Assembly: GCA_934101795.1 (NCBI GenBank)
Contig: CAKORY010000003.1
Location: 41,873-105,872, forward strand
Length of the DNA stretch: 64,000 nt
Reading direction: 5' to 3'
Source: an uncultured Bacilli bacterium
GTDB taxonomy: Bacteria; Bacillota_I; Bacilli_A; RF39; UBA660
Of the stretch, positions 1 to 64,000 are shown piece after piece. The translations under genes were made by a program, and so were the position numbers. Below the pieces are notes generated by a model. It was not told the origin of the DNA. It did no database searches and was given only the letters and a program-made list of their open reading frames with translations. Within the stretch, counting starts at the first letter, position 1, and every line of letters starts with the position of its first letter.

Positions 1-270
1 TGATATATATACCGGAGAATTAACTTTTTCTGAATCATCTAGTAATAAAATAACTTTAGACATATCAAAATTTACAGATAAATTTTGCATTACTGTTATG
101 TCTTCATAATCTTTTATAGCTGTTATGTCTATAATCATTTTATTAAAGTAAAAACTTTGAAATTGACTTACTAATTCTTCTACTGTAAATTCTCCATTTA
201 TACTTTTGATTACATCTATATTTAAGCTTGATAATAATGATTGATATTTATTTGATACTATTACATTCAT
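1..270 (-). CDS. hypothetical protein, N-terminal fragment (continues past left edge); distal visible gene of the Tad-like operon
   Basis: Own translation from ATG 270-268 gives MNVIVSNKYQSLLSSLNIDVIKSINGEFTVEELVSQFQSFYFNKMIIDITAIKDYEDITVMQNLSVNFDMSKVILLLDDSEKVNSPVYIS, open to base 1. AGGAG lies about 8 nt upstream. The start abuts the stop of 272..724. Not in the supplied ORF track. A receiver/CpaE-N-terminal-like fold is only a guess. Confidence 0.5.
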   Translation of the reverse strand, partial: MNVIVSNKYQSLLSSLNIDVIKSINGEFTVEELVSQFQSFYFNKMIIDITAIKDYEDITVMQNLSVNFDMSKVILLLDDSEKVNSPVYIS

Positions 271-271
271 A

Positions 272-724
272 TTAATACTCCTCTATTTGATCTTCTGCAC
301 CTATAAAAGTCTTTGTTGTTCCATCTATTTCATAGTTTGCTATACTACCTATAACAGGTAAATTAAATCTAAAAAAAACTTTTACATCATAATATACTAA
401 ATTATTTTTATAACTTTTTTTAAAGCAATATAAATATCTGTTATCACTTTTTGATAACTCAAATTCTCCATCTATATTTATTGCTCCCATCCAGTTTTCT
501 GGACATTTGCCAGTATTGGTATATCCTTTATTATATATGTAGTCATTTATTAGCTCAGCTGATGTTGGTGTTACACCTTCATATTTTTCAATAATATTAA
601 GCATACGATTCTTTATTGTATAAGCTTTATTATAACTTAAAACTAAAGTTAGAAAACAAGCAAATATTAGAATGAAGAAGATAATCATTTGAAATGTCCA
701 TGTTGATTCACTTACTGTTTTCAT
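272..724 (-). CDS. pseudopilin/TadE-like membrane-anchored secreted protein (paralogue of 738..1235)
   Basis: N-terminal hydrophobic helix (TWTFQMIIFFILIFACFLTLVL). Shares with its neighbour the motifs TGKC(P/D)E, a second Cys and the C-terminal VFF(R/Q)(F/L)(N/D)LPV. AAGGAGAG RBS. Sits in the operon. Confidence 0.5.
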   Translation of the reverse strand: MKTVSESTWTFQMIIFFILIFACFLTLVLSYNKAYTIKNRMLNIIEKYEGVTPTSAELINDYIYNKGYTNTGKCPENWMGAINIDGEFELSKSDNRYLYCFKKSYKNNLVYYDVKVFFRFNLPVIGSIANYEIDGTTKTFIGAEDQIEEY

Positions 725-737
725 TTAATTTCTCTCC

Positions 738-1235
738 TTATTTTTGGTATATAACTTTTGTTTCAGCTTTAGATTTAAAATTATAAACTTGTTTTACAAC
801 TGGTAAATCTAATTGGAAAAATACTACTATTTGATAATATTTACCTGGCATAAAATCACCTGTTGCAACCTTACCACTACCAAAAATATCCGATAGATAA
901 TTGTCTACACCATCTGTTGCATTTACTTCTTTTATGCATATTGATGCATCTTGATTAGATGAAACAGCAGCTCCAGTTCTATCAAAACCTTGATAATCTT
1001 CATCGCATTTTCCAGTTGTACGATATGATGTACTTTCTATTAAATTTATTATTTCTTCATCTAAATTTCCGTCTTCTAAGTAGTTTCCACCATTTGCTTC
1101 TAATATATTTACTATTTGGTCTTTAATTCCAAAGGCGTTGGAATTATTTATTGTTAAAGCCATTATTGCTGTAAATAATAGAATAAATAGTATTACTATT
1201 TGAAATATATAGGTTACACTCATCGATTCTTTCAT
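738..1235 (-). CDS. pseudopilin/TadE-like membrane-anchored secreted protein (paralogue of 272..724)
   Basis: N-terminal helix (TYIFQIVILFILLFTAIMALTI), TGKCDEDYQG, VVFFQLDLPVV. AGGAGG RBS. Confidence 0.5.
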   Translation of the reverse strand: MKESMSVTYIFQIVILFILLFTAIMALTINNSNAFGIKDQIVNILEANGGNYLEDGNLDEEIINLIESTSYRTTGKCDEDYQGFDRTGAAVSSNQDASICIKEVNATDGVDNYLSDIFGSGKVATGDFMPGKYYQIVVFFQLDLPVVKQVYNFKSKAETKVIYQK

Positions 1236-1244
1236 AATTTCCTC

Positions 1245-1505
1245 CTAACCTTTGAATGGGCAATAAAAAGTGTTTTCATCTCCAGATTTATTTCGACAAA
1301 GACAATTATTTTTTCTTCCCGTTTCATTTTCAATATTGTTTCTTACTTCTGTACTACAATCACATATAGCTTTACTACATTGTGAATTTTTTTGAAAATT
1401 TCCATTAATCATTGGCCATAAAAAGCCGAAAAAAAAGGCCGCCAAGATACCGATCGATATAGAAACTATTATCGTCATATTTAATTCTCCTGTAGCCTCT
1501 TTCAT
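1245..1505 (-). CDS. small cysteine-rich pilin-like precursor (86 aa)
   Basis: Leader MKEATGELNMT is identical to the neighbouring gene. It is followed by a hydrophobic helix (IIVSISIGILAAFFFGFLWP) and a C-terminal domain with 7 Cys. GAGGTG RBS. Confidence 0.55.
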   Translation of the reverse strand: MKEATGELNMTIIVSISIGILAAFFFGFLWPMINGNFQKNSQCSKAICDCSTEVRNNIENETGRKNNCLCRNKSGDENTFYCPFKG

Positions 1506-1526
1506 TTTTCACCTCTTATATTTGTC

Positions 1527-1772
1527 TTACTCTTCGTCGCCAAATTCTATTTGTGTTCCATCTGCACAAAAACAAGTTCTGTTATTAACGTCTACACCAC
1601 CACGACCTTGTTGCGTATCTAATTCTCCGCCTGGACATAGATTTAGACAAGTATTTCTTGAAAGTCCAGCTTGAATACCAGGCCAGATAAAGAAATAGAA
1701 GAAAGCCCCAACAGCAGCAATTGCAACTACAGTAACTACAGTCATATTTAATTCTCCAGTAGCTTCTTTCAT
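1527..1772 (-). CDS. small cysteine-rich pilin-like precursor (81 aa)
   Basis: Leader MKEATGELNMT, helix VVTVVAIAAVGAFFYFFIWP, C-terminal domain with 4 Cys. AGGAGG RBS. Confidence 0.55.
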   Translation of the reverse strand: MKEATGELNMTVVTVVAIAAVGAFFYFFIWPGIQAGLSRNTCLNLCPGGELDTQQGRGGVDVNNRTCFCADGTQIEFGDEE

Positions 1773-1852
1773 TTGTTATCCTCCTTTTAATATATTTTTA
1801 TTATAACTTAATTTCCTTAAAATATCAATTATATTTTAGATTTTTTGTAAAT

Positions 1853-2641
1853 TTATATGTCCATAAGTTGTATAACAGCTAAAACTAATAATATCATTAG
1901 ACCTACTCCAGTTGTTATAAGCATACTCATGGTTTTACCTTCCATTTTTTCTAATCTGTTTTTATATCTTGTTTCACGTGCTTTTTGTTGAAGTGAAGAT
2001 ATTGACCTTGAAAATGTTAGTATTTGTTCTTGTTTTCTTTCTTGACGACCTAAACTTAGACGATATAATAAACGCATCATACGCATTGAATCACGTACTG
2101 GATACTTTCTAGCAAATTCCATATATGGTTCGATCGTATCATCCCCAGAATTTATAGAATCAATCATTTCTTGTAATCCATCTTTAAATATTTCAGGTGA
2201 TTCAGCCATTGATTTACCAATAGCAACTGGTACAGTATAATGTTGAATTAATATTTCTAGGTTTTTTAAATAATGTGGTAACATCGAATCTATTTCAGAC
2301 ATATGTCTTTGATAATATTTTTTTATATCATTATAAGATGTTTTAAAGATAAACACTCCTAGAACAAATATTAATAATACTTTAACAGCATTTAAGTCTT
2401 TGATTAAAAAAGCAAATGCAATTGCCATAGTAATTAGAGCATTTTTTATTCTTTTATTAAAGAGAATATCTGGATTAACATTGTTTCCATACTTGGCTCT
2501 GACTAGAAAATCCCAATCTTTTTCTTTTAACTTCATAAAAAGCATTTGATTATCACTTATAAGCTGATTAATGCTTATTTGACCAGTTATAGTCATTATA
2601 CCAAATACGATTATAGCGACAATAATAACTTCTATTTGCAT
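1853..2641 (-). CDS. TadC-like type II secretion system F-family inner-membrane platform protein
   Basis: Membrane helices flank a cytoplasmic helical domain, the typical T2SSF layout. The ATG overlaps the upstream stop (TAATG). Confidence 0.6.
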   Translation of the reverse strand: MQIEVIIVAIIVFGIMTITGQISINQLISDNQMLFMKLKEKDWDFLVRAKYGNNVNPDILFNKRIKNALITMAIAFAFLIKDLNAVKVLLIFVLGVFIFKTSYNDIKKYYQRHMSEIDSMLPHYLKNLEILIQHYTVPVAIGKSMAESPEIFKDGLQEMIDSINSGDDTIEPYMEFARKYPVRDSMRMMRLLYRLSLGRQERKQEQILTFSRSISSLQQKARETRYKNRLEKMEGKTMSMLITTGVGLMILLVLAVIQLMDI

Positions 2642-3564
2642 TATTCTCCTCCTACATCTTCATTATAGTACTTTTCTCCACTTAACATAAAGAAAGCATT
2701 TATAATGACAATAGCATGTAATATAATTTGTACATACCATATATCTAGTAATTTAATATAATTGTCTTCACCTAACATGAATCTTAGAACTATAACAAGT
2801 AAATATAGAATTAATCCAAATCTTAAGAATCTGCCATGGAAATTATTTCTATCCATTTGGTCACGATATACACCTTCTACTAAGGCGTCGATATCAAGAG
2901 ACATATTTTCTAACGCTTGTCCTGAATCTCTAGCACCTTCTTTTGTTATTTGTAAGAATAATTGATGCATATTTTTTACCATGTAAAATGGATATTTGCT
3001 GTTAAAATAAGTTATTGATTCATCTATTGTACCATTTTGATAAGACATTTCAACCATTTTTTTTATGTCACCCACAACTGGTTCTTCAAGAATTCCTGAA
3101 TCTCTAACACCTTCAAGAGCTTTAACAAAACTTTGAGTTGTATTAAATTCCATTATAACGTTTGTTGTATATGTTTGTATTTGTTCAAATATATATTCAC
3201 TATATACTCTTTGTAATCTTAAATAAGCAAGATATGGTATAAATGCTATGGCTACAATTGCATATATTACAGCAATGATAATACTATAAAAGTAAAAGTA
3301 TCCTACTAAAGCTGCAATGCCACCAAGAATTATAACTTGTGTTAAATATTGTCTTGGAGTATATTCTTGTCCTAATTCAACTGCTTTTTCTCTTACCATT
3401 TTAAATGAGTATGGAGCGTATTTATCATACATATCAGTTGCTTTATTTGTTACATATTTATATACGTTTTCACCAGGATTTCGACGAGCTATTAAAACCA
3501 CTGTAGCAATTGCTAATAGTATTAACAATTCTGGTAAATAACTTGTTAAATTAACTGTAAACAT
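2641..3564 (-). CDS. TadB-like type II secretion system F-family inner-membrane platform protein
   Basis: Same architecture as above. Lies directly downstream of the CpaF-type ATPase. Confidence 0.6.
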   Translation of the reverse strand: MFTVNLTSYLPELLILLAIATVVLIARRNPGENVYKYVTNKATDMYDKYAPYSFKMVREKAVELGQEYTPRQYLTQVIILGGIAALVGYFYFYSIIIAVIYAIVAIAFIPYLAYLRLQRVYSEYIFEQIQTYTTNVIMEFNTTQSFVKALEGVRDSGILEEPVVGDIKKMVEMSYQNGTIDESITYFNSKYPFYMVKNMHQLFLQITKEGARDSGQALENMSLDIDALVEGVYRDQMDRNNFHGRFLRFGLILYLLVIVLRFMLGEDNYIKLLDIWYVQIILHAIVIINAFFMLSGEKYYNEDVGGE

Positions 3565-3582
3565 ATTAAACGCTCCTTTCTG

Positions 3583-4680
3583 TTATAAGCTTTCTATTTC
3601 AGCTTCTGAATTTGTGTCATTTTTTGATTTGACAAAATAATCTGGTTTTAATGTTACTCCTTGAACACCTAAATAGTCAATTAAATATTTACTTGGATTA
3701 TTAAAACTGAACTTGCCATCTAAGCTCTTTTTAAAGATTATATTGGCTTTGGCTTCATTATTTTCATCAACATAAAATTCTACGACTTCAATTATTTCAC
3801 GTTGGAATCTGCCTAATTCTTTACTCATGTAACCTTTAACATGAACACCAATTTGAACATATCTGTGAATTGACTTTAAGAATTGGTCAATATCTTGGCT
3901 ATTTTCTAGCAAACTGTATAAACGCATTGGTATATTTAAAGCTCTGTCTGAGTGTATTGTTGATATAATGTTGTGTCCAGATGATATTGAGTTACGTACC
4001 GCTGTAACTGCTTCTGCTGAACGAACTTCGGATAGTAAAATCCATCTTGGGTTTTGTCGCATACATGTTACTAGTACATCTGAGTAAGATGCAATATTAT
4101 TTGTTTTCATAGCAACAATATCACGATGTGGAAATATTTTATCTAAGTGAAGTTCCAAAGTATCTTCAATTGTTATTATTTTTTCATTTTCTTTTGTGTG
4201 TGAAGCTAAATATTTAACAAGTTCTGTTTTACCTGAACCAGTTTCCCCACTTACAATAATATTACAGTGTCCTTCAACACAAGTCATTAAAAAGTCATGT
4301 AAATCCTCTGTTACATATTTTTCATTTATCAGTTTATCTTTGTTTAGACGGATTTTGGCAGGCGTCTTTCTTATAACGCAACAAATACCATTTGTGGCTA
4401 TAGATTCATGAACAAAGTTTAAACGAAGTTCTGCAGATTCAGCATCCAAAAATGGATGGGCCATATTAAATGTTTTACCCATAACATTTGAACATTGAAA
4501 AGCTAGCTTTTCCATTAAAGCATTATTTATTTCTGGTCTTTCAACCCTATATATACCTTTATCAAGAGTTTTTAGCCAAACTTGACCACCATTTGAATAT
4601 GATACGTCAGTTATGTTATCTTCTTCTAAAAACTCTTTTAAAGGTCCAAAATCTATTTGTGAAAATACAGCATCATTCAC
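3583..4680 (-). CDS. cpaF: CpaF/TadA-family type II/IV secretion ATPase
   Basis: Walker A GETGSGKTE, Walker B-like ILLSEVR, His-box STIHS. GTG start with GAGGGTG RBS. Confidence 0.85.
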   Translation of the reverse strand: MNDAVFSQIDFGPLKEFLEEDNITDVSYSNGGQVWLKTLDKGIYRVERPEINNALMEKLAFQCSNVMGKTFNMAHPFLDAESAELRLNFVHESIATNGICCVIRKTPAKIRLNKDKLINEKYVTEDLHDFLMTCVEGHCNIIVSGETGSGKTELVKYLASHTKENEKIITIEDTLELHLDKIFPHRDIVAMKTNNIASYSDVLVTCMRQNPRWILLSEVRSAEAVTAVRNSISSGHNIISTIHSDRALNIPMRLYSLLENSQDIDQFLKSIHRYVQIGVHVKGYMSKELGRFQREIIEVVEFYVDENNEAKANIIFKKSLDGKFSFNNPSKYLIDYLGVQGVTLKPDYFVKSKNDTNSEAEIESL

Positions 4681-4696
4681 AAGTCTTCACCCTCTT

Positions 4697-5506
4697 TTAT
4701 TCATTATTTGTATTATTATCATTATTTGATTGATTTGTATCTGGTGTAACATTTCTAGCTTGGCTATCAATTAATGTTCTTAAAGCATCATTTGTTATTT
4801 CTGTAGTGGCATTTTTATCTGAATTCTTTTTGTTAATTGGAACTGGATATAAATCCATACCACTTAAATAACCTATTTTACTCAAATATGAGAACATTTC
4901 ATCTGTTACTGCAAATACAAGTACTGCTGGAGTTCTTCCGTTTGATACATCAAAAACATTTTGTCCTTTTGAATCTTTAACACTAAGAACTTCAATATTT
5001 GTTATAAATTCTTCGTATACATATTTGCCTTCATTTTTAGTTTTAAGCCATAAATCTATTTTATCACCAGGATATATTGAATTGGCATATGTTGTAGTAT
5101 TATCTACTTTTAGCCAGTAAAGTCTATATCCTTCTGGAACTGTTTCCAAATCTCTTTCAATTAGTTTATCTTTTGTTACAACTTGGCTTTTGTAAAACAT
5201 TGAACCACGAACCACTGATGTATTATTTGTTACATAATAACCAATAAGTTGTGAAGAACTGGTTACTACACTTGCTTTTTTTAATACATCAGAATTTACT
5301 TCAACATATTCAATATCTTCTTTTGTTATAATTGTTCCTGCAGTTAAATCTTTTACTGCAACTGGCACTTTTTGAGGTTTTACAGCTTTATCTAAAGTCA
5401 TGCTATAAGCAAACCATAGGGCTATAACACCAGCTATAACACCCAATATTGTAACTGTATTTCTATTAAGAAATAAATTTTTAATTTTTACTAGGATATT
5501 ATTCAT
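4697..5506 (-). CDS. CpaB/RcpC-like Flp pilus assembly protein (SAF domain), copy 2
   Basis: N-terminal TM helix, then a SAF-like region (VPVAVKDLTAGTIITKEDIEYVEV), then YPGDKIDLWL. Paralogue of 5506..6276. The start overlaps the upstream stop (TAATG). Confidence 0.65.
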   Translation of the reverse strand: MNNILVKIKNLFLNRNTVTILGVIAGVIALWFAYSMTLDKAVKPQKVPVAVKDLTAGTIITKEDIEYVEVNSDVLKKASVVTSSSQLIGYYVTNNTSVVRGSMFYKSQVVTKDKLIERDLETVPEGYRLYWLKVDNTTTYANSIYPGDKIDLWLKTKNEGKYVYEEFITNIEVLSVKDSKGQNVFDVSNGRTPAVLVFAVTDEMFSYLSKIGYLSGMDLYPVPINKKNSDKNATTEITNDALRTLIDSQARNVTPDTNQSNNDNNTNNE

Positions 5507-6276
5507 TATTTGGCCTCCATTCTAAGAGTTTGTCTATCTAGAATATCTATAAGTTCTTGACTTGTATATTCAGTTGACCCAACATCTGGATTTGCCAAAT
5601 TGTTTTTTGGAACTGGAATTATAGTCATTCCAGATATGCTTTCGGCAAGTTTTAAATAGCGGTATAAATCAGTCTTCACAGCAAATAGCAACCATGCTGG
5701 AGTTCTTCCGCTTGTAACATCAAATACATTTTGACCAGCATTATCACGAACTGCTAAGACTTCAATATTTGATATAAATTCACCAAAAACTAAAATACCA
5801 TTTTCAGTTGTTTTAAGCCATAAATCTATTTTATCACCAGGATATATTGAATTAGCATATGTTGTATTATTATCTACCTTTAATTGATAAATTGTATATC
5901 CTTCAGGTATTTCATCAAATATAGCATTTGGTAATTCTTTTTTTTCAACAACTTGAGCTGTATAGAACATGCCTCCCTTAGGGATAGATGTTCCAGTTGA
6001 TACATATTTACCAACTAAATTTGTTACTGACTGATAAACATCTCTTTTTTTTAAGAATCTTTTACTAACTTTAACATATTCTATATCATCTTTAGTTATT
6101 TCTTCAGTAGCACTTATAGCTCTTTTAGCAACAGGAATACGGGTAGGATTTACTTGTTTATTAACACGATATATGTAAAATCCCACTAAAACTCCTAGTC
6201 CTAGAACAATACCTACTAATGTAACTGTTGTTTTATTTGTTAAAAACTTTGTAAATACATTTTTCTTACCACCCAT
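5506..6276 (-). CDS. CpaB/RcpC-like Flp pilus assembly protein (SAF domain), copy 1
   Basis: N-terminal TM helix, IPVAKRAISATEEITKDDIEYVKV, YPGDKIDLWL. AGGAGG RBS. Confidence 0.65.
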   Translation of the reverse strand: MGGKKNVFTKFLTNKTTVTLVGIVLGLGVLVGFYIYRVNKQVNPTRIPVAKRAISATEEITKDDIEYVKVSKRFLKKRDVYQSVTNLVGKYVSTGTSIPKGGMFYTAQVVEKKELPNAIFDEIPEGYTIYQLKVDNNTTYANSIYPGDKIDLWLKTTENGILVFGEFISNIEVLAVRDNAGQNVFDVTSGRTPAWLLFAVKTDLYRYLKLAESISGMTIIPVPKNNLANPDVGSTEYTSQELIDILDRQTLRMEAK

Positions 6277-6293
6277 TTTTATTCCTCCTTATA

Positions 6294-6998
6294 TTATTGT
6301 CCATGTCTAATACTTAGCGGCAAACTGTCGTAAACAGAGTTGATTAGTGCATCACATTCACTCTTGTTAGTTTTTGTTGCATTACTATAATCAGTACAAG
6401 CAAATGCAGTAATATTTGCTCTAACTGTAATTTCATCATTACCAGAATTATTCGTACAATCATAGTAACCTAGTCTGCATCTGTTTTTTATTATAAAATC
6501 TTTAATGCCTTTTGCTGTTACAGCAGTTTGTGCAGTATCATTTTTTGTTTCATTGTTTTTGTTTTCTTTATTATCTGTATCACTTACATTTTCAAGTGCA
6601 TTACCTTCAAGTATTGCATCTATTCTTTCTACCATATCAAATGTGGTTGAATCACCTACAACATTGAATGTATTAGATTTACTTTTAATTTCTACACTGG
6701 CTTTTGGTGGGGCTTCATAAACTCCATAAAAGCTTACTGTGTAAGTTGTGTTTAATGCGGCATTTTCTGAAAAACGACGTATAAAACTTTCATAAAATTT
6801 TTCTTTATTTATTTTTACTTCACCATAGGTTCTATAATAAGAATAATCTACTGCATCAATCATAGATGCTTCAGTTATTTCTTTAATTAGATAGTAATCT
6901 TGTGTGCTACTTGTTGTAAGATTTTGAACAAGTAGCATTATTACTACGATTACTATACCTAATAGTATCAACCAGTATGCCCAGAATGCATTCTTCAT
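6294..6998 (-). CDS. membrane-anchored hypothetical protein of the pilus operon
   Basis: N-terminal helix FWAYWLILLGIVIVVIMLLV. The extracytoplasmic domain has 5 Cys near the C-terminus. Sits in the operon. Confidence 0.45.
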   Translation of the reverse strand: MKNAFWAYWLILLGIVIVVIMLLVQNLTTSSTQDYYLIKEITEASMIDAVDYSYYRTYGEVKINKEKFYESFIRRFSENAALNTTYTVSFYGVYEAPPKASVEIKSKSNTFNVVGDSTTFDMVERIDAILEGNALENVSDTDNKENKNNETKNDTAQTAVTAKGIKDFIIKNRCRLGYYDCTNNSGNDEITVRANITAFACTDYSNATKTNKSECDALINSVYDSLPLSIRHGQ

Positions 6999-7009
6999 TT
7001 AGTCACCCC

Positions 7010-10000
7010 TTATTTCCAAGCTGGTCCGCCGATTACGGATTCACTTGTTTTATCTATTCTATAATTTGACCATAATGTCCAATAACCACTATTTCCAGTG
7101 TCATTAGCACGTCTTGCTTCATCATTTACTCGGCTTGGAAGTACTGTAACATTATCGCTATTTTCAGTAACTAACTTATCAATTAGTTCGCTATAACAAT
7201 AAATATTTTTATAAGTTTCACCATCAATTGTAGCATCATAGCATGTTAATGAATTGTTTATATATCCACCTTTATCTTCATTATTTTTGTTATATGTTGT
7301 AATTTTATTTATTATTTCAGGTGTTAATTTAATACTAAATCCAAGTGTTGAGCCATCTGTTGTTTTAGCATCATATATCATTTCATTTATTTCTTCAATT
7401 TCACTTATGGTTGTTGATGCTTTTTTAGTTAATAATTGTAATGCTTCCATACTACTTGATGTAATCCAGTTATAACCATGTGTTCTATTTGCCGCATTTA
7501 CATCTGTTGTAGTAATTGTTTTAACGATTATATTTAAATCATCTAAGTTGAATATACAGTTTTCGCATGTTATCTTACATGAAGGACAATCTTTCCATTC
7601 ACATCCATCACCTTCACAAACAAATTCACAGTTAGGACAGTCTTTTGGTCTACATGTGTTTTCATAATAACATGCATATTCGCCATCAAATGCGTTTACT
7701 CCGACTGCTTTTGCTACACTCTTGTCTTCATTTGCACCATTGAAATCTATCAATCTTCCAGATGTATCTTTTTTATCATAGAATTCACCAAGATTTTCAA
7801 CTAATAGCTTAAATACTCCACCACCAACTGAACTTGTTGATATCGGCAATTTATTAACTAATGGTTCTAATTGAACTTTATCAATTGAATAATTATCGTA
7901 AGCAATTACTTTTCCGTTAGCAGCTATTTGATAGAAAGCTGTTGGTGTAATGTATTTTTGTTCTTTTGTTACTTCTTTTTTAACAAAAGCAGCATTTGAT
8001 ACGTAGGATTTTTTGTCAATTTCACACGAATCTATACTACATTTTACGTAATTCTTGTGTTCAAATACATCTCCATAAGTTGAATTGTAACTATAATCAC
8101 TTAATTTATTTTTATCTATTGATAAATCAAATGTTTTTTCATTATTTTTATTTAAACATTCATACTTATCATTTGTTGCACCAGTGCATACTGTAATTTT
8201 TGTATCAACTTTTTCATTACCATATTTTTCTAATTTTTGTAAGTCATCTTTACCAGTTAATAAATCAAAATATGGTGCATAGTTTGTATTATCTTTTCCA
8301 CGATTTTCATCATAATAATATCTTACTGCTTGTGCAAAAGCAAATTCGTTTGTCCATGCTGTTGTACATGCATTATAATCATTTATTATTTTTTCATATT
8401 TAGATATGGATTCTTTAAGAGCACTTTCTGCACTTCTAATTATTCCATTTATATTGGTAACCAAAGTTTGTCTTGATCCAGGTGTACACGTACCATTGTT
8501 ACATGCGCCGTTTCTACCTCCATCAGCACCATAACTATTTGTTAACGTTTTATTTCTGCTATATGTACAAATACCTGTAGTATTATTGCAATTTATGTTA
8601 TAGCCATAAACTCCAGATGCAGCTGTCATATCAACATTATAACCATCACAATCACCATATGATTCGCAAGTAGTATGACAGTGTTCATTACCATCCTTAT
8701 CAGTTGTACATGATTCTCCTTCTTCTTTGCTATCATATTTATTGGTTTCTGTGTCAATAAAATTCAATGATTGTTTCCATTTGTAATATTCATTATATTT
8801 TTCTACCATATTTTGTTGTGCTTGTATAACATCTATAATATATTGATCTTTATCTATACTGTTTTTACCATTTGTTGAGTTTTCTGTTGTATTTGGACTT
8901 CCTGCATAACAAGTTTTTGTACCATTTATTTTACTTGTTAATTTGAAATATCCACCACATTTTACATTTTTAACTATTGGGTTTAATTTAATTTCTGCAT
9001 AATCTTCTTTACAATAGATTTTACAATAAGCATTGTCAACTCCACCTACATCTGATGTAAATTGATATGTGTTTCCCGCATCATCTTGATTGTTTATTAT
9101 ACAGGTTTTAATTTTTGTTGGACCGTTGATTTTTGCAACAGCATCATCTTCTTCATAGCTACATACTGGTAATTCCAATTCTGTATTACAAGAAGCTGAA
9201 CATTTTATCGTTCCAGTTATTTCACTTTTTAAATTTCCATCATTTTTTTGAATAATAAAGAATCTTTGTTTACTTGTATCACTAGTTTTCAATAACGCCC
9301 CGATATATTTTAAACTTGGGTCATCGTATCTATATGATATTTTATAATTTACTGATTTACAATTTTCATCATCTTTTATTCTAGTAACTTTAAATCTTAG
9401 TTCTATTTTCCCACTTTTTGTTTTGCCATCGGCATTAAATGCTGTTAAAACGTTAATATTTGCAACATCTTGCCAATCATTTATTTGTGGGTTAAAGAAT
9501 TCAAGATTTCCTAAAGTTATATTATTTTTTGCACAGTCTTGACATGTTAATGTAAAATTATCTATTTTTCCATTTTGTGCATCAAATTTAGCAAAATCTA
9601 TTGTTTGATGATAATATTCTTCAATAATATTATCAGTTGTTGTTTTATCTGTTGTTGAAGAATTGGCAGTTGCTGTAACTGTAGCAGTTGTTACATCACC
9701 AGTTATTACTTCATATGCTCTGTCAAATCCTTTCATAAATAAATTTTGAGCTGCATACATTACTAAATAACCTTCAGAACTACTGCTGCTTATTTTGAAA
9801 TTATAACTATTTTTATACCAATTATTCTTTAAAAATCCTTTTATAAAAGTTTTTTCATAACATTTTCTGAAATTCTCAACAGAGCCCGTACATTTAGTAT
9901 CTGTTATTTTATTTATTTTATCTATATTATAAGATGCCCATTCAATTCCACTGGTTATATGAGCTGATGCAATACCTTTATATTTTTCGACTAAATGTGG

Positions 10001-10492
10001 TTTAGCACTTTCAACATCTCCGCCGTATCCAAAGACACCTAAAGCAAAAGCACGAAGAGCTATACTTGTTGCAGCATAAAGTGAATCTCCACTAATCGTT
10101 TTTGTGCTGCCATTAATTGTAAAAGTTAAACTATCATTATATTGATTTTTACCATTTTTAATAATTTCTAGGATACCTAGGTCAAATGCATTTATTCTTT
10201 TTGTATACGCAGTATCTCCAAGAATACGATCGACTTTATATCCATTAGATGCATCTTTATGTGGGTCCATACAATATCCTACAAAATTTTCATTAGAGGA
10301 ATCAACAAATGAATACATCCATATGCCTAATGTAGAGCCATTAAATACACTTAAATCACTGACAGTATGTTTTCCATTAGCGTGCTTTGAAAATTTTTCT
10401 TTTTCTTCGATGGTTCTAGCCTTAACGTTAAAGCTAGCAAAACCAACAATAATTGTTAATAAGATTATTATTATTTTTAAATTCTTTTTCAT
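7010..10492 (-). CDS. large secreted cysteine-rich protein (1160 aa), candidate pilus-associated adhesin
   Basis: Sec-type signal peptide (MKKNLKIIIILLTIIVGFASFNVKA). Many Cys, including the cluster CRPKDCPNCEFVCEGDGCEWKDCPSCKITCENC. ATGA overlap with the upstream gene. Confidence 0.6.
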   Translation of the reverse strand: MKKNLKIIIILLTIIVGFASFNVKARTIEEKEKFSKHANGKHTVSDLSVFNGSTLGIWMYSFVDSSNENFVGYCMDPHKDASNGYKVDRILGDTAYTKRINAFDLGILEIIKNGKNQYNDSLTFTINGSTKTISGDSLYAATSIALRAFALGVFGYGGDVESAKPHLVEKYKGIASAHITSGIEWASYNIDKINKITDTKCTGSVENFRKCYEKTFIKGFLKNNWYKNSYNFKISSSSSEGYLVMYAAQNLFMKGFDRAYEVITGDVTTATVTATANSSTTDKTTTDNIIEEYYHQTIDFAKFDAQNGKIDNFTLTCQDCAKNNITLGNLEFFNPQINDWQDVANINVLTAFNADGKTKSGKIELRFKVTRIKDDENCKSVNYKISYRYDDPSLKYIGALLKTSDTSKQRFFIIQKNDGNLKSEITGTIKCSASCNTELELPVCSYEEDDAVAKINGPTKIKTCIINNQDDAGNTYQFTSDVGGVDNAYCKIYCKEDYAEIKLNPIVKNVKCGGYFKLTSKINGTKTCYAGSPNTTENSTNGKNSIDKDQYIIDVIQAQQNMVEKYNEYYKWKQSLNFIDTETNKYDSKEEGESCTTDKDGNEHCHTTCESYGDCDGYNVDMTAASGVYGYNINCNNTTGICTYSRNKTLTNSYGADGGRNGACNNGTCTPGSRQTLVTNINGIIRSAESALKESISKYEKIINDYNACTTAWTNEFAFAQAVRYYYDENRGKDNTNYAPYFDLLTGKDDLQKLEKYGNEKVDTKITVCTGATNDKYECLNKNNEKTFDLSIDKNKLSDYSYNSTYGDVFEHKNYVKCSIDSCEIDKKSYVSNAAFVKKEVTKEQKYITPTAFYQIAANGKVIAYDNYSIDKVQLEPLVNKLPISTSSVGGGVFKLLVENLGEFYDKKDTSGRLIDFNGANEDKSVAKAVGVNAFDGEYACYYENTCRPKDCPNCEFVCEGDGCEWKDCPSCKITCENCIFNLDDLNIIVKTITTTDVNAANRTHGYNWITSSSMEALQLLTKKASTTISEIEEINEMIYDAKTTDGSTLGFSIKLTPEIINKITTYNKNNEDKGGYINNSLTCYDATIDGETYKNIYCYSELIDKLVTENSDNVTVLPSRVNDEARRANDTGNSGYWTLWSNYRIDKTSESVIGGPAWK

Positions 10493-11259
10493 ATTATACT
10501 TCTCCTACGTTTCTTTATTATTATATATGTTGTACTTCCAACTGCGACAACCAATATTGCTCCCCCGATGATAAATGGCACTTTATGTTCAACAATAAAG
10601 TTTTGAACTTTTTTATACCATTTTTCATTTTCTTTAGTTTCTTCTTCTTTTTGAATTTTCTTTTCTACTTCTTTATATACCCTACCAGTAAAAACATCAA
10701 AACCGATATTTTCATATGTTACATATCTTTGACATAAATACGAATCAGGAATATTTTTACAGATATCATATGTTGAGTAATCATTATATCTTGGTAAAGC
10801 CTGATATAGTGTTTTTAATATCGTTCCTTCACATCCTGTAGCACTTGAGGCATAAACCTTAATTGTATATGTTATCAGCTCATCAATTTCGTGCCAATCA
10901 AATGATATGTTTCCGTTTTTTGTGTCACTATATTGATATATAGTTTTATCATTGTTATAATCATTTGTTACTTCGACATACATATTTTCAGTTAAATTCA
11001 AAATATTTACTTGAATATATTCTGTTGTGGCTTCATATGTATCTTCGTATTCAGTTCCTATTAAAGCATCGGAAATTGTATATTCATCTTTATTCATTAC
11101 CCTTTCCTTAATTTCATAATTTGCCTTTACATTTGTTATTTCATTATTTAACTTTGCTTTTTCTTCATAACCACATGTAGCTGCGTTTACATTTGTTAAT
11201 AAAAATAGTGATGAAAAAGCAATTATTGCAGTTTTTTTAAAACTATACATTTTGCCCAC
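10489..11259 (-). CDS. secreted protein with C-terminal membrane anchor; first gene of the operon
   Basis: Signal peptide (IIAFSSLFLLTNVNA). C-terminal TM helix plus basic tail (FIIGGAILVVAVGSTTYIIIKKRRRSII). No LPXTG motif seen. Confidence 0.5.
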   Translation of the reverse strand: MGKMYSFKKTAIIAFSSLFLLTNVNAATCGYEEKAKLNNEITNVKANYEIKERVMNKDEYTISDALIGTEYEDTYEATTEYIQVNILNLTENMYVEVTNDYNNDKTIYQYSDTKNGNISFDWHEIDELITYTIKVYASSATGCEGTILKTLYQALPRYNDYSTYDICKNIPDSYLCQRYVTYENIGFDVFTGRVYKEVEKKIQKEEETKENEKWYKKVQNFIVEHKVPFIIGGAILVVAVGSTTYIIIKKRRRSII

Positions 11260-11362
11260 CTACCTATGTTTTAGTTTATCATATTATTTAAGTTTTTTCA
11301 ATTCTAAATTGATAATAATTTATAAATATGGTATATTTATATTGTAGAAATCGGGGTAAATA

Positions 11363-12169
11363 ATGAAAAAAGTTTTTTTAGTAATTTTTATTTTTATAAT
11401 TTGTTTAACTTTATATGGTTTTTTTATTAATCCAAAAGGATTTAAAATTATATCTAAAAATATAGAAGTTCAAAATCTTCCTGACTCCTTTGATGGTTTT
11501 AAAATACTTCAATTATCCGACTTTTTAATAAAGGACAAAAATGATTTAAACAGAATTAAAAATATTTCTGAGAAGGTAAATGACTTAAAACCAGATATTA
11601 TAGTTTTTACCGGAGACTTACTATATAAGAATAATAATTTAGATAAAGATGATATTAATAAACTAAAAGAATTATTAAAGAATATGGAGTGTACTTTATA
11701 TAAATATGCTGTCATCGGAGATAATGATGAAGTAAATAAATATAGTGAAATAATGAATGATGCTAATTTTAAAATATTAGATAATGAATCAGAATATATA
11801 TTTTATAAGGATGTAAAACCTATTAAGATAACAGGTTTAACTAATCTAGATAATTTTAATAAAGCTTTAAATATTGAAGATAATTTAGAAACTACTTTTA
11901 ATTTAGTTATTACTCATTATCCAGATTATTTTGAAACTTTAAAAAATAATGACATTGATGTTATGCTTGCTGGTCATTCATTAAATGGGCTTGTTGTTTT
12001 ACCTTTTTATGGTGGTATAATTTCAACAGATTGGTCTCAAAAATATAAATATGGTAGTTATGAAGAAAATAATTCTAAATTATTTATTTCTGGTGGTATT
12101 GGTACTCATAAAATAGAATTTAGATTATTTAATAAACCTGAAATAAATTTGTATTTATTAAAAAAATAA
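11363..12169 (+). CDS. membrane-anchored calcineurin-like metallophosphoesterase (YkuE-like)
   Basis: Motifs LSDFL, FTGDL, GDND, THYPD, AGHSLNG. N-terminal TM helix. Confidence 0.7.
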   Translation: MKKVFLVIFIFIICLTLYGFFINPKGFKIISKNIEVQNLPDSFDGFKILQLSDFLIKDKNDLNRIKNISEKVNDLKPDIIVFTGDLLYKNNNLDKDDINKLKELLKNMECTLYKYAVIGDNDEVNKYSEIMNDANFKILDNESEYIFYKDVKPIKITGLTNLDNFNKALNIEDNLETTFNLVITHYPDYFETLKNNDIDVMLAGHSLNGLVVLPFYGGIISTDWSQKYKYGSYEENNSKLFISGGIGTHKIEFRLFNKPEINLYLLKK

Positions 12170-12190
12170 TCGCATTCGCGATTATTTTTT
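12168..12190. terminator. bidirectional intrinsic terminator
   Basis: AATCGC-ATTC-GCGATT hairpin, with A-run on the left and T-run on the right, between convergent genes. Confidence 0.5.
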
Positions 12191-12476
12191 ATAGATATTT
12201 TACCATTTTGAAGTTAGCATTTAGTTTGGCAATTAATTCTTCTTTATCGTATTTAGAAAAACTTTCTTCAAAATTACTAGCATCCATTAAGAACATATCT
12301 GGATAATTTATAAATATTTCTTTATAAGTTTCAATACCTAAGTTTTTTAAATATTCTAAATTTGTCTTTACTAGATTTTCATGTTCTTCGATTACTTTTT
12401 TCATTTTTTCTGGAGTGTTATTTTCATACTCGCTAATATCACTGTCTAAAAAACCATATTCTTTTAAAAAAATCAT
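12189..12476 (-). CDS. hypothetical protein with mTERF-like helical repeat
   Basis: LEYLKNLGIETYKEIFINYPDMFLMD. 4-nt overlap with the upstream gene. Confidence 0.4.
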   Translation of the reverse strand: MIFLKEYGFLDSDISEYENNTPEKMKKVIEEHENLVKTNLEYLKNLGIETYKEIFINYPDMFLMDASNFEESFSKYDKEELIAKLNANFKMVKYL

Positions 12477-13135
12477 GCTACTCTCCCTTTTACTTCTTCT
12501 TTATTTGCTTCTAAAATTTCATCTATACTTGATATTAAATATTCTAAATTATCACTATATGCTTTAAAAGCTTCTACTAGTGATTCTTTAATTCCTAAAC
12601 CTTGTTTTTCAACTTTTGCTAATTTTTCGTATACTTCATTTTTTTTATCTTCCATAGCAAATGTTTCCATTACTCTATCTGCTAAGTCTTTTAGCTCTGC
12701 ATCCATTACACTGGGAGTTATATCACGGGTTACACTACTATTTTGTAAAACATAGTTATAACCCCTTTCACTAAATAAAAATGATTGATACTTTCCTTTT
12801 TCACTTTTATATGGAATTCCTAAATGTTCAAGTTCACCGATTCTTTTTATAACTTTATCAACATCTTGTTTTAAAAATGATGGTGTTTGAATATAAGCTT
12901 CTAAAAAACCTAAATCTTTAGCTCTTAATACTGCTTTTTTTAGAATTTCAGGTTCTATACTTAGAACTATCCAATCACTTGGTTTTAAATTTATACCATA
13001 TTCTTTTAATAATTCTTTATTTCCATCATTTGCAAGTTCTAATGATATTAAGAACTTTTCTGGATGTTCTTTGTTTACGTCAAACCCAACTTTTTCTTCT
13101 TCGTATATACTTTTTACTTCTTCAAATGATTTCAT
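12473..13135 (-). CDS. hypothetical protein with mTERF-like helical repeats
   Basis: LLKEYGINLKPSDWIVLSIEPEIL, AKDLGFLEAYIQTPSFL, LEHLGIPY. Confidence 0.4.
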   Translation of the reverse strand: MKSFEEVKSIYEEEKVGFDVNKEHPEKFLISLELANDGNKELLKEYGINLKPSDWIVLSIEPEILKKAVLRAKDLGFLEAYIQTPSFLKQDVDKVIKRIGELEHLGIPYKSEKGKYQSFLFSERGYNYVLQNSSVTRDITPSVMDAELKDLADRVMETFAMEDKKNEVYEKLAKVEKQGLGIKESLVEAFKAYSDNLEYLISSIDEILEANKEEVKGRVA

Positions 13136-13148
13136 TATATACTCCTTT

Positions 13149-14411
13149 CTAATAAGCCATTAACGGAACCTTTTTAGGATCTAATCCACTTATTTGTAAT
13201 ACATTTATTGTATTATTTAAACCTTTTAAATCATATTTAACTAAAATACTTGGCATTAAACTAATATCACGAGCTTCTTTACCAATGTTTATTAACTTTT
13301 CTAATTTTTCTTTTAATTCTTTATCATAAAGAATTTCAGGATTTTCTTTTATAACATCAAGAGCTATTTTGTATTCTTTTAATACACTAACATTTGTTTT
13401 TATTAATTCTTCATCATAATTAGCAAGAATCTTTTCTAACTCTACACTTGTTAATATATTAGCATTTACATCTAAAGATGTTAATAATGTAGTTAATTTT
13501 TCTTTTTCTGGTTTTTCATTAGCTACTTCAGTTATCATTTCAGAATTATCTTCGCTTAATATTGGTGCAGCTTCTTTTTGTTTTTCTACTTGTGGTATGT
13601 TATTTTCTGTAATTACTTTATCAAAAATATCTTCTAAAGCTGATGGAGCTTCTAGGCTAGCTTCAACTTCTGGAGCATTTTCTTTAACTTCGTTTACTAC
13701 TTCCTTATTTTCAATATGAGATTCCTTTTTAGCTTCAACTAAAACATCTGTTATTGTTTTTCTGCTTGCTTTATCCCTACTTTTGTAAATGCCATCATAT
13801 TCATAAAGTGCATCTTCTGGGAACATTAGAATTTTTGCAGCTTCTCTTTGTTCGTCTTCATTAAATTCAAATTTTTCAAGTAAGCTTGTAATAGCATCTC
13901 TGGTTATATTGATATTACCTTCTAAAGCTAAATTAAAGTATTCGTTTAGTTTTGCTTGATTACTTAATGCTTCATCTTTTCTAATGCCTAATTCTTCAAC
14001 TTTTGTTATAGCATTATTCATTTCTGTTTCAACATTTTCAAGTTCTTCACTAGCAAGTTTATTTTCATCAACAACTTTTTCTATTGTTGTTGGTAACATC
14101 TTGTTTACTTTTTCATTGATTGATGCTGGATCAAAATCAATTTGTAAACGATCTAATACATTAGCAAAATCATCTCTATTTATATTACTAAGTAGAGATA
14201 TTAATTTGTTTCCTTCTTCTTGGAGTGTTTCTTCTTCTTTAGTTAATTTAGCTATTTTATCAAGTAGAACTTCTTTTTCATTTTTTGTTCTTTCACCAGT
14301 TTCAATAGCTTCTTGTCTTTCTTTATTCATTTTTGCTAGTATTACGCTATCTTCACCACGAAGATTGTATAATTTATCTAGTAATGCTTTTACTTCATTT
14401 GATATTTTCAT
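13149..14411 (-). CDS. coiled-coil protein with C-terminal mTERF-like repeats
   Basis: Long E/K-rich heptad-like N-terminal half. The C-terminal part has LKEYKIALDVIKENPEILYD and INIGKEARDISLMPSILV. Confidence 0.4.
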   Translation of the reverse strand: MKISNEVKALLDKLYNLRGEDSVILAKMNKERQEAIETGERTKNEKEVLLDKIAKLTKEEETLQEEGNKLISLLSNINRDDFANVLDRLQIDFDPASINEKVNKMLPTTIEKVVDENKLASEELENVETEMNNAITKVEELGIRKDEALSNQAKLNEYFNLALEGNINITRDAITSLLEKFEFNEDEQREAAKILMFPEDALYEYDGIYKSRDKASRKTITDVLVEAKKESHIENKEVVNEVKENAPEVEASLEAPSALEDIFDKVITENNIPQVEKQKEAAPILSEDNSEMITEVANEKPEKEKLTTLLTSLDVNANILTSVELEKILANYDEELIKTNVSVLKEYKIALDVIKENPEILYDKELKEKLEKLINIGKEARDISLMPSILVKYDLKGLNNTINVLQISGLDPKKVPLMAY

Positions 14412-14520
14412 TTAATCACGCCCTTTATTATGAATAAATTATAGCAGATTATTTTTAAGTTGTAAAGATGTTTTTTAATTGTAAGTTAATGATACTTACA
14501 TTAATAACTTTGGAGAAAAA

Positions 14521-15294
14521 TTATTTTATACCTTCTAAAAATATTTTATCATTAAATGCTCCTCGTTTATCCTTTTTGTTATTTGCAATTTTAATAATAT
14601 CGTCTAAAGTTTTATTTTCAGAATTTGCAAGAGCTGTTATAACTTCAAGCATATCTGCAAGTTCTTCTAATTTATCATTACCTTTAGCACTTAATACTTC
14701 AATATATTCTTCGTATAATTTCTTTTCTAATTCCTTTATATATTCTTTATTATTTAATGTCCTAATTATTGGAGTTTCATTATTGTTTTTTATTTTTTCA
14801 GGTATTTTGTCTCTCACAAGCTTTTGATATTGTTTTTTTGAATATCCATAAATATAGGTTGTTTTCTTTGGTATAAAGTCTTGTTTTAAATATATTTTAG
14901 TAGCATCAATATTATCGTTCCATGCTGTTACTTCGATGTATTTTACTTCTTTACTAAAACACCAATTTTTATATTCTTCAATTAATTTACTAGCAATTTT
15001 ATTACCACGATATTCTTCTATAACGTATAATGCATCTAATTTAGCTGTTTTTTCTTTAACAAGAATATCTTCAGTTACATATCCATATATATATCCTACT
15101 ACTTTATTATTTATAAATGCTATATATATAACTGAGTTTTCATTTAATTTATTATAATAATTATTAATTATAATGTTATTTTTTAAATTTTCATCATATT
15201 TTGTTTCATCATTTATTAGTTTTGTTAATAAATCATTACAAACACTAGCATTTTCTTGGTCATATTTTTTTATTTCTATATTCATATAAATCAC
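14521..15294 (-). CDS. GNAT acetyltransferase fused to a MazG/PRA-PH-like NTP pyrophosphohydrolase domain
   Basis: N-terminal half is GNAT-like (VVGYIYGYV... EEYRGNKIASKLIEE). C-terminal half has KLVRDKIPEKI ... LEELADMLEVITAL ... KRGAFNDKIFL. Confidence 0.55.
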   Translation of the reverse strand: MIYMNIEIKKYDQENASVCNDLLTKLINDETKYDENLKNNIIINNYYNKLNENSVIYIAFINNKVVGYIYGYVTEDILVKEKTAKLDALYVIEEYRGNKIASKLIEEYKNWCFSKEVKYIEVTAWNDNIDATKIYLKQDFIPKKTTYIYGYSKKQYQKLVRDKIPEKIKNNNETPIIRTLNNKEYIKELEKKLYEEYIEVLSAKGNDKLEELADMLEVITALANSENKTLDDIIKIANNKKDKRGAFNDKIFLEGIK

Positions 15295-15347
15295 AATTTA
15301 ATTATAACAGACTTTTAAAAAAAAGAAAATAATTTCTTATTTTCTCT

Positions 15348-15707
15348 TTAGTCCTTTAAAATAACTATCTTTTTAACATTAGCTAACTTTGCAGGATCAC
15401 TTGGCATCATTACATCTTCTGCTGTTATAGATACTTGTTGATTTGCTTTTAATTTATCTAATGTAACTTCTTTATTTTCATATATTATTTTAGTTTTGTT
15501 ATCTATTTCAAATTCGTATTCTATAACATTATCTTTGTCTTTTGTTTCTACTAAAATAGTATATTTATTATCTCTAGATACAACATCTTTAATTGTAGCT
15601 TCAAAAACAAGATCTTTTTCTTTGGTTACGCTTTTGTATATTCCAAATCCAACTCCTATTAAAACAATTACTACAGCAATTATTTTTAATAATAAAGTAT
15701 TTTTCAT
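15348..15707 (-). CDS. small membrane-anchored hypothetical protein
   Basis: Start moved to MKNTLLL (ATG 15707), which has an AAAGGAGG RBS. Single N-terminal TM helix. Confidence 0.45.
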   Translation of the reverse strand: MKNTLLLKIIAVVIVLIGVGFGIYKSVTKEKDLVFEATIKDVVSRDNKYTILVETKDKDNVIEYEFEIDNKTKIIYENKEVTLDKLKANQQVSITAEDVMMPSDPAKLANVKKIVILKD

Positions 15708-15727
15708 TTGACCTCCTTTCTTTTTTA

Positions 15728-17209
15728 TCATTTAATAAATCTATCCCAATAATATTTTTCGGTACTTTTTAAAATGGAAAAATGTTCTTTTATTTGTGAA
15801 CTTATAAAGTTTGCTTTTTTATTTATAGGTGTATTTTTTGCATAACAATCTTTTGTGTAAGTTCTAAACATTAATTCTGCAAAAATTACTGCTCTATCTT
15901 CTAAATAGTTTGTTTTTCCATATTTTGATACAAAATAAGCTTTTTTTACATCTGTGAAATTATAGACATAATCGTTACTTTTATCTCCGTATATAAAGCC
16001 ATCTGGGTTTACTTCATTCATACTTTTATTTATATCGATTGGATAACCTTTAACACTAATATATGAATCTATATAATGCATTATTTCGTGATGAAGTACG
16101 TATTCAAATAATAGTGATGGTTCTATCATTATTATGATATTTGTTTTGATATGAGCATCTGTAACCCCAGATACATTACCACTTATACTTTTAACTAAAT
16201 ATATAGTTGCTGGCATATTAAAGTTTTTCATTTCTTTGAAAAATCCTTCAGGATATTTGGCAAGTGCTTTATCTATTTCTATAAGATACTTATTTATTTC
16301 ATTGTCATCCTCGATTATTTTTCTTGTATAGCCATTCATCGAATAATAGTCCATTTCATTTTTATATGCTATTTTAATTGAATATTTGTTTTGAATTTTA
16401 TTTCGATATTCATTATTTTTTTGAGCTTGAGTTTTTTCTGTTTCTTTTGGCGGTTCTTCTTGTGGTGGTTTATCAGCTTTATCTGTTTCTTTTGGTGGTT
16501 CTTCTTGTGGTGGTTTATCAACTTTATCTGGCTCTTTATTAGTATTTTCATTATTTTGATTATTATTCACAATATTACTATTTGTTGGTTTTTCTGTTAC
16601 TACATTGTTCTTTTGGTTTGCTTTTTCCCAGATAGCATAAAGAGTTGTGTCTTCATTAAATATAGTCTCATTTGTAATTTTATTGTTGTTTTTGTCTATC
16701 CAACCTTTAAAAATATAGCCATTATATGTTGGATTTTCTGGTAATCTAAAAGCTTGATTATTGTCTAATGAGATACTATCTACTTTACTTCCACCTTTGG
16801 TATCAAATGAAATTGTTATTATTTTATTTGTTTCTTCTTTGGAAATTTCTTTTTTTATATATTTAATATTATATTTGTCTAAGTCTGTTAATTTAATTAT
16901 TTTATTAGTTAATGCTGTTTTAATATCAAATTTTTCATCATTATAAATAACACTTATATATTTGCTACTACACGGTAAATAGTAAATATATGTTTCATCT
17001 TTGTAAAATTCTTCTTCATTTAAACAAGAAATATCTGGATTATTTTTAGTTAAATCAATAATTTCAATTGCATTGTTTTTTTCTTTTGGATATTCATTAT
17101 TTTTATTTTTTATTATTGGTCTATTGTTAAATATTAAAGCTACCAAGATAACTAATATTATTAAAGATAATATTACTCCGATTATAACTCGTATTTTACG
17201 CTTTTTCAT
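15728..17209 (-). CDS. membrane-anchored protein with Listeria-Bacteroides repeat, Pro-rich linker and HExxH putative metallopeptidase domain
   Basis: N-terminal TM helix. YNGYIFKGWIDKNNNKI...LYAIW repeat. Duplicated DKPPQEEPPKET. HHEIMHY zinc-binding-like motif. Confidence 0.55.
   Translation of the reverse strand: MKKRKIRVIIGVILSLIILVILVALIFNNRPIIKNKNNEYPKEKNNAIEIIDLTKNNPDISCLNEEEFYKDETYIYYLPCSSKYISVIYNDEKFDIKTALTNKIIKLTDLDKYNIKYIKKEISKEETNKIITISFDTKGGSKVDSISLDNNQAFRLPENPTYNGYIFKGWIDKNNNKITNETIFNEDTTLYAIWEKANQKNNVVTEKPTNSNIVNNNQNNENTNKEPDKVDKPPQEEPPKETDKADKPPQEEPPKETEKTQAQKNNEYRNKIQNKYSIKIAYKNEMDYYSMNGYTRKIIEDDNEINKYLIEIDKALAKYPEGFFKEMKNFNMPATIYLVKSISGNVSGVTDAHIKTNIIIMIEPSLLFEYVLHHEIMHYIDSYISVKGYPIDINKSMNEVNPDGFIYGDKSNDYVYNFTDVKKAYFVSKYGKTNYLEDRAVIFAELMFRTYTKDCYAKNTPINKKANFISSQIKEHFSILKSTEKYYWDRFIK
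16441..16530. repeat. 45-bp tandem duplication (2 copies, 43/45 identical) encoding the Pro-rich linker
   Basis: Compared directly: 16441-16485 versus 16486-16530. Confidence 0.85.
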
Positions 17210-17225
17210 CTTAGCTCCAAGAATT

Positions 17226-17606
17226 TTATTTTACATCGCAAGTCCAAAGACCATGCTTATTGCAATATGCATATAATTTTGATCCCTTTACGTATTTAAA
17301 CTTACATTCAGCAGGCTCATTTACTAATAATTTAACTTTTTCAGTTACTTTTTCATTTACTAAAGCTATCCACATAATAAAGTGATCATCTTCCATGACA
17401 TGATTTACTTTTACATATATTTCATCATTTATTATTTCATATGTTGGTACGTGTTTTTCAAATGAAGCATCAATACTATTTGGAATTAGTTCTATGACTG
17501 GTTCCTCACAACATTTTATTTGACATTCATCACATTTGCAATCATTAATTACTTCGAATAATGCACCACATTTTAAACACTTTTTTATTATTAATTCATT
17601 TTTCAT
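17226..17606 (-). CDS. dfx: desulfoferrodoxin (superoxide reductase, 2Fe type)
   Basis: N-terminal CxxC...CC desulforedoxin-like cluster. EKHVP, and CNKHGLW near the C-terminus. Confidence 0.8.
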   Translation of the reverse strand: MKNELIIKKCLKCGALFEVINDCKCDECQIKCCEEPVIELIPNSIDASFEKHVPTYEIINDEIYVKVNHVMEDDHFIMWIALVNEKVTEKVKLLVNEPAECKFKYVKGSKLYAYCNKHGLWTCDVK

Positions 17607-17731
17607 AACGTTTCTCCTTATTGGATTATTTTACCATGATTAATTAAATTAAGCAATAAATTATATAATTATTTTCTTTATAACATAATGTTGTTTTTAT
17701 TCATATATTACTTTAGAGGGAGGAATTATTT

Positions 17732-18721
17732 TTGAAAAAAAGAATTATAATTGGATTAGTATGCGTGGTGATTTTTCTTGGAGTTTTAGGCCTTTTACTT
17801 GGCTTTAGAAAAGATAATGATAAATCCTTAACTAAAGTAAAATTGGCAGAAGTTACTCATAGTTCATTTTATAGTCCGCTTTACGTTGCATTAGAAAAAG
17901 GTTATTTTAAAGAAAATGGTATAGATTTAGAACTTATTTTAACACCTGGTGCTGATAAAGTAAGCGCAGCAGTTTTATCTGGTGATGTAGAAATTGGTTT
18001 TGCTGGGGCTGAGTCTGCAATATATGTTTATAAACAAGATGAAAGTGATTACTTAACACTTTTTGCAGGCCTTACTAAAAGAGATGGACAATTTATTGTT
18101 TCTAGAAAAGAAATAAAAGATTTTAAATTAGAGGACTTATATAATAAAGAAATTTTAGTAGGAAGAAGTACGGGTATGCCAGCTTTAAATTTCTTAAATG
18201 CCCTTAAGAAAAATAATATTGATACTAGCAAAATAAATGTTAATACATCTGTTGAGTTTTCTGCTTTATCAGGTTCATTTATTGGTGGTGTTGGTGATTT
18301 TGTTAATCTATTTGAACCAAATGCAACAGCTTTAGTTAAACAAGGCTATGGAAATGTTGTTGCTTCAGTTGGAATGCTTTCTGGAGAAGTTCCGTATACT
18401 GCTTTTTATGCACGTAAGAGTTATATAAAAGATAATGAAGATATAATTAAAAAATTTACAGATGCAATAAATAAAGGAATTAGGTATACAATGGATAATG
18501 AACCTGATGTTGTTGCTAAAGATATAATTGGTCAATTTCCTGATACAAATGTTGAAGATTTAGCTGAAATGATAAAAAGATATAAAGAATATGACTCATG
18601 GCTACCTAATCCATATATAAGTGAAGGATTATTTACTAACTTAGAGGACTTTTTAATAGATTTTAATTTACTTGATGAATATGTTCCTTATGTAGATTTA
18701 GTTAATAATTTCTATGAATAA
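17732..18721 (+). CDS. ABC transporter substrate-binding protein (NMT1/THI5-like, NitT/TauT family)
   Basis: TTG start with GGGAGG RBS. Signal anchor. SFYSPLYVALEKGYFKENGIDLEL is typical of the family. Confidence 0.7.
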   Translation: MKKRIIIGLVCVVIFLGVLGLLLGFRKDNDKSLTKVKLAEVTHSSFYSPLYVALEKGYFKENGIDLELILTPGADKVSAAVLSGDVEIGFAGAESAIYVYKQDESDYLTLFAGLTKRDGQFIVSRKEIKDFKLEDLYNKEILVGRSTGMPALNFLNALKKNNIDTSKINVNTSVEFSALSGSFIGGVGDFVNLFEPNATALVKQGYGNVVASVGMLSGEVPYTAFYARKSYIKDNEDIIKKFTDAINKGIRYTMDNEPDVVAKDIIGQFPDTNVEDLAEMIKRYKEYDSWLPNPYISEGLFTNLEDFLIDFNLLDEYVPYVDLVNNFYE

Positions 18722-19460
18722 GATATTGGAAGTTAATAATTTAAGTAAAAACTATCAAACTATCGAAGGGGAAATAAAAGCAATTGATAATATTTCTTTT
18801 GCTTTAGATAAGGAAGAAGTCTTATGTATTGTTGGTTCAAGTGGTTGTGGTAAATCTACACTTTTAAATATCTTAGCTGGTTTAGATAGTAGTTATAGTG
18901 GTCAAATTAAATTTAATAATGAAGCTAAAATTGGTTATATGCTTCAGGAAGATGCACTCTTTCCATGGCTAAATATTTTAGATAATGCTTGTTTAGGACT
19001 GGATATTGAGAAGAAAAAAACTAAAGAAAATATTGAATTTGTTAAAGAATTACTTATTAAATATGGACTTGGTGACTTTTTGGAAAAATATCCTCATGAG
19101 TTATCTGGAGGTATGCGTCAAAGAGTTGCTTTAATTAGAACACTTGCACTTAAGCCTGATATTTTGATGCTTGATGAACCATTTTCAGCTTTAGATTATG
19201 TTTCAAGACTTTCAGTTAGTGATGATGTTTTAAAAATTATTAAGTCAGAAAAAAAATCAGTTATTATGATTACTCATGATTTAGCAGAAGCTATTAGTAT
19301 TGCTGATAGAGTTATTGTTTTATCTATGAGACCTGCGAAAATTAAAAGTGTTTATGAAATAAATTTGACTAATAAATCTACCCCGATTAATAATAGAAAA
19401 GCAAAAGAATTTGGTTACTATTATGACTTACTTTGGAAGGATTTAGATAAAAATGTCTAA
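18714..19460 (+). CDS. ABC transporter ATP-binding protein
   Basis: Walker A GSSGCGKST, signature LSGGMRQR, Walker B ILMLDEP. Confidence 0.9.
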   Translation: MNKILEVNNLSKNYQTIEGEIKAIDNISFALDKEEVLCIVGSSGCGKSTLLNILAGLDSSYSGQIKFNNEAKIGYMLQEDALFPWLNILDNACLGLDIEKKKTKENIEFVKELLIKYGLGDFLEKYPHELSGGMRQRVALIRTLALKPDILMLDEPFSALDYVSRLSVSDDVLKIIKSEKKSVIMITHDLAEAISIADRVIVLSMRPAKIKSVYEINLTNKSTPINNRKAKEFGYYYDLLWKDLDKNV

Positions 19461-20241
19461 TGAACAAAAGAAATTTTTAAAAAGGATTAAAAGAAGAAAG
19501 CTAATTGTGGTTATATCACAAATATTAATTATTGTAGCTTTCTTTGGAATTTGGGAATACTTAGCAAATAAAAATATTATAAATAGTTTTGTCTTTTCAA
19601 AACCTAGTAAGATTATAAATACAATTATTAATCTAGCAGTACAAAATAATTTGTTTAATCATATTTTTGTTACTTTAGAAGAAGTTTTAATTGCATTTGT
19701 ACTTGGTAGTTTACTAGGGTTTATAATTGCTGTTATTCTTTATGAAATTCCAATACTTTCTAACATTCTTGACCCATTTTTGACAATGTTTAATTCACTT
19801 CCTAAAGTAGCACTTGGGCCCCTTATTATAATAATTGCGGGTGCTAATATGAAAAGTGTTATTGTTATGGCTTTACTTATTAATTTAATTATTAGTATTA
19901 TTACTATATATAATGGTTTTATGAATACTGATAAAGTAAAACTTAAATTAATTAAGTCATTTGGTGCAACTAGAAGACAAATTCTTTTTAAACTTGTGGT
20001 ACCTTGCTCATATAATACAATTATTTCTAGTATGAAATTATGTATATCAATGAGTTTAATAGGTGTAATCATGGGTGAATTTTTAGTAAGTCGTGCTGGT
20101 ATTGGTTATCTAATTATTTATGGAACACAAGTATTTAATTTAAGTCTTGTTATGGCTGGTATATTAATTCTTTTAATTATTTCTTTCTTGCTATATAAAA
20201 TTATTACTTTAATTGAAAAAAAGCTTATTAAAGAATTCTAG
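19453..20241 (+). CDS. ABC transporter permease
   Basis: Polytopic membrane protein overlapping the ATPase gene. EAA-like loop (SFGATRRQILFKLVVP). Confidence 0.8.
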   Translation: MSNEQKKFLKRIKRRKLIVVISQILIIVAFFGIWEYLANKNIINSFVFSKPSKIINTIINLAVQNNLFNHIFVTLEEVLIAFVLGSLLGFIIAVILYEIPILSNILDPFLTMFNSLPKVALGPLIIIIAGANMKSVIVMALLINLIISIITIYNGFMNTDKVKLKLIKSFGATRRQILFKLVVPCSYNTIISSMKLCISMSLIGVIMGEFLVSRAGIGYLIIYGTQVFNLSLVMAGILILLIISFLLYKIITLIEKKLIKEF

Positions 20242-20366
20242 TTATAGAGTTCTTTAATATTTTTAAAGTTTGTGTAAAGAAAAATAATTTATATTAATAC
20301 TTACTTGTTTTGATTATATTATTTTGCTATAATCGATGAGCACCCATAAAAAAGGAGGATACATAC

Positions 20367-20609
20367 ATGGAGGTTTTATCTTTAATTTTCTTTGTTTTAG
20401 TTGGAATTTTATCTATAATTATGATTTTTTTACTTAGTGAAAATAGTAGTAAAGAACATACAAAATATCATGGTGAAGATATATACTTTGATACTAATTT
20501 AGAAAAGCATAGAAAAATAATTAAAGTACAAAAAAAGATGATATTAAAGAAAAAAGTTAATTTATATTTAAAAAAGAAATTTAGAAAGTGGGAAAATGTT
20601 AATGATTAA
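20367..20609 (+). CDS. small bitopic membrane protein, Lys-rich tail
   Basis: AGGAGG RBS. TTGTTT-N17-TGcTATAAT promoter upstream. One TM helix. Confidence 0.4.
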   Translation: MEVLSLIFFVLVGILSIIMIFLLSENSSKEHTKYHGEDIYFDTNLEKHRKIIKVQKKMILKKKVNLYLKKKFRKWENVND

Positions 20610-20808
20610 AATAGTTGTTATTATGATTATAATTATAAGTTTAGTAATAATATATTTTATTTGTAAAAATGAAAATAATGATGTTAATTATGATAAATGG
20701 TGTAATATGTTAAATGATGAAACTAAAAATAACATTGATATTATTAAAGAAAATGAGAAGAAAATTAAAAAATTAAATAAGCAATTAAAAAATATTAAAA
20801 ATAAGTAA
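20596..20808 (+). CDS. small bitopic membrane protein, Lys-rich tail
   Basis: Overlaps the previous ORF. One TM helix. Confidence 0.35.
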   Translation: MLMIKIVVIMIIIISLVIIYFICKNENNDVNYDKWCNMLNDETKNNIDIIKENEKKIKKLNKQLKNIKNK

Positions 20809-20838
20809 TCTGTGATAAAATATATTTGAAGTGATTTT

Positions 20839-21591
20839 ATGAAGATAGATTTAAATTATAATGATATTGATTTTAAAGAAAAAATTATTAATTTACCTAA
20901 AGGAGTTAAGGAAGCTAATATTTATGGAGATAATATAGATACTCATTTATTTTGTGATATTTTGGAAGATGTTAAAGAAAATATTATAATAAATAGTAAA
21001 TATTATGATGAAATTAAAAGAGAGTTTAAAAAAAGAAAAACATTTCAAGGATTTAATAGAAGTATATTAAATATGGTTAAGAAAATATGTAATGAAAATA
21101 TTAATAAAAATGATATAGTGGTAGATATGACTGTTGGTAATGGTCATGATACATTATTTTTAGCTGGTATTTCTAAGAAGGTTTTTGGTTTTGATATTCA
21201 AAGTATTGCTGTAGAAAATACTATAAAATTACTTGATAAAAATAATGTTTATAACTATGAATTATTTTGTGTTAGTCACGATAAGATTAATGAAGTTTTA
21301 TGGGAATATAAACATAATATTAAGTTGATTTTATTTAATTTAGGTTATCTTCCTTGTGGAGATAAATCTATTACTACGAATCATGAAAGTACTTTAAAGG
21401 CTGTTATAAACAGTTTAGATATGTTAGATAATAATGGACTTGTTTTAATAGTTTTTTATCCACATCCAGAAGGAAAGTTAGAAGCACAAGTTGTTTTGGA
21501 TTATTTGGAACAAAATAATATTGGTTTTAAGGAATATAGAAATACAATTAATGAAGAAGCTCCTTATTTAGTAGTTATAAGAAACTTTTAA
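20839..21591 (+). CDS. YtqB/MnmM-family class I SAM-dependent methyltransferase with N-terminal extension
   Basis: VVDMTVGNGHDTLFLA, FGFDIQ, FNLGYLP. Confidence 0.6.
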   Translation: MKIDLNYNDIDFKEKIINLPKGVKEANIYGDNIDTHLFCDILEDVKENIIINSKYYDEIKREFKKRKTFQGFNRSILNMVKKICNENINKNDIVVDMTVGNGHDTLFLAGISKKVFGFDIQSIAVENTIKLLDKNNVYNYELFCVSHDKINEVLWEYKHNIKLILFNLGYLPCGDKSITTNHESTLKAVINSLDMLDNNGLVLIVFYPHPEGKLEAQVVLDYLEQNNIGFKEYRNTINEEAPYLVVIRNF

Positions 21592-21613
21592 AAAAATAAT
21601 TAGTATTTAAAAA

Positions 21614-21645
21614 CTCTGTAAGTTATGTTATACAGAGCTTTTTTA
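21614..21645 (+). terminator. intrinsic terminator
   Basis: CTCTGTA-N10-TACAGAG hairpin followed by CTTTTTTATTT. Confidence 0.65.
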
Positions 21646-21708
21646 TTTGTGCTAATCTTTTAGAGATGACGCATATTCAATCCCCCCAAAAATAGCTATT
21701 ATAAACCC

Positions 21709-21789
21709 CATTTTACATTTTGGCTCATTTTCATTTTACATTTTGGCTGGTTTTCATTTTACATTTTGGCTGAGTTTTATTTTATATTT
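21709..21789. repeat. 23-24 bp direct tandem repeat, 3 full copies plus a degenerate fourth (CATTTTACATTTTGGCTNNTTTT)
   Basis: Copies at 21709-21731, 21732-21754 and 21755-21778, read directly. Located between convergent genes. Confidence 0.85.
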
Positions 21790-21817
21790 AAAAAGTTCGG
21801 TTTTATCCGAACTTTTT
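21790..21817. terminator. bidirectional intrinsic terminator
   Basis: AAAAA-GTTCGG-TTTTAT-CCGAAC-TTTTT, immediately after the stop of the MMPL gene. Confidence 0.7.
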
Positions 21818-21818
21818 G

Positions 21819-24800
21819 TTATTTGCTTAGTTTATAAACAAACAATGTATTATCAGCATTATTTGAAGTATAACCTTTATAAGATTTTGATAAGTTTACT
21901 AGGTTTTCTAGTTTATTACCGAAAGTTACTATTTTATTTGTATAATTTACTAAAGTTTTTATACCTTGAGCATTTAATGCTTGCGTACCATCTGATACTT
22001 TTATTGCTCCATCATTTAGATTTTTAACTCCGGCATTAATTTGAGAAGATGCTTCAGATAATTTTGTAAGTCCAGTACTTACTTCATTTAAGCTACCATT
22101 TAGATATTCAACTTTTGTTTTCATTTCTTTTACTTCTTCAAGTTTTGCTGTTAATGTATCCATTAATTTACTTAAATCTTCAAGATTAGTTATCATTTCT
22201 TTAACTGCTTCATTATTTGCTGTTAAAAGTAATTTTAATTCATAAGTTGATTTAACTGTTACTAGTTCTTTTATTTTTTCTGCAGGCAATGATAATGAAG
22301 CAAGTCTTGTTTTCATTTCTGATTCTGTTTCTGTTGCATTCATTTTAAATGTTTTATATGCTGCTTCAGCTTCTTGATTTGTTAGCTTTGCAATAGCATT
22401 TTCATTAGATGCTTTTAAAACCTTTAGATTAGCAAGTGAACCAGTGATATCTTTATTTTCCATCATTTTTTTGGCATCTTCAAGAGTTGCATACATTTCA
22501 TCAACACCTTGCGTAAGTTTCGTTGTGCCATTTGCAATTTTGTTTAATGCATCTGATGCTGTTTTTAATTTTTCATTAAATAAAGTTGTATTTGTAAGTA
22601 AACTACTTGTACCATCAGATAATTTTTTTGCTCCTTCTTCAAGAGCATCCATACTAGAACTTAAAGTATCAATTGAGGATGAAAACTTATCTAATTTATC
22701 AAAAATTTCTAAATCAAGTTCTGATAAAATTTTAGGGGATGCTACCATATAAATATCATTTATATCAAAATCTGTTGTTTCATAAGTAATTATTACTTTA
22801 TTTAAATTTTTAAATTCATTTATGTTTGTATATTCATATAGTCCTGGGGCACTTATTGCAAGTAACATGCTGCGGGTTCCTGTATCTGTTACTTTACCAT
22901 TTGTAACTGTGATATTTTTATTTGTATCACTATCCATCATTGAACCTATTGCAACAACATATGGTGTAAATGTATTGTTAGTACGAAGTAAAGAATTGTT
23001 AATAAGAGATATTTCTATTTTTACTTTACCACTTTTACCTATCATGTCTTCAGCTTTAGTTTCTTTTCCATCTAAATAATATTTTGTAACTATATTAATT
23101 GGATTTGCTTGTTTTGTTTCTCCGGTGTAAAAAATATCTTTTCCTTTGGCATACCATGTAACATGAGTATCATCTTGTGTAAAGTTTTCACTTCCGTTTA
23201 CATTTAAAATATTTGTAAGTAGTGAATTATCTGTAATTTCACCTTCTTTTGTGTTTTCAATGTGATTACTTACAGTTGTTTTTTTAACATTACCTGAGTA
23301 GTCCATGTTGGTATAAATAGTTTCTGTTTTAGAAGCACTTGCACTAAATGGCATTAAAGTTAAAACTCCGATTGTGAGTGCTGCTGCTACAGTTTTCATT
23401 TTTTTCATATTTTTTCCTTCTTTCTTATTTTTTATAATAAATTTATCACATACCATTAATAATGCCGGTAATATAAGGATAACCACTAGCATTGATATGA
23501 TTGCCCCTCTTGATAAAAGATCACATATACTACCTATCATGTCTATTTTAGTATAAGCTGCAACTCCGATTGTGGCAGCAAAGAAACATAATGCTGATGT
23601 TATAATTGATGGAACTGTTAAATTTAATGTTTTAAGCATTGCTTCTTTTTTATCTTTAATAGATTTTCTTTCTTCCATGTATTTTGTTGACATTAAAATT
23701 GCATAGTCAATTGTTGCTCCGAGTTGGATAGTACCCACTACTATTGAAGCTATAAATGGAAGTGTTGTGTTAGTGTAAAATGCAAGTGACATATTACAGA
23801 ATATTGCAAATTCTATGGTAAGTATTAAAACTATAGGTAAATTAACTTGTTTTAATACTAATATCATAATAATAAATATTACTAAAATTGATGTATAATT
23901 AACCATTTTAAAGTCATGGTCAGCAATTGTAACTAAATCATCCATAAGTGGTCCTTCACCAGCTATAATACTATTTTTATCATAAGACTTTACTAACTTT
24001 TCTATTTCTTTTATTTGGCTTGCTAGTTCATTTGATGCAAGTTCGTATGTAGAGTTTACAATAATAAGTTGATATTTGTCATTATCCATCATTTTATTTA
24101 AGTCACTTGGTAGTAACATTGCAACTGTTGGATCCATTATAGTTGATGGGGCAAGAACTAAATCAATACCTTTGATATTTTCTAATTTATTTACAAGTTC
24201 TTTGACATCGTTTGTCTTAATGTTTTTGTCAAGTAATATTATTTCTGGAGATACAATATTAAATTTTTCAGCTAAGTTTGAATTAGCTACATTAAATGCT
24301 AAATCTTTAGGAAGAGATTCATCTAACTTGTAATATACTTTATAATTATTGTTACCATAGAATGCTGGAATTAATAAAATTAAGAATGCTACGATGATAC
24401 CTTTATAATGTTTTATGGAAAATTCTTGAATTTTTTTAAATTCTGGAAGAATTACTTTATGTTTTGTTTTATCTATTAATTTTTCCCCGACCATAAGTAG
24501 AGCTGGGAATAACGTAAGAACACAAATTAAACCCCATAGAACACCTTTAGCCATAACTATACCAATATCAGTACCAAGAGTTAAATCCATTGTACATAAT
24601 GCTAGAAATCCTGCAAATGTTGTAAGAGATGAACCAATTACTGATTGGAATGTTGCAATAATTGCACTGGCCATTGCTTCGGTTTTTGACATCTTTGGAT
24701 TATCTTTTTTGGCTTGTTCATATTTATGATACAAGAATATTGAGAAGTCCATTGTAACACCAAGTTGAAGAACAGCGGTTATTGCCTGTGTAATGTAAGA

Positions 24801-25469
24801 TATTTGTCCAAGAAATATATTTGTTCCCATGTTGTAAATGATAGCAAAACCAATATTTCCAAGTAAGAAAAATGGTATTACATAAGAGTCTGTTGCTATA
24901 AATAACACTGTAAGACATAGGATAACTGCAATTGTCACATAGGCAAATATTTCTTTATTTGATAAGTCCATTGTGTCAATTACCATACTTGTCATACTAC
25001 TTACTTTAGTAGCATCACCTACTACTTCACGAAGAGTTCTTACAGCATTGATTGTTACATCTTCACTTGCTCCACCATCAAATGTTACCATGATAATTGT
25101 TTCATTATCTTTATTTAGTTTTTCAACAACTTTTGTGGGTAACATATCAACAGGAATAACCGTATCTGTTACATCAGCAATACTAAGAACTGCATTTACT
25201 CCTTCTATTTTTTTGATATCTTTTTCTAAGTCTAATATTTTTTTGTTATTAGAACTATCTACCATAACAAAGGCATAAGCACCTAGACCAAAATCATCTG
25301 TTAAGATGTTTTCACCTTTAATGGTATCTACTGAATTAGGAAGATAAACTAAGATATCATAGTTAATCCTCGTGTTTACATAACCATAGATAGCTGGCAC
25401 TAATAATAAAAAGCATATTACTAGTATAAGTGCACTATGTGTTGCTATAAACTTTGCAAATTTTTTCAT
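21819..25469 (-). CDS. MMPL/RND-family transporter fused in frame to a signal-peptide-bearing YhgE/Pip-like coiled-coil exodomain
   Basis: Start moved to MKKFAKF (ATG 25469). Two 6-TM MMPL-type bundles. Then KNMKKMKTVAAALTIGVLTLMPFSASA with no intervening stop. The C-terminal region has LxxG heptad-type repeats (LSDGTSSL, LNKIANGTTKL, LNDGAIKVSDGT). Confidence 0.65.
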   Translation of the reverse strand: MKKFAKFIATHSALILVICFLLLVPAIYGYVNTRINYDILVYLPNSVDTIKGENILTDDFGLGAYAFVMVDSSNNKKILDLEKDIKKIEGVNAVLSIADVTDTVIPVDMLPTKVVEKLNKDNETIIMVTFDGGASEDVTINAVRTLREVVGDATKVSSMTSMVIDTMDLSNKEIFAYVTIAVILCLTVLFIATDSYVIPFFLLGNIGFAIIYNMGTNIFLGQISYITQAITAVLQLGVTMDFSIFLYHKYEQAKKDNPKMSKTEAMASAIIATFQSVIGSSLTTFAGFLALCTMDLTLGTDIGIVMAKGVLWGLICVLTLFPALLMVGEKLIDKTKHKVILPEFKKIQEFSIKHYKGIIVAFLILLIPAFYGNNNYKVYYKLDESLPKDLAFNVANSNLAEKFNIVSPEIILLDKNIKTNDVKELVNKLENIKGIDLVLAPSTIMDPTVAMLLPSDLNKMMDNDKYQLIIVNSTYELASNELASQIKEIEKLVKSYDKNSIIAGEGPLMDDLVTIADHDFKMVNYTSILVIFIIMILVLKQVNLPIVLILTIEFAIFCNMSLAFYTNTTLPFIASIVVGTIQLGATIDYAILMSTKYMEERKSIKDKKEAMLKTLNLTVPSIITSALCFFAATIGVAAYTKIDMIGSICDLLSRGAIISMLVVILILPALLMVCDKFIIKNKKEGKNMKKMKTVAAALTIGVLTLMPFSASASKTETIYTNMDYSGNVKKTTVSNHIENTKEGEITDNSLLTNILNVNGSENFTQDDTHVTWYAKGKDIFYTGETKQANPINIVTKYYLDGKETKAEDMIGKSGKVKIEISLINNSLLRTNNTFTPYVVAIGSMMDSDTNKNITVTNGKVTDTGTRSMLLAISAPGLYEYTNINEFKNLNKVIITYETTDFDINDIYMVASPKILSELDLEIFDKLDKFSSSIDTLSSSMDALEEGAKKLSDGTSSLLTNTTLFNEKLKTASDALNKIANGTTKLTQGVDEMYATLEDAKKMMENKDITGSLANLKVLKASNENAIAKLTNQEAEAAYKTFKMNATETESEMKTRLASLSLPAEKIKELVTVKSTYELKLLLTANNEAVKEMITNLEDLSKLMDTLTAKLEEVKEMKTKVEYLNGSLNEVSTGLTKLSEASSQINAGVKNLNDGAIKVSDGTQALNAQGIKTLVNYTNKIVTFGNKLENLVNLSKSYKGYTSNNADNTLFVYKLSK

Positions 25470-25554
25470 AATTTTTCTCACCACGCTATATATACTATGA
25501 TAAAAATTTGTATTTTTCAAAAGCAAAACTTTTTATTGGTGGGTTATCCAACAT

Positions 25555-25589
25555 AATGTAGGTTATTGTATATTATTTATGCCTACATT
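25555..25589. promoter_or_regulatory. candidate TetR operator (inverted repeat AATGTAGG-N19-CCTACATT; a third AATGTAGG at 25626-25633 overlaps the tetR -10)
   Basis: Read directly in the divergent intergenic region between the MMPL gene and the TetR gene. Confidence 0.35.
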
Positions 25590-25646
25590 CGTTGTTTATA
25601 TTTACAATTGATGTTTTTGCTGTATAATGTAGGTAGGTGAAGAATA

Positions 25647-26216
25647 ATGACAAAAAAAGTCGATTTAAGAATAATTAAAACAAAAAAGAACCTTTATGAA
25701 GGTTTGCTTACTCTTATGAAGGAAAGAACTTTTGAAGAAATTAAAGTATCTGATATATGTAGTGCTGCTTTAACTAATAGGTCTACATTTTATGATCATT
25801 TTTCTGATAAGTATGAACTTTTAGATTCTTTAATTAATGATTTGGAAGAAGATTTAGTTTCTAAACTTGAAGCTAATCAAAATTATAATAATGCTAAAGA
25901 ATATTATATGCAAATGATAGAAATATTTTTTGATCATATAAGTAATAATATTAATGTTTATTCTTCAATTCTTAAGAAAAATAATAATAGTATTGTTATG
26001 GATATGGCAAATGATGCTATTTATAGGGATGTAGAAAATCATATTAGAAAAAGTAATAAAATATTAAATACAGAAATACCTGTGGAAATTATTTCTAAAT
26101 TTTATGTTAGTGCTGTTATTAATGTGTGTTTAGAATATATAAAGTTTCCAAATAAATATGAAAAAGAGGATATCCTTAAGTATTTAGATACCCTACTTCC
26201 TAATAAAATATATTAG
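25647..26216 (+). CDS. TetR/AcrR-family transcriptional regulator
   Basis: N-terminal HTH region FEEIKVSDICSAALTNRSTFYDHFSDKYELL. AGGTGA RBS. Divergent from the transporter. Confidence 0.85.
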   Translation: MTKKVDLRIIKTKKNLYEGLLTLMKERTFEEIKVSDICSAALTNRSTFYDHFSDKYELLDSLINDLEEDLVSKLEANQNYNNAKEYYMQMIEIFFDHISNNINVYSSILKKNNNSIVMDMANDAIYRDVENHIRKSNKILNTEIPVEIISKFYVSAVINVCLEYIKFPNKYEKEDILKYLDTLLPNKIY

Positions 26217-26221
26217 TTATT

Positions 26222-26248
26222 AAAACATCTATGAGACATAGATGTTTT
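26222..26248. terminator. bidirectional intrinsic terminator
   Basis: AAAACATCTATG-AGA-CATAGATGTTTT between convergent genes. Confidence 0.65.
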
Positions 26249-26257
26249 AATTAGCCA

Positions 26258-27922
26258 TTAGTTTATACGAATTGGTGAATTTTGTGTTCCATCACCTTCA
26301 ACATAAGTTACGGAAGATGAGAGATAAAAGGCTGGGCGCACTGCATATTTGCCGCTCTCTACAGGGTCATTGGTCGCGGAACCATAGTTGTTCAGACTAA
26401 ACACATCGGCTGAATTGTTCGCATCACGGGTTATTGTCCATTCAACTAATCCCATATACATCCAGTTTGTACTTATTGTTGTATAATAATAATTCATTAT
26501 TAATGCCCAGGCATTTGGACTTGCTGCAAACACATAATCACTTACATACATCAACCCTATTTTTGCTGTGTATTCTGTTTCAGCATCATATGTTGTTGAT
26601 GGATTTACTATTTCATTTTGATATACTACTGATGGTACATCTTGATAACTATTAAAATTTGCAATTCCTCCGACTTTCCATGTTGTTGTCGCTATCTTAT
26701 TGGCCCATTCACTTCCTATATTATTAATAAAATTTGTATTTAAGTTGGTTTTATTTAGTAAACTTATGTCCCATGCATTTCCATATGAGTTATTTGTACT
26801 TATGGTTTTCAGACTTATAAAACTACTTTGATAATAATTATCAAGCATTGTTAAATTTCCTCGATCTCTATTCCAGTAATACGATGCTATATTTGCATAA
26901 TTATTTCCTTTATATTCTGAATCACCATATATATATTGTCCACCGTACTCTCCATCTGTTCCTAGTGATGCACTTGTTGCATAATCTGATTTGATTAATT
27001 TTACTCTTTGTTCTGTTTGATTTTCTCCAACTTTGTTATCAAATACTCCGATTATTCTATATAGATTATCAGCTGGACATGGGCTTTGTGTACTTCCAAA
27101 ACATACATAGTTATTTACTGCGCTACTAGCTCCAGCATATCTGTATGAATTATCTCCTGCTCCATTTGTTAATGTTGCAGTATGATGATATAGTGTTTCA
27201 TCTATTCCATCCATTGCAGCTATACATGAACTTAAACTTTGTCCATTTTTACAAATATTTGCTACTGTTTGAACTATTTTTTCTTTTTGTATCATTACCT
27301 TTGCACTTAAAGAACTTGTTGCATTTGCTGTTTGATCACCTTCATAGTTTACAAATGAAAGCTTTAATGTATATTGTTCTTCTTTTGCATCTGTTGTTGC
27401 TGTTATTGTTTTCTTATTTGCTATAGTTATTAAACCATTCGTTGTGGTAACATCAAAACCTGATATACTTTTGTTTTCTCTATCTTGAACTACTTTATGA
27501 GTTAGTCCAGATATTTCAGTTACTTCATTTCCATCTGGTCCTGTAATTGTTAATATAAGTTCTGGTTTATCTTCACCTAATGTATATTTGAATGTATTAT
27601 TTTCAATATTAAAATATACATAATAGTTATCTGTTGCTTCATTTGTTTTATTATTTGCAACTAATGTTGCTTTGGCAAATGTTTCTCCAGATAAACTTCC
27701 CTTTTCTTGACCAAATGATGATTGATCTGCATATAAACTTATAGCACTTCCAGTTGTAAATGTTAGCATATCTGTTGTATATGTTGTAACCTTTACCTCC
27801 GTAGAACTTCCTGTTCCCCCTTGTGCTTGAAAGTAAGCATATGTTGCACCAACTACCAAAGCAATTAATGTAACTACTGCAACTATGCTAAGAATTAATG
27901 CTTGTTTTTTATTTTTTTCCAT
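26258..27922 (-). CDS. secreted surface protein with SipW-type (TasA/camelysin-class) signal peptide
   Basis: Start moved to MEKNKKQ (ATG 27922). LIALVVGATYAYFQAQ matches the SipW-cognate signal class. C-terminal ...AVRPAFYLSS...SPIRIN. Confidence 0.6.
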   Translation of the reverse strand: MEKNKKQALILSIVAVVTLIALVVGATYAYFQAQGGTGSSTEVKVTTYTTDMLTFTTGSAISLYADQSSFGQEKGSLSGETFAKATLVANNKTNEATDNYYVYFNIENNTFKYTLGEDKPELILTITGPDGNEVTEISGLTHKVVQDRENKSISGFDVTTTNGLITIANKKTITATTDAKEEQYTLKLSFVNYEGDQTANATSSLSAKVMIQKEKIVQTVANICKNGQSLSSCIAAMDGIDETLYHHTATLTNGAGDNSYRYAGASSAVNNYVCFGSTQSPCPADNLYRIIGVFDNKVGENQTEQRVKLIKSDYATSASLGTDGEYGGQYIYGDSEYKGNNYANIASYYWNRDRGNLTMLDNYYQSSFISLKTISTNNSYGNAWDISLLNKTNLNTNFINNIGSEWANKIATTTWKVGGIANFNSYQDVPSVVYQNEIVNPSTTYDAETEYTAKIGLMYVSDYVFAASPNAWALIMNYYYTTISTNWMYMGLVEWTITRDANNSADVFSLNNYGSATNDPVESGKYAVRPAFYLSSSVTYVEGDGTQNSPIRIN

Positions 27923-27993
27923 ATTTACCACATCCTTTTTTCGTTTAACAAACTCACGCATAATATTCTTATGTTACTATATAAGTATACCCG

Positions 27994-28011
27994 AAAAAAA
28001 AAAAAAAAAAA
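27994..28011. repeat. A18 homopolymer tract (T18 on the coding strand of both flanking genes)
   Basis: Counted directly: 18 consecutive A, about 70 bp upstream of the surface-protein start codon. Confidence 0.95.
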
Positions 28012-28038
28012 GCCATACAACTACACAAAATGTGTATT

Positions 28039-28773
28039 TCATAACTTTTTATTTATATTTTTATTATTGCCACTTAAGAGTGCTATATAACCATTTAATG
28101 AACCAATATCTTTTTTTAATGCTACTATCTTATCTGCTTTAGACATTATTCTTCCTTCAATAAAGAATGATTTTCTTAGTGAATAATGTCCTATTTTACC
28201 AATATCTGTTGACAATTTAATCATATCTTTGTATTTTTGTGGTAATTTATCATATTTTTCCTTATTATTTAATTCCATGTCAGTTCCATCAATTCTTCTA
28301 ACTGCTAAAGGAAACATATGATGAATAACTCCATCAATAATAATCATAGCTCTTTCTTTGCTTTTAAAGTATTCTGGATACCAAGTAATAGCATTAGTTA
28401 TAGCTTCAATCGGATGAACAAAACCATGTTTATTACGCATTATTTTCTTTACACCAATATTTTGCCAAGGAAGTTCATATAAATCATGAAACATTGCTAT
28501 AACTACAGCATTTTCTATATTTATATTTTTCATATTTTGGCTATTTCTTTTTAATTTAGTTGCAAGTTTATAAGTCACGATTGCATCACAAAGTATATGA
28601 TCTCCGAGTGATTTTATATCATGATGAAAATAAGGGTCACTGCATCTTTTAGAAAACTCTTTATGAACTGCGATTGGTTCAATTATTCGCCATAGTTTTT
28701 TTGTATCATAATTTGACAATTTATAATATTTAGCAAATTCTTTGTATTTAATATATACTTTATCCTCTTTCAT
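28039..28773 (-). CDS. HD-domain phosphohydrolase-like protein
   Basis: YFHHDIKSLGDH and AMFHDLYE (H...HD...D pattern). Confidence 0.5.
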   Translation of the reverse strand: MKEDKVYIKYKEFAKYYKLSNYDTKKLWRIIEPIAVHKEFSKRCSDPYFHHDIKSLGDHILCDAIVTYKLATKLKRNSQNMKNINIENAVVIAMFHDLYELPWQNIGVKKIMRNKHGFVHPIEAITNAITWYPEYFKSKERAMIIIDGVIHHMFPLAVRRIDGTDMELNNKEKYDKLPQKYKDMIKLSTDIGKIGHYSLRKSFFIEGRIMSKADKIVALKKDIGSLNGYIALLSGNNKNINKKL

Positions 28774-28892
28774 TATTTTTTCTCCGCATTAATATTATAG
28801 TATAAAATACTATTCTATACAACTTTTTTAGGCTTCATTATTAATTATGCACTTTTATTTTACATACTATTATACTAAGGAGTTGTAAAGTC

Positions 28893-29456
28893 ATGAATAA
28901 TATGGAAAAAGCTTTAAAGAAAGTTAAGTGTGCTAAATTAGATGGACCAACTGGATCAGAAGGACCAAACTTAATTAAAATGGCATATGTAGCTAAATTT
29001 ATTGATAATTTTACAGATGATGGAATTGAAGTTAAAATAATGGAAGATATTCCAATAAGTAGAAAAGAAATAGATAATAAGAATATTGTTACTTTAAATA
29101 ATAATAAGATTAAATTTAATAAAGCTGGGCATTATAAAATATCTTTTAAAGTAAATGCTTATGTAAAAAAAGATAATGTATTTGATCCTTCGAAAGATTT
29201 TGTTGCTATAGGTTTTAAAACTAATGATAGTAATAATACATATGTGGGTGCAAGTAATTTTATAAATGATGAAATGCCTAAAGAAATAAGTGCAGATGGG
29301 ATTGTAGCAGTTGTGGATACTAATACTGAATATAGTTTAGTTAATCTAGGTAAAAAAAGTATTTATTTAAAAACTCCGGATTTAAATAATATAAATAGTG
29401 ATTCTTATTTTGTTAATTTCCCAGTGCTCATAACAATTGAATACTTGGGTAACTAG
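28893..29456 (+). CDS. hypothetical protein with a short collagen-like GPTGSEGP segment and beta-rich C-terminal domain (BclA-CTD-like?)
   Basis: AAGGAG RBS. The fold assignment is a guess from the sequence pattern. Confidence 0.4.
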   Translation: MNNMEKALKKVKCAKLDGPTGSEGPNLIKMAYVAKFIDNFTDDGIEVKIMEDIPISRKEIDNKNIVTLNNNKIKFNKAGHYKISFKVNAYVKKDNVFDPSKDFVAIGFKTNDSNNTYVGASNFINDEMPKEISADGIVAVVDTNTEYSLVNLGKKSIYLKTPDLNNINSDSYFVNFPVLITIEYLGN

Positions 29457-30552
29457 AAAGGATTTGATTTTTATTAAAAAGATATGTGTTTATGCTATAT
29501 GTAAAAATGAAGAAAAATTTGTTGATAGATGGTATGAATCTATCAAGGATGCTGATGGAATATTTGTTTTAGATACTGGTTCAAGTGATGATTCTGTCAA
29601 AAAATTAAAGAAACATGGAATAACCGTTAAAGAAATGGAAATTAAACCATGGAGATTTGATGTAGCTCGAAATGAAGCATTAAAAATAATACCCGAGGAC
29701 TTTGATATTTGCATTTCTTTAGATTTAGATGAGATAATGCTTGATGGCTGGAAAGAAAATATTTTAAAAGCTTGGAAAAATGATACTGATAGACTTAGAT
29801 ATGTTTATAACTGGTATATTGAAGATGAAATTCCAAAAGTTACATATTATGCTGATAAAATACATAAAAGAAGTGGCTGTAAATGGGTTAATCCTGTACA
29901 CGAGGTACTAGAATTTGACCATTCTGAAAAACAAGTCTTTACTGATGATGTTATTGTTAATCATTATCCAGATAGAGAAAAATCTCGCTCTAATTATTTG
30001 CCACTTTTAGAGCTTGCTGTGAAGGAAAAACCAGATAATGATAGAAATATGCATTATTTAGGTAGAGAGTATATGTATTATGGAAAATGGAATGATGCTA
30101 TTGATACATTAATTAAACATTTAAAGATGAAAAATGCTACTTGGAAAGATGAGAGATGTGCATCTATGAGGTTTATTGCTAGATGTTATAAAGCTTTAAA
30201 CAGATATGATGAGGCACTCATGTGGCTTTATAAAGCTATAAATGAAGCTCCGTATTTAAGAGATCCATATACTGAAACTGCTATTTTGTATTATATTTTA
30301 GAAGACTTTGAAAATGTTTGTAAATATGGTAATAAAGCTTTGGAAATTAAGTATAATCCTAAAACATACATGAATGAAGTATTTAGTTATGATGAAACAT
30401 TAAATGATTTATTATCTATTTCATACTTTTATTTAGGTGATTATGAAAATGCTATTAAAAATGCTAAAGAGGCTTTAAAAATAAATCCTAATAATGAAAG
30501 AATACAAAATAATTTAGAGTTATTTAAAACAACAAAAAAATCCGAAGATTAA
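29437..30552 (+). CDS. GT2-type glycosyltransferase with C-terminal TPR repeats
   Basis: AICKNEE, LDTGSSDDS, WRFDVARNEA, LDLDE. TPR-like repeats in the C-terminal half. The start codon is uncertain (TTG in the ORF track). Confidence 0.6.
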   Translation: MNTWVTRKDLIFIKKICVYAICKNEEKFVDRWYESIKDADGIFVLDTGSSDDSVKKLKKHGITVKEMEIKPWRFDVARNEALKIIPEDFDICISLDLDEIMLDGWKENILKAWKNDTDRLRYVYNWYIEDEIPKVTYYADKIHKRSGCKWVNPVHEVLEFDHSEKQVFTDDVIVNHYPDREKSRSNYLPLLELAVKEKPDNDRNMHYLGREYMYYGKWNDAIDTLIKHLKMKNATWKDERCASMRFIARCYKALNRYDEALMWLYKAINEAPYLRDPYTETAILYYILEDFENVCKYGNKALEIKYNPKTYMNEVFSYDETLNDLLSISYFYLGDYENAIKNAKEALKINPNNERIQNNLELFKTTKKSED

Positions 30553-30567
30553 ACTTCGAATTTTTAA

Positions 30568-31101
30568 TTACATTTTACTAACTTGGAAGACTTCAACATC
30601 AACATTTGTTTCTTGACCAAATAAGTCAATTATAATATTTAATCTATTATTTTCAAGGTCAATGTTATCAACTTTACCAGTCATACCACTGAATGGTCCA
30701 TCAACAATATTAACTGTGTCTCCGACTTTAAGTTCTGATTCAACATCTACTCTACTCATACCCATGTTAGCTAAAATTCTATCAATTTCTTGAGGAAGTA
30801 ATGGAGTTGGTTTTGCTCCTTTTCCACTTGAACCAATAAATCCTGTAACACCTGGAGTATTTCTTACAATGTACCATGCTTCATCAGTCATTATCATTTC
30901 AACTAAAACATATCCTGGAAACATTTTTTTTACTTTTTCTTTTTTTACTCCATCTTTTACTTCAACTTCTGTTGTTTCTGGAACAATTACACGAAAAATG
31001 TAATCTTGCATTCCCATTGATTCTGTTCTTGCTTCTAATTTTTCTTTTACTTTATTTTCATGTCCTGAATAAGTATTTACTACGTACCAAAGTTTTTCCA
31101 T
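30568..31101 (-). CDS. nusG: transcription termination/antitermination factor NusG
   Basis: MEKLWYVVNTYSGHENKV..., KOW motif GDTVNIVDGPFSG. The start overlaps the secE stop (TAATG). Confidence 0.9.
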   Translation of the reverse strand: MEKLWYVVNTYSGHENKVKEKLEARTESMGMQDYIFRVIVPETTEVEVKDGVKKEKVKKMFPGYVLVEMIMTDEAWYIVRNTPGVTGFIGSSGKGAKPTPLLPQEIDRILANMGMSRVDVESELKVGDTVNIVDGPFSGMTGKVDNIDLENNRLNIIIDLFGQETNVDVEVFQVSKM

Positions 31102-31352
31102 TATGCAAACCATCCTTTAACTACTGATAATATTAGGTTAAGTGCCATAAATAATGCGCATAGGATTACACAAAATACAATTGTTGAAATTGTGTATTTT
31201 ATTACATCTTTAGCTGTTGGCCATTTTACTAACTTAAGTTCTTTACCAACTTTTTTGAAATAGTTTTCTTTAGGACCTTTCTTGTTATTTTTCTTTTTGG
31301 TGTCTTTAGTAACTTTTGTTACATTTTTTGTTTCTTTAGCTTCTTTTGCCAT
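31101..31352 (-). CDS. secE: preprotein translocase subunit SecE
   Basis: Lys-rich N-terminus, KVKWPTAKDV and a single C-terminal TM helix. Synteny with nusG. Start chosen at MAKEAK downstream of GGAGG. Confidence 0.8.
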   Translation of the reverse strand: MAKEAKETKNVTKVTKDTKKKNNKKGPKENYFKKVGKELKLVKWPTAKDVIKYTISTIVFCVILCALFMALNLILSVVKGWFA

Positions 31353-31430
31353 AGTTTTAAAAACCTCCATTTAAAAAAACACTTTCGTGTTCATTTATAA
31401 TATAGCATAAATAAAAGGTAATTGCAAGCT

Positions 31431-32018
31431 TTAATCAAGCATTTTTTGTAATTCTGGTATTAATTTCTTTCTTATATTTTGAACTTTTTTATATATTTGT
31501 TTATAACTTTGCATTAATGTAAATGCTATATCTTTATAACTTAAGCCATCTAAAAGAAGAGAAAATATTGCTAGTTCATTATTATTAAGCTTGTTCAAAA
31601 TTATTTCATTTAGATTTTTTTGACTTTCACTAGCACAGATAGTTTCTAGAGGGTCTAGTGAATTTGGAATTGAACTTGCTGTATTATCAAAATTTATATT
31701 GGTGACTTCAATATTTTTTTTATTATCTCTGATTGCATTTATAATTGTCTTTTTTATTTTTCTATCTATAATTAAACTTATATAGGTATTTAGTGATGCT
31801 TTAGATAAAGTGTTATATGTATCTAGTGCTTCATTTACTAATTCATGACAACTTAATATTAGTTCATCAAAATTGATATTTAATTTTTTTAAAAATGGAT
31901 AATACTTATTAATTATTCTTTTGGTTACTATATAGTATTTTTTATTTAATATGTCTAAGGCTTCTTCATTGTTTTCACGATATAGCATTATTAGTTCAGA
32001 ATCACTAATATCAAACAT
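31431..32018 (-). CDS. sigma-70 family sigma factor (SigH-like by synteny)
   Basis: Position between rlmB-like and secE matches the Bacillus sigH arrangement. C-terminal region-4-like HTH (LSYKDIAFTLMQSYKQIYKKVQNIRKKL). Start at MFDISD overlaps the rlmB stop by 8 nt. Confidence 0.6.
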   Translation of the reverse strand: MFDISDSELIMLYRENNEEALDILNKKYYIVTKRIINKYYPFLKKLNINFDELILSCHELVNEALDTYNTLSKASLNTYISLIIDRKIKKTIINAIRDNKKNIEVTNINFDNTASSIPNSLDPLETICASESQKNLNEIILNKLNNNELAIFSLLLDGLSYKDIAFTLMQSYKQIYKKVQNIRKKLIPELQKMLD

Positions 32019-32676
32019 TTTCACCCATGTGGTAGATAAGAATGCTTGCGGCGACGGATGCATTTAAGCTTTCTACGTTTTTGTTCATTGGGATGCTTAC
32101 TAATACATCACTATTTTCTTTAACAAGTCTACTTACTCCAGCGCCTTCATTACCTATTACTAATGCTCTTTTTGTGCTATAGTCAATTTTTCTAAAGTCT
32201 TGGCCTTCCATTGATGCAGCATAAACAAAGAAACCATCTTTTTGTAAGGATTTTATTGTGGCTACTAAGTTATTAACCATGATTATCTTTACATAATTAA
32301 TTGTACCCACGCTTGTTTTAACAACAACATCTGTTACTCCGACACTTCTATCTTTTGGGATGATTATTGATTTTATTCCTACTGCTGCACAAGTTCTGAT
32401 GATAGCACCAAAGTTATGCGGGTCTTCTAAGTGATCAAGTATTAAAACAAGGTTACCTTCCACATCTTTTAGACTATAATAATCATAATCAAAAGCATCT
32501 ATTACTACCCCTTGGTGATTATATTCACACATTTTGTTTAATAAGTGGTTATCGACAAACTCATATTTTATTTTGTTTTCACTACAATACTTACAAACTT
32601 CTTTACGTGATGTGAATACTTTTTTGATTTTTTTCTTGTCTAGTTCCTTTAAAACATTCATTCCATATACACGCAT
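32011..32676 (-). CDS. rlmB: SpoU/TrmH-family 23S rRNA 2'-O-methyltransferase (RlmB-like)
   Basis: LEDPHNFGAIIRTCAAVG, LVIGNEGAGVS, IPMNKNVESLNASVAASILIY. AGGAGG RBS before MRVYG. Confidence 0.8.
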   Translation of the reverse strand: MRVYGMNVLKELDKKKIKKVFTSRKEVCKYCSENKIKYEFVDNHLLNKMCEYNHQGVVIDAFDYDYYSLKDVEGNLVLILDHLEDPHNFGAIIRTCAAVGIKSIIIPKDRSVGVTDVVVKTSVGTINYVKIIMVNNLVATIKSLQKDGFFVYAASMEGQDFRKIDYSTKRALVIGNEGAGVSRLVKENSDVLVSIPMNKNVESLNASVAASILIYHMGENV

Positions 32677-32774
32677 TTTTATGCCTCCTTTTTCTGATAT
32701 GTTCATTATAACATATCGTATACTTTTTGTATATATAAAATTTGTTATTTATTTAAAATAATTTTATTTCATAA

Positions 32775-32795
32775 TAAAACCCCGATGTTACGGGG
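32775..32795 (-). terminator. intrinsic terminator after the tRNA
   Basis: On the minus strand: CCCCG-TAACAT-CGGGG followed by TTTTATTAT. Confidence 0.6.
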
Positions 32796-32807
32796 ATTGT
32801 TTCTAAA

Positions 32808-32883
32808 TGGTGCTGGAAATGGGACTTGAACCTATGACCTATGCGTTACGAGGGCATTGCTCTACCAACTGAGCTATTCCAGC
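32808..32883 (-). tRNA. tRNA-Thr (anticodon CGT), 76 nt with encoded CCA
   Basis: Folded by hand. Acceptor GCTGGAA/TTCCAGC, D-arm GCTC-AGTTGGTA-GAGC, anticodon loop CTCGTAA, T-loop TTCAAGT. One mismatch each in the anticodon and T stems. TGgTATACT promoter just upstream. Confidence 0.8.
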
Positions 32884-32967
32884 AACTAATAATAGTATAC
32901 CACAAATCTTAAAAATAACAACTTTTATTTTGTTGTTTTACGTGTTAAAATACTAACAGGTGGTTAT

Positions 32968-33879
32968 ATGTTTAAAAATACATTAGATAATAAAAGATAT
33001 CATACTTTGAATTACTTTTTTAAGAAAAAGTTTGGGCAAAAAGTTTTTAAAGTACCTTTAGATATAAATAGTATATGTCCAAATCAAGCAAGTGGTGGTT
33101 GTATATATTGTTCTAATAAGTCTGTTGCTAGTATTAGTGATAATAGTTTGGATATTTTAGAGCAATTTGAAAATGGAAGAAAAATTATGGAACAAAAATG
33201 GCCAGATAGTTTGTATATTCCTTATTTTCAATCTGGGACAAATACTTATAATGATAAAAATTTAGTTAAGGGTTATGTTGATAAACTTCTTATGATACCT
33301 AAAGTTGTAGGAATTGATATTGCAACTAGACCAGATTGTTTATCAGATGAATGGCTTGATTATTTGGAAGAGTTAAATAAAAAAACATTTTTAATCGTGG
33401 AACTTGGACTTCAAAGTAGTAATGATAATACTTTAAGATTTATAAATCGTGGACATAACAGTAAAACATTTAAAGATGCCGCCCAAAAATTACATGCAAG
33501 AAATATTTTTGTGGTTGCTCATATTATAAATGGGCTTTTTTATGAAACTAAGGAAGATATGATTAATACCATTAAATTTGTTAATGATTGCAAGGTTGAT
33601 GGGATTAAAATACATATGCTTTATATAGCAAAAAATACTCCGCTGGCTAGTTTATATGAAAAAAATAAATTTCATATTTTAACTAGAGAGGAGTATATTG
33701 ATATTGTTTGCTCTCAACTTAGGCTTTTAAATGAAGATGTTGTGGTGATGAGGATTACTGGGGATCCTATTTTAAATGAATTGGTGGCACCAGAATGGCT
33801 CATAAAGAAGTTTATGGTTTTAAACGGAATTGATCAAGAGATGGTTAAAAGAAATATTTATCAAGGGGACCTATTTTAG
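32968..33879 (+). CDS. TIGR01212-family radical SAM protein (YhcC-like)
   Basis: N-terminal RYHTLNYFFKKKFGQKVFKVPLD and cluster CPNQASGGCIYC. AGGTGG RBS. Confidence 0.75.
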   Translation: MFKNTLDNKRYHTLNYFFKKKFGQKVFKVPLDINSICPNQASGGCIYCSNKSVASISDNSLDILEQFENGRKIMEQKWPDSLYIPYFQSGTNTYNDKNLVKGYVDKLLMIPKVVGIDIATRPDCLSDEWLDYLEELNKKTFLIVELGLQSSNDNTLRFINRGHNSKTFKDAAQKLHARNIFVVAHIINGLFYETKEDMINTIKFVNDCKVDGIKIHMLYIAKNTPLASLYEKNKFHILTREEYIDIVCSQLRLLNEDVVVMRITGDPILNELVAPEWLIKKFMVLNGIDQEMVKRNIYQGDLF

Positions 33880-34358
33880 TTCTCTTTTTTTAATATTTCA
33901 TATAAGTTGTCAATAATTTTATCTATTACTTCTTCTTTATTTTCTTTTCTTGATGATTTTGTTACTTTTAAAAAGTCACTATAAACAATATCTTCATCTT
34001 TATTATAGATACTAAAGTAAACTATATTATCATCACCAGATAAGTTATGTGGATCTACTCTATTTAGTTTACCCGTTATACCTATGGCATAATTTGAACT
34101 AGTAAACTGTGATATTTTCTTAGACATTTCTATAGCTGTTGCCATGCTATAAACTGAGTATTCATCTATTATTTCTTTAGGTACACCCATTTTTATTTTA
34201 AATTCATTTGAATATGTTACTGCGCTAAATTTTAGTATTTCACTTGCACCAGGTATGTTGGTTATGGCATTTGCTAGACCTCCGCCGGTACAAGATTCCA
34301 TTGTTGATATTGTCTTATTTTGTTTTGTTAATATTTCTACAATTTTCTCTAATTTCAT
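33876..34358 (-). CDS. pncC: CinA C-terminal domain / nicotinamide-nucleotide amidohydrolase PncC-like
   Basis: STMESCTGGGLANAITNIPGAS, SAVTYSNEFK. Confidence 0.75.
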   Translation of the reverse strand: MKLEKIVEILTKQNKTISTMESCTGGGLANAITNIPGASEILKFSAVTYSNEFKIKMGVPKEIIDEYSVYSMATAIEMSKKISQFTSSNYAIGITGKLNRVDPHNLSGDDNIVYFSIYNKDEDIVYSDFLKVTKSSRKENKEEVIDKIIDNLYEILKKEN

Positions 34359-34360
34359 AA

Positions 34361-35248
34361 TTATCTATCTATCCTCACTAGTTCGTATTCTGTTGCTCCT
34401 AAGCCAAGTTTTTCTGCTTCTTCAACAGTATGAATTGCATGTCTATCAAGCATTCTTTCCTTTAATGAGTTTGCGCCTTCTTCAGTTAAATTCATAATAG
34501 TATCATAACAGCATTTATCTATGGCAACTGGGTCTAGGGATGCAAAAATACCAATATTAGCAATTTCTGGATCTTTTGGATTATTATCGCAATCACAATC
34601 TATGGAAATATTATTAGCAATATTTATATATAGCATGTTTTCTGGTTTAAAGTAATCAACAACAGATTTATCTGCTTCAGCCATACTTTCTAGGAAATTA
34701 TCTTGGGCAGTTTCTAATTTCCAACATTCATCTGGTATGGTTGTTTTTCCTGCTGAATGAATCCATGCTTTACCATTTTTTGAAGCAACTCCGATTGACA
34801 TATTTTTTAAAGCTCCGCCGAAGCCACCCATTATATGGCCTTTAAAGTGTGATAGCATTAACATTGAATCATAATTTTTAATATGACTTCCGACATAGTT
34901 TATGCCATTTAAGTGTTTTCCACCATTTATAGGAATATCAATTTCACCATCTTCGTCCATAATATCACATGGAGCAATATCATAAAAACCATGGTCTTTG
35001 ATAGCTTGCCAGTGGTCACTTGGATTCATTCTTTTTCCAGCATAAGCAGTGCAACATTCTACGATTGTTCCATTTAATTTACTTACTAAATCTTTAATTA
35101 AGTTGGGATTTAAAAAGTTATGTCCACCAGGTTCTCCGGTAGAAATTTTAACTGCAACTTTTCCTTTTAATTCATGATTTAAACTTTCATAAATTTTAAC
35201 TAAACTTTCACTTGTTATTTCTTTTGTAAAATATACTTTACTTTTCAT
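34361..35248 (-). CDS. DUF362-domain protein
   Basis: KVYFTKEIT...VAVKISTGEPGGHNFLNP is typical of DUF362, recalled from memory of the family. Confidence 0.5.
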   Translation of the reverse strand: MKSKVYFTKEITSESLVKIYESLNHELKGKVAVKISTGEPGGHNFLNPNLIKDLVSKLNGTIVECCTAYAGKRMNPSDHWQAIKDHGFYDIAPCDIMDEDGEIDIPINGGKHLNGINYVGSHIKNYDSMLMLSHFKGHIMGGFGGALKNMSIGVASKNGKAWIHSAGKTTIPDECWKLETAQDNFLESMAEADKSVVDYFKPENMLYINIANNISIDCDCDNNPKDPEIANIGIFASLDPVAIDKCCYDTIMNLTEEGANSLKERMLDRHAIHTVEEAEKLGLGATEYELVRIDR

Positions 35249-35727
35249 TGTATCAATCCTTTCATGTATTTATGATAATACAATTTTGAATTGTTGTCTA
35301 GATGGCTTTGTAAGTTATTAATAATGAGTTTATCACAGTTCAACAAATTGTTATGTTAGAAACTATATTAACATCCATTATATAATCACAAAAAAACGAC
35401 ATTTTATTTTGTCATATTCCTACATTTTATTTTACTATTTATAAAGGAAAAAATAAAACTTTGTAGTACATTCAGAAATTTGTTCTCTTCAGGGAGCGAT
35501 GTGGATTTTTTAGAAAATTTATTATTTTGTCAAATCTTTAGCAAAGCGTTTTTAGTATATAAATATAAGGCCTTACCTAACATTTTCGATATACTCAGAC
35601 CATAATTGAGCCCTAAATTTATCATTACTATTTTATCGTTATTTGTTATATTTAATATTTAGATACGATAAAATTAGTCCTAAATACTTGACTAATACCA
35701 ATAAATAAGCGATTAATACAATACCTT

Positions 35728-36000
35728 TTGAAAGAAAGTATTTGTGTGATTGCTAAGGAAATATTAGAGATAATATCAAAGCACTGGTGTTCGAACCAAT
35801 ATATTATGAAAATTGCAAATGTTTCTGCATCAACAGCTATCAAGATTAAACAATCAATTCAGAAAGAATTTAGGAAGAAAGAGCCTAATAAGTTTATGCC
35901 TGCTTATTGTATACCTACCAAAGAAGTCATTAAATATTTTGATTTAGATATAGAGTTTCTTAAATCAATAGCATACTTTGATAAGAAGATTAATGATTGA
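35728..36000 (+). CDS. small putative DNA-binding protein (DUF3173-like logic), island edge
   Basis: TTG start. HTH-like IMKIANVSASTAIKIKQSI, then YCIPTKEVIKYFDLD. Weak. Confidence 0.3.
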   Translation: MKESICVIAKEILEIISKHWCSNQYIMKIANVSASTAIKIKQSIQKEFRKKEPNKFMPAYCIPTKEVIKYFDLDIEFLKSIAYFDKKIND

Positions 36001-36238
36001 TTATCTAAATAAATGCCTTCCACTTGGAAGATTTAGATCCATAACTATTATTGATGATAATGTCTCTTGTTTGATTATTGTTATAAATGATGAAGATGGA
36101 AATATAACTATTCCAATTATTACTAGCATAGATATTGCAAATAAAATAATAAACAATTGTGAAGATGATTCTTTAATTGCTATCAAGGGCAAAATAGATG
36201 CTGATGAAAATGGTTTAATAATTAGAGCAAAAAAATAA
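35993..36238 (+). CDS. small hypothetical protein
   Basis: ATG at 35993 overlaps the previous stop by 8 nt (ATGATTGA). No recognisable motif. Confidence 0.3.
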   Translation: MIDYLNKCLPLGRFRSITIIDDNVSCLIIVINDEDGNITIPIITSIDIANKIINNCEDDSLIAIKGKIDADENGLIIRAKK

Positions 36239-36283
36239 CATTTTTAGGTCATAAAGAAAGAGCCGATTAATTTCGACTCTTAT

Positions 36284-39200
36284 TTATTTAATGAATTTAT
36301 CTATATCTTCTAATATATAAGCATTTATATTAACTTTCATGGCTTTATCACTTATCAAAGGCTCATTAACAATAAAGCAATAATCAATTCTCCATTTTTT
36401 CTTTTCTAAGCCATAATGTTGAATAATATCCGCAATATGAGCTTTGCACCACTCTACTCTTTTCATATGCTTATTATAAAAGCTTTTTTTATTATTAGGA
36501 TCAAACAAATCATGGTATTCATTATACATTTCATACATATTTCTTGATAATTCAAAATTTTTAACTTCACACACGATAATTCTTTTAAACTTTTTAGAGA
36601 TAAAAAGTACATCAATATCTCCTAATGTATTCTTATCTGAATTATTTATTTTTATACCATTAATTTTACTAACTTTTTTATATACAATGGAATTTGGAAA
36701 TGTACACAAATAATTATATACTTTTTCGTTAAAGTCTTCTCCACTTTGTTTATTTATAATACCAAGGTAAGTTTTCATCTTTTTGCTTCTTGCCTTAAGT
36801 GTAGCATTATTAATTATTTCGAACAAAAAGTATATCGCATTTAAAAATGACCTATAACCATAAATAATTTCATCTTTATAAATAATAAGTGGTTTTCTAT
36901 TTAATGAAAGTTCCCTATTGTTTCTCCATGGAAATACATCTACATTTCGATATGGTGTTGGCGGATTTAAATAATCTTCTCTTTCAACTTGAGATAAGTA
37001 TAAAATAATTTTATTTAAAACATCATCACTAACTTGATTATTTGTCTGATCTTTTAGTTCTTTTATAGTCGTTGAATACAATGTGTTAAAATCACCATTT
37101 TTATCCTCGGCTATTTCCAACAATGATACAGTTACTTCAGTAAAATCTTTAAATGTAAATCCAAATTCATCTTCAAAAGCTTCTTCAAATCCAGGAATAT
37201 CTTTTTTCTCAGTTTCATATTGCGATATCATTTTTTGTTTATCTTTTGCTCTGGCTCCCATCCTACCCATCTTTGCATTTTTCAAAAAATGGTTTACTCT
37301 TATCAAGAAATCTTTATTGTATCCTAATCGATTAGAATTTAATAAGGTTAATGTATTATCAGCCATTTTATAGTTGTAAATATCACATATATATGCATAA
37401 TCAATTATTTTGGAAGCTTCTGTTAAAATATATTCAATTTCATATAGTGAAATATCATCGCTTCCATCTATTTTTATTGATGCAGCTAATTCTATAATAA
37501 ATTTTAATGCGACTGAAGTTCGATTCAAATCATTTATCTTTTCATCTATCTCTTTTTTTCTATCAGGATAGCATACTACATCGCTAGCATAATTTGCTTG
37601 TCTTATTAATAATGATGATAAATTTTTTTCAAACTCTAGATATAAAAAATCTATTAACTTACGCTTATTATACTTTTTAATTTTCTTCAGAATATTATTG
37701 TATAGATGTCCAACGATATCATTTAAAATTTTATAATCTTTTATTTTACCATAATGTATTTTTTTGTCATCTTTTAAATATAGTCCTACATCATCTATTA
37801 TCAAATTTGAAATAGCATTACTAACGCATAAAACACACTCATCTTCAAAAGGAAGCATATACCCATCCCCATTAGAATTCATAATAATTAGTTTCTTTTT
37901 ATACTTATTACTAAAAATCTGATTAATCAACTCACTTGGATACTCAATTTGATAGATTTCACAGATTCTCTTTACTATATTAGATATAAAATCTTTTTCT
38001 TTATCATTTTCAGCGGACTCGAAATACCTTAAAGAGTTTTTTTCAAAAGTAATGTCTAACTGTCTACTATTAATATTGAATAATATTTTACCAACTTCGC
38101 TATCTTTATCATAATGTGTAATATATATTGATGGATCACAATGAATATTAATTTTAAACACTCCATTCAAATCTTTAAATAATGTTGAAAATTGATTTAA
38201 CCAATATGAAATCATATCTATAATTAGATTTGTTATATGGTAAGAATTATTATCAATATTTTCTTCGCTTAAAACCCATATATTAAATTTATTAAATTCA
38301 AGCAAATTGTTTAATTGATGCTTGTAAAATAATCCAGGAGCAAAACAAACTCCATCTTCTTTTTTCATCACTTCTAATAAAGATGTTCTACTAAAAAGAG
38401 CTAAGTGATAACCATTTTTTATATAAGATTTTAAAATATAATCACTACTATATTCACCAATAAAAAACAATAATGCTTCTTTTGAATCACATTCATCACC
38501 TAGATAGAATGATTTATCTCTTTCAGAAAAAAGAGCAACAAAATTTAGTTCAGTAAACAAATTCTTTTTATAATGTTTTAATCTATTTCTAGCAACAATA
38601 TACTTGTATAAAAACATATTTTCTTCAGACTCATTAATACATATTGACGTTAATTCATATGGAGAAAGCATTAGTAAATTTTTATTAGAATTCAAATATA
38701 CCGCACATATCGTATTTCTACCAATAGTTGTTGGGGTAATGATTGATACAATTTTATCTTCTTTAAAACCATGTTTTAATAATTGCTTTTTGACATTTTT
38801 TATTCGATTACTAATATAATTATTATTTATTGAATATTTATATTCTTTGTTAGTTTCATAATCTTTTCCATCATCAAATAACACAATATTGTAAAAAACT
38901 ATATCATTGCCACACAAATATATAGATTCATCAACTATATTATTACTTTCAAGTTCCAATTCAAATTGTTTACTATCTAATAATTGAAAACCCATACGTG
39001 CAAAATCTCTATGCAAGTCATTCAAAAGTAAAAGATTATAATCTTTGAGAACATCAATTTTATAAGACATAAAAAACTTTATTATCATATCCATTAATAA
39101 CATAATAATAATAGTGCAATCTACCAAAACAAATTTCTCACCATATCTAACAAATGGTCTACAATAAAACTTTTGATTATCGAAATCATCTATTTCATCA

Positions 39201-39883
39201 ATACTTATTTCTCCAAATTCAATAACAAGTTGTTCATATTGTTCTCCAAATAATTCAACCATATCTTCTTTACTAAAAGCCACTGTTTCTTTACTTGATT
39301 TAAGAACGTTGGCTGAAGGTATTTTAATATCAATATCTTTATTAAAAGATTTTAAATCATTAAGTTTAATATTTAATGAATTATAAACAAACTCGGATAC
39401 ATTTAGTAAACCCTTAACAATAATATTAAACTTTCTATAATCCTCATTTGGAAAGTCATCTTTATGGACAACTAATACTTTTAACATATGATCTAAATAA
39501 TGTGGAGCTAACGTGCTAGCTCCCATAAACAAATGATAATTTCCATAATAAATGACAGGTAATGCAAAAGGAAATTCAGGAGGATCTATCATATTTTTTC
39601 TATTAAGATTAGAAAATTCCTTTATAAAGTACTCAAGCTTATTACGACTCATGATATTTTTGCTCTTAAAATCATCGTACTTTAATGATAGAGCCGTACT
39701 TATAATTGCTTGAAAAACAACCGATTTACTTTGATTTTCGGGAATTAAAATTAATCCAGATATTTGTGATAGGAAATCAATCATATTATAATTTTTTAAT
39801 TCTTCCCTTAAACGTTTTATTACTTCAGCATCTCCTTTATTTAATTTTTCCATATTATTATTAAAAACTAATTCTGGAACCAT
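36284..39883 (-). CDS. large orphan protein (1199 aa) with C-terminal PD-(D/E)xK nuclease motif; candidate single-gene defence protein
   Basis: AGGAGG RBS. GDIDVLFISKKFKRIIVCEVKNF (D...E-x-K) is encoded at 36560..36619. No Walker A or helicase motif was seen in the preceding ~1090 aa. Confidence 0.6.
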   Translation of the reverse strand: MVPELVFNNNMEKLNKGDAEVIKRLREELKNYNMIDFLSQISGLILIPENQSKSVVFQAIISTALSLKYDDFKSKNIMSRNKLEYFIKEFSNLNRKNMIDPPEFPFALPVIYYGNYHLFMGASTLAPHYLDHMLKVLVVHKDDFPNEDYRKFNIIVKGLLNVSEFVYNSLNIKLNDLKSFNKDIDIKIPSANVLKSSKETVAFSKEDMVELFGEQYEQLVIEFGEISIDEIDDFDNQKFYCRPFVRYGEKFVLVDCTIIIMLLMDMIIKFFMSYKIDVLKDYNLLLLNDLHRDFARMGFQLLDSKQFELELESNNIVDESIYLCGNDIVFYNIVLFDDGKDYETNKEYKYSINNNYISNRIKNVKKQLLKHGFKEDKIVSIITPTTIGRNTICAVYLNSNKNLLMLSPYELTSICINESEENMFLYKYIVARNRLKHYKKNLFTELNFVALFSERDKSFYLGDECDSKEALLFFIGEYSSDYILKSYIKNGYHLALFSRTSLLEVMKKEDGVCFAPGLFYKHQLNNLLEFNKFNIWVLSEENIDNNSYHITNLIIDMISYWLNQFSTLFKDLNGVFKINIHCDPSIYITHYDKDSEVGKILFNINSRQLDITFEKNSLRYFESAENDKEKDFISNIVKRICEIYQIEYPSELINQIFSNKYKKKLIIMNSNGDGYMLPFEDECVLCVSNAISNLIIDDVGLYLKDDKKIHYGKIKDYKILNDIVGHLYNNILKKIKKYNKRKLIDFLYLEFEKNLSSLLIRQANYASDVVCYPDRKKEIDEKINDLNRTSVALKFIIELAASIKIDGSDDISLYEIEYILTEASKIIDYAYICDIYNYKMADNTLTLLNSNRLGYNKDFLIRVNHFLKNAKMGRMGARAKDKQKMISQYETEKKDIPGFEEAFEDEFGFTFKDFTEVTVSLLEIAEDKNGDFNTLYSTTIKELKDQTNNQVSDDVLNKIILYLSQVEREDYLNPPTPYRNVDVFPWRNNRELSLNRKPLIIYKDEIIYGYRSFLNAIYFLFEIINNATLKARSKKMKTYLGIINKQSGEDFNEKVYNYLCTFPNSIVYKKVSKINGIKINNSDKNTLGDIDVLFISKKFKRIIVCEVKNFELSRNMYEMYNEYHDLFDPNNKKSFYNKHMKRVEWCKAHIADIIQHYGLEKKKWRIDYCFIVNEPLISDKAMKVNINAYILEDIDKFIK

Positions 39884-39966
39884 GATATTCCTCCTAACTA
39901 AAAAAGAGCATATTCCATCTTAAAAATGAAACACACTCTATTATTTATATATATTATACCACCAAA

Positions 39967-42900
39967 TTAAAATTTGTTGTTAGATAAACTAAAGAATTTA
40001 TCAAAGAACTCTAATAATTTATCAATAACTTTATTTTTCTTTTCTTGTCTATCATTATTTGGTGTGAACATACTCATTGGAGGAAGTATTGTTGATACTT
40101 CTGTTCCAGTAGTTTCTACTCTCCCCTGTTCAAATGATCTTTGTATAAAGTTATAAGTTTCTTCCTTATTAAGATTTTCTTCAACAATTATTTTATCTAA
40201 TTCTTCTTTCTTTTTACTATTCATAAACGATTCAAAATCAACATATACATTTGAATCTTGGCCTAAAGAGTCAATAAATGCCATAATTAAATCTTTTTTA
40301 TTTCTTAAATCTGGGCTTGCCATTATAGCCTTTTGAATATTTACAAGTATTTCTTTATCTTCCATATTTGAGTCATGGTACTTTTTAACTAATGCCAAAA
40401 TATAATCAATATTAACTTCAATTGACTTAATTAATTCCATTTCAAATATAACATCTTCTGTAACATCCGTTTTTTCTCTTTTTGCTTTATTTCTGAATTC
40501 ATTATAAAGTTCTATGTAGATGCTGTGATAATCCTGTTTATCCCTTTCATTGATTAGTTCTTCATTTTTGAATTCATCGAATGATGATAAGATGTTAGTA
40601 ACTTTTAATATCGCACCATATAGTTTTATAAATTCTTTTTGTTCTGTTTCACTTTGCATTAATTCCCCTGGTGCAAATTTTGAAGTTAACTTTTCAACTA
40701 AAGATTTATACCCTTCAAAGGTTTTACCATTTTCATCTTTATATCCATAGTAGTAATCTTTATATGGTTTTAAAAGTACAATCCCACGTGCATTCTCATC
40801 ACCAAATTTAGCAAGTGCTTCATTAAGTCTATCTTCTAAGTTTCTAAATGAAATTATATTACCATATGTTTTAACACTATTTAAGATTCTATTTGTTCTT
40901 GAAAAAGCTTGAATTAATCCATGCCATTTTAAATTTTTATCAACCCATAATGTATTTAATGTTTTAGCATCAAATCCTGTTAAAAACATATTAGCTACAA
41001 TTAATATATCTATTTCTCTATTTTTCATTCTTAAGGATACATCTTTATAATAGTTTTGAAATTTTTCTGATGTTGTATCATAGCTTGTTCCGAACATGTT
41101 GTTATAATCTTTAATTGCATTTTCAAGAAAAGTTCTATCATCAGTACTTAGTGCTTCAGTTGATTCTGAATTTTCATCAATTACTCCATCTTCTCCATTA
41201 ACTCCATAAGAATATATTAAAGCAACTTTAAGATTACTATTTTTAGAATCTAGTTGTTTTTTAAATTCTGAGTAATATTCCTTAGCCATTTTAATATTTG
41301 ATACTGCAAATATAGAATTAAAACCGTTGATATTTTTTTTGGATTTAATTTCTTCTGTATTTTGTCTTTTAGCTACATCTATAATATTATCTAAAGTTGA
41401 ATAAACATAACTTTCAGATGTCTTTGTCTTCGTAGAGAAATGTTCTATTACGTAAGTTGTAATTAAACATATACGCATTTGATTATCATATAATTTTTCC
41501 TCATCTATGTTATATATCTTTTCATCTTTTACGTCATTTGATATATTTGTTCCACCAACATACTCATATCTAAATGGTAATACGTTTTTGTCTGCTATTG
41601 CATTTACGATTGTATAAGTATGTAATCTTTCTCCAAAGATTTGTTCAGTTGTTTCCGAAATACCTTTTATTGTTCTAGCATTTTCTGGGAATATTGGGGT
41701 TCCTGTAAATCCAAACAAATAATATTTTTTAAAATTTTTAATAATTGCTTTGTGCATATCTCCGAATTGAGATCTGTGACATTCATCAAATATAAATACT
41801 ACATGTTTATCAAATACATTACTATTTTCATTTTTCTTAATAAATTGTGATAATTTTTGTATTGTAGTTATTATTATTTTTGCATTAGGGTCATTTAATT
41901 GTTCTTCTAATACTTTGGTTGATGTATTAGAGTTAGCAGCTCCTTCTTTAAATCTATCATATTCTTTCATTGTTTGATAGTCTAAATCTTTTCTATCCAC
42001 AACAAATAATACTTTATCAATAAAATCTAATTTACTAGCAAGTTGTGATGTTTTAAAAGATGTTAATGTTTTTCCAGAACCGGTTGTATGCCAAATATAT
42101 CCACCTGATTTAATAGTTCCATAGAATTTATTATTGTAGGCTATGGTAATTCTATTTAAAATTTTTTCAGTAGCAACTATTTGATAAGGCCGCATTACTA
42201 ATAATTCTTCTTCAGAAGTAAATACACAATACTTAGTTAAAATATTTAATATTGTATGCTTAGTAAAGAATGTTTTAGCAAAATCGATTAAATCTGTTAT
42301 CCCATTATTTTTTTGATCTGCCCAATATGAAGTAAATTCAAATGAATTAGACTTCTTTTTCTTTTGATTATTGATATGAAATTCCCTTGTAGTATTTGAA
42401 TAATACTTGGTTAATGTTCCATTTGAAATAACAAATATTTGAACGAAATTATATAATCCAGAACCTGCCCAGAATGAATCTCTTTGATATCTTTCTATTT
42501 GATTGAAAGCTTCTCTTAAATCTACTCCTCTTTTCTTTAATTCAATATGAACCAAAGGTAAACCATTAACTAAAATAGTTACATCATATCTATTATCTTG
42601 ATTCCCATCATTATTAACGTATTGATTTAATACTTGAAGATTATTGTTATGAATATTATTCTTATCTATTAAATAAATATTCTTCTTTTCACCTGAATCA
42701 AGAGTTATCTCTTGCTTATAATCTTCTTGAATTAATCTTGTTTTTTCAATGATATAATCATTTTTATTAGCAATTATTTTAGTAAAGAAGTCATCCCATT
42801 CTCCATCGGTAAATCTATAATTATTTAATTTTTCTAATTGCATTCTTAGATTAAGAATCAATTGATCTTCTGAATGTATATTTAATCTTTCATATCCTTG

Positions 42901-43035
42901 TTCAACTAAATTTTTAATTAATTCTTTTTCAAGAGCATCTTCGCTTTGAAAAGATTTTGATTCTCTATTTAATCCCTTATATTCAGCTAATACTGTTGAG
43001 TTATCATTTTCACTTATTAAACTTATACTATTCAT
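39967..43035 (-). CDS. hsdR: type I restriction endonuclease subunit R
   Basis: N-terminal nuclease DVTILVNGLPLVHIELKKRG. Helicase motifs HTTGSGKTLTSF, FDECHRSQ, GFTGTPIF. GGAGG RBS. Confidence 0.9.
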   Translation of the reverse strand: MNSISLISENDNSTVLAEYKGLNRESKSFQSEDALEKELIKNLVEQGYERLNIHSEDQLILNLRMQLEKLNNYRFTDGEWDDFFTKIIANKNDYIIEKTRLIQEDYKQEITLDSGEKKNIYLIDKNNIHNNNLQVLNQYVNNDGNQDNRYDVTILVNGLPLVHIELKKRGVDLREAFNQIERYQRDSFWAGSGLYNFVQIFVISNGTLTKYYSNTTREFHINNQKKKKSNSFEFTSYWADQKNNGITDLIDFAKTFFTKHTILNILTKYCVFTSEEELLVMRPYQIVATEKILNRITIAYNNKFYGTIKSGGYIWHTTGSGKTLTSFKTSQLASKLDFIDKVLFVVDRKDLDYQTMKEYDRFKEGAANSNTSTKVLEEQLNDPNAKIIITTIQKLSQFIKKNENSNVFDKHVVFIFDECHRSQFGDMHKAIIKNFKKYYLFGFTGTPIFPENARTIKGISETTEQIFGERLHTYTIVNAIADKNVLPFRYEYVGGTNISNDVKDEKIYNIDEEKLYDNQMRICLITTYVIEHFSTKTKTSESYVYSTLDNIIDVAKRQNTEEIKSKKNINGFNSIFAVSNIKMAKEYYSEFKKQLDSKNSNLKVALIYSYGVNGEDGVIDENSESTEALSTDDRTFLENAIKDYNNMFGTSYDTTSEKFQNYYKDVSLRMKNREIDILIVANMFLTGFDAKTLNTLWVDKNLKWHGLIQAFSRTNRILNSVKTYGNIISFRNLEDRLNEALAKFGDENARGIVLLKPYKDYYYGYKDENGKTFEGYKSLVEKLTSKFAPGELMQSETEQKEFIKLYGAILKVTNILSSFDEFKNEELINERDKQDYHSIYIELYNEFRNKAKREKTDVTEDVIFEMELIKSIEVNIDYILALVKKYHDSNMEDKEILVNIQKAIMASPDLRNKKDLIMAFIDSLGQDSNVYVDFESFMNSKKKEELDKIIVEENLNKEETYNFIQRSFEQGRVETTGTEVSTILPPMSMFTPNNDRQEKKNKVIDKLLEFFDKFFSLSNNKF

Positions 43036-44119
43036 CTTTTACCTCCACTTTATAGTAATTAATAAAATCATTAAAGGACTTTATAAATATATCTTTTTCA
43101 TGTTCTGTTAAATCTGTATATTCAAATTCGGGCAAACTGCCATGACTATACAAATTAATTAGTTTTATAATTTCTTTTTTATAATCATTATCAGGTATAC
43201 ACTCATCATACTTTTTATATCCAAAATAATTAGAAGTTTTTTCTATTATAATTCTAAACATATTAAAATGAATTTTCTCAAGTGTTTCTTCATTAATAGC
43301 AGTATTTATTTTTTTTATTAAAGTTAAATGATATCCAAACGGTGAGTCGCCTTTCTCCTCAAGGGTATAGATATAATTTTTTTTATTTAAAATATATGAT
43401 TTTAATGTAATTTGTCCTTCTCTGTTTAAAAGATTATATATTGAATTGTAAAATAGTGCATGATGTGTTGTTATTAAAATATTTATTTTAATTTTATTTT
43501 CTTCCATTCTTTGTATCAGTTCAAAAATTTTTATTGCCACATTTAGCATTTTTATATCATCAATAGAAGATACTGGATCATCAATAACTAAATATTCAAC
43601 ATTATCAAATATGTTAGTTGACCTATCTTCTTGATTTTCATTAAGTTCATAAATCATCAAGTCAACAAATGTATAAAATATTGACCAAATAAAAGTACTT
43701 TCTTCGGCTTTCGATATTTTTATACCATGGTCATAACCTTCTATTGTTTTAGCACTAAACTCAATAAATCCTAGTTCTAAATTTATAGACGCTAGTGTTG
43801 AATCATCACAAAATATTTGAAAATTTTTTTCAATTTCATTTTCTAATCCCTGATCCCTTATAATTTTTGCTATCTCTGAATTAATGTCAAATGTTAGTAT
43901 TGAATTGGAATTATTCCATGAAAATTCATCCTGAAACATTGAATTAAAGCATAGTACTTTATCTTCCAATAAATCTTTAAACATTCTTGATATTCTTGTT
44001 TTTCCAGTACCATTAAAAGCATATACTAAATCAACTTTTATTTTTTTTGATGGTCCATCAAGGTTAAGTTTCAATTTCTCAAATACATCTTCTAAATTAT
44101 TTAATGTTGTTTTATTCAT
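43028..44119 (-). CDS. prrC: PrrC-like anticodon nuclease (ABC-type NTPase N-domain plus R-x3-E...H nuclease domain)
   Basis: Walker A AFNGTGKTR, Walker B-like YLVIDDPVSS. C-terminal FRIIIE (R at 43253-55, E at 43241-43) and LYSHG (H at 43142-44), with H 33 residues after E. Sits between hsdS and hsdR as in the E. coli prr locus. 8-nt overlaps on both sides. Confidence 0.7.
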   Translation of the reverse strand: MNKTTLNNLEDVFEKLKLNLDGPSKKIKVDLVYAFNGTGKTRISRMFKDLLEDKVLCFNSMFQDEFSWNNSNSILTFDINSEIAKIIRDQGLENEIEKNFQIFCDDSTLASINLELGFIEFSAKTIEGYDHGIKISKAEESTFIWSIFYTFVDLMIYELNENQEDRSTNIFDNVEYLVIDDPVSSIDDIKMLNVAIKIFELIQRMEENKIKINILITTHHALFYNSIYNLLNREGQITLKSYILNKKNYIYTLEEKGDSPFGYHLTLIKKINTAINEETLEKIHFNMFRIIIEKTSNYFGYKKYDECIPDNDYKKEIIKLINLYSHGSLPEFEYTDLTEHEKDIFIKSFNDFINYYKVEVKDE

Positions 44120-45305
44120 TTTTAAGTTCCTCAAAGTTTAACAATTTATTTCTATAATACTCATATTGTTTTTTTCTTAATTCTATTTCTGCTGGAATTC
44201 CTTCAGATATGTCGTTAACCAATTTATCGAATATATCTAATATACTGGCTATATGAATTTGTTTTTCAATGGAAGGAACAATAAATTCATAATTCATTAT
44301 TACTTGTTTATCTCCCCGTGGCATCTTAGCCCCTTTCGAATTTGAATTATTATATTCAAAGAATGATTCCGATGATAAAACATAGTATAAGAATCGTGGA
44401 TATATTTTTTTAGTATCATTTACTCTTATATCTAAAACATCTCCATTAGTTCCACCACAACAATCAGCAAACCAGATTTTTCTTAAATATGGTCTAATAT
44501 TTCCAATCAAAATATCATTCTTTTCAAATTTAGTTGAATTGCCTGATGTGGGTACATGATAAGACTTTGTTTTTCCTTTTTTATTTTGAAGTAAGTTGTC
44601 CACACCAACATAATTATCTTCACTAAGTTTATCATAACTAATTCTATCATTAGAATAAGAGCATATTTCTTTAAGTTTAACTAATTCAGTTCCATCATTC
44701 AATAATTTTCCACGCCAAAACTCATATTGATTCTTTCTCGCTTCTAGCTCCGCTTCTAGCTCCGCTTCTAGCTCGCTAAATTTATCAAGAATTCTTACTA
44801 TTTCTTCTTGAACTTCTATTGGCGGGGTAGGAATTATAGTATTCTTTATTGCATCCGAACTTAAATTTGGTTGAGCTCCTCCACCTGCTAACCGATAAAA
44901 ATAATTAACTTTATTTAATAAATAATGATATAAAAAACGATTATTCATCCTGTCATCTTTAGGGGTTATCTTTCCAATACGTTGATTTAAATATAATAGT
45001 TTACCAGTGCAATTAATTCCAATTTTACCCGTTGTTGCACCAGACATAGCAATAACTATTTCATCACTACCAACTTTGAAGGGAGATAAATCACTATTAT
45101 AATCAAAAACATCTATATATTTTATATCAGACAAATCTATCTTCTTACCATCAATATTTGTGATTCTGAGTAAAATATCACCTTTAGATTTAAATAGACT
45201 ACTCTTAAATGCATAACCATTTTGAAAATAACAAATTTCACCAATAGTTTTGTACTCAACCCCTTTAGGACACATTTCTTTTATTAAATCATTAATCTTA
45301 CTCAT
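44112..45305 (-). CDS. hsdS: type I R-M specificity subunit S
   Basis: Two target-recognition halves separated by the conserved helix EEIVRILDKFSELEAELEAELEARKNQYEFWRGKLL. C-terminal RKKQYEYYRNKLL. Confidence 0.85.
   Translation of the reverse strand: MSKINDLIKEMCPKGVEYKTIGEICYFQNGYAFKSSLFKSKGDILLRITNIDGKKIDLSDIKYIDVFDYNSDLSPFKVGSDEIVIAMSGATTGKIGINCTGKLLYLNQRIGKITPKDDRMNNRFLYHYLLNKVNYFYRLAGGGAQPNLSSDAIKNTIIPTPPIEVQEEIVRILDKFSELEAELEAELEARKNQYEFWRGKLLNDGTELVKLKEICSYSNDRISYDKLSEDNYVGVDNLLQNKKGKTKSYHVPTSGNSTKFEKNDILIGNIRPYLRKIWFADCCGGTNGDVLDIRVNDTKKIYPRFLYYVLSSESFFEYNNSNSKGAKMPRGDKQVIMNYEFIVPSIEKQIHIASILDIFDKLVNDISEGIPAEIELRKKQYEYYRNKLLNFEELKNE
44739..44774. repeat. perfect 12-bp x3 tandem repeat (CGCTTCTAGCTC) encoding (ELEA)3 in the central spacer helix of HsdS
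   Basis: Read directly: three identical units at 44739-50, 44751-62 and 44763-74. Confidence 0.95.
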
Positions 45306-46866
45306 GGTAATCAACCTCAAGTTCTTTGATTATTTTTTCTAGTTCCTCTCTTATTTTTTGTTGTCTAGGTACAATTTCTGCAAGTTTTCTGTTTACTTCT
45401 TCTATATCAATTGTATTATCCTCAATATTGCTTTTTAAATAAGAATTGACTGATATATTATAATCATTATCTTTAATTTCTTCATAAGTAGCTAAATAAG
45501 ATTTATTGTCAACAGTTTTTCTTTCTTTCAACAAATTAATTATATTATTAATATTTTCATCTGATAATTTATTTTTATTAGTATTTCTAACACATTCATT
45601 AGATGCATCTACAAATAAAATGTTATTATCGGATTTGTTTTTCTTTAACACTAAAATACAGGTTGTTATTGGTGTTCCAAAGAATAAATCTGAAGGTAAT
45701 TGGATGATTGTGTCTACGAAGTTATTATCAATCATATATTTTCTAATCTTTTGTTCCGCTCCACCCCTATAAAGAACACCTGGGAACTCAACTATAGCAG
45801 CCGTACCTATAGGTGAAAGCCATGATAACATATGCATGGTAAATGCTAAATCTGCTTTAGATTCTGGAGCCAACACCCCTGCTGGAGCAAACCTTTCATC
45901 ATTTATTAAAATTGGATTTGATTTACCAGCCCATTTTATTGAATATGGTGGGTTTGATACTATGGCATCAAATGGTTCATCATTCCAATGTGATGGATGA
46001 ATTAATGTATCTCCTCTTTCAATACTAAATTTATTGTAATTAATATTGTGTAAGAACATATTTATTCTAGCTAAATTGTAAGTTGTAAGATTAATTTCTT
46101 GACCGAAAAATCCCTCTCTTACATTTTCTTTTCCAAGAATTTTGGCAAATTTTAAAAGTAATCCACCTGAACCACATGCTGGATCGTACACTTTATTAAC
46201 TGATTTTTTATCCATTATTACTATCTTTGCAAGTAATTCTCCAACTTCTTGCGGAGTAAAAAATTCTCCTCCAGATTTACCTGCATTTGAAGCATACATT
46301 GTCATTAAATACTCATACGCATCTCCAAATAAGTCTATCTTATTTTCTTCATAATTTCCAAAATTTAAATCTCCAATTGCGTTTAATAATTTAACAAGTT
46401 TTTTGTTTCTTTCATCAACCGTATTACCTAATTTATTATCAATTGTAAAATCATCAAATAGCCCTTTAACATCATCTTCTGATGCTGTTCCTCTTGCTGA
46501 TGATTCTATATTATTAAATACATTTGAAATTACAACATTTAGGTTTTCATTTTTATCTGCACCTTTTCTTATATTGCAAAATAATTCACTTGGTAAAATG
46601 AAGAATCCTTTTTCTTCAAGTATTTGACTTTTACCCAATAAGGCTTCTTCATCAGAAATATCTCTATATTTAAAATTTGACATACCTGCTTTTCTTTGAT
46701 TTTCGTTAACATAGTTTTCTATATTTTCTGATATAAATCTATAAAATAGTAAACCTAATACATATTGTTTAAAATCCCATCCGTCTACCGAGCCTCTTAG
46801 TTCATTTGCTATTTTCCAAATTGTTTTATGTAATTCTTCTCTTTCTATTTCTTTTTTATTATTCAT
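45298..46866 (-). CDS. hsdM: type I R-M N6-adenine DNA methyltransferase subunit M
   Basis: Start moved to MNNKKEIE (AAAGGTGG RBS). HsdM N-domain LHKTIWKIANELRG. SAM motif YDPACGSGGLL. Catalytic SNPPY. Confidence 0.9.
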   Translation of the reverse strand: MNNKKEIEREELHKTIWKIANELRGSVDGWDFKQYVLGLLFYRFISENIENYVNENQRKAGMSNFKYRDISDEEALLGKSQILEEKGFFILPSELFCNIRKGADKNENLNVVISNVFNNIESSARGTASEDDVKGLFDDFTIDNKLGNTVDERNKKLVKLLNAIGDLNFGNYEENKIDLFGDAYEYLMTMYASNAGKSGGEFFTPQEVGELLAKIVIMDKKSVNKVYDPACGSGGLLLKFAKILGKENVREGFFGQEINLTTYNLARINMFLHNINYNKFSIERGDTLIHPSHWNDEPFDAIVSNPPYSIKWAGKSNPILINDERFAPAGVLAPESKADLAFTMHMLSWLSPIGTAAIVEFPGVLYRGGAEQKIRKYMIDNNFVDTIIQLPSDLFFGTPITTCILVLKKNKSDNNILFVDASNECVRNTNKNKLSDENINNIINLLKERKTVDNKSYLATYEEIKDNDYNISVNSYLKSNIEDNTIDIEEVNRKLAEIVPRQQKIREELEKIIKELEVDYHE

Positions 46867-47145
46867 ATTACTTACCACCTTTTCTTTTATGTATACAATA
46901 TAGAAGCAAGGCACTCTTAACTGTATCATCAACGTTATTCATATTTAATTCAAATATGCTGTCTATTATCTTTTTTACCATCATTATAATCTTTTAAGTT
47001 TTTATTGGTAAATGTGATTTTGTCTATTTCTAATTTATGTCATTTAACAGTTTATTCATGATAATACCCTCCTAAATTATCTGTTATATAGACCATTATA
47101 ACATACAATTTGATAAATTAGCATAAAAAAGGTTAAATTACATTA

Positions 47146-47168
47146 TTAATTAATTAATTAATTAATTA
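47146..47168. repeat. (TTAA)n tetranucleotide microsatellite, about 5.75 units
   Basis: Read directly, in the intergenic region between the HEPN gene stop and the hsdM upstream region. Confidence 0.85.
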
Positions 47169-47339
47169 TATTCTATATTAAACAACACTAAATTTATATA
47201 TTATTCCACTTTAGGGCACATAGATGTCAAAAATACAAAATTATATATTTTACTATTATGTTTTTTAACACTTTATAATTATTTCATGACTTACCCCTTC
47301 ACTTAAATATTAATATATCACAGCATGCAACATTATAAA

Positions 47340-48737
47340 CTAAATATCGCGATTATCATATATTGATAAATATTCATCTTTGTTTAAAACGTCTTCAACA
47401 TATTTTTCATCATCAGTCACAAGAAATAATAAATTACTTATAAATATTTTTTCTAGTCTTCTAACATATCCGGGCAAATATTCTTCTTTTAAAATGTAGT
47501 CTTTTGTGTTAAGATGCGTATAATAATTTCGCGTATTAGCCAAATAATCATATACATTACTTTTACTATCTTCTTTTTTACATTGCTTATATTCAAATCT
47601 TTTAGGCATTATATTATTTTTGTCAATTTTCTTTATTCTACTTGCTAATTTTACTCTTCTATCATATTGATAGACCATAGCATTGACTACACTTTCATGT
47701 ATATTATCTATATTCTGTATATATTCTTTGTTAAAGCCATTATCTTTCACAGCTTTTTCTAAGCTTATTTTATTTTCATCATAAAATTTTTGCAAAATAT
47801 TTTTAAAGGCTTTATTCTTTTTTTCCTTTTCTTCAATATTCTCTGTTGCATAGCTAAATTTTTCTATACATTTCATTATTGTTAAAAAATCATCTTCTAT
47901 GGTATGAGATTTATATGGACTATAATAGACGTTTATTGCCTCTTTAAACCTTTTATTGAAATATATGTCGTGCCACTTACTAAAAATTTTTATTATACTA
48001 TCACTAATACAATTATAATAAGTTCTTAAATTAAAAGTAGGATAACCTAAATGATTGCTATACCAATTACTAAAATCTGTATTTATTACAACTTCGTCTT
48101 CAATATCACCCATAAAATTTTTACCTTTATACATTTTGTGAAATTTAATTAATCTTACTTGACTGCTATATCCCATAAACAAAGCAAAAAATCTTGTAAT
48201 CATTTGTATATACATCATAATTTTTTCTATGCTCATTATATAACCTGACCTTACACAAATATATGGTGTTATATTAAAATTTTTAATAGATGTATCAGTT
48301 AAATTACAATTTTCTTCAAAATATTTTACATAAATTTTCAATTTATCATTATTGTATAATAAAATGTCATTAGGTATATTAAATTTAATTTCATTTTTTT
48401 CTTTTATAATTGTTTTAATATTTAACCATTCATCTAATCGATTAAAAGTAAATCTAAAACTTTGTATATGCTTACTAAAATCTACGTTTTTATATTTTAT
48501 ACAAATTCCTTTTTTGACAACATAACCAACTTTATACTTGTAATATCCTATTCCATTACCAATTAAAAGACAATTATATAAACTTATATATTCATTTCCT
48601 GCAAATCCTGTTATTTTTTTCTTATATCCATTAATGCTACTTTCATTTATTGTCAAATATATGTTATTATTATCATCTATTTCGCATTCCCCAGGATGAT
48701 TTTTTTTATCAAAATAAAACGTACCTTTATAAATCAT
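47340..48737 (-). CDS. ApeA-like HEPN-domain protein (465 aa)
   Basis: C-terminal YLANTRNYYTHLN, an R-x4-H HEPN signature (R at 47529-31, H at 47514-16). 17 nt downstream of the KAP NTPase gene. Confidence 0.6.
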   Translation of the reverse strand: MIYKGTFYFDKKNHPGECEIDDNNNIYLTINESSINGYKKKITGFAGNEYISLYNCLLIGNGIGYYKYKVGYVVKKGICIKYKNVDFSKHIQSFRFTFNRLDEWLNIKTIIKEKNEIKFNIPNDILLYNNDKLKIYVKYFEENCNLTDTSIKNFNITPYICVRSGYIMSIEKIMMYIQMITRFFALFMGYSSQVRLIKFHKMYKGKNFMGDIEDEVVINTDFSNWYSNHLGYPTFNLRTYYNCISDSIIKIFSKWHDIYFNKRFKEAINVYYSPYKSHTIEDDFLTIMKCIEKFSYATENIEEKEKKNKAFKNILQKFYDENKISLEKAVKDNGFNKEYIQNIDNIHESVVNAMVYQYDRRVKLASRIKKIDKNNIMPKRFEYKQCKKEDSKSNVYDYLANTRNYYTHLNTKDYILKEEYLPGYVRRLEKIFISNLLFLVTDDEKYVEDVLNKDEYLSIYDNRDI

Positions 48738-48754
48738 ATTTACATCCTTTCACA

Positions 48755-50068
48755 TTAATTAGTATCACTAAAATTAATTGAATTCCCTAGCATAGAAATG
48801 GCTTCAAGATACGGAAAATTATCATAACTTGTTTTCTTTGTAAAAATTTTTTTATATTCTTTAATAAATTTATCAACTAAATTTTCAGTTTCATTTCTTG
48901 GCAAAATTTCAGATAGCCATCTAATATAATCTCGCTCATCATTATCACTTTCTAGAAATGCGAAAAAAGATTTTATTATTTCATCTCCATTACCAGTAAT
49001 AAAACTATTGTAGTTATTTATATTTTTAATTTTTAATGCTAAAGCCATTGGCAATAAAACATCAGCTTCAAATAAATATTTATTTCTGTTAAAAGAATCT
49101 TTAAAATCAGTATATGGTTCAACAATCTTGTACATTGACATATACTTGTTACATTCCCTATATGAAAATTTTAAATATTTAAATAATTCAAAAGATATGT
49201 TTTCTGGTAAATTAGTAGATTGTATAATCTTACAGTGCTTTTTAACATAATTTTCTAAATTATCAATTCCAAGTGTAATAACACTATCATAGATTTTATT
49301 TAAATAACCATATCCATCAAAATCACTGCCATAATATTTTTTTATTGTATAACTCAATTGCCTATTATTAGTTACAACTATAATACTTAATTTTGGGGTG
49401 TTGTAGAAATGTTTTAATGTTTCAAGTAATTTTACTGCATAATCAGGTCGACATCTATCCAATTCATCAACTACTAATAATATTCTTTCATCTGATTTGA
49501 TTATTTTGTTAAATAATTTATTCAATGATGATTGTTTTTCTTCAATTGTAACAATACTATCTGCTAAATCCTCAAATGATTTTAACTTTTCAAAGCAATC
49601 TTTAGTTATATATCCCAAACCGCTTTTTTCAATAATGTTTTCTAATATTGGTTTTATTGTACCAAACAATTCTTCAGGATTTTCAAAACGTTTTTTATAT
49701 TTAGGGTATTCATTTAAAACATTATAAATTAGTGACTCTAGTGGGTTGTCATGATTATCATTCTCCCAAGCATTATAATAAACTACAATATGTTTTTGTG
49801 AAAATTCTTGTATTTTAGCATAATCCTTATGTGTCTTTATACAATCAATTGTACTGTGGCTATTACATATATAAATTAATTGTTTTATGAAAAAAGTTTT
49901 TCCTGTTCCCCATTCGCCATCTATGGATAATATAAAATTCTCATTAACATTATTTAATAATTTCATAAGATTAATTATTTTACTATTTCTTTCTAACAAA
50001 TCGTCATTAATAGTACTAAGTAAATTTTCGTCATTAATTAAAAGTTCATATTTTTTCAAATTTATCAC
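48755..50068 (-). CDS. KAP-family P-loop NTPase
   Basis: Walker A IDGEWGTGKTFF, YNAWENDNHDNPLESL, Walker B LLVVDELDRCRPDYAVKLLETLKHF. The start is ambiguous: GTG at 50068, or TTG at 50059 after GAGGTG. Confidence 0.8.
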   Translation of the reverse strand: MINLKKYELLINDENLLSTINDDLLERNSKIINLMKLLNNVNENFILSIDGEWGTGKTFFIKQLIYICNSHSTIDCIKTHKDYAKIQEFSQKHIVVYYNAWENDNHDNPLESLIYNVLNEYPKYKKRFENPEELFGTIKPILENIIEKSGLGYITKDCFEKLKSFEDLADSIVTIEEKQSSLNKLFNKIIKSDERILLVVDELDRCRPDYAVKLLETLKHFYNTPKLSIIVVTNNRQLSYTIKKYYGSDFDGYGYLNKIYDSVITLGIDNLENYVKKHCKIIQSTNLPENISFELFKYLKFSYRECNKYMSMYKIVEPYTDFKDSFNRNKYLFEADVLLPMALALKIKNINNYNSFITGNGDEIIKSFFAFLESDNDERDYIRWLSEILPRNETENLVDKFIKEYKKIFTKKTSYDNFPYLEAISMLGNSINFSDTN

Positions 50069-50080
50069 CTCTGTTTTTTA

Positions 50081-50809
50081 TTATTTCTTCACAAACCTAC
50101 ACTTTGGAAAATTTGAGCACCCCATAAATTCTCCGTATTTTCCATTTCTCTTTATAAGCTTTCCACCACACCTTGGGCATCTATCTTTAAACTCTTCTTC
50201 TTTATTATTTTTGATTAATTTAGCATTCTTTACATGATTTTTTCTTTCGTTTTTATCTTTTATATTTAGATTATTTATAATTTCATATAATTCAATTAAG
50301 TTTTCAACAATTACTTCTTGATAAGAAAGTATTTTCTCTAATAAATCATATATTCTAGTTACATTATTTGATTTAACTGACACTTTTGCTCTACTTGGAA
50401 TACATACTAGTGATATAAACTTCTCTTCTGGCATATTTAATACTTCATGTAGGGATTTGACATGACCATAATTTTGATGAAATGGATTATTTATATAAAA
50501 ATTTTTGTTTCCACTTTTTATTAACCATCTTTTATCATATTCGTTTCCCTTTATGTAACCGTTATATTGTTTTGTTTCAATTACAAACACACCATATTTC
50601 GAAACAACAACATGATCTATTTGATGTGTACTTTCATCATTTGTTTTAATCATTACATCATTAATTACTAAATACTCACTTGGCAATCTTTTCAATTCTC
50701 TTTTAACCCAAAATTCTCCAGCTTTACCTATCCACTTTTTATAATTAACACTTAACAAAATATCTACTGCTACAATTATCCATAACCATGGATTAAATAA
50801 CCACTCCAT
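50081..50809 (-). CDS. NERD-domain protein with N-terminal TM helix and C-terminal topoisomerase-type C4 zinc ribbon
   Basis: [68 protein letters not shown]. Confidence 0.8.
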
Positions 50810-50837
50810 TACATAACCTCTTTCCTAATTGTTTTTT

Positions 50838-50866
50838 ATTATATATTAGTTACGATAAAAAAGCAA
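50838..50866 (-). promoter_or_regulatory. sigma-A-type promoter for the NERD-KAP-HEPN operon
   Basis: Minus strand: TTGCTT-N17-TATAAT, about 30 nt upstream of the NERD start. Confidence 0.5.
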
Positions 50867-50890
50867 TATAATGTTCTAATTTATAATTAC

Positions 50891-50917
50891 AAAAAAAGAA
50901 ACCTTTTTAAGATTTCT
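50891..50917 (-). terminator. intrinsic terminator after the Cys-rich mini-gene
   Basis: Minus strand: AGAAATC-TTAAAAA-GGTTTCT (one G-U pair) followed by TTTTTTGT. Confidence 0.45.
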
Positions 50918-50932
50918 TCAATTTATCTATAA

Positions 50933-51082
50933 CTAGCAACTGCAGTTTTCACAATCACATTCTTGGCAATTGCAATCATCTTCACAGTTACATTCTTCAC
51001 TATTGCATCCACATTCACAAGTTTCATCGTAATTACATTCTTCACATTCACAACCGCAACTGCATTTTTCTTTTTCTTCCAT
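50933..51082 (-). CDS. 49-aa acidic, cysteine-rich peptide (16 Cys), not in the ORF track
   Basis: Own translation: MEEKEKCSCGCECEECNYDETCECGCNSEECNCEDDCNCQECDCENCSC, stop TAG. AGAGGTG RBS 6 nt before the ATG. Same strand as the dual-HEPN gene and 57 nt downstream of it. Terminator follows. Confidence 0.55.
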   Translation of the reverse strand: MEEKEKCSCGCECEECNYDETCECGCNSEECNCEDDCNCQECDCENCSC

Positions 51083-51139
51083 TTTTTCACCTCTTTTTCT
51101 CTATTTATTATACTACGATTTTGGTTTTATTTAAATACT

Positions 51140-52807
51140 TTATGATTTTTTGTTTCTTACTAATTTTTGTTCATTTTTATTTAGGAATGCTATTATTATA
51201 TTTTGATTTTCATATATCATGTTTATAAAATCTATTATATCTATTTCACATTTAAATGTAAGCTTTCCTTCATAAATATCTTCAAAAACTATTTTAATTT
51301 CATTATTTATAGATGTTTCTAGTTTATAATTTCCATGTGATATACTATTTCTAATACCATTTATTATTACTTTGTTTTTTAAGTGTTCACTATTTTCTTG
51401 TTCATAAGTAACAATTTCATTTAATCTTATATTTAACAAAGCAGCTTGTGCCTCTAAAATTTGTTTTTGAGTTTCAGTTTTTGTTAAAATTGCAGATATT
51501 CTTTTTATGGCAATTGAATTTCCTTTTTGCTTAACGTTTTCTAAATTTTGATTATCTTTAGCAATTTTACTAGATATTTCTACTATTTGTTTATTTTTAC
51601 TAGCAATTTGAATTAAAACTTCATTTTTGATAGTTTCATCTGGTTCAAAATATAAAACATTTATGCTACTTAAATCTAGATTGCCATAATCTAAACCCGT
51701 ATTTTCATCTTTACTATATTCATTATTATTTTTAAAAATTGTATCATTTCCATATGAAAATAAACTTTGAAATAAAGCAATTTCAACCCCTACAAGCTCA
51801 TTATAACTAATTATATCTACACTTTGTCTTCTTTTTAATGCTTCTACCGTGTTTTTCTTGTCTTTTATTTCAATCTTTTGCAAATCAGAAATTAATAACA
51901 GATTTTTTAATAATGAGTATAGTAAATTAAAATCCGGTTTTCTTTTAATTTCTATTATTTTAGAAAGTAAATTTACTTCATCTTTATATTCCATGTCATC
52001 TGTTAAATTCATAAATGTTTCATCTACTGCTTGCTTAAGTATATGATATGGTATTCTTTCTTCTTTAACATCAACTAAATATTTTTCCTTAATTTGTCTT
52101 TCAAAGTCCATTATTATTTGATTAGATTGTAAGTCTTTACAAGCAGCTAACACTAATTCAAATTTATCTTTTAAAAGCTCATTTATCATAGAATTATCTC
52201 GACTTTTAAGGGTAATAGTTTTTATCTTAAATGTTTTAGCAAATCTTAATAGTTCATCTTTATTTTTAAAAGGTTTTGTTCTTTTTCTTTCTTCTTTATT
52301 TGAAATTAACAATTCTCTTTTGTAAATATGTTTTTCAGGATTTTTTAAGCTTGCTTTTAAACATGAAATTATCATTTTAGATAAATCACTTATGTTAACT
52401 GCGACTTCATCACCATCAATATTAAAAATAACTTTATTTTCTTCTGCATCTAATTTAAAACTACCATGTGCTATTTTGTTTCTTAATTCACCTACTACAG
52501 ATGCAGCATCTTTAAACTTATGATTATCTACATAAAATCCATCACTTTTTTTAATAGCTATCATATTTACAGAACGTAGTAATTCATTATAAAAAATCTT
52601 TGTTTCATAGTTTTCTTTTGTTCCTTCAACAACATCTTCCTTAATAGCTAATAAAACACAACTTACTAAACTAAAACTTGCTATATTTAAGTATTTACTA
52701 TCCATTATATATTCAAAATCTTCTATTTTTTCATCTAATATATTTGTTAAAATGATTGCATATTCTTTTATTCCACTATAAAGTGTTTTTAATGTTTCAG
52801 TATCCAT
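51140..52807 (-). CDS. dual-HEPN protein (two RNxIxHG motifs), about 555 aa
   Basis: Start moved to MDTETL (GGGGGA RBS). ELRNKIAHGSFKL (R at 52481-83, H at 52466-68) and GIRNSISHGNYKL (R at 51350-52, H at 51335-37). Each motif is followed by a similar beta-like segment (VIFNIDG / KIVFEDI). Coiled-coil-like stretch between them. Confidence 0.6.
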   Translation of the reverse strand: MDTETLKTLYSGIKEYAIILTNILDEKIEDFEYIMDSKYLNIASFSLVSCVLLAIKEDVVEGTKENYETKIFYNELLRSVNMIAIKKSDGFYVDNHKFKDAASVVGELRNKIAHGSFKLDAEENKVIFNIDGDEVAVNISDLSKMIISCLKASLKNPEKHIYKRELLISNKEERKRTKPFKNKDELLRFAKTFKIKTITLKSRDNSMINELLKDKFELVLAACKDLQSNQIIMDFERQIKEKYLVDVKEERIPYHILKQAVDETFMNLTDDMEYKDEVNLLSKIIEIKRKPDFNLLYSLLKNLLLISDLQKIEIKDKKNTVEALKRRQSVDIISYNELVGVEIALFQSLFSYGNDTIFKNNNEYSKDENTGLDYGNLDLSSINVLYFEPDETIKNEVLIQIASKNKQIVEISSKIAKDNQNLENVKQKGNSIAIKRISAILTKTETQKQILEAQAALLNIRLNEIVTYEQENSEHLKNKVIINGIRNSISHGNYKLETSINNEIKIVFEDIYEGKLTFKCEIDIIDFINMIYENQNIIIAFLNKNEQKLVRNKKS

Positions 52808-53007
52808 AATTTCCCCCACTTATGGGCTATATTTTACCACAATAGCGATTTTAAGTCAAATTCTATGCCAAAAGAAAAAAAGATATTATTTTTTCTTACT
52901 AGTACTTTTTTTAGCAACTTTTTTAAGAAGTTAAGATAAGCAAGTGTAATAAAAATTAATAATATTTAAAGTAAATATAATCTTTATTTGTAAATTATAT
53001 GTAAACT

Positions 53008-53895
53008 TTACCTTTTTCTTGGTTTTATAATATCATTACTATTTATATGGCCTATTAGCAATGATGAATTTATATCATGATTATTAATATTTATCTTAAC
53101 TTTACTTTCATCGTAATTTGCATAACAATATTTACATAAATGATTGCACGAATTATACATACCAATATCCACTAATTCTACACAATTACATGCACTACCT
53201 TTACGTGCTTGCCATTTTTTATATGTCTTACCTGTTAGTTTAAAAGCTAGTTCTTTTGACATGCATTCACCTTTTATAAATCCATATTCTGTTAAGTTTC
53301 TTTCTTCAAAACATGTTTGTACAACCATATTATTATTTTTTGCAATCTTGCTAAAGCTTTCACCAATTAGTTTGTAATCTTCTTCGGTGAGTGAACGATA
53401 CTTTAAGTATGGTAAATTTTTTCTTACATTTTGATAATTATCTATAAATGATACAATTATAGTCTTAACATAGCCTTTTAAAAGACTACATAACTTTTTA
53501 AATGCTTTAATATGATATTCTACGTTGTATTTTTTACTTATAAAAATTGGATCATATCTTACATAGACATTCTCGATACCAATTGTTGTTGATATCTTTT
53601 TGACTGCTTCGATTATATCACTTTTAGATGGTAAATTTGGTTCTATATCATCTTTATAAGGAGTTATTGTTACATGAAAAATATATGGTATTTTTATATC
53701 ATCAAGTTTATCTATGATAGGTATTGGATTTTTGGTACAAAATAATATTAAATCTACATCTTCAAAATTGATTCTACTTACTAAATTTGGATTAAATGGG
53801 TTTCTAACATCTACATATCCTTCTTTAAGTCTATTTAAAAACCATTTTGAATAAAATGCTACAATATCTGTTCTACCACTTACATTTAATATCAT
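53008..53895 (-). CDS. DUF1848-family protein
   Basis: MILNVSGRTDIVAFYSKWFLNRLKEGYVDVRNPFNP... and C-terminal CNHLCKYCYAN, typical of DUF1848 as I recall the family. Confidence 0.6.
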   Translation of the reverse strand: MILNVSGRTDIVAFYSKWFLNRLKEGYVDVRNPFNPNLVSRINFEDVDLILFCTKNPIPIIDKLDDIKIPYIFHVTITPYKDDIEPNLPSKSDIIEAVKKISTTIGIENVYVRYDPIFISKKYNVEYHIKAFKKLCSLLKGYVKTIIVSFIDNYQNVRKNLPYLKYRSLTEEDYKLIGESFSKIAKNNNMVVQTCFEERNLTEYGFIKGECMSKELAFKLTGKTYKKWQARKGSACNCVELVDIGMYNSCNHLCKYCYANYDESKVKININNHDINSSLLIGHINSNDIIKPRKR

Positions 53896-53949
53896 GATTA
53901 ATCACCTTATCTACTTTTTTATCAATTTTTTAGTTTCTTCTTCGTTATG

Positions 53950-53978
53950 ATTATATTATTACGAGAATAATTTGTCAA
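53950..53978 (-). promoter_or_regulatory. promoter of the DUF1848 gene
   Basis: Minus strand: TTGACA-N17-TATAAT. Its -35 element forms an inverted repeat with the -35 of the divergent plus-strand unit (TTTGTCAA-N15-TTGACAAA). Confidence 0.55.
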
Positions 53979-54028
53979 ATTTTGAAAAAGTTATTGACAA
54001 ACTTCAAAAAAAATATTAAGATTATACT

Positions 54029-54130
54029 AGCATGATACAAGTCATGCTAATAACCTGATCTCTCTTACGATTTTCAATGTGAAGAGATCAACCAAAACCC
54101 CCTGAAGAGAGCGAAAGCTCTCGTTTTTTT
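54029..54130 (+). ncRNA. candidate small RNA A (~100 nt), unknown family
   Basis: TTGACA (53994-99)-N17-TAAGAT (54017-22). Hairpins AGCATGA/TCATGCT and GATCTCT.../...AGAGATC. Terminator GAGAGC-GAAA-GCTCTC followed by G and T7. There is no plus-strand CDS, and the hairpin has no U-run on the minus strand. Confidence 0.4.
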
Positions 54131-54155
54131 GTGTTAAAAATAAAGAACTAGATAA

Positions 54156-56147
54156 TTAGTCTAGAAAATCTATTTCTTTTATTATATTTTTGTAATAATC
54201 ATAATCTTGATAAGATTTATTATCTAAAAATTCTTTGGCATCAATGTTTGCTTGAGTTAATATATTAAAATCTCTTTTTAAATTTGCAATTTTAAATGAC
54301 ATATCTCCACTTTGTTTTACTCCGAAAAGATCACCTTGACCACGTTGTTCAAAATCTTTTTCTGCAATATAAAAACCATCCGAAGACTTTTCCATTACCT
54401 TAAGTCTTTCATTACTACTTGAATTAGTTACTAAATAACAATAACTTTGAATATTGCTTCTACCAACTCTACCTCGAAGTTGATGAAGGGTTGCAAGGCC
54501 AAATCTTTCAGCATTATAAATAACCATCATTGATGCATTTGGCACATCTATTCCTACTTCAATAACAGTAGTTGATATTAAAATATTTATTTTGTTTTCC
54601 CCGAATTCTTTCATAAGATTATCTTTTTCTTTTTGCTTTAATTTTCCATGTAAGATTTCAATTCTAACTTTGTTATTAAAGGCTTTATTTAGCTTTTCTT
54701 TTAATTCAATAACACTATTTAAATTTAGTTCATCATTTTGTTCAATTAAAGGAGAAACTACGAATATTTGATGATTTAATTTTAATTCATCATACATTTT
54801 AATTAAAACTTCCTTGATGTTTTTTTCTTCTACTATCTTTGTTACTATTTCTTTTCTAATATTTGGTTTTGTTTTAATTTGGGATAAATCTAAATCACCA
54901 TATATTGTTAGTGCATAAGTTCTTGGTATTGGAGTTGCTGATAAGTATAAAACATCTGCTTCCCCATTTATTCCTTTATTTTGGAGTAAATTACGTTGGT
55001 TTACTCCGAAGCGATGTTGTTCATCAGTTATTACTAAACCTAAATTTTTAAAATTTAAGTTATCGTTTAATAAGGCATGAGTTCCAATTACAATATCAAT
55101 TTCACCATTTTCAATTTGATTATATAATTTTTCTTTTTGTTTTTTGGTAAGACTTCCAGTTAATAAAGTTATGTTTGTATCATATTCTTTAAAATATTCT
55201 TTGATAGACTCATAGTGTTGTTTAGCTAATATTTCCGTCGGTGCCATAAATGTTGATTGATATCCACTTAGAAAATTTGCAAGTATTGAAGCAATTGCTA
55301 CGATTGTTTTCCCTGAACCTACATCACCTAAAACTAGTCTATTCATTCTTTTGTTTTCTCTCATATCTTTAAGTATTTCTTCAATTGTTTTTAATTGGTC
55401 TGTTGTTAATTCAAAATTTAAACTTGATAAAAATTCTTGAACTTCATTTTCATCAAAATTCTTTGGTAAACCTTTAGTTATTTTATTAATATTTTTTAAG
55501 TAATTTATTTTAAACATGTAAATGAATAGTTCTTCATAAATAAGTTTTAACTCACTTTGTTTTATATCATTTATATTTTCTGGTTTGTGTATTTTCTTTA
55601 TTGCGTCATTTTTATTTAATAAGTTATATTTGTCATTTAAATATCTTGGAATATTATCATCAATACTTATTTTTTTATTTAATGCTGTTTCTATCATACT
55701 TTCTAGACTAGAGTTTTTAAGTCCTTCAGTTAAATGATAGATTGGTTCTATTTTTTCATCATCTATTTTAAATTTAATATCATTGGCAGTAAAAGTATTT
55801 TTTATCTTAGAATATTTACCTATTAAAACTATTTCTTTATCTGGTGTTAAATTTTTCTTTAAAAATGCTCTGTTAAAAATAACTACTTTAAAGTCATGGT
55901 TATTGTTGCTTGCTAAAAAATCTAAACGATTAAAGTTTCTTTTAATATAAGCTACTTTAGGCACACTTAAAACTTTTGCCTTAATATAATAAGTCACTTT
56001 ATCATCTGCATCATTAATATTAATAAATTTAATAATATTATAACGATATGGATAGTATGTAAGTAATTCTTCCACTGTGTTTATATTTATTTTATTTAGT
56101 ATATTTATAGTTTTTGGACCTATTTTAGGTAATAATTCTAAGTTCAT
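54156..56147 (-). CDS. recG: ATP-dependent DNA helicase RecG
   Basis: Start moved to MNLELLPKIGPKT (GGAGG 5 nt upstream; TGTTATAAT extended -10). Motifs GDVGSGKT, DEQHRFG, SATPIPRT, LHQLRGRVGR. Confidence 0.9.
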   Translation of the reverse strand: MNLELLPKIGPKTINILNKININTVEELLTYYPYRYNIIKFININDADDKVTYYIKAKVLSVPKVAYIKRNFNRLDFLASNNNHDFKVVIFNRAFLKKNLTPDKEIVLIGKYSKIKNTFTANDIKFKIDDEKIEPIYHLTEGLKNSSLESMIETALNKKISIDDNIPRYLNDKYNLLNKNDAIKKIHKPENINDIKQSELKLIYEELFIYMFKINYLKNINKITKGLPKNFDENEVQEFLSSLNFELTTDQLKTIEEILKDMRENKRMNRLVLGDVGSGKTIVAIASILANFLSGYQSTFMAPTEILAKQHYESIKEYFKEYDTNITLLTGSLTKKQKEKLYNQIENGEIDIVIGTHALLNDNLNFKNLGLVITDEQHRFGVNQRNLLQNKGINGEADVLYLSATPIPRTYALTIYGDLDLSQIKTKPNIRKEIVTKIVEEKNIKEVLIKMYDELKLNHQIFVVSPLIEQNDELNLNSVIELKEKLNKAFNNKVRIEILHGKLKQKEKDNLMKEFGENKINILISTTVIEVGIDVPNASMMVIYNAERFGLATLHQLRGRVGRSNIQSYCYLVTNSSSNERLKVMEKSSDGFYIAEKDFEQRGQGDLFGVKQSGDMSFKIANLKRDFNILTQANIDAKEFLDNKSYQDYDYYKNIIKEIDFLD

Positions 56148-56225
56148 TTGTGCCTCCGTCATAATTATAACAAATTTTTGCAAAAATAGCTTGACAAATT
56201 GTACTTTTTCGATTAAGATAGTAAT

Positions 56226-56324
56226 CACCAATTCACTTAAAGAAGGCGAATTGGTGCTAGTATCACACTAGTCAACCCCTTTTTATTCTTTTAGGAGATT
56301 TCTTCGGAAATCTCCGCTTTTTTT
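56226..56324 (+). ncRNA. candidate small RNA B (~100 nt), unknown family
   Basis: TTGACA (56191-96)-N17-TAAGAT (56214-19). Hairpins CACCAATTC/GAATTGGTG and CTAGT/ACTAG. Terminator GGAGATTTC-TTCG-GAAATCTCC followed by GC and T7. No plus-strand CDS. Confidence 0.4.
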
Positions 56325-56344
56325 GTATTAAAAAACAAGTGATT

Positions 56345-59300
56345 TTACTCACTTATTTTCTTATAATACTTATATCTTTTAATAGCATTTTCTTTTTGCT
56401 CTTCGAGAACTTTATTTGCTAAATCTTTATCTTTTATTTTTAAGGCATTAAATCTTACTTCATTATTTAAGAAAGTTTCATATTTATCAAAATTTGGTTC
56501 TTTAGAGTCAATGTGAGTTTCTCCATCATGTCTCATTAAAATTGTATATCCACATTCCACCGCTAGTTTTTGTTCTTCGCAAGAGACGCTCATACCTCTT
56601 TTGATTCCGTGTTCAATGCATGGTGAGTAAGCTATTATAATTGCAGGACCATTATGAGCTTGAGCTTCATTAAAGGCTTTAATTGCTTGCATCATATTAG
56701 CTCCGAGTGATATGCTTGCAACATAACAGTTCGGTATGCATGAGGCAATTTTAAACAAATCTTTTTTAGCTGTTTTCTTACCAAAGTTAGCAAATTCAGC
56801 GACTGCTCCAAGTTTTGTGGATTTGCTTGCTTGGCCACCAGTATTTGAGTAAACTTCAGTATCTAAAACTAATACTTTAATGTTTTCATTTGAATGAAGA
56901 ACATGATCAAGTCCACCATAACCTATGTCATAAGCCCAGCCATCTCCGCCGATTGCCCAGACCGTCCTTGCAGGGACATAATCTATTAAATCATTTAATT
57001 CTTTTGGAAGTGTTTTTCCTTTTAATTCGGATTTAATTTGGTTAGTAACTTCAAAATTATTTTCATTTTCTAGCCACTTTGTAAATAAATCTTTTACATC
57101 TATTTCAACAGAATTAATTGTTTCTTCTATAATATGCTTTATTCTTTCTCTTTTTTGTTTGTAAGAAATATGAATACCTAAGGCAAATTCAGCATTATCT
57201 TCGAATAATGAGTTTGCCCATGGAATACTATATGGTGTTGATGGTGTTGAACCACCATAAATACTTGAACAACCTGTTGCATTAGCAATAACTAATTTTT
57301 CACCAAGAATTTGAGTTAACATTTTAATATATGGAGTTTCTCCGCATCCAGCACAAGCACCAGAAAATGCAAATAATGGTTTTTCTAAAGCTACTCCCTT
57401 TATTGTAGTTTTTGGAAGCGGATTTATACTTTTAATATTATCAAAGTCTATACTTGTTTTTTCTACTTTTTCAATCATTTCTAAGGCTTTTTTACCCATT
57501 TTACCTGGACAAATGCTTGCACATACTCCGCAACCTGTGCAATCTTTTTCACTTATCTTTATAGAATATTTAAGTCCATCTTGACCAATAAATGGTATGC
57601 CATCAGTATCTTCATCATTTGCAATGCTTCTTATTACAGCATGTGGACAAGCTAAGGCACACATTCCACATTCTATACAATTTTCTGATATCCATTTTGG
57701 TACAATATTTGAAATATTTCTCTTTTCTTTATTGGTGGTTTCTCCTGGAAATTGACCAAACGCATAATCTGTTAACATACTTACAGGTATTTCATTACCT
57801 CTTCTTTCATTTATCATGTTAATAACGTTATCATCAATTATACTTATTGTTTCATCATATTCATGTGTTATTTTAAGTTCTTTTAAATTTGATAAAGCTT
57901 CATGCATTGCTAAAATGTTATTATTAACTATGTCTTCGCCTTTTGTTGCAAAAGCTTTTTTAATAGAATCTTCTAGCATTAAGGTAGCATTTTCTACATT
58001 AAGAAGATTTAGAATTAGTACTTCCATTATTTTACTTATTTTGCCTTTTAAATGATTTTTAATAGCAATATTTTCAGCATCTATATAGTACACTTTAATA
58101 TTTTTCTTAAAAATAGTATTTTTTACTTTAGTTGGAAGTAATTTTAGTAATTCTTCTTCATTTTTTATAGTGTTAATAAGTAGTGTGCCATTTTCTTTTA
58201 GATTATCTATAATATCAAACATTCTAAAGTAAATATCTTTGGTAACAACAGTTATTTCTGGATGTGTTACGTAGTATGGTTCATTTATTTTGCTATCTCC
58301 ATATCTTAAGTGAGAGATGGTAACTCCTCCACTTTTTTTAGAATCGTATTCAAAATATCCTTGAACATATAAATCTTTGCTGGCATGAAGTATTTTAAGT
58401 AAATCTTTGCTAGCACTAACCATTCCATCACTGCCAAAACCAACTATTTTTATTTCTTTATTATTGTTTTCTATTTCGATATGTTCTTCTTTTAAACTTA
58501 AATTTGTTACATCATCATTTATACCTATTGTAAAGTTATTTTGGGGACTTTCTTCAAGCATTTTGTAAACACTATAAATATCACTCGGAGTTGTATTCTT
58601 ACTTGATAAGCCATACCTTCCTCCATAAATGTTTATATCTTTGTCTTTTAGAGTGCTGCATATATCTAAATATAAAGGTTCACCAGTTGAACCTGCTTCT
58701 TTAGTTCTGTCTAAAACTGCAATATTTTTAACTGTCTTAGGTAAAACATTTAAGAAATACTTTTTACTAAATGGCCGATATAAATGAACTTCGATTAACC
58801 CAACGTTTCCTAGTTTATCTACGACTTCTTTGATTACATCTGTAACACTTCCCATGGCAATTATTATATTCTTAGCATCACTTGCTCCATAATAATTAAA
58901 TGGTTTATAATCTGTCGCCATTATTTCATTAATCTTTTCCATATAATCATTTACAATATCTGGCATAGCATCATAATATTTATTTCTTGCTTCCATGCAT
59001 TGGAAGTAGATATCTTCATTTTGTGCCATTCCATACTGATATTTCTTACCAACATTTAGACATCTATCTTTAAATTTATTGATTGCATCGTGATCCACTA
59101 AAGATAGAAGTTTATCTTCTGGTAACTCTTCGATTGTGTTTAATTCATGACTTGTTCTAAATCCATCAAAAAAATGTACAAATGGAAGACTTCCTTTTAT
59201 AGCCGAGAGATGGGCTACTGCTGCTAAGTTTTGAGCATCAAATACACTAGATGACGCAAGAAGACAAAATCCTGTTTGACGTACTGCGTAAATATCTTGA

Positions 59301-59671
59301 TGATCACCAAATATTGATAAAGCATGGGTTGCTAAAGAACGTGATGCTACGTGTATTACAGCAGGTAACATTTCTCCAGCAATTTTATACATGTTTGGTA
59401 TCATTAAAAGAAGCCCTTGACTAGCTGTAAAAGTTGATGCTAAAGAACCCGATAAAAGAGCACCATGTAAGGCACCTGCAGCTCCAGCTTCTGACTCCAT
59501 TTCTAATACTTTGGGTTTATCGCTAAATATATTAAGCAAATTTGTACTTGTTAAAGCATCTATATTTGATGCCATCGGACTTGATGGTGTTATTGGATAT
59601 ATACTGCATACTTCACTAAAGTAATATGCTACTTTACTACAAGCATTATTGCCATCTACTATTTTTTTCAT
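56345..59671 (-). CDS. nifJ: pyruvate:ferredoxin (flavodoxin) oxidoreductase
   Basis: N-terminal DGNNACSKVAYYFSEVCSIYPITPSSPM. Two 4Fe-4S motifs, CIECGMCALACP and CTGCGVCASICP. TPP site GGDGWAYDIGYGGLDHV. Confidence 0.9.
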   Translation of the reverse strand: MKKIVDGNNACSKVAYYFSEVCSIYPITPSSPMASNIDALTSTNLLNIFSDKPKVLEMESEAGAAGALHGALLSGSLASTFTASQGLLLMIPNMYKIAGEMLPAVIHVASRSLATHALSIFGDHQDIYAVRQTGFCLLASSSVFDAQNLAAVAHLSAIKGSLPFVHFFDGFRTSHELNTIEELPEDKLLSLVDHDAINKFKDRCLNVGKKYQYGMAQNEDIYFQCMEARNKYYDAMPDIVNDYMEKINEIMATDYKPFNYYGASDAKNIIIAMGSVTDVIKEVVDKLGNVGLIEVHLYRPFSKKYFLNVLPKTVKNIAVLDRTKEAGSTGEPLYLDICSTLKDKDINIYGGRYGLSSKNTTPSDIYSVYKMLEESPQNNFTIGINDDVTNLSLKEEHIEIENNNKEIKIVGFGSDGMVSASKDLLKILHASKDLYVQGYFEYDSKKSGGVTISHLRYGDSKINEPYYVTHPEITVVTKDIYFRMFDIIDNLKENGTLLINTIKNEEELLKLLPTKVKNTIFKKNIKVYYIDAENIAIKNHLKGKISKIMEVLILNLLNVENATLMLEDSIKKAFATKGEDIVNNNILAMHEALSNLKELKITHEYDETISIIDDNVINMINERRGNEIPVSMLTDYAFGQFPGETTNKEKRNISNIVPKWISENCIECGMCALACPHAVIRSIANDEDTDGIPFIGQDGLKYSIKISEKDCTGCGVCASICPGKMGKKALEMIEKVEKTSIDFDNIKSINPLPKTTIKGVALEKPLFAFSGACAGCGETPYIKMLTQILGEKLVIANATGCSSIYGGSTPSTPYSIPWANSLFEDNAEFALGIHISYKQKRERIKHIIEETINSVEIDVKDLFTKWLENENNFEVTNQIKSELKGKTLPKELNDLIDYVPARTVWAIGGDGWAYDIGYGGLDHVLHSNENIKVLVLDTEVYSNTGGQASKSTKLGAVAEFANFGKKTAKKDLFKIASCIPNCYVASISLGANMMQAIKAFNEAQAHNGPAIIIAYSPCIEHGIKRGMSVSCEEQKLAVECGYTILMRHDGETHIDSKEPNFDKYETFLNNEVRFNALKIKDKDLANKVLEEQKENAIKRYKYYKKISE

Positions 59672-59712
59672 TTTATCACCAATTATATTATAAAATAAAA
59701 AAGACTAAATAA

Positions 59713-60945
59713 CTAGTCTCTTTTTAATTTTTCTTCAATTCTTATTAGTCTATTGTATTTTGCAATACGTTCACCACGACACATTGAACCAGTTTTTATA
59801 AATGGTATTGCTAAGCCTACAGCTAAATCTGCAATAAACGTATCTTCAGTTTCACCACTTCGATGTGAGATAATTGTTTTATAATTATTTTTCTTAGCAA
59901 GCATAATAGTTCTAATCATTTCACTTACTGTACCTATTTGGTTAGCTTTTAATAAAATGGCATTACCAGCATGCATTTCTATTCCCTTTTCTAAGTATTT
60001 TTCATTTGTTACAAAGTAGTCATCTCCGACGACCATTATACGACTACCTACTAGGGATGTAAATTTAGCGAGTGTTTCAAAATCATTTTCATAGAATGGA
60101 TCCTCAATACTTAGAATTGGATATGTATCTATTAATTTTTCATAAAAAGATATTAATTCTTCGCTAGTAAATGATTTTCCATCTAGTTTATAAGTATTAG
60201 TTTCTTTATCATAAAGTTCACTAGCTGCTACATCTAAGGCAATAAATATATCTTCACCTGGTTTATAGCCAGCTTTTCTAATAGCTTCCATAATAAAATC
60301 TAGAGCCATTGTATTATTATTTAAATTTGGGGCAAATCCACCTTCATCACCAACACCTACAGCAAAGCCATTGATACTTAATAGTTTTTTTAACGCATGA
60401 AATACTTCAGATGCTGCCCTTACTCTTTCTTTAATGCTTTTCATAACAGGCATAATCATAAATTCTTGTATATCGATATTATTTACAGCATGTGCACCAC
60501 CATTTATAATATTAATCATTGGTATAGGCATTGTTACGCTCTTGTTTGATACGTATTCGTAAAGTTCTTTATTATTTGCTTTAGCTAAACACTTTAAACA
60601 TGCAAGTGATACTGCAAGTATAGCATTTGCACCTAAGTTACTTTTGTTTTCGGTACCATCTAATTTTATTAAATAATTATCTATACTTAATTGGTCACAC
60701 TTTTTTCCTATTAAAGCGGGTCTAATTATGGTATTTACATTACTTACTGCTTGAAGTACACCTTTTCCTTCATATCTTTTTGGGTCTTTATCACGAAGTT
60801 CTAAAGCTTCTCTGGAACCAGTTGAAGCACCACTTGGAACGGATGCTGTAGCGGTCACCCCACTATCTAAAATCATATCAACTTCAATAGTTGGATTTCC
60901 ACGACTATCAAGTATTTCTCTAGCATGAATGTCTTTTATAAACAT
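59713..60945 (-). CDS. eno: enolase
   Basis: IHAREILDSRGNPTIEVD, SHRSGETED, NQIGTVSE. Confidence 0.95.
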   Translation of the reverse strand: MFIKDIHAREILDSRGNPTIEVDMILDSGVTATASVPSGASTGSREALELRDKDPKRYEGKGVLQAVSNVNTIIRPALIGKKCDQLSIDNYLIKLDGTENKSNLGANAILAVSLACLKCLAKANNKELYEYVSNKSVTMPIPMINIINGGAHAVNNIDIQEFMIMPVMKSIKERVRAASEVFHALKKLLSINGFAVGVGDEGGFAPNLNNNTMALDFIMEAIRKAGYKPGEDIFIALDVAASELYDKETNTYKLDGKSFTSEELISFYEKLIDTYPILSIEDPFYENDFETLAKFTSLVGSRIMVVGDDYFVTNEKYLEKGIEMHAGNAILLKANQIGTVSEMIRTIMLAKKNNYKTIISHRSGETEDTFIADLAVGLAIPFIKTGSMCRGERIAKYNRLIRIEEKLKRD

Positions 60946-61035
60946 TTTATCCCCTTCTTCCTCTATATTAGTATATCAAAATTTTGACAAATTAAAAAGT
61001 AAAATGAATCATTTTACTTTTAATTTTACTTTTCT

Positions 61036-61614
61036 TTACCAAAATATTTCCATTATTTCTTTACTACGATTTTTAAATAAAATAGTATCCATGAAATCTA
61101 AAATTCCTGTGATAATTAAGAATGCTCCGGCAAGTTTTGTAAGCGTTAAGCTTGCAAAAGGATTAAATATTACAAGAATACCTACGATAGCCACTAAAAT
61201 ACCTGTTGCAAGTGTTATTAACCAAGAGTCTTCATTACCTCTTTTAAGCCATAACGCATAGTTTACTTTACTTGCCCCATTAACTATCATGTAGATACCA
61301 AGACATATTGTTATAAATTCAACTACACTTGATGGCACTAAAATTATAACTACACCTAGAACTGCATAAATTACACCAAATACTAAATTTAAATTATATA
61401 GTTTAGCTCCTTCACGATGGAAATACTTATAAATTGAGTTTATACCTTCGATAAGGAAAATAATACCAACAATCATACCAAGCACTTTACCACTTAATTC
61501 TGGAACTAATAATAATATAATACCTGTGATAACTGTTATTAAGGCAGTTCCAATAGAGTACCATATCATTCTTTTGTACATGTTTTCAATACTATTTTTT
61601 AAACCATTTGCCAT
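61036..61614 (-). CDS. HdeD/DUF308-family membrane protein
   Basis: Six predicted helices with repeated G..lil.G motifs. ATG at 61614 after AGGTGA. Confidence 0.5.
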   Translation of the reverse strand: MANGLKNSIENMYKRMIWYSIGTALITVITGIILLLVPELSGKVLGMIVGIIFLIEGINSIYKYFHREGAKLYNLNLVFGVIYAVLGVVIILVPSSVVEFITICLGIYMIVNGASKVNYALWLKRGNEDSWLITLATGILVAIVGILVIFNPFASLTLTKLAGAFLIITGILDFMDTILFKNRSKEIMEIFW

Positions 61615-61726
61615 TTTTATCACCTAATTATATTATACATAAAATACTTACGTTTAGCAACAATTTTATAGATTTTAACGTCAATTTATGGTATAATGTT
61701 GTCTTACTTATGAGGGAGGTTTTTAT

Positions 61727-62953
61727 ATGAACTTAAAAGAGATGTCACTAGCTGAATTTAAAGAGTTTGCAAATACTCATTTTATTGGTAATTTTCATGA
61801 ATCTATTAACTATGCTTTAATTAAAGCTGAGGAAGGTTATGAATATGAATTTATTTCTTATGGTGCTGATGAAGTAGTGGCTGCTGCTTTAATTCTTTAT
61901 AAAAAAATTGGTAATATTTATTTTGGTTACTCACCTCGTGGTTTTTTAATTAATTATTCAAATGAATATTTACTTGAAGAATTTACTAGAAAAGTAAAAG
62001 ATTATTATAAAAAAAGAGGTTTTGCTTTTATTAAAATTAATCCTGAAATAGCTATAGCTAAGTTAAATAAAAAAACTATGAACTTTGAATATAATGAAAA
62101 TTATAGAATTATAGATATTTTAACTAAATGTGGATATAAAAAACTTAAAAATAATATGAATTTTGAATCTCTTTTACCTAGAGTAAATGCCATTGTTAAT
62201 ATGGAAGGTTATAATCATACTAATTTATCTAAAAATACAAGAAATAAAGTTAAAAAAGGGCTTAGAAAAGGACTTATTCTTGAAAAAGCTGAACCTGATA
62301 AAATTAATATTTTTTATAAATTTATTAAAAATAAAATAAATAAAGATGAATATTATTATAATGATTTTTATAATGTTTTTAGTAAAACTGCAGATGTAGA
62401 TTTATTACTTGTTAAAGTTGATTATAAAAAGTTTTTAATAAATGCTCAGAATTCTTATAATTTGGAACTTAGAAGAAATGCTGAACTTAATAACAAGTTA
62501 CTAACAAATAATAATGCTAATGTTATAAATGCTAAAATGAATTCTGATAGAGCACTTCTTGCTTATAAGAATGATATTGCAGAAGCTTCTAAAAACTTAA
62601 ATACTGGATTAGAAACTTATGTTGCTGGAGCTCTTGTTATAAAATATCAAAATAGAGTTATCATACAAATAAGTGGTTTTGATAAGTCTTTATCTAGATT
62701 TAGTGCTAATTATTATTTGTATTATGCAATCATTAAATATTATCAAAAAAAATATAAATATTTAGATTTAAATGGTATTACTGCTGATTTATCAAAAGAT
62801 AATCATTATTATGGTTTAAATAGATTTAAAATGGGATTTAATCCAGATGTTTATGAATATATCGGAGAATTTGATTTAGTTATAGATGAAAAGTTATATG
62901 ATAAATTACTTAAAAGTGGTGCTTTAGCTAAAGAATTTAATAAAATAAAGTAA
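61727..62953 (+). CDS. FemAB-family peptidoglycan interpeptide aminoacyltransferase-like protein
   Basis: Size, the N-terminal F...F.Q....a pattern, the central helical insertion (NAQNSYNLELRRNAELNNKL) and the C-terminal YDLNGI / GLNRFKMGF all match the family. Confidence 0.55.
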   Translation: MNLKEMSLAEFKEFANTHFIGNFHESINYALIKAEEGYEYEFISYGADEVVAAALILYKKIGNIYFGYSPRGFLINYSNEYLLEEFTRKVKDYYKKRGFAFIKINPEIAIAKLNKKTMNFEYNENYRIIDILTKCGYKKLKNNMNFESLLPRVNAIVNMEGYNHTNLSKNTRNKVKKGLRKGLILEKAEPDKINIFYKFIKNKINKDEYYYNDFYNVFSKTADVDLLLVKVDYKKFLINAQNSYNLELRRNAELNNKLLTNNNANVINAKMNSDRALLAYKNDIAEASKNLNTGLETYVAGALVIKYQNRVIIQISGFDKSLSRFSANYYLYYAIIKYYQKKYKYLDLNGITADLSKDNHYYGLNRFKMGFNPDVYEYIGEFDLVIDEKLYDKLLKSGALAKEFNKIK

Positions 62954-62980
62954 TTAGTTTTATTCTAATTACTTTTTGTT

Positions 62981-63178
62981 TTATAAAAATGCAGTCAAAC
63001 TTTCAGTTTCTTGTTTTTCTTTAGAATTTTGATTTATATTCATACTATTTAAGTTCAGTGATACACTTATAGCTTTTAATATTTCAAACATTTGTTGATT
63101 AATCATTTTTTGTTCCGACAATTGGGCCTTCAGTATTTCATTTTGTTCCGCAAGTAAACTAATTATATTATTATCCAT
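62981..63178 (-). CDS. small hypothetical coiled-coil protein
   Basis: GGAGG RBS. No recognisable motif. Confidence 0.35.
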   Translation of the reverse strand: MDNNIISLLAEQNEILKAQLSEQKMINQQMFEILKAISVSLNLNSMNINQNSKEKQETESLTAFL

Positions 63179-63259
63179 AATTATCCTCCATTTATTATAT
63201 TATAAGTCTTTTGTTTATATAGTAAAATATAACTTATTACATATTTACATAAAATGTGT

Positions 63260-63292
63260 CAAAAAAACAATCTCTGCAAAAGAGATTGTTTT
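63260..63292. terminator. intrinsic terminator downstream of tuf (bidirectional shape)
   Basis: ACAATCTCT-GCAAA-AGAGATTGT flanked by an A-run and a T-run. Confidence 0.7.
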
Positions 63293-63308
63293 AATTTTAT
63301 ATCATCAA

Positions 63309-64000
63309 TTATTTAAGAATTTCAGATACAACTCCGGCACCAACAGTTCTTCCACCTTCACGGATAGAGAATTTAGTTCCGTTTTCTAGAGCAACTGGAG
63401 CGATAAGTTCAACAGTCATGTCAACATTATCACCAGGCATAACCATTTCTACTCCTTCAGGTAATTCAATAACACCTGTTACGTCAGTAGTTCTGAAATA
63501 GAATTGTGGACGATAATTTGAGAAGAATGGTGTATGACGTCCTCCTTCTTCTTTAGATAGAACGTATACGCTTGCTTTGAATTTTGTATGAGGTGTAACA
63601 CTTCCTGGTTTAGCCAAAACTTGTCCACGTTCAACGCCATCACGAGCAATACCACGAAGTAAGCATCCAGCATTGTCACCAGCTTGAGCATAGTCTAGAG
63701 ATTTTCTAAACATTTCAATACCAGTAACAACTGTTTTAGTTGTAGGTCTTAGACCAACGATTTCAACTTCGTCGTTAAGTTTTAGTTGTCCACGTTCAAC
63801 ACGTCCAGTAACAACTGTTCCACGTCCTGAGATAGTGAATACGTCTTCAATACTCATTAGGAATGGTTTGTCAGTATCACGAACTGGTGCATCGATATAA
63901 GAATCAACAGCAGCCATTAAGTCACGGATACTTTGAGCAGCAGCTTCATCACCTTCAAGGGCTTTTAAAGCACTACCACGAATAATAGGACATTCAGAAT
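63309..64000 (-). CDS. tuf: elongation factor Tu, C-terminal about 230 aa (N-terminus beyond the right edge)
   Basis: [28 protein letters not shown] ... [15 protein letters not shown]. The frame stays open from 63917 to 64000. Confidence 0.95.

Follow-up and report, generated by a model that had tools for sequence, protein, structure and literature searches.

With a probability of about 0.8, the 1199-residue protein encoded by the first gene of Table 1 is a divergent member of Upx, a family of single-protein anti-phage defence nucleases, residing in the defence island of an uncultured gut bacterium. The gene is located in a window of 64,000 nucleotides, i.e., the whole stretch of DNA that was analyzed. 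This assignment is based on sequence profiles and on the comparison of a predicted structure with SeUpx, the Upx protein of Salmonella enterica NCTC6026, whose structure was solved by cryo-EM (PDB 9wuf; PMC13099982). A preliminary description of the same DNA had presented the gene as an orphan, which was not borne out, as a word search identified 59 full-length homologues and Upx models matched the protein.

The Upx model of PADLOC (PDLC02221) matched the protein with E=2.5e-19, the match being confined to the C-terminal part, and the NCBIfam model Upx_antiphage (NF042954) matched it with E=3.7e-27 and 94 bits. The latter model was also matched by all 26 of the 26 clade members, with a best E-value of 2.9e-44. 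The score of 94 bits lies far below the equivalog cut-off of NF042954 (1900 bits). As this model is tuned to the close relatives of SeUpx, the shortfall rules out the designation "equivalog", not membership in Upx, which is at the family or superfamily level. A precomputed match to the Pfam family PF28173 ("Upx-like") was present in 59/59 homologues and is also recorded for the identical protein on the contigs L078 and L079. The local Pfam-A scan of the protein gave no significant match; that copy did not contain the PF28173 model. When a profile of the clade was compared with SeUpx (PDB 9wuf chain A), a match with E=4.1e-54 in two collinear blocks was obtained. Profile positions 28-293 corresponded to SeUpx residues 40-298 (E=7e-11) and positions 507-1168 to residues 531-1227, and together the two blocks span the N-terminal, middle, and C-terminal domains (NTD, MD, and CTD) of SeUpx. 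The identity of the 1199-residue protein to SeUpx is about 14-21%.

The AF2 model of the protein (pLDDT 88.9, pTM 0.86) could be superimposed on SeUpx over its whole length (Foldseek E=7.4e-42, probability 1.00, TM 0.70/0.70, 1290 aligned columns, 14% identity). 9wuf was the sole significant PDB match of the model in Foldseek, and the nearest solved folds after Upx were restriction enzymes such as BstEII (E=0.013). Judged from this model, the protein is predicted to possess the three-domain NTD-MD-CTD fold of SeUpx. The NTD was modelled with confidence and contains the residues D100, P101, and G121, which are conserved family-wide. In the MD, where the second block collinear with SeUpx begins, a beta-rich module (about residues 494-614) is followed by helices and a low-confidence loop (about residues 660-689). 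The nuclease core within the CTD has the topology alpha-beta-beta-beta-alpha-alpha-beta in the model. The PD-(D/E)xK fold that had been proposed for the C-terminus is thus present in the model, but the core comprises about 165 residues (about 1034-1199) rather than 115.

Table 1. Features of the Upx-family gene and its immediate surroundings (positions refer to the window; domain assignments are predictions).
Feature	Position	Strand	Remarks
Predicted Upx-family gene	36284..39883	minus	1199 aa plus stop codon, ATG start; from ORF list, translation, HMMs, structural match
Shine-Dalgarno sequence AGGAGG	39890..39895	minus	6 nt 5' of the ATG (39883..39881); direct reading of the sequence
Terminator-like hairpin	36258..36281	minus	directly 3' of the Upx stop codon; position fits both Upx and the convergent orfB
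Terminator-like hairpin with T-run	39905..39939	minus	between the hsdR stop codon and the Upx RBS
N-terminal domain, putative sensor, ~aa 1-490	38414..39883	minus	corresponds to SeUpx NTD 1-515; boundaries approximate
Middle domain plus linker, ~aa 491-689	37817..38413	minus	corresponds to SeUpx MD 516-714; boundaries approximate
C-terminal domain, ~aa 690-1199	36284..37816	minus	helical scaffold, then PD-(D/E)xK core
PD-(D/E)xK core, ~aa 1034-1199	36287-36784	minus	AF2 model
Predicted catalytic motif G1088-D1089-I-D1091 ... E1106-V-K1108	36554..36622	minus	aligned to SeUpx
Invariant motif P985-W986-R987, CTD	36923..36931	minus	corresponds to SeUpx P1052-W1053-R1054

The predicted catalytic motif of the CTD is contained in the sequence GDIDVLFISKKFKRIIVCEVKNF, which occupies residues 1088-1110. 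In the family alignment, in which SeUpx is represented by residues 40-298 and 1041-1225 only, taken from HMMER alignments, the counterparts of its GDxD...ExK residues are SeUpx G1158, D1159, D1161, E1176, and K1178. The catalytic residues D1091, E1106, and K1108 thereby correspond to D1161, E1176, and K1178. Across homologues from many phyla, GDxD was conserved in 58/58 sequences, the glutamate in 57/58, and the lysine in 58/58. The GDID...ExK motif had already been recognized in the preliminary description, whose DNA span for it (36560-36619) omits a few bases on either side. The PWR motif of the CTD was likewise kept in 58/58 homologues, and relatives from different phyla were recovered with its back-translated pattern. 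For SeUpx, E1176 and K1178 are needed for defence, and ExK-dependent protection against phages has been demonstrated for SeUpx and for HpUpx of Hydrobacter penzbergensis only (PMC13099982, PMC13601566).

Coordinates, strand, and length of the 1199-codon ORF had been given exactly in the preliminary description, and the AGGAGG ribosome-binding site was found where it had been reported. The type I restriction-modification (R-M) neighbour is also real, with an operon of hsdM, hsdS, and hsdR, which includes the anticodon nuclease gene prrC, directly upstream of the Upx gene. Besides type I R-M and PrrC, the flanking defence genes of the island encode ApeA-HEPN, KAP NTPase, and NERD proteins. Scanning of 5 kb revealed six terminator-like hairpins, compared to 0.5 expected, and those on either side of the Upx gene support its being a separate transcription unit. 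No conserved partner gene was found in 63 Upx loci, the commonest flanking family occurring in five of them. The bilateral hairpins, the 63 loci, and a locus devoid of an R-M system (L006, see below) agree in that Upx works as a single-gene system without an obligatory partner. The small downstream ORF orfA was considered as an accessory gene of Upx and dropped, since its distribution extends far beyond that of Upx and it is found next to GmrSD cargo as well.

An exhaustive HMM search (alignment A2) yielded 2584 representative clusters at 50% identity; the homologue set of Evans et al. (2026) comprises 2093 Upx proteins (PMC13601566). Copies of the gene in related genomes are intact and show a dN/dS of about 0.2, and the gene is under purifying selection.

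With SeUpx, the protein shares the organization as a single polypeptide of about 1200-1270 residues with the NTD-MD-CTD fold (TM 0.70 both ways), collinear homology in all three domains, identical GDxD...ExK and PWR motifs, the absence of an NTPase motif, and the occurrence as a stand-alone gene in defence islands. It differs in being only about 14% identical to SeUpx and 73 residues shorter, and in its host, a gut bacterium with low GC content of the Bacilli/Mollicutes type in contrast to a proteobacterium. Two further characterized homologues, HpUpx and PbUpx (Pyrinomonadaceae), stem from other phyla than the window host; they are divergent, but still terminase-triggered nucleases (Evans et al., 2026; PMC13601566). 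A Pyrinomonadaceae homologue (L043) could be aligned to residues 23-1179 of the window protein, the identity being 23%, or 21% when taken from the family alignment; this locus harbors two tandem Upx genes, whereas the window contains one. A functional parallel exists with the antiviral STAND NTPase Avs2, in which an effector is likewise fused to a large sensor and becomes active once the latter has recognized the large terminase of a phage. [quoted passage not shown] Ragucci et al. reportedly grouped Upx under the nuclease-NTPase systems. The Walker A module typical of that class is absent from the window protein: a regex search for Walker A, P-loop, or GK[ST] patterns and Pfam searches for P-loop or helicase families were negative. 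The earlier statement that the region preceding the nuclease core shows no recognizable motif was therefore fair.

Regarding the mode of action, the window protein most likely functions as a terminase sensor, by analogy with three other Upx homologues for which experiments have been published. Binding of its large N-terminal region to the ATPase domain of the large terminase of a phage would release the C-terminal Mg-dependent PD-(D/E)xK nuclease, with cell toxicity or abortive infection, or a loss of phage DNA, as possible outcomes. The three published homologues differ from one another as widely as the window protein does from them. SeUpx and HpUpx share 16% identity, and SeUpx, HpUpx, and PbUpx are each activated by diverse terminase ATPase domains; terminase binding was deduced from genetics and AlphaFold 3 models rather than from a solved complex (PMC13601566). 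With the E1176A exchange, SeUpx lost its toxicity as well as its defence function (PMC13601566). The monomeric SeUpx degrades ssDNA as a Mg-dependent 3'-5' exonuclease (PMC13099982) and alone suffices for defence in E. coli (PMC13099982, PMC13601566). The two mechanistic papers name different triggers, namely terminase gp19 and the ejection protein gp16, and assign different roles to the NTD, sensor versus second nuclease (PMC13601566, PMC13099982). The proposal of a single-polypeptide sensor-plus-nuclease protein in a defence island, made in the preliminary description, is supported by the homology to Upx and by the gene neighbourhood.

According to Zhou et al., the NTD and the CTD of SeUpx both degrade ssDNA, and a gp16-like ejection protein relieves auto-inhibition of the NTD by the middle domain. 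This model is backed by truncations, point mutants, and pull-downs, and the NTD residues D122, D127, R129, E147, and D173, which form a minimal DxR PD-(D/E)xK-like site, were needed for the non-canonical nuclease activity (PMC13099982). Two strands and two helices, as in SeUpx, are found in the model of the window protein where this site would lie. However, sequence alignment revealed I111, N115, H117, K135, and E164 as counterparts of the five residues, meaning that four of them are replaced and only the exchange of D173 for E164 is conservative. Among the 58 homologues, aspartate was present in four at the D127 column, arginine in seven at the R129 column, and glutamate in two at the E147 column, and at the D122 column aspartate is missing from the commonest residues listed, which account for 50/58 homologues. 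Since these columns are unconserved, the dual-nuclease property does not define the family. The second site appears to be absent from the window protein and from most homologues, and the invariant CTD site is probably the sole nuclease site of the window clade. Evans et al. moreover reported that SeUpx was activated by terminase only and did not respond to gp16 (PMC13601566), and we regard a dual-nuclease mechanism of the window protein as improbable. An even smaller chance is given to a cooperation with the adjacent R-M system and PrrC, in which Upx would serve, e.g., as a back-up effector firing in a PrrC-like manner when the restriction enzyme is inhibited. Such a role is suggested by the location of the gene, which follows hsdR in the same orientation at a distance of 83 bp, in an operon that already carries the R-M-guarding PrrC, and by the HsdR neighbours in the loci L007, L011, and L069. 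Yet HsdR adjoins Upx in only 4/63 loci, and in L006 an intact Upx gene is located beside recG without an R-M system, only a 267-nt remnant of hsdR being left. Further counter-arguments are the terminator-like hairpin between hsdR and Upx, the independent defence by SeUpx in E. coli, and the fact that in other genomes the slot after hsdR is filled by GmrSD, pointing to a cargo hotspot.

A housekeeping or mobile-element nuclease without a role in defence is very improbable in view of the island described above and of the patchy presence of Upx in variable neighbourhoods rich in methylases, Fic proteins, and recombinases. It is also difficult to reconcile with the homology to three proteins for which defence was shown experimentally (PMC13601566) and with the lack of any match among 50,697 phage records. 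Least probable of all, and already refuted by the match to 9wuf, is the undescribed defence system suggested by the preliminary description, in which a novel sensor would be joined to a Shedu- or NucS-like nuclease core. The local Pfam-A result and the naming of the RefSeq homologues, labelled only as "hypothetical protein", would fit such a system, but homology to Upx extends from end to end in sequence and structure, which is an outcome that the preliminary description itself had named as refuting its proposal, and PF28173 covers the protein. The proposed likeness to Shedu (DUF4263) or NucS did not withstand comparison either: neither of these families nor HamA (DUF1837) of Hachiman nor Cap4 was reported at E<=10 in the Pfam and PADLOC scans, in which HMMER filters may hide very weak matches. 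A kinship with these four families was therefore dropped; they share with Upx only the very broad PD-(D/E)xK restriction-endonuclease-like core and differ in architecture and partners.

It is conceivable, although rather unlikely, that the window clade, of the Bacillota/Mollicutes type, forms a functionally distinct Upx subfamily of gut bacteria. Its members would be strictly single-nuclease proteins with a sensor possibly directed at a target other than, or besides, the terminase ATPase, and their genes would be exchangeable cargo of a mobile type I R-M island, at whose edge they would occupy the slot between hsdR and orfA, a small and conserved regulator gene. With respect to the dispute between the two 2026 papers, the contrast between the unconserved NTD site and the invariant CTD site favours the view of the NTD as a sensor. 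In summary, a gene that passes for an orphan when judged by eye, by older releases of Pfam, or by the names given in RefSeq probably belongs to Upx, a family already named, for which a structure was solved and a trigger assigned in 2026. The available naming models are too narrow for Upx, as NCBIfam applies its 1900-bit equivalog cut-off and PADLOC matches the C-terminal part only. With 94 bits, proteins of this kind are left as "hypothetical" by the NCBI pipeline, and many Upx genes of Bacillota and gut MAGs may consequently go unnamed.

Searches of three libraries with the 1199-aa protein agreed on one family: PADLOC gave Upx (E = 2.5e-19; residues 710-1160 on model positions 758-1231 of 1271), NCBIfam gave 'anti-phage protein Upx' (E = 3.7e-27; 554-1163 on 568-1207 of 1240), and the PDB sequences gave 9wuf_A (1272 aa; E = 6.7e-6), which is SeUpx of Salmonella enterica. 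A local Pfam-A copy yielded no significant match, explaining why the preliminary description had recognized no motif in the long N-terminal part. A word-indexed search found 59 homologs, nearly all of 1195-1280 aa, and all 59 carry the precomputed Pfam assignment PF28173; this entry, named 'Upx-like' in the context look-up, is also assigned to the exact protein studied here. The profile of a 26-sequence clade alignment matched 9wuf_A with E = 4.1e-54 in two collinear blocks (28-293 versus 40-298 and 507-1168 versus 531-1227). According to the published domains of SeUpx (NTD 1-515, MD 516-714, CTD 715-1272; PMC13099982), the first block lies inside the NTD and the second extends across MD and CTD. 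The NCBIfam Upx model was matched individually by all 26 clade members. Membership of the protein in the Upx family is close to certain.

An AlphaFold2 model calculated from the clade alignment (mean pLDDT 88.9, pTM 0.86) showed the expected alpha-beta-beta-beta-alpha-alpha-beta core at about residues 1034-1199. In the structure search, the next match after Upx was the restriction enzyme BstEII, which was weak (E = 0.013) and confined to the nuclease core. By the match to Upx itself, the homology runs end to end, which refutes the initial suggestion of an undescribed system. The protein adds a divergent member to a family that already has a name, a solved structure and mechanistic studies.

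The catalytic columns were read from a pairwise alignment with SeUpx and from a 58-sequence family alignment of genome loci. G1088, D1089 and D1091 correspond to SeUpx G1158, D1159 and D1161, and E1106 and K1108 to E1176 and K1178, which SeUpx needs for defense and toxicity (PMC13099982, PMC13601566). GDxD and the catalytic lysine are present in 58 of 58 homologs and the catalytic glutamate in 57; a P-W-R motif (residues 985-987, SeUpx 1052-1054) is invariant. The nuclease motif described initially, GDIDVLFISKKFKRIIVCEVKNF, is present, but the DNA interval given for it was slightly too narrow.

For the NTD, two views have been published. Zhou et al. proposed a second, minimal nuclease requiring D122, D127, R129, E147 and D173 of SeUpx (PMC13099982), whereas Evans et al. 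regard the N-terminal region as a sensor (PMC13601566). The two strands and two helices of the proposed site also occur in the predicted model of our protein, and the five residues align with I111, N115, H117, K135 and E164. None of these columns is conserved across the 58 homologs: the commonest residues are M (17), V (6) and A (6) at D122, with D absent from the residues listed, N (34), S (8) and D (4) at D127, L (14), T (10) and R (7) at R129, D (16) and K (13), with E in two, at E147, and D (21), N (16) and E (14) at D173. By contrast, the adjacent structural residues D100 (54/58), P101 (52/58) and G121 (55/58) are kept. The sample is skewed to relatives of our protein and spans Acidobacteriota, Bacteroidota, Chloroflexota, Actinomycetota, Planctomycetota and Methanotrichaceae archaea. 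The 'dual-nuclease' site is thus not a feature of the Upx family, which fits the sensor view of Evans et al.

Near-identical copies turned up in several species from gut metagenomes (Mycoplasma sp. CAG:611, Clostridium sp. CAG:762 and Mollicutes/Bacilli MAGs); compared with the copy in the window, they show a dN/dS of about 0.2 and no internal stops. The gene is real, intact and selectively maintained. No Upx homolog was present in the phage records searched. An 882-kb Clostridium butyricum megaplasmid (NZ_CP033248.1, 716136-719654) encodes a full-length homolog (30% identity, 97% coverage) annotated only as 'hypothetical protein', which shows that RefSeq leaves divergent Upx proteins unnamed. 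At E ≤ 1e-3, an exhaustive profile search returned 2584 representative clusters, of which 1151 also passed E ≤ 1e-30. The best 150 matches were mostly of 1160-1290 aa with one collinear match each; about fifteen were shorter, apparently fragments. The farthest word-search homologs (P0057-P0059, 1262-1279 aa) contain a SEC-C motif (PF02810) besides Upx-like and also match SWIM/SEC-C NCBIfam models; they represent a Upx variant with an extra metal-binding motif.

Features of the Upx gene and its surroundings in the window
Feature	Position	Strand	Remarks
Upx-family ORF	36284..39883	-	ATG start, 1199 codons; ORF list and translation
AGGAGG	39895..39890	-	6 bases ahead of Upx start codon; direct reading of sequence
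Nuclease motif, residues 1088-1110	36554..36622	-	
Terminator-like hairpin	39939..39905	-	between hsdR stop and Upx RBS; hairpin scan
Terminator-like hairpin	36281..36258	-	directly past Upx stop codon; hairpin scan
orfA, 84 aa	35746-36000	+	convergent with Upx; JGI name 'predicted transcriptional regulator'
orfB	35993-36238	+	overlaps orfA; convergent with Upx
HsdR	39967-43035	-	upstream of Upx, same strand
PrrC anticodon-nuclease homolog, 368 aa	43028-44134	-	PADLOC PrrC E = 5.7e-87; Pfam AAA_13
HsdS	44112-45320	-	upstream of Upx
HsdM	45298-46932	-	upstream of Upx
ApeA-HEPN protein, 465 aa	47340-48737	-	ApeA_NTD1 + HEPN_Apea
KAP-family P-loop NTPase, 437 aa	48755-50068	-	
NERD nuclease-related protein, 242 aa	50081-50809	-	topoisomerase-type zinc ribbon
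ORF, 559 aa	51140-52819		beyond NERD gene; no Pfam match
DUF1848 protein	53008-53895		beyond NERD gene

The ORF and RBS noted initially were confirmed. Around the gene, six terminator-like sites occur in 5 kb versus 0.5 expected, and the G+C content of the region (24-29%) is similar to that of the remainder of the window. An extended -10-like element, TGGTATAAT (39953-39961, minus strand), lies right after the hsdR stop and upstream of the first hairpin; lacking a -35 match, it was passed over by the promoter scan. The putative promoter would thus be followed by the hairpin and then the RBS.

The Upx block is a genuine defense island, with housekeeping genes on both sides (DUF362 and tRNA-Thr at one end, RecG and pyruvate:ferredoxin oxidoreductase at the other). 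The type I R-M genes and the PrrC gene embedded among them follow the arrangement of a classic prr locus, hsdM-hsdS-prrC-hsdR. At three related loci (L002-L004), hsdM and hsdR were alignable to the window at the DNA level and the hsdS/prrC stretch was not. Upx also occurs independently of the R-M system: among 63 diverse loci, each flanking family occurred in at most five (HsdR in four), and the neighbors that recur are Fic proteins, DNA methylases and a serine recombinase. In a gut Bacilli MAG (L006, 8021-14395), a 95% identical Upx directly follows recG, hsdR is reduced to a 267-nt 3' remnant, and the R-M/PrrC/ApeA part is absent. In five loci labeled Clostridia or Bacteroidaceae (L008, L009, L014, L020, L026; Upx 29-42% identical to ours), a different small protein of about 98 aa without family match recurs, encoded on the opposite strand about 0.2-2.5 kb downstream of Upx. 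A Pyrinomonadaceae MAG (L043, about 6197-13700) contains two tandem Upx homologs, in agreement with the 'second Upx' association of Evans et al. (PMC13601566).

Family searches with orfA and orfB gave no match for either. With 349 clusters, orfA greatly outnumbers Upx, and in five contigs (L080-L084) it ends an HsdS-HsdR-GmrSD-206aa block; four of these contigs differ in the DNA past it, L080 and L084 sharing one flank. Since orfA closes a GmrSD block elsewhere with differing DNA beyond, it apparently delimits, together with hsdR, an exchangeable slot for defense cargo at the margin of a mobile island. At about 35484, the homology of close loci to the window stops. At locus L007, orfB is instead found on the upstream side of Upx.

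Fold, homology, an intact effector site, independence of neighbors and selective constraint are established here for the protein. SeUpx is a monomeric Mg-dependent 3'-5' ssDNA exonuclease with activity mainly in MD-CTD (PMC13099982). Diverse terminase ATPase domains activate SeUpx, HpUpx and PbUpx, the first two being 16% identical; AlphaFold 3 models thread unfolded terminase strands through the NTD, and the terminase-induced toxicity suggests abortive infection (PMC13601566). As this behavior is common to homologs as divergent from each other as our protein is from SeUpx, the same mechanism is the most likely one: a phage terminase would trigger the protein and the C-terminal nuclease would be released, the terminase trigger being an extrapolation from these homologs. 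What the finding still adds is twofold: divergent Upx proteins are poorly covered by annotation, and the proposed NTD nuclease site is not conserved across the family.

Follow-up and report, generated by a model that had tools for sequence, protein, structure and literature searches.

The stretch of DNA analysed here (the window; 64,000 nucleotides of contig CAKORY010000003.1 from an uncultured Bacilli bacterium) contains three neighbouring open reading frames on the minus strand, at 50081-50809 (242 aa), 48755-50068 (437 aa) and 47340-48737 (465 aa), which had been read from the sequence alone as a candidate composite defence system of three parts. The features of the locus are given below; other loci with which it was compared carry numbers prefixed by L.

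47340..48737, minus strand: second cassette gene, encoding an ApeA-like HEPN RNase (465 aa) with ApeA_NTD1 at residues 3-255 and HEPN_Apea at residues 285-437
48738..48754, minus strand: KAP-ApeA spacer of 17 nt, TGTGAAAGGATGTAAAT, with an AAAGGA ribosome-binding site (sequence)
48755..50059, minus strand: gene for a soluble KAP-family P-loop NTPase (434 aa from a TTG start), first gene of the cassette (Pfam, PADLOC)
50060..50080, minus strand: junction of 21 nt between conserved flank and cassette (blastn breakpoints and junction sequences)
50081..50809, minus strand: gene for a NERD (PD-(D/E)xK-type) protein with a C4 zinc ribbon and an N-terminal hydrophobic helix, left-flank gene of a hotspot (Pfam)
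50838..50866, minus strand: TTGCTT-N17-TATAAT, promoter-like element of the NERD gene (sequence; cross-locus conservation)
50891..50917, minus strand: terminator-like hairpin (AGAAATC-loop-GGTTTCT) with a T-run, between a 49-aa Cys-rich ORF and the NERD gene (sequence)

Domains were assigned with Pfam, every match lying above the curated gathering cut-off, and all five families that the sequence-only reading had named were recovered in the three proteins. The first protein matches NERD (PF08378; 99.2 bits, cut-off 22.1) and, as had been proposed, a topoisomerase-type zinc ribbon (Zn_ribbon_Top1, PF01396; 54 bits, cut-off 32), with D65, E78 and K80 of the PD-(D/E)xK-type D...ExK motif and the four cysteines C211, C214, C231 and C237 invariant. 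Its residues 3-21 have a mean Kyte-Doolittle hydropathy of 1.78, compatible with one transmembrane helix. The role of membrane DNA sensor proposed for it found no comparative support. NERD homologues form at least 2856 clusters, and the 120 listed are similar in length and nearly all carry both domains.

The identification of the second protein as a KAP-family NTPase stood, with a KAP_NTPase match (PF07693) of 114.2 bits against a cut-off of 20 and PDC-S20 as best PADLOC match (E 2.8e-48). Walker A (GxxGxGKT) and Walker B (hhhhDELDR) are present as GEWGTGKT and VVDELDRC, and G51, G54, G56 and K57 of the former and D201, E202, D204, R205 and C206 of the latter are invariant in 16 homologues. 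Transmembrane helices in or before the NTPase domain are typical of many KAP proteins; no transmembrane segment was found in this one, the maximal 19-residue hydropathy being 1.18. Between Walker A and Walker B lies a polar insert of low pLDDT (residues 133-172), and the C-terminal ~170 aa are helical and without a known domain. In a structural search the KAP model matched RdrA of RADAR best (8hr8, E 3e-5), followed by ORC/Cdc6, although the RdrA match is weak (TMq 0.44, 13-16% identity); a PDB sequence search with the KAP profile gave nothing significant. The mechanically called reading frame opens at a GTG (50068; 437 aa), which falls within the KAP ribosome-binding site (GAGGTG, 50071-50066), so the TTG at 50059 (434 aa), the position used by homologues, is taken as the start. 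The NERD-KAP gap is therefore 21 nt and not the 12 nt counted before, while the 17 nt between KAP and ApeA were correctly given.

The third protein was likewise correctly recognised as ApeA-like, matching ApeA_NTD1 (PF18862; 54.1 bits, cut-off 25.5) and HEPN_Apea (PF18739; 30.6 bits, cut-off 24.4). TRNYYTH occupies residues 402-408; T402, R403, T407 and H408 do not vary among 19 homologues, whose identity falls as low as 38%, and R403 and H408 are the predicted catalytic R-x4-H. An AF2 model (pLDDT 85.7) shows a beta-rich N-terminal and a helical C-terminal domain. The sole PADLOC model to match was PDC-S58 (E 2.4e-10), no model named ApeA matching at E <= 0.1, and there was no match in NCBIfam. 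PDB searches returned nothing significant by sequence and nothing at E <= 1e-3 by fold with the AF2 model, with no ApeA entry among the PDB matches; tblastn against plasmid and phage collections gave no match, and a metagenome scan with the ApeA profile gave 9 loci, too few for statistics. By these comparisons the protein belongs to a very divergent ApeA-like clade, of 29 clusters, that occurs in low-GC gut Bacilli. ApeA is said to have been described by Gao et al. 2020 as a single-gene HEPN defence.

Comparison of NERD loci shows where the conserved part of the region ends. Orthologues with 94% (L111-113), 80% (L114) and 76% (L115-117) identity keep the promoter and an upstream ORF of 49-52 aa whatever lies downstream, which is an ADP-ribosylglycohydrolase fragment, D12 methylase, HNH_2 and GmrSD in L111-113, AAA_15/21, Abi_alpha and AbiEii in L114, and a MazG-like gene with a SLFN helicase in L115-117. 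DNA homology between the window and these other-cargo loci stops at 50083-50087, the NERD stop codon (blastn). The breakpoints mark the NERD-Zn-ribbon gene as a conserved chromosomal gene whose 3' end forms the left edge of a variable defence hotspot in low-GC gut Bacilli. In the window the hotspot runs from ~50080 down to ~36000 and holds the KAP and ApeA-like genes, a type I restriction-modification (R-M) system with an embedded PrrC-like gene (43028-44134, 3-7 kb downstream in the same island) and a 1199-aa protein of unknown function. All three genes together were seen only in L017-L019 and L103, near-identical copies of the island with 91-93% DNA identity along 5.9 kb, a stretch that takes in the neighbouring type I R-M genes. 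By gene neighbourhood, NERD shows no conserved association with the KAP and ApeA-like genes, and the proposal of a single three-gene system did not survive this comparison. NERD-HRDC genes near ApeA (L001) and near KAP (L046) were considered as a NERD link and rejected, as their architecture differs and they are non-adjacent, with unrelated genes, including a tRNA synthetase, in between.

The KAP and ApeA-like genes, on the other hand, form a discrete unit of ~2.75 kb that is found without NERD at L004-7, L020-24 and L104-107, which represent no fewer than three further genomic settings. In L020/L024, L004 and L022/L023 homology covers only positions 50071 to 47304-47336 of the window (blastn). 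The pair co-occurs in four or more contexts, its shared boundaries being sharp, and in the other copies the spacer between the genes is 2-20 nt. Pairing is limited to one clade (ApeA at least 75%, KAP at least 82% identity), within which the stand-alone organisation of the ApeA family is not seen. The dS values of the two genes are alike in every comparison (0.23/0.20, 0.44/0.42 and 0.71/0.83), and both genes are under purifying selection, with omega of 0.11-0.25 overall and 0.34-0.45 between the closest copies. At L102 an intact ApeA (97%) lies beside a KAP gene cut at its 5' end to 144 aa. These results show KAP and ApeA to behave as a conserved, co-inherited, mobile two-gene cassette, of which no description was found in the literature.

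As had been claimed, TTGCTT-N17-TATAAT is present at 50866-50838, and both hexamers are kept upstream of NERD in L017, L111, L114 and L115 despite differing cargo; the bare consensus itself carries no statistical weight. A consensus scan of 46800-51200 gave 43 promoter-like sites against 43.5 expected, and 0 terminators; because such a scan is uninformative in AT-rich DNA, promoter claims are made here from cross-locus conservation. The hairpin at 50891..50917 is conserved in L114/L115 with both arms changed (GAGTTCC...GGAACT). Elsewhere the cassette has a 13-14 bp hairpin of its own (-10 to -14.5 kcal/mol, z -2.5 to -3.4), which is accompanied by a T-run and an extended -10 element, TGnTATAAT, directly 5' of the GAGG ribosome-binding site; a comparable -10 element also precedes several KAP relatives without ApeA, in some cases along with the hairpin. 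The TGnTATAAT promoter is absent from the window, where the 21-nt junction holds only the KAP ribosome-binding site. Likewise, the 17-nt spacer leaves no room for a separate promoter before ApeA, and in the window and all relatives of at least 75% identity the ApeA-like gene has no promoter region of its own. Since the cassette promoter is missing and only 21 nt lie between the NERD stop and the KAP start, KAP-ApeA is probably read through from the NERD promoter, so that the element at 50838..50866 would probably be the sole promoter upstream of the cassette in the window lineage and the three genes would there probably share one transcript, the read-through being judged from spacing alone.

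Outside the paired clade the partners occur apart. ApeA homologues of 58% identity or less (L001, L003, L008, L012, L016 and L108) have no KAP gene and in most cases have promoter-like upstream regions of their own; at L003 an unannotated short ORF stops 28 nt before the gene. KAP relatives outside the clade (63% identity or less) lack ApeA, and many stand alone with promoter-like regions of their own; among 79 KAP loci ApeA was found only with the 82% and 90% relatives, and 23 of the 55 non-Collinsella KAP loci had no same-strand neighbour within 100 nt. KAP relatives often have toxin or nuclease genes (Mrr_cat, YhcG, Fic, GmrSD, deaminase) tightly before or after them. Genes of ~460 aa following the KAP relatives L058, L066 and L067 were considered as cryptic ApeA and rejected, since Pfam assigns them to AAA_15/AAA_21/OLD-type and DUF4143 families. 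Neither protein gained or lost a domain upon pairing, and the 32 clade-specific substitutions that separate paired from solitary ApeA spare the catalytic motif and show no pattern bearing on coupling. No KAP-ApeA fusion was seen, and the 150 listed among 256 ApeA-like representatives all have at most 543 aa. Judged from these distributions, the pairing looks like a single event of operon fusion.

Both cassette genes have published single-gene counterparts, in agreement with what the sequence-only reading had stated for ApeA. ApeA (Ec1ApeA/Ec2ApeA) acts as a single protein, a tRNA anticodon nuclease that a ligand activates (bioRxiv 10.64898/2026.01.26.701840), and also cleaves RNA-phage genomes (10.64898/2026.03.20.713152); a doughnut-shaped oligomer and a ligand pocket are among the properties given in these two papers. 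The window gene shares with ApeA the ApeA_NTD1 + HEPN_Apea architecture, a similar length and the invariant R-x4-H, and its orthologues of 58% identity or less are partnerless and mostly free-standing in appearance; it differs in being divergent, in having lost its own promoter and in following a KAP NTPase as the second gene of an operon. Published KAP NTPases protect against phage as single genes, including EF_KAP and gut-metagenome KAPs (PMC13552941) and 'Reve' (PMC13586616). With the single-gene KAP defences (PDC-S20, EF_KAP, 'Reve' and PifA) the window protein shares the KAP_NTPase domain, intact Walker A and B motifs, the helical C-terminal region and residence in a defence island; however, it is soluble, without the transmembrane helices described for EF_KAP, and is probably co-transcribed with a complete ApeA-like gene. 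The predicted defence role of the KAP and ApeA-like genes is well supported.

No named multi-gene system in PADLOC or NCBIfam matches the locus, and resemblances to known ones are partial. Like RADAR, the cassette has two genes, the ATPase first and an effector, here predicted to be oligomeric, second, and the KAP model resembles RdrA more than any other structure matched. RdrA, however, has ~800-900 aa against 434 aa for KAP, PADLOC gave no RdrA or RdrB match, Pfam found no deaminase in the operon, the effector here is a HEPN RNase where RADAR has the adenosine deaminase RdrB, and RdrA and RdrB always occur together whereas KAP and ApeA are mostly apart. PrrC in type I R-M systems, a HEPN anticodon-nuclease-type protein in a multi-gene locus and regulated by its partners, is a precedent for partner-gated HEPN RNases, but it has an ABC-type ATPase domain of its own and is embedded in hsdMSR, whereas ApeA lacks an NTPase domain and neighbours a KAP NTPase. 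The sharp breakpoint at a flank stop codon followed by interchangeable autonomous defence cargo is as in other defence hotspots flanked by core genes, except that the flank gene here is itself of a nuclease family (NERD) and its promoter was apparently co-opted for the first cargo cassette in one lineage. The locus is a modest new arrangement of known parts.

We regard the locus as the junction of a conserved flank and a mobile cassette, in which KAP and ApeA are probably separate, additive defences that travel together and are expressed together. The ApeA-like gene would have been placed once, 2-20 nt behind a KAP NTPase gene, and have come to use the KAP promoter; the cassette would then have landed directly behind NERD and co-opted its promoter in one lineage. 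From homology and published work, the ApeA-like protein may be a HEPN RNase that forms oligomers, is gated by a ligand and, once infection occurs, cleaves phage RNA or the anticodon loops of tRNA. The KAP protein may act against phage by means of ATP hydrolysis, as a single-gene defence of the PDC-S20 / EF_KAP kind. An obligate two-component system, in which KAP senses infection or switches by ATP and gates an oligomeric ApeA RNase as in RADAR, is less likely than separate additive defences. Counting against the additive reading is that tight linkage under one promoter has persisted through dS ~0.8 and several relocations, which would be expected under mutual dependence too; the matched dS and the purifying selection on both genes also speak for such dependence. 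RdrA, moreover, works with a separately encoded oligomeric effector, the toxin or nuclease neighbours frequently linked to KAP relatives would fit a logic of KAP plus variable effector, KAP domains have been viewed as regulators of linked anti-phage modules (PMC13552941), and the activators of some ApeA homologues are unknown (10.64898/2026.01.26.701840). Against mutual dependence, on the other hand, stand the single origin of the pairing, the nearest outside relatives being full-length, partnerless and mostly equipped with promoter-like regions of their own, the want of any domain change, fusion or coupling-related substitution, the retention of ApeA beside a truncated KAP at L102, and the weakness of the match to an RdrA about twice as long. 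In its most specific form, with KAP devoted to the ApeA-like RNase as its upstream sensor or as a switch driven by ATP, and with a soluble RdrA-like KAP gating a doughnut-shaped anticodon nuclease, partner control is doubtful.

Two further readings appear very improbable. That NERD acts as a membrane-anchored DNA sensor, KAP as switch and ApeA as effector, at least in the window lineage, would agree with the common strand, the 21-nt and 17-nt gaps and the probable co-transcription. Some KAP relatives, too, have a PD-(D/E)xK-type gene immediately before them (TM-Mrr_cat in L030, YhcG in L059), L033 has an upstream ORF of the same size and spacing as the one in L030, in L001 and L046 a NERD-family gene is no more than a few kb from KAP or ApeA, and a UvrD-type helicase with a zinc ribbon in L040 weakly matches the window NERD protein. 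Yet the triad is confined to copies of one island, NERD orthologues keep promoter and synteny with unrelated autonomous cargo, the cassette does without NERD in other contexts, and the NERD family is far commoner than the ApeA clade. It is just as improbable that the cassette, or one of its genes, is a passenger in decay that no longer functions in this genome; loss of the cassette promoter in the window lineage and the truncation of KAP at L102 would fit decay, but both ORFs are intact, the catalytic motifs are all invariant and omega stays at 0.34-0.45 even between the closest copies.

For annotation, the locus illustrates that closely spaced genes in a defence island may look like an 'operon' just because cargo happened to insert behind a conserved gene, and that a three-domain story should not be taken for one system without neighbourhood conservation. 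Defence cargo of these uncultured Bacilli from the gut can be sought with the 3' end of the NERD gene as a landmark. Should KAP prove to gate ApeA, the cassette would be a new two-gene defence system with the first ApeA under partner-protein control and would provide a defined effector for KAP NTPases. As it stands, KAP-ApeA offers a clear example from nature of two autonomous single-gene defences that came under one promoter and moved as a unit. With only two genes, it is well suited to studying whether defences that travel together act in an additive way, in synergy, or as a sensor with its effector, and also what the function of soluble KAP NTPases is.

The three minus-strand ORFs that the sequence-only reading had placed within 47340-50866 were borne out, and in Pfam searches their NERD, zinc-ribbon, KAP and ApeA/HEPN assignments all scored above the gathering threshold.

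50081-50809, minus strand: 242-aa NERD protein (NERD, 99.2 bits; Zn_ribbon_Top1, 54 bits)
48755-50059, minus strand: KAP NTPase (KAP_NTPase, 114.2 bits, for the 437-aa mechanical ORF)
47340-48737, minus strand: 465-aa ApeA-like HEPN protein (ApeA_NTD1, 54.1 bits; HEPN_Apea, 30.6 bits)

The HEPN catalytic pair R403/H408, the KAP Walker A and Walker B motifs, and D65/E78/K80 with the four zinc-ribbon cysteines of the NERD protein are intact and conserved in their respective homologues. The Walker residues of KAP include K57 and D201/E202, numbered on the 437-aa ORF, and T29, E32, G44, G64 and Y66 are among the invariant residues in the N-terminal part of the ApeA-like protein. The N terminus of NERD is sufficiently hydrophobic to form one TM helix, as had been proposed, and hydropathy analysis found no TM-type segment in the KAP protein. 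PADLOC assigned the latter best to PDC-S20, a candidate single-gene defence model (E 2.8e-48), of whose group it is a soluble member. For the ApeA-like protein it gave one match only, PDC-S58 (E 2.4e-10), likewise a single-gene candidate. The three proteins fit none of the multi-gene PADLOC system models, and NCBIfam returned nothing further for them. The presumed GTG start of KAP falls within its own ribosome-binding site (GAGGTG); homologues place the start at a TTG at 50059, giving 434 aa. From this start the NERD–KAP gap is 21 nt, not the 12 nt first read, whereas the 17-nt KAP–ApeA spacer, which contains an AAAGGA ribosome-binding site, stands.

Genomic contexts were followed separately from ApeA, from KAP and from NERD. 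The closest loci come from MAGs of uncultured gut Bacilli/'Tenericutes' (human, Hadza, rabbit and ruminant samples), consistent with the window GC of roughly 22-30%. The three genes had been proposed as a candidate composite defence system, but the triad was not conserved, occurring only in copies of the same island, and a single three-gene system is highly improbable. Across the 29 clusters of ApeA homologues, a 96% relative lies in the same NERD–KAP–ApeA–type I R-M island (homologous loci L017-19 and L103), and relatives at 89%, 83% and 75% have KAP–ApeA without NERD in three other, separate neighbourhoods (L020/21/24; L004-7; L022/23/104/106/107). Those at 58% or below have neither KAP nor an adjoining NERD (L001, L003, L008, L012, L016, L108); most have their own intergenic region 5' of ApeA, except L003, in which an unannotated ORF of 161 aa stops 28 nt 5' of the gene. 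There are at least 2715 KAP homologues; neighbourhoods were compared at 79 genome loci, and ApeA stands beside KAP in just the nearest two (82% and 90% identity). NERD homologues number at least 2856, nearly all of the matches listed sharing the NERD plus zinc-ribbon architecture. NERD orthologues at 94%, 80% and 76% keep the upstream genes, including a 49-52-aa ORF right before NERD, and are followed by cargo unrelated to that of the window.

L111-113 (NERD 94%): ADP-ribosylglycohydrolase fragment, D12 methylase, HNH_2, GmrSD
L114 (NERD 80%): AAA_15/21 ATPase, Abi_alpha, AbiEii
L115-117 (NERD 76%): MazG-like protein and SLFN-type helicase

By blastn, homology between the window and NERD loci with other cargo ends at 50083-50087, the NERD stop codon, and homology with NERD-less KAP–ApeA loci is limited to 50071 through 47304-47336, a block spanning the KAP ribosome-binding site to just beyond the ApeA stop. 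These two sets of breakpoints indicate that a NERD block and a KAP–ApeA block meet within about 11 nt. NERD forms the conserved left border of a defence region whose content varies, and KAP–ApeA is a discrete cassette of about 2.75 kb.

An AAA_25 gene and a large serine recombinase or integrase were repeatedly seen a few kb from ApeA-like genes, whether paired or solitary (L004, 12297-15325; L020, 11216-14358; L008, 11125-13243; L012, 16242-17398), which suggests that these genes ride on small integrative elements.

The TTGCTT-N17-TATAAT element noted earlier is present at 50866-50838. In a generic scan, promoter-like sites were no commoner than in shuffled sequence; loci with wholly different cargo, however, keep the two hexamers, and the terminator hairpin that precedes them, 5' of NERD, and the element is predicted to be NERD's promoter. 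Cassette copies outside the window carry signals of their own that the window lacks: a conserved 13-14 bp hairpin and T-run directly 5' of the GAGG, with an extended -10 after the hairpin (TGGTATAAT or TGATATAAT; TGnTATAAT). These elements lie 5' of the KAP ribosome-binding site as follows.

L020, 6610-6668: hairpin, T-run and extended -10
L004, 6605-6663: hairpin, T-run and extended -10
L022, 6602-6660: hairpin, T-run and extended -10

The hairpin has folding energies of -10.4 to -14.5 kcal/mol (z -2.5 to -3.4), with joint changes in both arms between L020 and L022; it may serve as an insulating terminator or as an operator. A similar -10 element is found at several KAP relatives without ApeA, some with a hairpin too (L039, L043, L044), and the solitary ApeA relatives L012 and L016 have promoter-like regions of their own. 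Together these signals argue that the pair arose when an ApeA-like gene was set behind a KAP gene, whose promoter would then drive both. Because the cassette promoter has been lost in the window lineage, KAP–ApeA is probably transcribed there by read-through from the NERD promoter, and as a transcript the window 'operon' plausibly exists, though as an accident of insertion rather than a conserved design.

Purifying selection acts on both genes (ω 0.11-0.25), and their dS values match in every pairwise comparison, to a dS of about 0.8, which indicates that the pair has long been inherited as a unit across several relocations. The existence of a KAP–ApeA two-gene cassette is established. We lean towards KAP and ApeA being independent but co-travelling defences and consider it unlikely that they are obligately coupled. 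Published work describes each as a single-protein defence: ApeA has the shape of a doughnut and, activated by a ligand, acts as a HEPN nuclease on tRNA anticodons (10.64898/2026.01.26.701840); it is also able to cleave the genomes of RNA phages (10.64898/2026.03.20.713152). Single KAP NTPase genes confer protection (PMC13552941), 'Reve' (PMC13586616) among them. The persistence of a shared promoter and tight spacing favours obligate coupling, as does the frequent close linkage of KAP relatives to genes for toxins or nucleases (TM-Mrr_cat, YhcG, HTH-Fic, GmrSD, a deaminase). Against it, the two genes were paired only once, both proteins retain the full-length architecture of unpaired relatives, and no KAP–ApeA fusion was found among KAP homologues or among the best 150 of 256 ApeA-like representatives, none of these 150 exceeding 543 aa. 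Also against it, 23 of the 55 KAP loci outside Collinsella lack a same-strand gene within 100 nt. The fold of the KAP model (pLDDT 75) is closest to RdrA of RADAR (E 3e-5, TMq 0.44), an ATPase with a separately encoded oligomeric effector, which would favour coupling; RADAR offers no more than a functional analogy, as the features that define it were not found here. The metagenomic copy L102 (4549-6398), a natural 'KAP knockout', has an intact ApeA (97%) next to a 5'-truncated KAP of 144 aa, which speaks against obligate coupling. This copy adjoins two housekeeping genes, an EPSP-synthase-family gene and MreB.

Other partners were seen beside KAP relatives.

L074-L091, L099: Collinsella-type KAP, ~5980-7362; 688-aa ORF/GmrSD, ~7372-9438
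L030, 5191-5976: TM-anchored Mrr_cat gene directly 5' of KAP, gap 18 nt
L059, 4989-5999: YhcG/DUF1016 nuclease gene directly 5' of KAP, gap 1 nt

The first, from Collinsella and relatives, is a distant KAP subfamily (28% identity) with the 688-aa ORF consistently 9 nt downstream, the ORF of L074 being a GmrSD-type (DUF262/DUF1524) gene. Since the combination recurs in about 20 genomes, it is a better candidate for a true KAP-plus-effector system than the window triad. In L033 an ORF matches that of L030 in both size and spacing, the Mrr_cat identity being read in L030 alone. Such PD-(D/E)xK-type genes 5' of KAP relatives superficially echo the NERD–KAP arrangement.

Past KAP–ApeA, the defence region of the window continues through a type I R-M locus (39967-46932) to a large ORF and then housekeeping genes.

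45298-46932, minus strand: hsdM
44112-45320, minus strand: hsdS
43028-44134, minus strand: PrrC-like anticodon nuclease gene embedded in the R-M locus (PADLOC PrrC, E 5.7e-87)
39967-43035, minus strand: hsdR
36284-39883, minus strand: 1199-aa ORF flanked by hsdR and by housekeeping genes (DUF362, CinA)

With the PrrC-like protein, the island that contains ApeA has a second candidate anticodon nuclease of the HEPN type. The 1199-aa ORF, without a Pfam match at E ≤ 1e-4, may be an additional item of defence cargo at the island's right end. Upstream of NERD lie three more genes.

50933-51082, minus strand: 49-aa ORF with 17 cysteines (MEEKEKCSCGCECEECNYDETCECGCNSEECNCEDDCNCQECDCENCSC), then a hairpin and T-run
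51140-52819, minus strand: 559-aa protein with two R-N-x3-H motifs
53008-53895, minus strand: DUF1848 protein with a radical-SAM-like Cys cluster

A 49-52-aa ORF holds the equivalent place in L017 and L111-L117, and the Cys-rich product may be a conserved mini-protein that binds metal and partners NERD. The motifs of the 559-aa protein, ELRNKIAHG near the N terminus and GIRNSISHG near the C terminus, suggest a double-HEPN protein; a weak pEK499_p136 HEPN flag is attached to its homologues, and for the window protein PADLOC gave no more than a faint RTasHEPN match (E 0.025). The DUF1848 gene, kept upstream of the 559-aa gene in L111-L113, encodes a protein with faint viperin-family similarity, far below the cut-off (NCBIfam E 0.002).

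The ApeA-like protein of the window has the domains and motifs of the ApeA family but is very divergent, and no relative was found in the PDB or, by tblastn, in phage and plasmid collections. Whereas described ApeA is free-standing, the gene of the window clade is not, and no description of the KAP–ApeA pair was found in the literature searched. In the pair, two known single-gene defences have become one mobile operon, which in the window was captured behind a hotspot-flanking NERD gene.

Follow-up and report, generated by a model that had tools for sequence, protein, structure and literature searches.

Cas13 carries two HEPN domains in one polypeptide, and these are paired intramolecularly into a single RNase site. 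Outside CRISPR systems, the CnuE protein of CoCoNuT also combines two HEPN domains with coiled-coil segments; it is fused to a wHTH domain, lies in McrBC/helicase operons, and has a shortened RxH as its second motif. HepS, encoded by the Gifsy-1 prophage, is a solo HEPN protein with one domain per chain that forms a tetramer, is constitutively present in an auto-inhibited state, and cleaves tRNA upon binding of a phage protein. The proteins of the curated HEPN family PF18736 (pEK499_p136; "HEPN family nuclease" at NCBI) are single-domain, ~155-170 aa long and mostly proteobacterial. Members were described in the vicinity of R-M systems and further conflict genes (PMC3710099).

We analyzed a 64,000-nt stretch of DNA from an uncultured Bacilli bacterium (the window) and found a gene for a double-HEPN protein that can be set beside each of these systems. 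Like Cas13 it has two HEPN domains per polypeptide, and it is roughly the size of the compact Cas13an. However, the gene has no CRISPR array or repeat-derived RNA, no Cas13 was found among the PDB sequence or Foldseek matches of the protein, and its modules belong to the PF18736 branch whereas those of Cas13an cluster with AbiD/F. It shares with CnuE the non-CRISPR combination of paired HEPN domains and coiled coil, but both of its motifs are full Rx4H and there is no recurring McrB/McrC/helicase partner. With PF18736 it has in common a helix ending in R-N-x3-H, a beta meander with a conserved hydrophobic F-x-D/E strand and a following helix, and the helix-2 K/E of the double-HEPN family aligns with the PKE(R) of PF18736. 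It differs from PF18736 in having two modules, a ~235-aa middle, a coiled-coil hairpin, a length of ~555 aa, a distribution in gut Bacilli and a G after the His. HepS, as a single-gene HEPN system without a partner, may serve as a working model for the double-HEPN protein, although this family is chromosomal and has two modules per chain, with no homology detected between the two.

Two HEPN-type modules in one chain

The original prediction described a protein of about 555 aa with two copies of a motif-bearing module, and both the ORF and the motifs were recovered (Table 1). The first motif site, ELRNKIAHGSFKLD, gives R109/H114 and the second, GIRNSISHGNYKLE, gives R486/H491, with 377 residues between the motifs. 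GGGGGA lies ahead of the ATG, and homologues begin MD.ET; an alternative GTG start is present at 52819 (span 51140-52819, minus strand). The promoter-like site ahead of the gene is the top consensus match of the region, at 10/12 positions in a consensus scan, and we consider it a putative promoter. The upstream segment 52799-52926 also precedes a different first gene in one related locus (L004).

Table 1. Positions of genes, protein regions and predicted signals at the double-HEPN locus, numbered along the window.
Feature	Coordinates	Strand	Remarks
Promoter-like site, TTGACT-17-TAAAAT with upstream TG	52831..52859	(-)	ahead of double-HEPN gene
Double-HEPN protein gene	51140..52807	(-)	555 aa from ATG; ORF list and sequence
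N-terminal HEPN-like domain, residues 1-156	52340..52807	(-)	AF2 models, pLDDT 90.7 and 89.2
First Rx4H motif, R109-N-K-I-A-H114-G115	52463..52483	(-)	C-terminal end of helix 101-113
Middle alpha/beta region, residues 157-390	51638..52339	(-)	highest variability between alleles
Antiparallel coiled-coil hairpin, residues 392-471	51395..51634	(-)	AF2 helices 392-428 and 431-471
C-terminal HEPN core, residues 473-555	51143..51391	(-)	motif helix, three-strand meander, terminal helices
Second Rx4H motif, R486-N-S-I-S-H491-G492	51332..51352	(-)	conserved R/H pair
Mini-ORF -10 box TATAAT (51107-51112) and RBS GAGGTG (51088-51093)	51088..51112	(-)	consensus scan match
Cys-rich mini-ORF, 49 aa	50933..51082	(-)	independent neighbour gene, outside HEPN unit
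Intrinsic terminator, 11-bp hairpin and U-run	50889..50926	(-)	after mini-ORF; dG -10.3 kcal/mol, z -2.97

The AlphaFold models are confident for both the full protein and the N-terminal domain (pLDDT 89-91). In the N-terminal domain, AF2 places helices at residues 3-24, 37-59 and 101-113, followed by a three-strand beta meander (117-138) and a helix (139-154). In the models, helix 101-113 closes with R109 and N110 in its final turn and leaves H114 in the loop, and R486/H491 take the same positions at the end of helix 473-490 and in the loop after it. HEPN domains are defined by a motif at the end of helix 3 or the start of the following loop, together with a conserved acidic residue in helix 2 (PMC3710099). 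The motif position agrees with this definition, and the acidic residue is E57 in helix 37-59; no equivalent of E57 was seen in the C module. Each motif is followed by a three-strand beta meander, an element outside the canonical HEPN core of four helices. The middle region (residues 157-390) has no match in family scans. The original prediction had also noted coiled-coil-like sequence between the modules, and residues 392-471 are indeed modelled as a long helical hairpin whose PDB sequence matches are coiled coils only; when the two halves are aligned globally with hhalign, this hairpin takes the place of helices 1 and 2 in the C-terminal module.

The relation between the two modules, and of both to HEPN proteins, was seen by profile comparison. 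The N module matches the C module in hhalign (P 5e-8, probability 95%), and the C module matches a 44-sequence alignment of PF18736 (P 6e-7, probability 92%), with a weak match of the N module to the same family (P 4e-4 to 8e-4). Through its C module and the N-C match, the protein is linked to a curated HEPN family at a significant profile level. Among 86 relatives, the leading Pfam family is PF18736, with direct matches in 6 of them (best 2e-6), and PF18737 is also seen; most homologues carry precomputed PF18736 matches that are flagged weak. The window protein itself has no PF18736 match even at E ≤ 10 and stays below the gathering threshold of Pfam (26.6 bits), and it has nothing significant in Pfam, NCBIfam, PADLOC or PHROGs scans. 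In PADLOC, RTasHEPN gives a weak match covering the first motif, and no defence model is significant.

PDB sequence searches with the single sequence, the module profile and the full profile returned coiled-coil noise only. Foldseek, run with the full model on PDB and BFVD and with the N-domain model on PDB, likewise gave nothing at E ≤ 0.001, the best E values being 0.05-0.4. Csm6 (5yjc) is in the Foldseek list at E 2.6 with probability 0.04, and a profile search found no PF18736 structure in the PDB for comparison. Because Foldseek gave no significant neighbour, the call of a HEPN fold rests on sequence profiles. The predicted HEPN assignment thus stands in its sequence part, through PF18736, and is weakened in its structural part, as Foldseek found no HEPN or Cas13 structure. 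For the proposal of two modules in one chain, the N-C profile match, the match of the C module to PF18736 and the placement of both motifs at helix ends, as in HEPN helix 3, support two homologous HEPN-type modules at the level of sequence and models.

The family is coherent and full length, with 80 homologues found and 379 clusters at 50% identity, nearly all members being ~550 aa and all coming from gut Bacilli; no source that we searched has a name for the protein or a named member of the family. Among 26 relatives with identity down to 29%, no substitution is seen at R109, N110, H114, G115, R486, H491 or G492, and N487 is almost invariant. In a broader set of 122 diverse representatives of 50%-identity clusters, R109 is kept in 118 (K in the other 4), H114 in 119, R486 in 121 and H491 in 120, so that homologues do possess the second motif and both Arg/His pairs are intact in ~95%. 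The Arg is followed by N in 107/122 at the first motif and 113/122 at the second, providing the polar residue expected of HEPN motifs, and helix-2 K56 and E57 are found in 116/122 and 115/122 relatives. Judged from these alignments, conservation of the motif pair is far beyond chance.

Genomic context and allelic exchange

We found no CRISPR-like array in the window or in 136 related loci with a repeat-spacer screen, the single match being a coding tandem repeat, in line with the original prediction that no array is nearby. A gathering scan of Rfam gave no ncRNA besides a distant tRNA, and there are no tandem repeats near the double-HEPN gene. The gaps upstream of the gene are mostly short and their sequence is not common to different lineages. 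AbiD/F (Abi_2) with ncRNA RF03085 was considered and rejected, with no Abi_2 match in Pfam scans and only the tRNA in the Rfam scan.

No conserved partner gene was found. A toxin-antitoxin system would have a conserved, co-varying adjacent gene or RNA; among the 75 loci compared, the most frequent neighbour cluster was present in 14, vs 77 HEPN2 copies. DUF1848, C3, C9 and C10 were rejected as obligate partners, as they recur only in close lineages or, for C3, in ~12 loci. McrB-like GTPase, McrC and CnuH helicase are absent among the commonest Pfam/PADLOC families (the top 25 of each scan) listed for 142 distinct neighbours. In the window the gene is part of a defence island that also comprises ApeA, KAP/PDC-S20, NERD, type I R-M and a Upx-like gene; across 74 loci the neighbours are mostly housekeeping genes, with few defence genes. 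We found no copy of the gene in phage, plasmid or IMG/VR collections.

The gene itself is exchanged between strains. In near-identical strains, the body of the HEPN gene is replaced by a 59%-identical allele (L002): nucleotide identity is 53-75% over most of the middle region, with one 100-nt bin at 82%, and 96-100% in the flanks. The dS of the swapped alleles is 0.89, vs 0.14 for the neighbouring NERD gene. Copies can also be disrupted or multiplied. Frameshifts interrupt the gene in three loci (L001, L079 and L135), a transposase insertion has split it in L129, tandem paralogue pairs are found in four loci, and one genome has a second, degenerate copy (L015 and L055). In the two best-sampled species, the gene or its remnant was present in every strain seen.

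The cysteine-rich mini-gene

The 49-aa product of the ORF downstream of the double-HEPN gene contains 16 Cys and 13 Glu, and the ORF has an internal 33-nt repeat. The original prediction had placed it 57 nt past the stop of the double-HEPN ORF, with a good RBS and ahead of the first terminator, and all of this is correct (Table 1). The product has no Pfam, NCBIfam or PDB match. A homologue search with it yielded a single protein, since gene calls seldom include small ORFs of low complexity; we therefore tracked it with a degenerate DNA pattern scan in metagenomes, in which the CxC pattern is kept across 58 loci, and with a Cys-content ORF screen in genome loci. It resembles metallothioneins in being short, about one third cysteine and rich in CxC repeats. 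However, it is extremely acidic and without a database match. Going by its composition, the mini-gene is a candidate for a metallothionein-like protein and may merit attention by itself.

It had further been proposed that the two genes form a bicistronic unit of a toxin with an antitoxin, a modulator or a metal-dependent partner. The arrangement invites this: the genes are on the same strand 57 nt apart, and the spacer has no hairpin, so with no terminator between them read-through is possible. The HEPN gene adjoins the mini-ORF in the window, in L001-L003 and L075-L077, and in 11 intact group-A metagenome loci, with a twelfth (L129) in which the upstream HEPN gene is the copy split by the transposase. 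However, an invariant -10 box, an RBS and a terminator of its own accompany the mini-ORF in all lineages, regardless of the upstream gene. Of 16 upstream regions compared, 15 contain GTAGTATAAT and the remaining one ATAGTATAAT, the upstream gene being HEPN2, C9, C3 or another; at the terminator position the hairpin sequences differ between lineages. In 33 of 47 informative metagenome loci the mini-ORF follows not the HEPN gene but C3, a 1289-aa phosphoesterase-domain gene, where it is ~5.9 kb from the HEPN gene. Conversely, a Cys-rich ORF is missing within ~6 kb in 64 of the 74 genome loci that encode a HEPN homologue; conservation of the mini-ORF in homologous loci, which had been suggested as a check, is confined to a minority of them. 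Across the L002 swap the mini-ORF remains 98% identical and stays with the 96-100% identical backbone, not with the HEPN gene, the recombination boundary lying inside the 3′ end of the HEPN gene. A bicistronic pair is thus largely refuted and very improbable. The tempting inference of an operon is corrected: the Cys-rich mini-gene belongs to the chromosomal backbone as a transcription unit of its own, with a separate predicted promoter.

A candidate accessory ribonuclease and its alternatives

The most likely reading of the double-HEPN gene, on which we would place about half of our confidence, is a self-contained, dispensable RNase used in conflict or defence, with sensing by a variable region. 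Two pEK499_p136-type modules that arose by internal duplication would make up one accessory ribonuclease, with the variable alpha/beta region separating the modules and helices 1-2 of the C module stretched into the coiled-coil hairpin. By analogy with HEPN dimers and Cas13, both Rx4H motifs and K56/E57 of helix 2 might form one composite, metal-independent RNase site, either inside a single chain or between the subunits of a dimer. The enzyme would be inactive until its variable middle and coiled-coil part sense a trigger, such as a phage component, and would then cut cellular or invader RNA (tRNA, rRNA or mRNA) to cause growth arrest. No guide RNA or dedicated partner gene would be needed. 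Our data bear out the architecture of the protein, its homology and conservation, the missing partner, the replacement of alleles and the dispensability of the gene, and we infer from them the RNase activity, the composite site, the sensing of a trigger and the role in defence. An accessory or conflict gene is indicated by the defence island of the window, the swapped allele with its high dS, a dN/dS above that of RecG and DUF1848 (0.21 vs 0.06-0.11), the frameshifted and transposase-split copies and the tandem paralogues, and HepS sets a precedent. Against this reading stand the Foldseek searches without a significant neighbour, the subthreshold Pfam result of the window protein and the weak match of its N module to PF18736, the lack of a significant PADLOC defence model and of phage, plasmid or IMG/VR copies, the predominance of housekeeping genes among the neighbours, and the presence of the gene or its remnant in all strains seen of the two best-sampled species, which would fit a lineage-specific cellular role. 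A bolder version is possible but rather doubtful: a CRISPR-free, independent invention of the Cas13 principle, in which a duplicated HEPN forms an intramolecular RNase with a hypervariable sensor of a phage factor, divergent alleles are exchanged among strains of gut Bacilli, and the domain fold has no close solved counterpart.

The gene could instead encode a lineage-specific housekeeping nuclease for RNA processing or turnover in small-genome gut Bacilli. Restriction of the family to one bacterial lineage is consistent with this, as are the retention of the gene or its remnant in all sampled strains of two species, the lack of mobile-element or phage copies in the collections searched, and its frequent position wedged among same-strand housekeeping genes with tight spacing. 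The gene is also under purifying selection, with a dN/dS of 0.21. However, its genome position differs in most lineages, several strains carry it disrupted by a frameshift or transposon, and there are tandem paralogues and a degenerate second copy. Deeply divergent alleles are swapped between near-identical strains, and the gene evolves much faster than its syntenic neighbours (37% vs 72-86% identity). Together these make a housekeeping role unlikely.

Two further alternatives concern the chemistry of the modules. They may be non-catalytic, serving in RNA or nucleotide binding or some other chemistry, with a new fold that shares the HEPN motif only. The confident models without a structural neighbour among solved HEPN proteins would fit this, as would the beta meander outside the canonical four-helix core, and to our knowledge no PF18736 member has been characterized. 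We nevertheless consider it quite unlikely, since R, a polar residue and H, strictly conserved in each of the modules, mark active HEPN RNases, PF18736 is assigned to the HEPN clan by Pfam from profile evidence, and Csx1, an accepted HEPN protein, has a beta hairpin after its motif. An enzyme dependent on a guide RNA or other ncRNA that was missed, similar to Cas13 or AbiF, is suggested by the two HEPN domains per chain, a hallmark of Cas13, and has precedents in the compact Cas13an and in AbiD/F with its ncRNA. Against it are the absence of repeat arrays from the window and the 136 loci, the Rfam result of a distant tRNA only, the lack of tandem repeats near the gene, the short upstream gaps that differ between lineages, and the lack of a Cas13 structural match in the PDB; it appears extremely improbable.

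If the reading as a self-contained conflict RNase is true, the family would provide, next to Cas13 and CnuE, a second case from nature in which HEPN duplication builds an intramolecular active site, and would give a first functional handle on the uncharacterized PF18736 branch of HEPN. The swapping of alleles would also mark out one part of the protein as the possible sensor. Abundant, uncultured Bacilli of the human gut would then encode a compact, guide-free family of single-chain double-HEPN nucleases.

Two HEPN-type modules in one chain

The double-HEPN gene of the window (G+C 26.7%) encodes a predicted RNase-like protein; GGGGGA precedes its ATG, and MD.ET is the start of its homologues. 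The protein carries motif 1, ELRNKIAHGSFKLD, with R109 and H114, and motif 2, GIRNSISHGNYKLE, with R486 and H491, the two Rx4H motifs being spaced 377 residues apart. Every fact stated in the original prediction about this ORF, its motifs and the 49-aa ORF beyond it was correct on checking the sequence. An alignment of 26 diverse relatives shows no variation at eight residues (R109, N110, A113, H114, G115, R486, H491, and G492). Among 122 representatives, R109 is kept in 118 (Lys in the other 4), H114 in 119, R486 in 121, H491 in 120, K56 in 116, and E57 in 115; His loss is confined to ~5 sequences.

Direct family scans of the window protein gave no significant match, and a PADLOC RTasHEPN match covering the first motif was marginal. 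Precomputed Pfam labels of the collection place PF18736, the curated HEPN family pEK499_p136, on most relatives, flagged as weak. When 86 relatives were scanned individually with Pfam, PF18736 tied for most members matched (6; best 2e-6), and PF18737, a second HEPN family, matched once. Using hhalign, we aligned the N module (residues 1-156) with the C-terminal HEPN core, or C module, across helix, motif, beta meander, and helix (P 5e-8, probability 95%). The name-giving plasmid pEK499 protein (Pfam E 1e-49) served as the PF18736 reference; its family was gathered and aligned in the same way to the C module (P 6e-7, probability 92%) and the N module (P 4e-4 to 8e-4), the longer N-module alignment setting helix-2 K56/E57 over the conserved PKE(R) of the pEK499_p136 family. 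The N-to-C and C-to-PF18736 alignments uphold the proposal of two homologous HEPN-type modules in one chain, which by their sequences read as an internal duplication.

AlphaFold modelled the full chain with pLDDT 90.7 and pTM 0.85, and the N domain (residues 1-156, modelled as 1-160) with pLDDT 89.2. In the models each motif Arg-Asn lies in the last helix turn and each His starts the next loop, so that the motifs map to the helix-end/loop position described in a HEPN survey (PMC3710099); according to this survey, helix 2 also carries an acidic residue that is conserved. The Foldseek comparison proposed earlier returned no HEPN structure: neither the whole-chain model against PDB and BFVD nor the N-domain model against PDB had a significant neighbour, the best E values (0.05-0.4) being to coiled-coil or unrelated proteins, and PDB sequences did not match the module profile. 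The support for HEPN membership therefore comes from sequence profiles and topology, not from fold comparison. The three-strand meander that follows both motifs is an elaboration particular to the family and present in pEK499_p136 too.

A word-indexed search with the protein found 80 relatives with identity down to 29%, and in an exhaustive profile search 379 clusters (50% identity) reached E <= 1e-3 and 286 reached E <= 1e-10. Of 150 clusters listed, nearly all are 530-600 aa long and match end to end. Scanning one genome per species yielded 74 loci with a homologue, nearly all from uncultured gut Bacilli or MAGs labelled 'Tenericutes'. No source searched names the protein, and no copies were found in phage, plasmid, IMG/VR, or PHROGs collections.

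The cysteine-rich mini-ORF

The original prediction joined the double-HEPN gene and the mini-ORF in a bicistronic toxin-plus-peptide unit. The mini-ORF starts 57 nt past the HEPN stop with a GAGGTG RBS ahead, the 57-nt spacer has no fold, and beyond the mini-ORF comes an 11-bp hairpin plus U-run (dG -10.3, z -3). In 16 upstream regions shown, an almost unchanging GTAGTATAAT lies ~24 nt before the ATG whatever gene precedes, likewise with a GAGGT-type RBS. Most copies shown have a 3′ terminator hairpin whose sequence varies by lineage with pairing kept.

Conservation across homologous loci also goes against a pairing: when the 74 genome loci were screened for Cys-rich ORFs, a CxC peptide turned up in only 10, all close relatives, and directly after the HEPN gene in L001-L003 only. 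A degenerate DNA pattern retrieved 58 metagenome loci. Species group A (peptide MEEKEKCSCGC...) has the order DUF1848-[C59-C8]-HEPN-mini-NERD and group B (MEDKEKIETC...) DUF1848-C10-HEPN-C9-C8-C3-mini-NERD, where C numbers are neighbour gene clusters. The gene directly upstream is C3, encoding a 1289-aa phosphoesterase-domain protein, in 33 of 47 informative metagenome loci and the HEPN gene in 11; the remainder include L129, whose HEPN gene is split by a transposase insertion. L054 has the mini-ORF just 5′ of DUF362-CinA; in the window these genes are backbone at the far end of the island. The window and L002 share 96-100% identity across DUF1848, the mini-ORF, NERD, and the final ~110 nt of the HEPN gene, and only 53-86% in the HEPN gene body (59% at the protein level). 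Given these varied upstream genes, its own signals, and the allele swap, the mini-ORF is a backbone gene with its own promoter, not a HEPN partner, and there is no toxin-plus-peptide unit of the kind proposed. Transcription may read through from the HEPN gene, without bearing on function.

In at least 2 gut Bacilli species groups the mini-gene is itself a conserved monocistronic unit, equipped with its own terminator, a strong RBS, and a -10 box close to consensus. Its product (45-53 aa, ~1/3 Cys in CxC repeats, very acidic, with an internal 33-nt repeat in the gene) had no match among known families and may act as a metal/redox buffer or resemble metallothioneins.

A variable region and a diversifying gene

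The HEPN gene lies in a defence-island-like variable region bounded by RecG and DUF362/CinA. Its neighbours vary across the 74 loci, the most frequent neighbour cluster reaching at most 14 of 75 loci compared; the 142 distinct neighbours scanned are chiefly housekeeping genes, and the defence genes among them (RT-protease, retron RT, MADS, and methyltransferases, for example) are few. The sole neighbour recurring outside close relatives is a ~1290-aa protein with a C-terminal calcineurin-like phosphoesterase domain, which adjoins the double-HEPN gene or lies two genes off in ~12 of 74 loci of several lineages (L004, L015, L025, L062, and group-B loci, e.g. L005-L008). No Rfam RNAs or tandem repeats accompany the gene. 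As originally noted, no CRISPR array is nearby: a CRISPR-like screen found none beside it. That screen flagged a perfect coding tandem repeat in L023 (period ~51 nt), rejected as an array because it has no spacers.

Coordinates of features in the window and related loci
Feature	Sequence	Positions	Strand	Remarks
Double-HEPN ORF	window	51140-52807 (ATG); 51140-52819 (GTG)	minus	555 aa from ATG; ORF list, sequence
Mini-ORF	window	50933-51082	minus	49 aa, 16 Cys, 13 Glu; ORF list, composition
Mini-gene unit	window	50889-51112	minus	also L079-L136
Variable region	window	36284-53895		RecG to DUF362/CinA
DUF1848 gene	window			in variable region
NERD/Top1 Zn-ribbon protein gene	window			in variable region
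KAP NTPase gene	window			in variable region; PADLOC PDC-S20
ApeA N-domain + HEPN protein gene	window			in variable region; PDC-S58
Type I R-M (HsdM, HsdS, HsdR)	window			in variable region; AAA_13 ATPase gene between HsdS and HsdR
Upx-like protein gene	window			in variable region; 1199 aa
tRNA gene	window	32811-32883	minus	Rfam 64.9 bits; ~3.4 kb beyond far end of region
Allele-swap boundaries	window/L002	window 52927-53008; 51250-51350		
~1290-aa phosphoesterase gene	L004	2104-5973		
Coding tandem repeat	L023	5001-5357		
Transposase-like ORF	L129	811-3505 (as stored)	minus	710 aa, G+C-rich
Tandem paralogues	L014	5974-9330		head to tail
Tandem paralogues	L040	1008-4341		head to tail
Tandem paralogues	L042	2301-5634		head to tail
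Tandem paralogues	L037	2488-5296		head to tail
pEK499 protein	L078	41727-42227		PF18736 reference

The HEPN gene has a dN/dS of 0.21 versus 0.06-0.11 for RecG and DUF1848. The divergent allele has a dS of 0.89 versus 0.14 for the adjacent NERD gene, and was thus imported rather than evolved in place. The left swap boundary is also the point where 1.6-4 kb of other genes are inserted in L003, L075, and L004, which suggests a recurrent hotspot for insertion or exchange just downstream of DUF1848. Frameshifted HEPN copies occur in L001 (the truncated form on 10 contigs), L079, and L135; the L129 insertion, at ~residue 390, leaves a 186-aa C-terminal remnant. Tandem paralogue pairs occur at 4 loci, with 24-34% identity to the window protein and both Rx4H motifs intact in both paralogues of L014, L040, and L042; they could represent heteromeric pairs or diversification. 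Selection, imported allele, broken copies, and paralogues are marks of a dispensable, diversifying accessory gene.

Possible mechanism and placement

Dimeric HEPN RNases and Cas13 offer the analogy for a mechanism: the pair of Rx4H motifs would most likely come together as a single composite RNase site that needs no metal. A sensor or autoinhibitory element would most naturally be sought in residues ~130-480 (middle domain and coiled coil), the region in which alleles diverge most. Since no conserved partner accompanies the gene, a single-protein logic like that of HepS, the solo HEPN defence protein of the Gifsy-1 prophage, is suggested, in which the protein would sense a trigger directly and then cleave RNA. 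We infer each of these steps, as we do the function overall.

PF18736 is the nearest family by sequence, but its proteins are single domains of ~160 aa, and we rejected membership because the two-module protein fails both threshold and architecture. Cas13 and CnuE, the CoCoNuT double-HEPN protein, likewise have two HEPN domains per chain; however, they rely on CRISPR arrays or McrBC-type operons, both absent around the double-HEPN gene, and we do not assign the protein to Cas13. We place it inside the HEPN superfamily as a variant with a new architecture, representing a family that is real, widespread across gut metagenomes, and unstudied.
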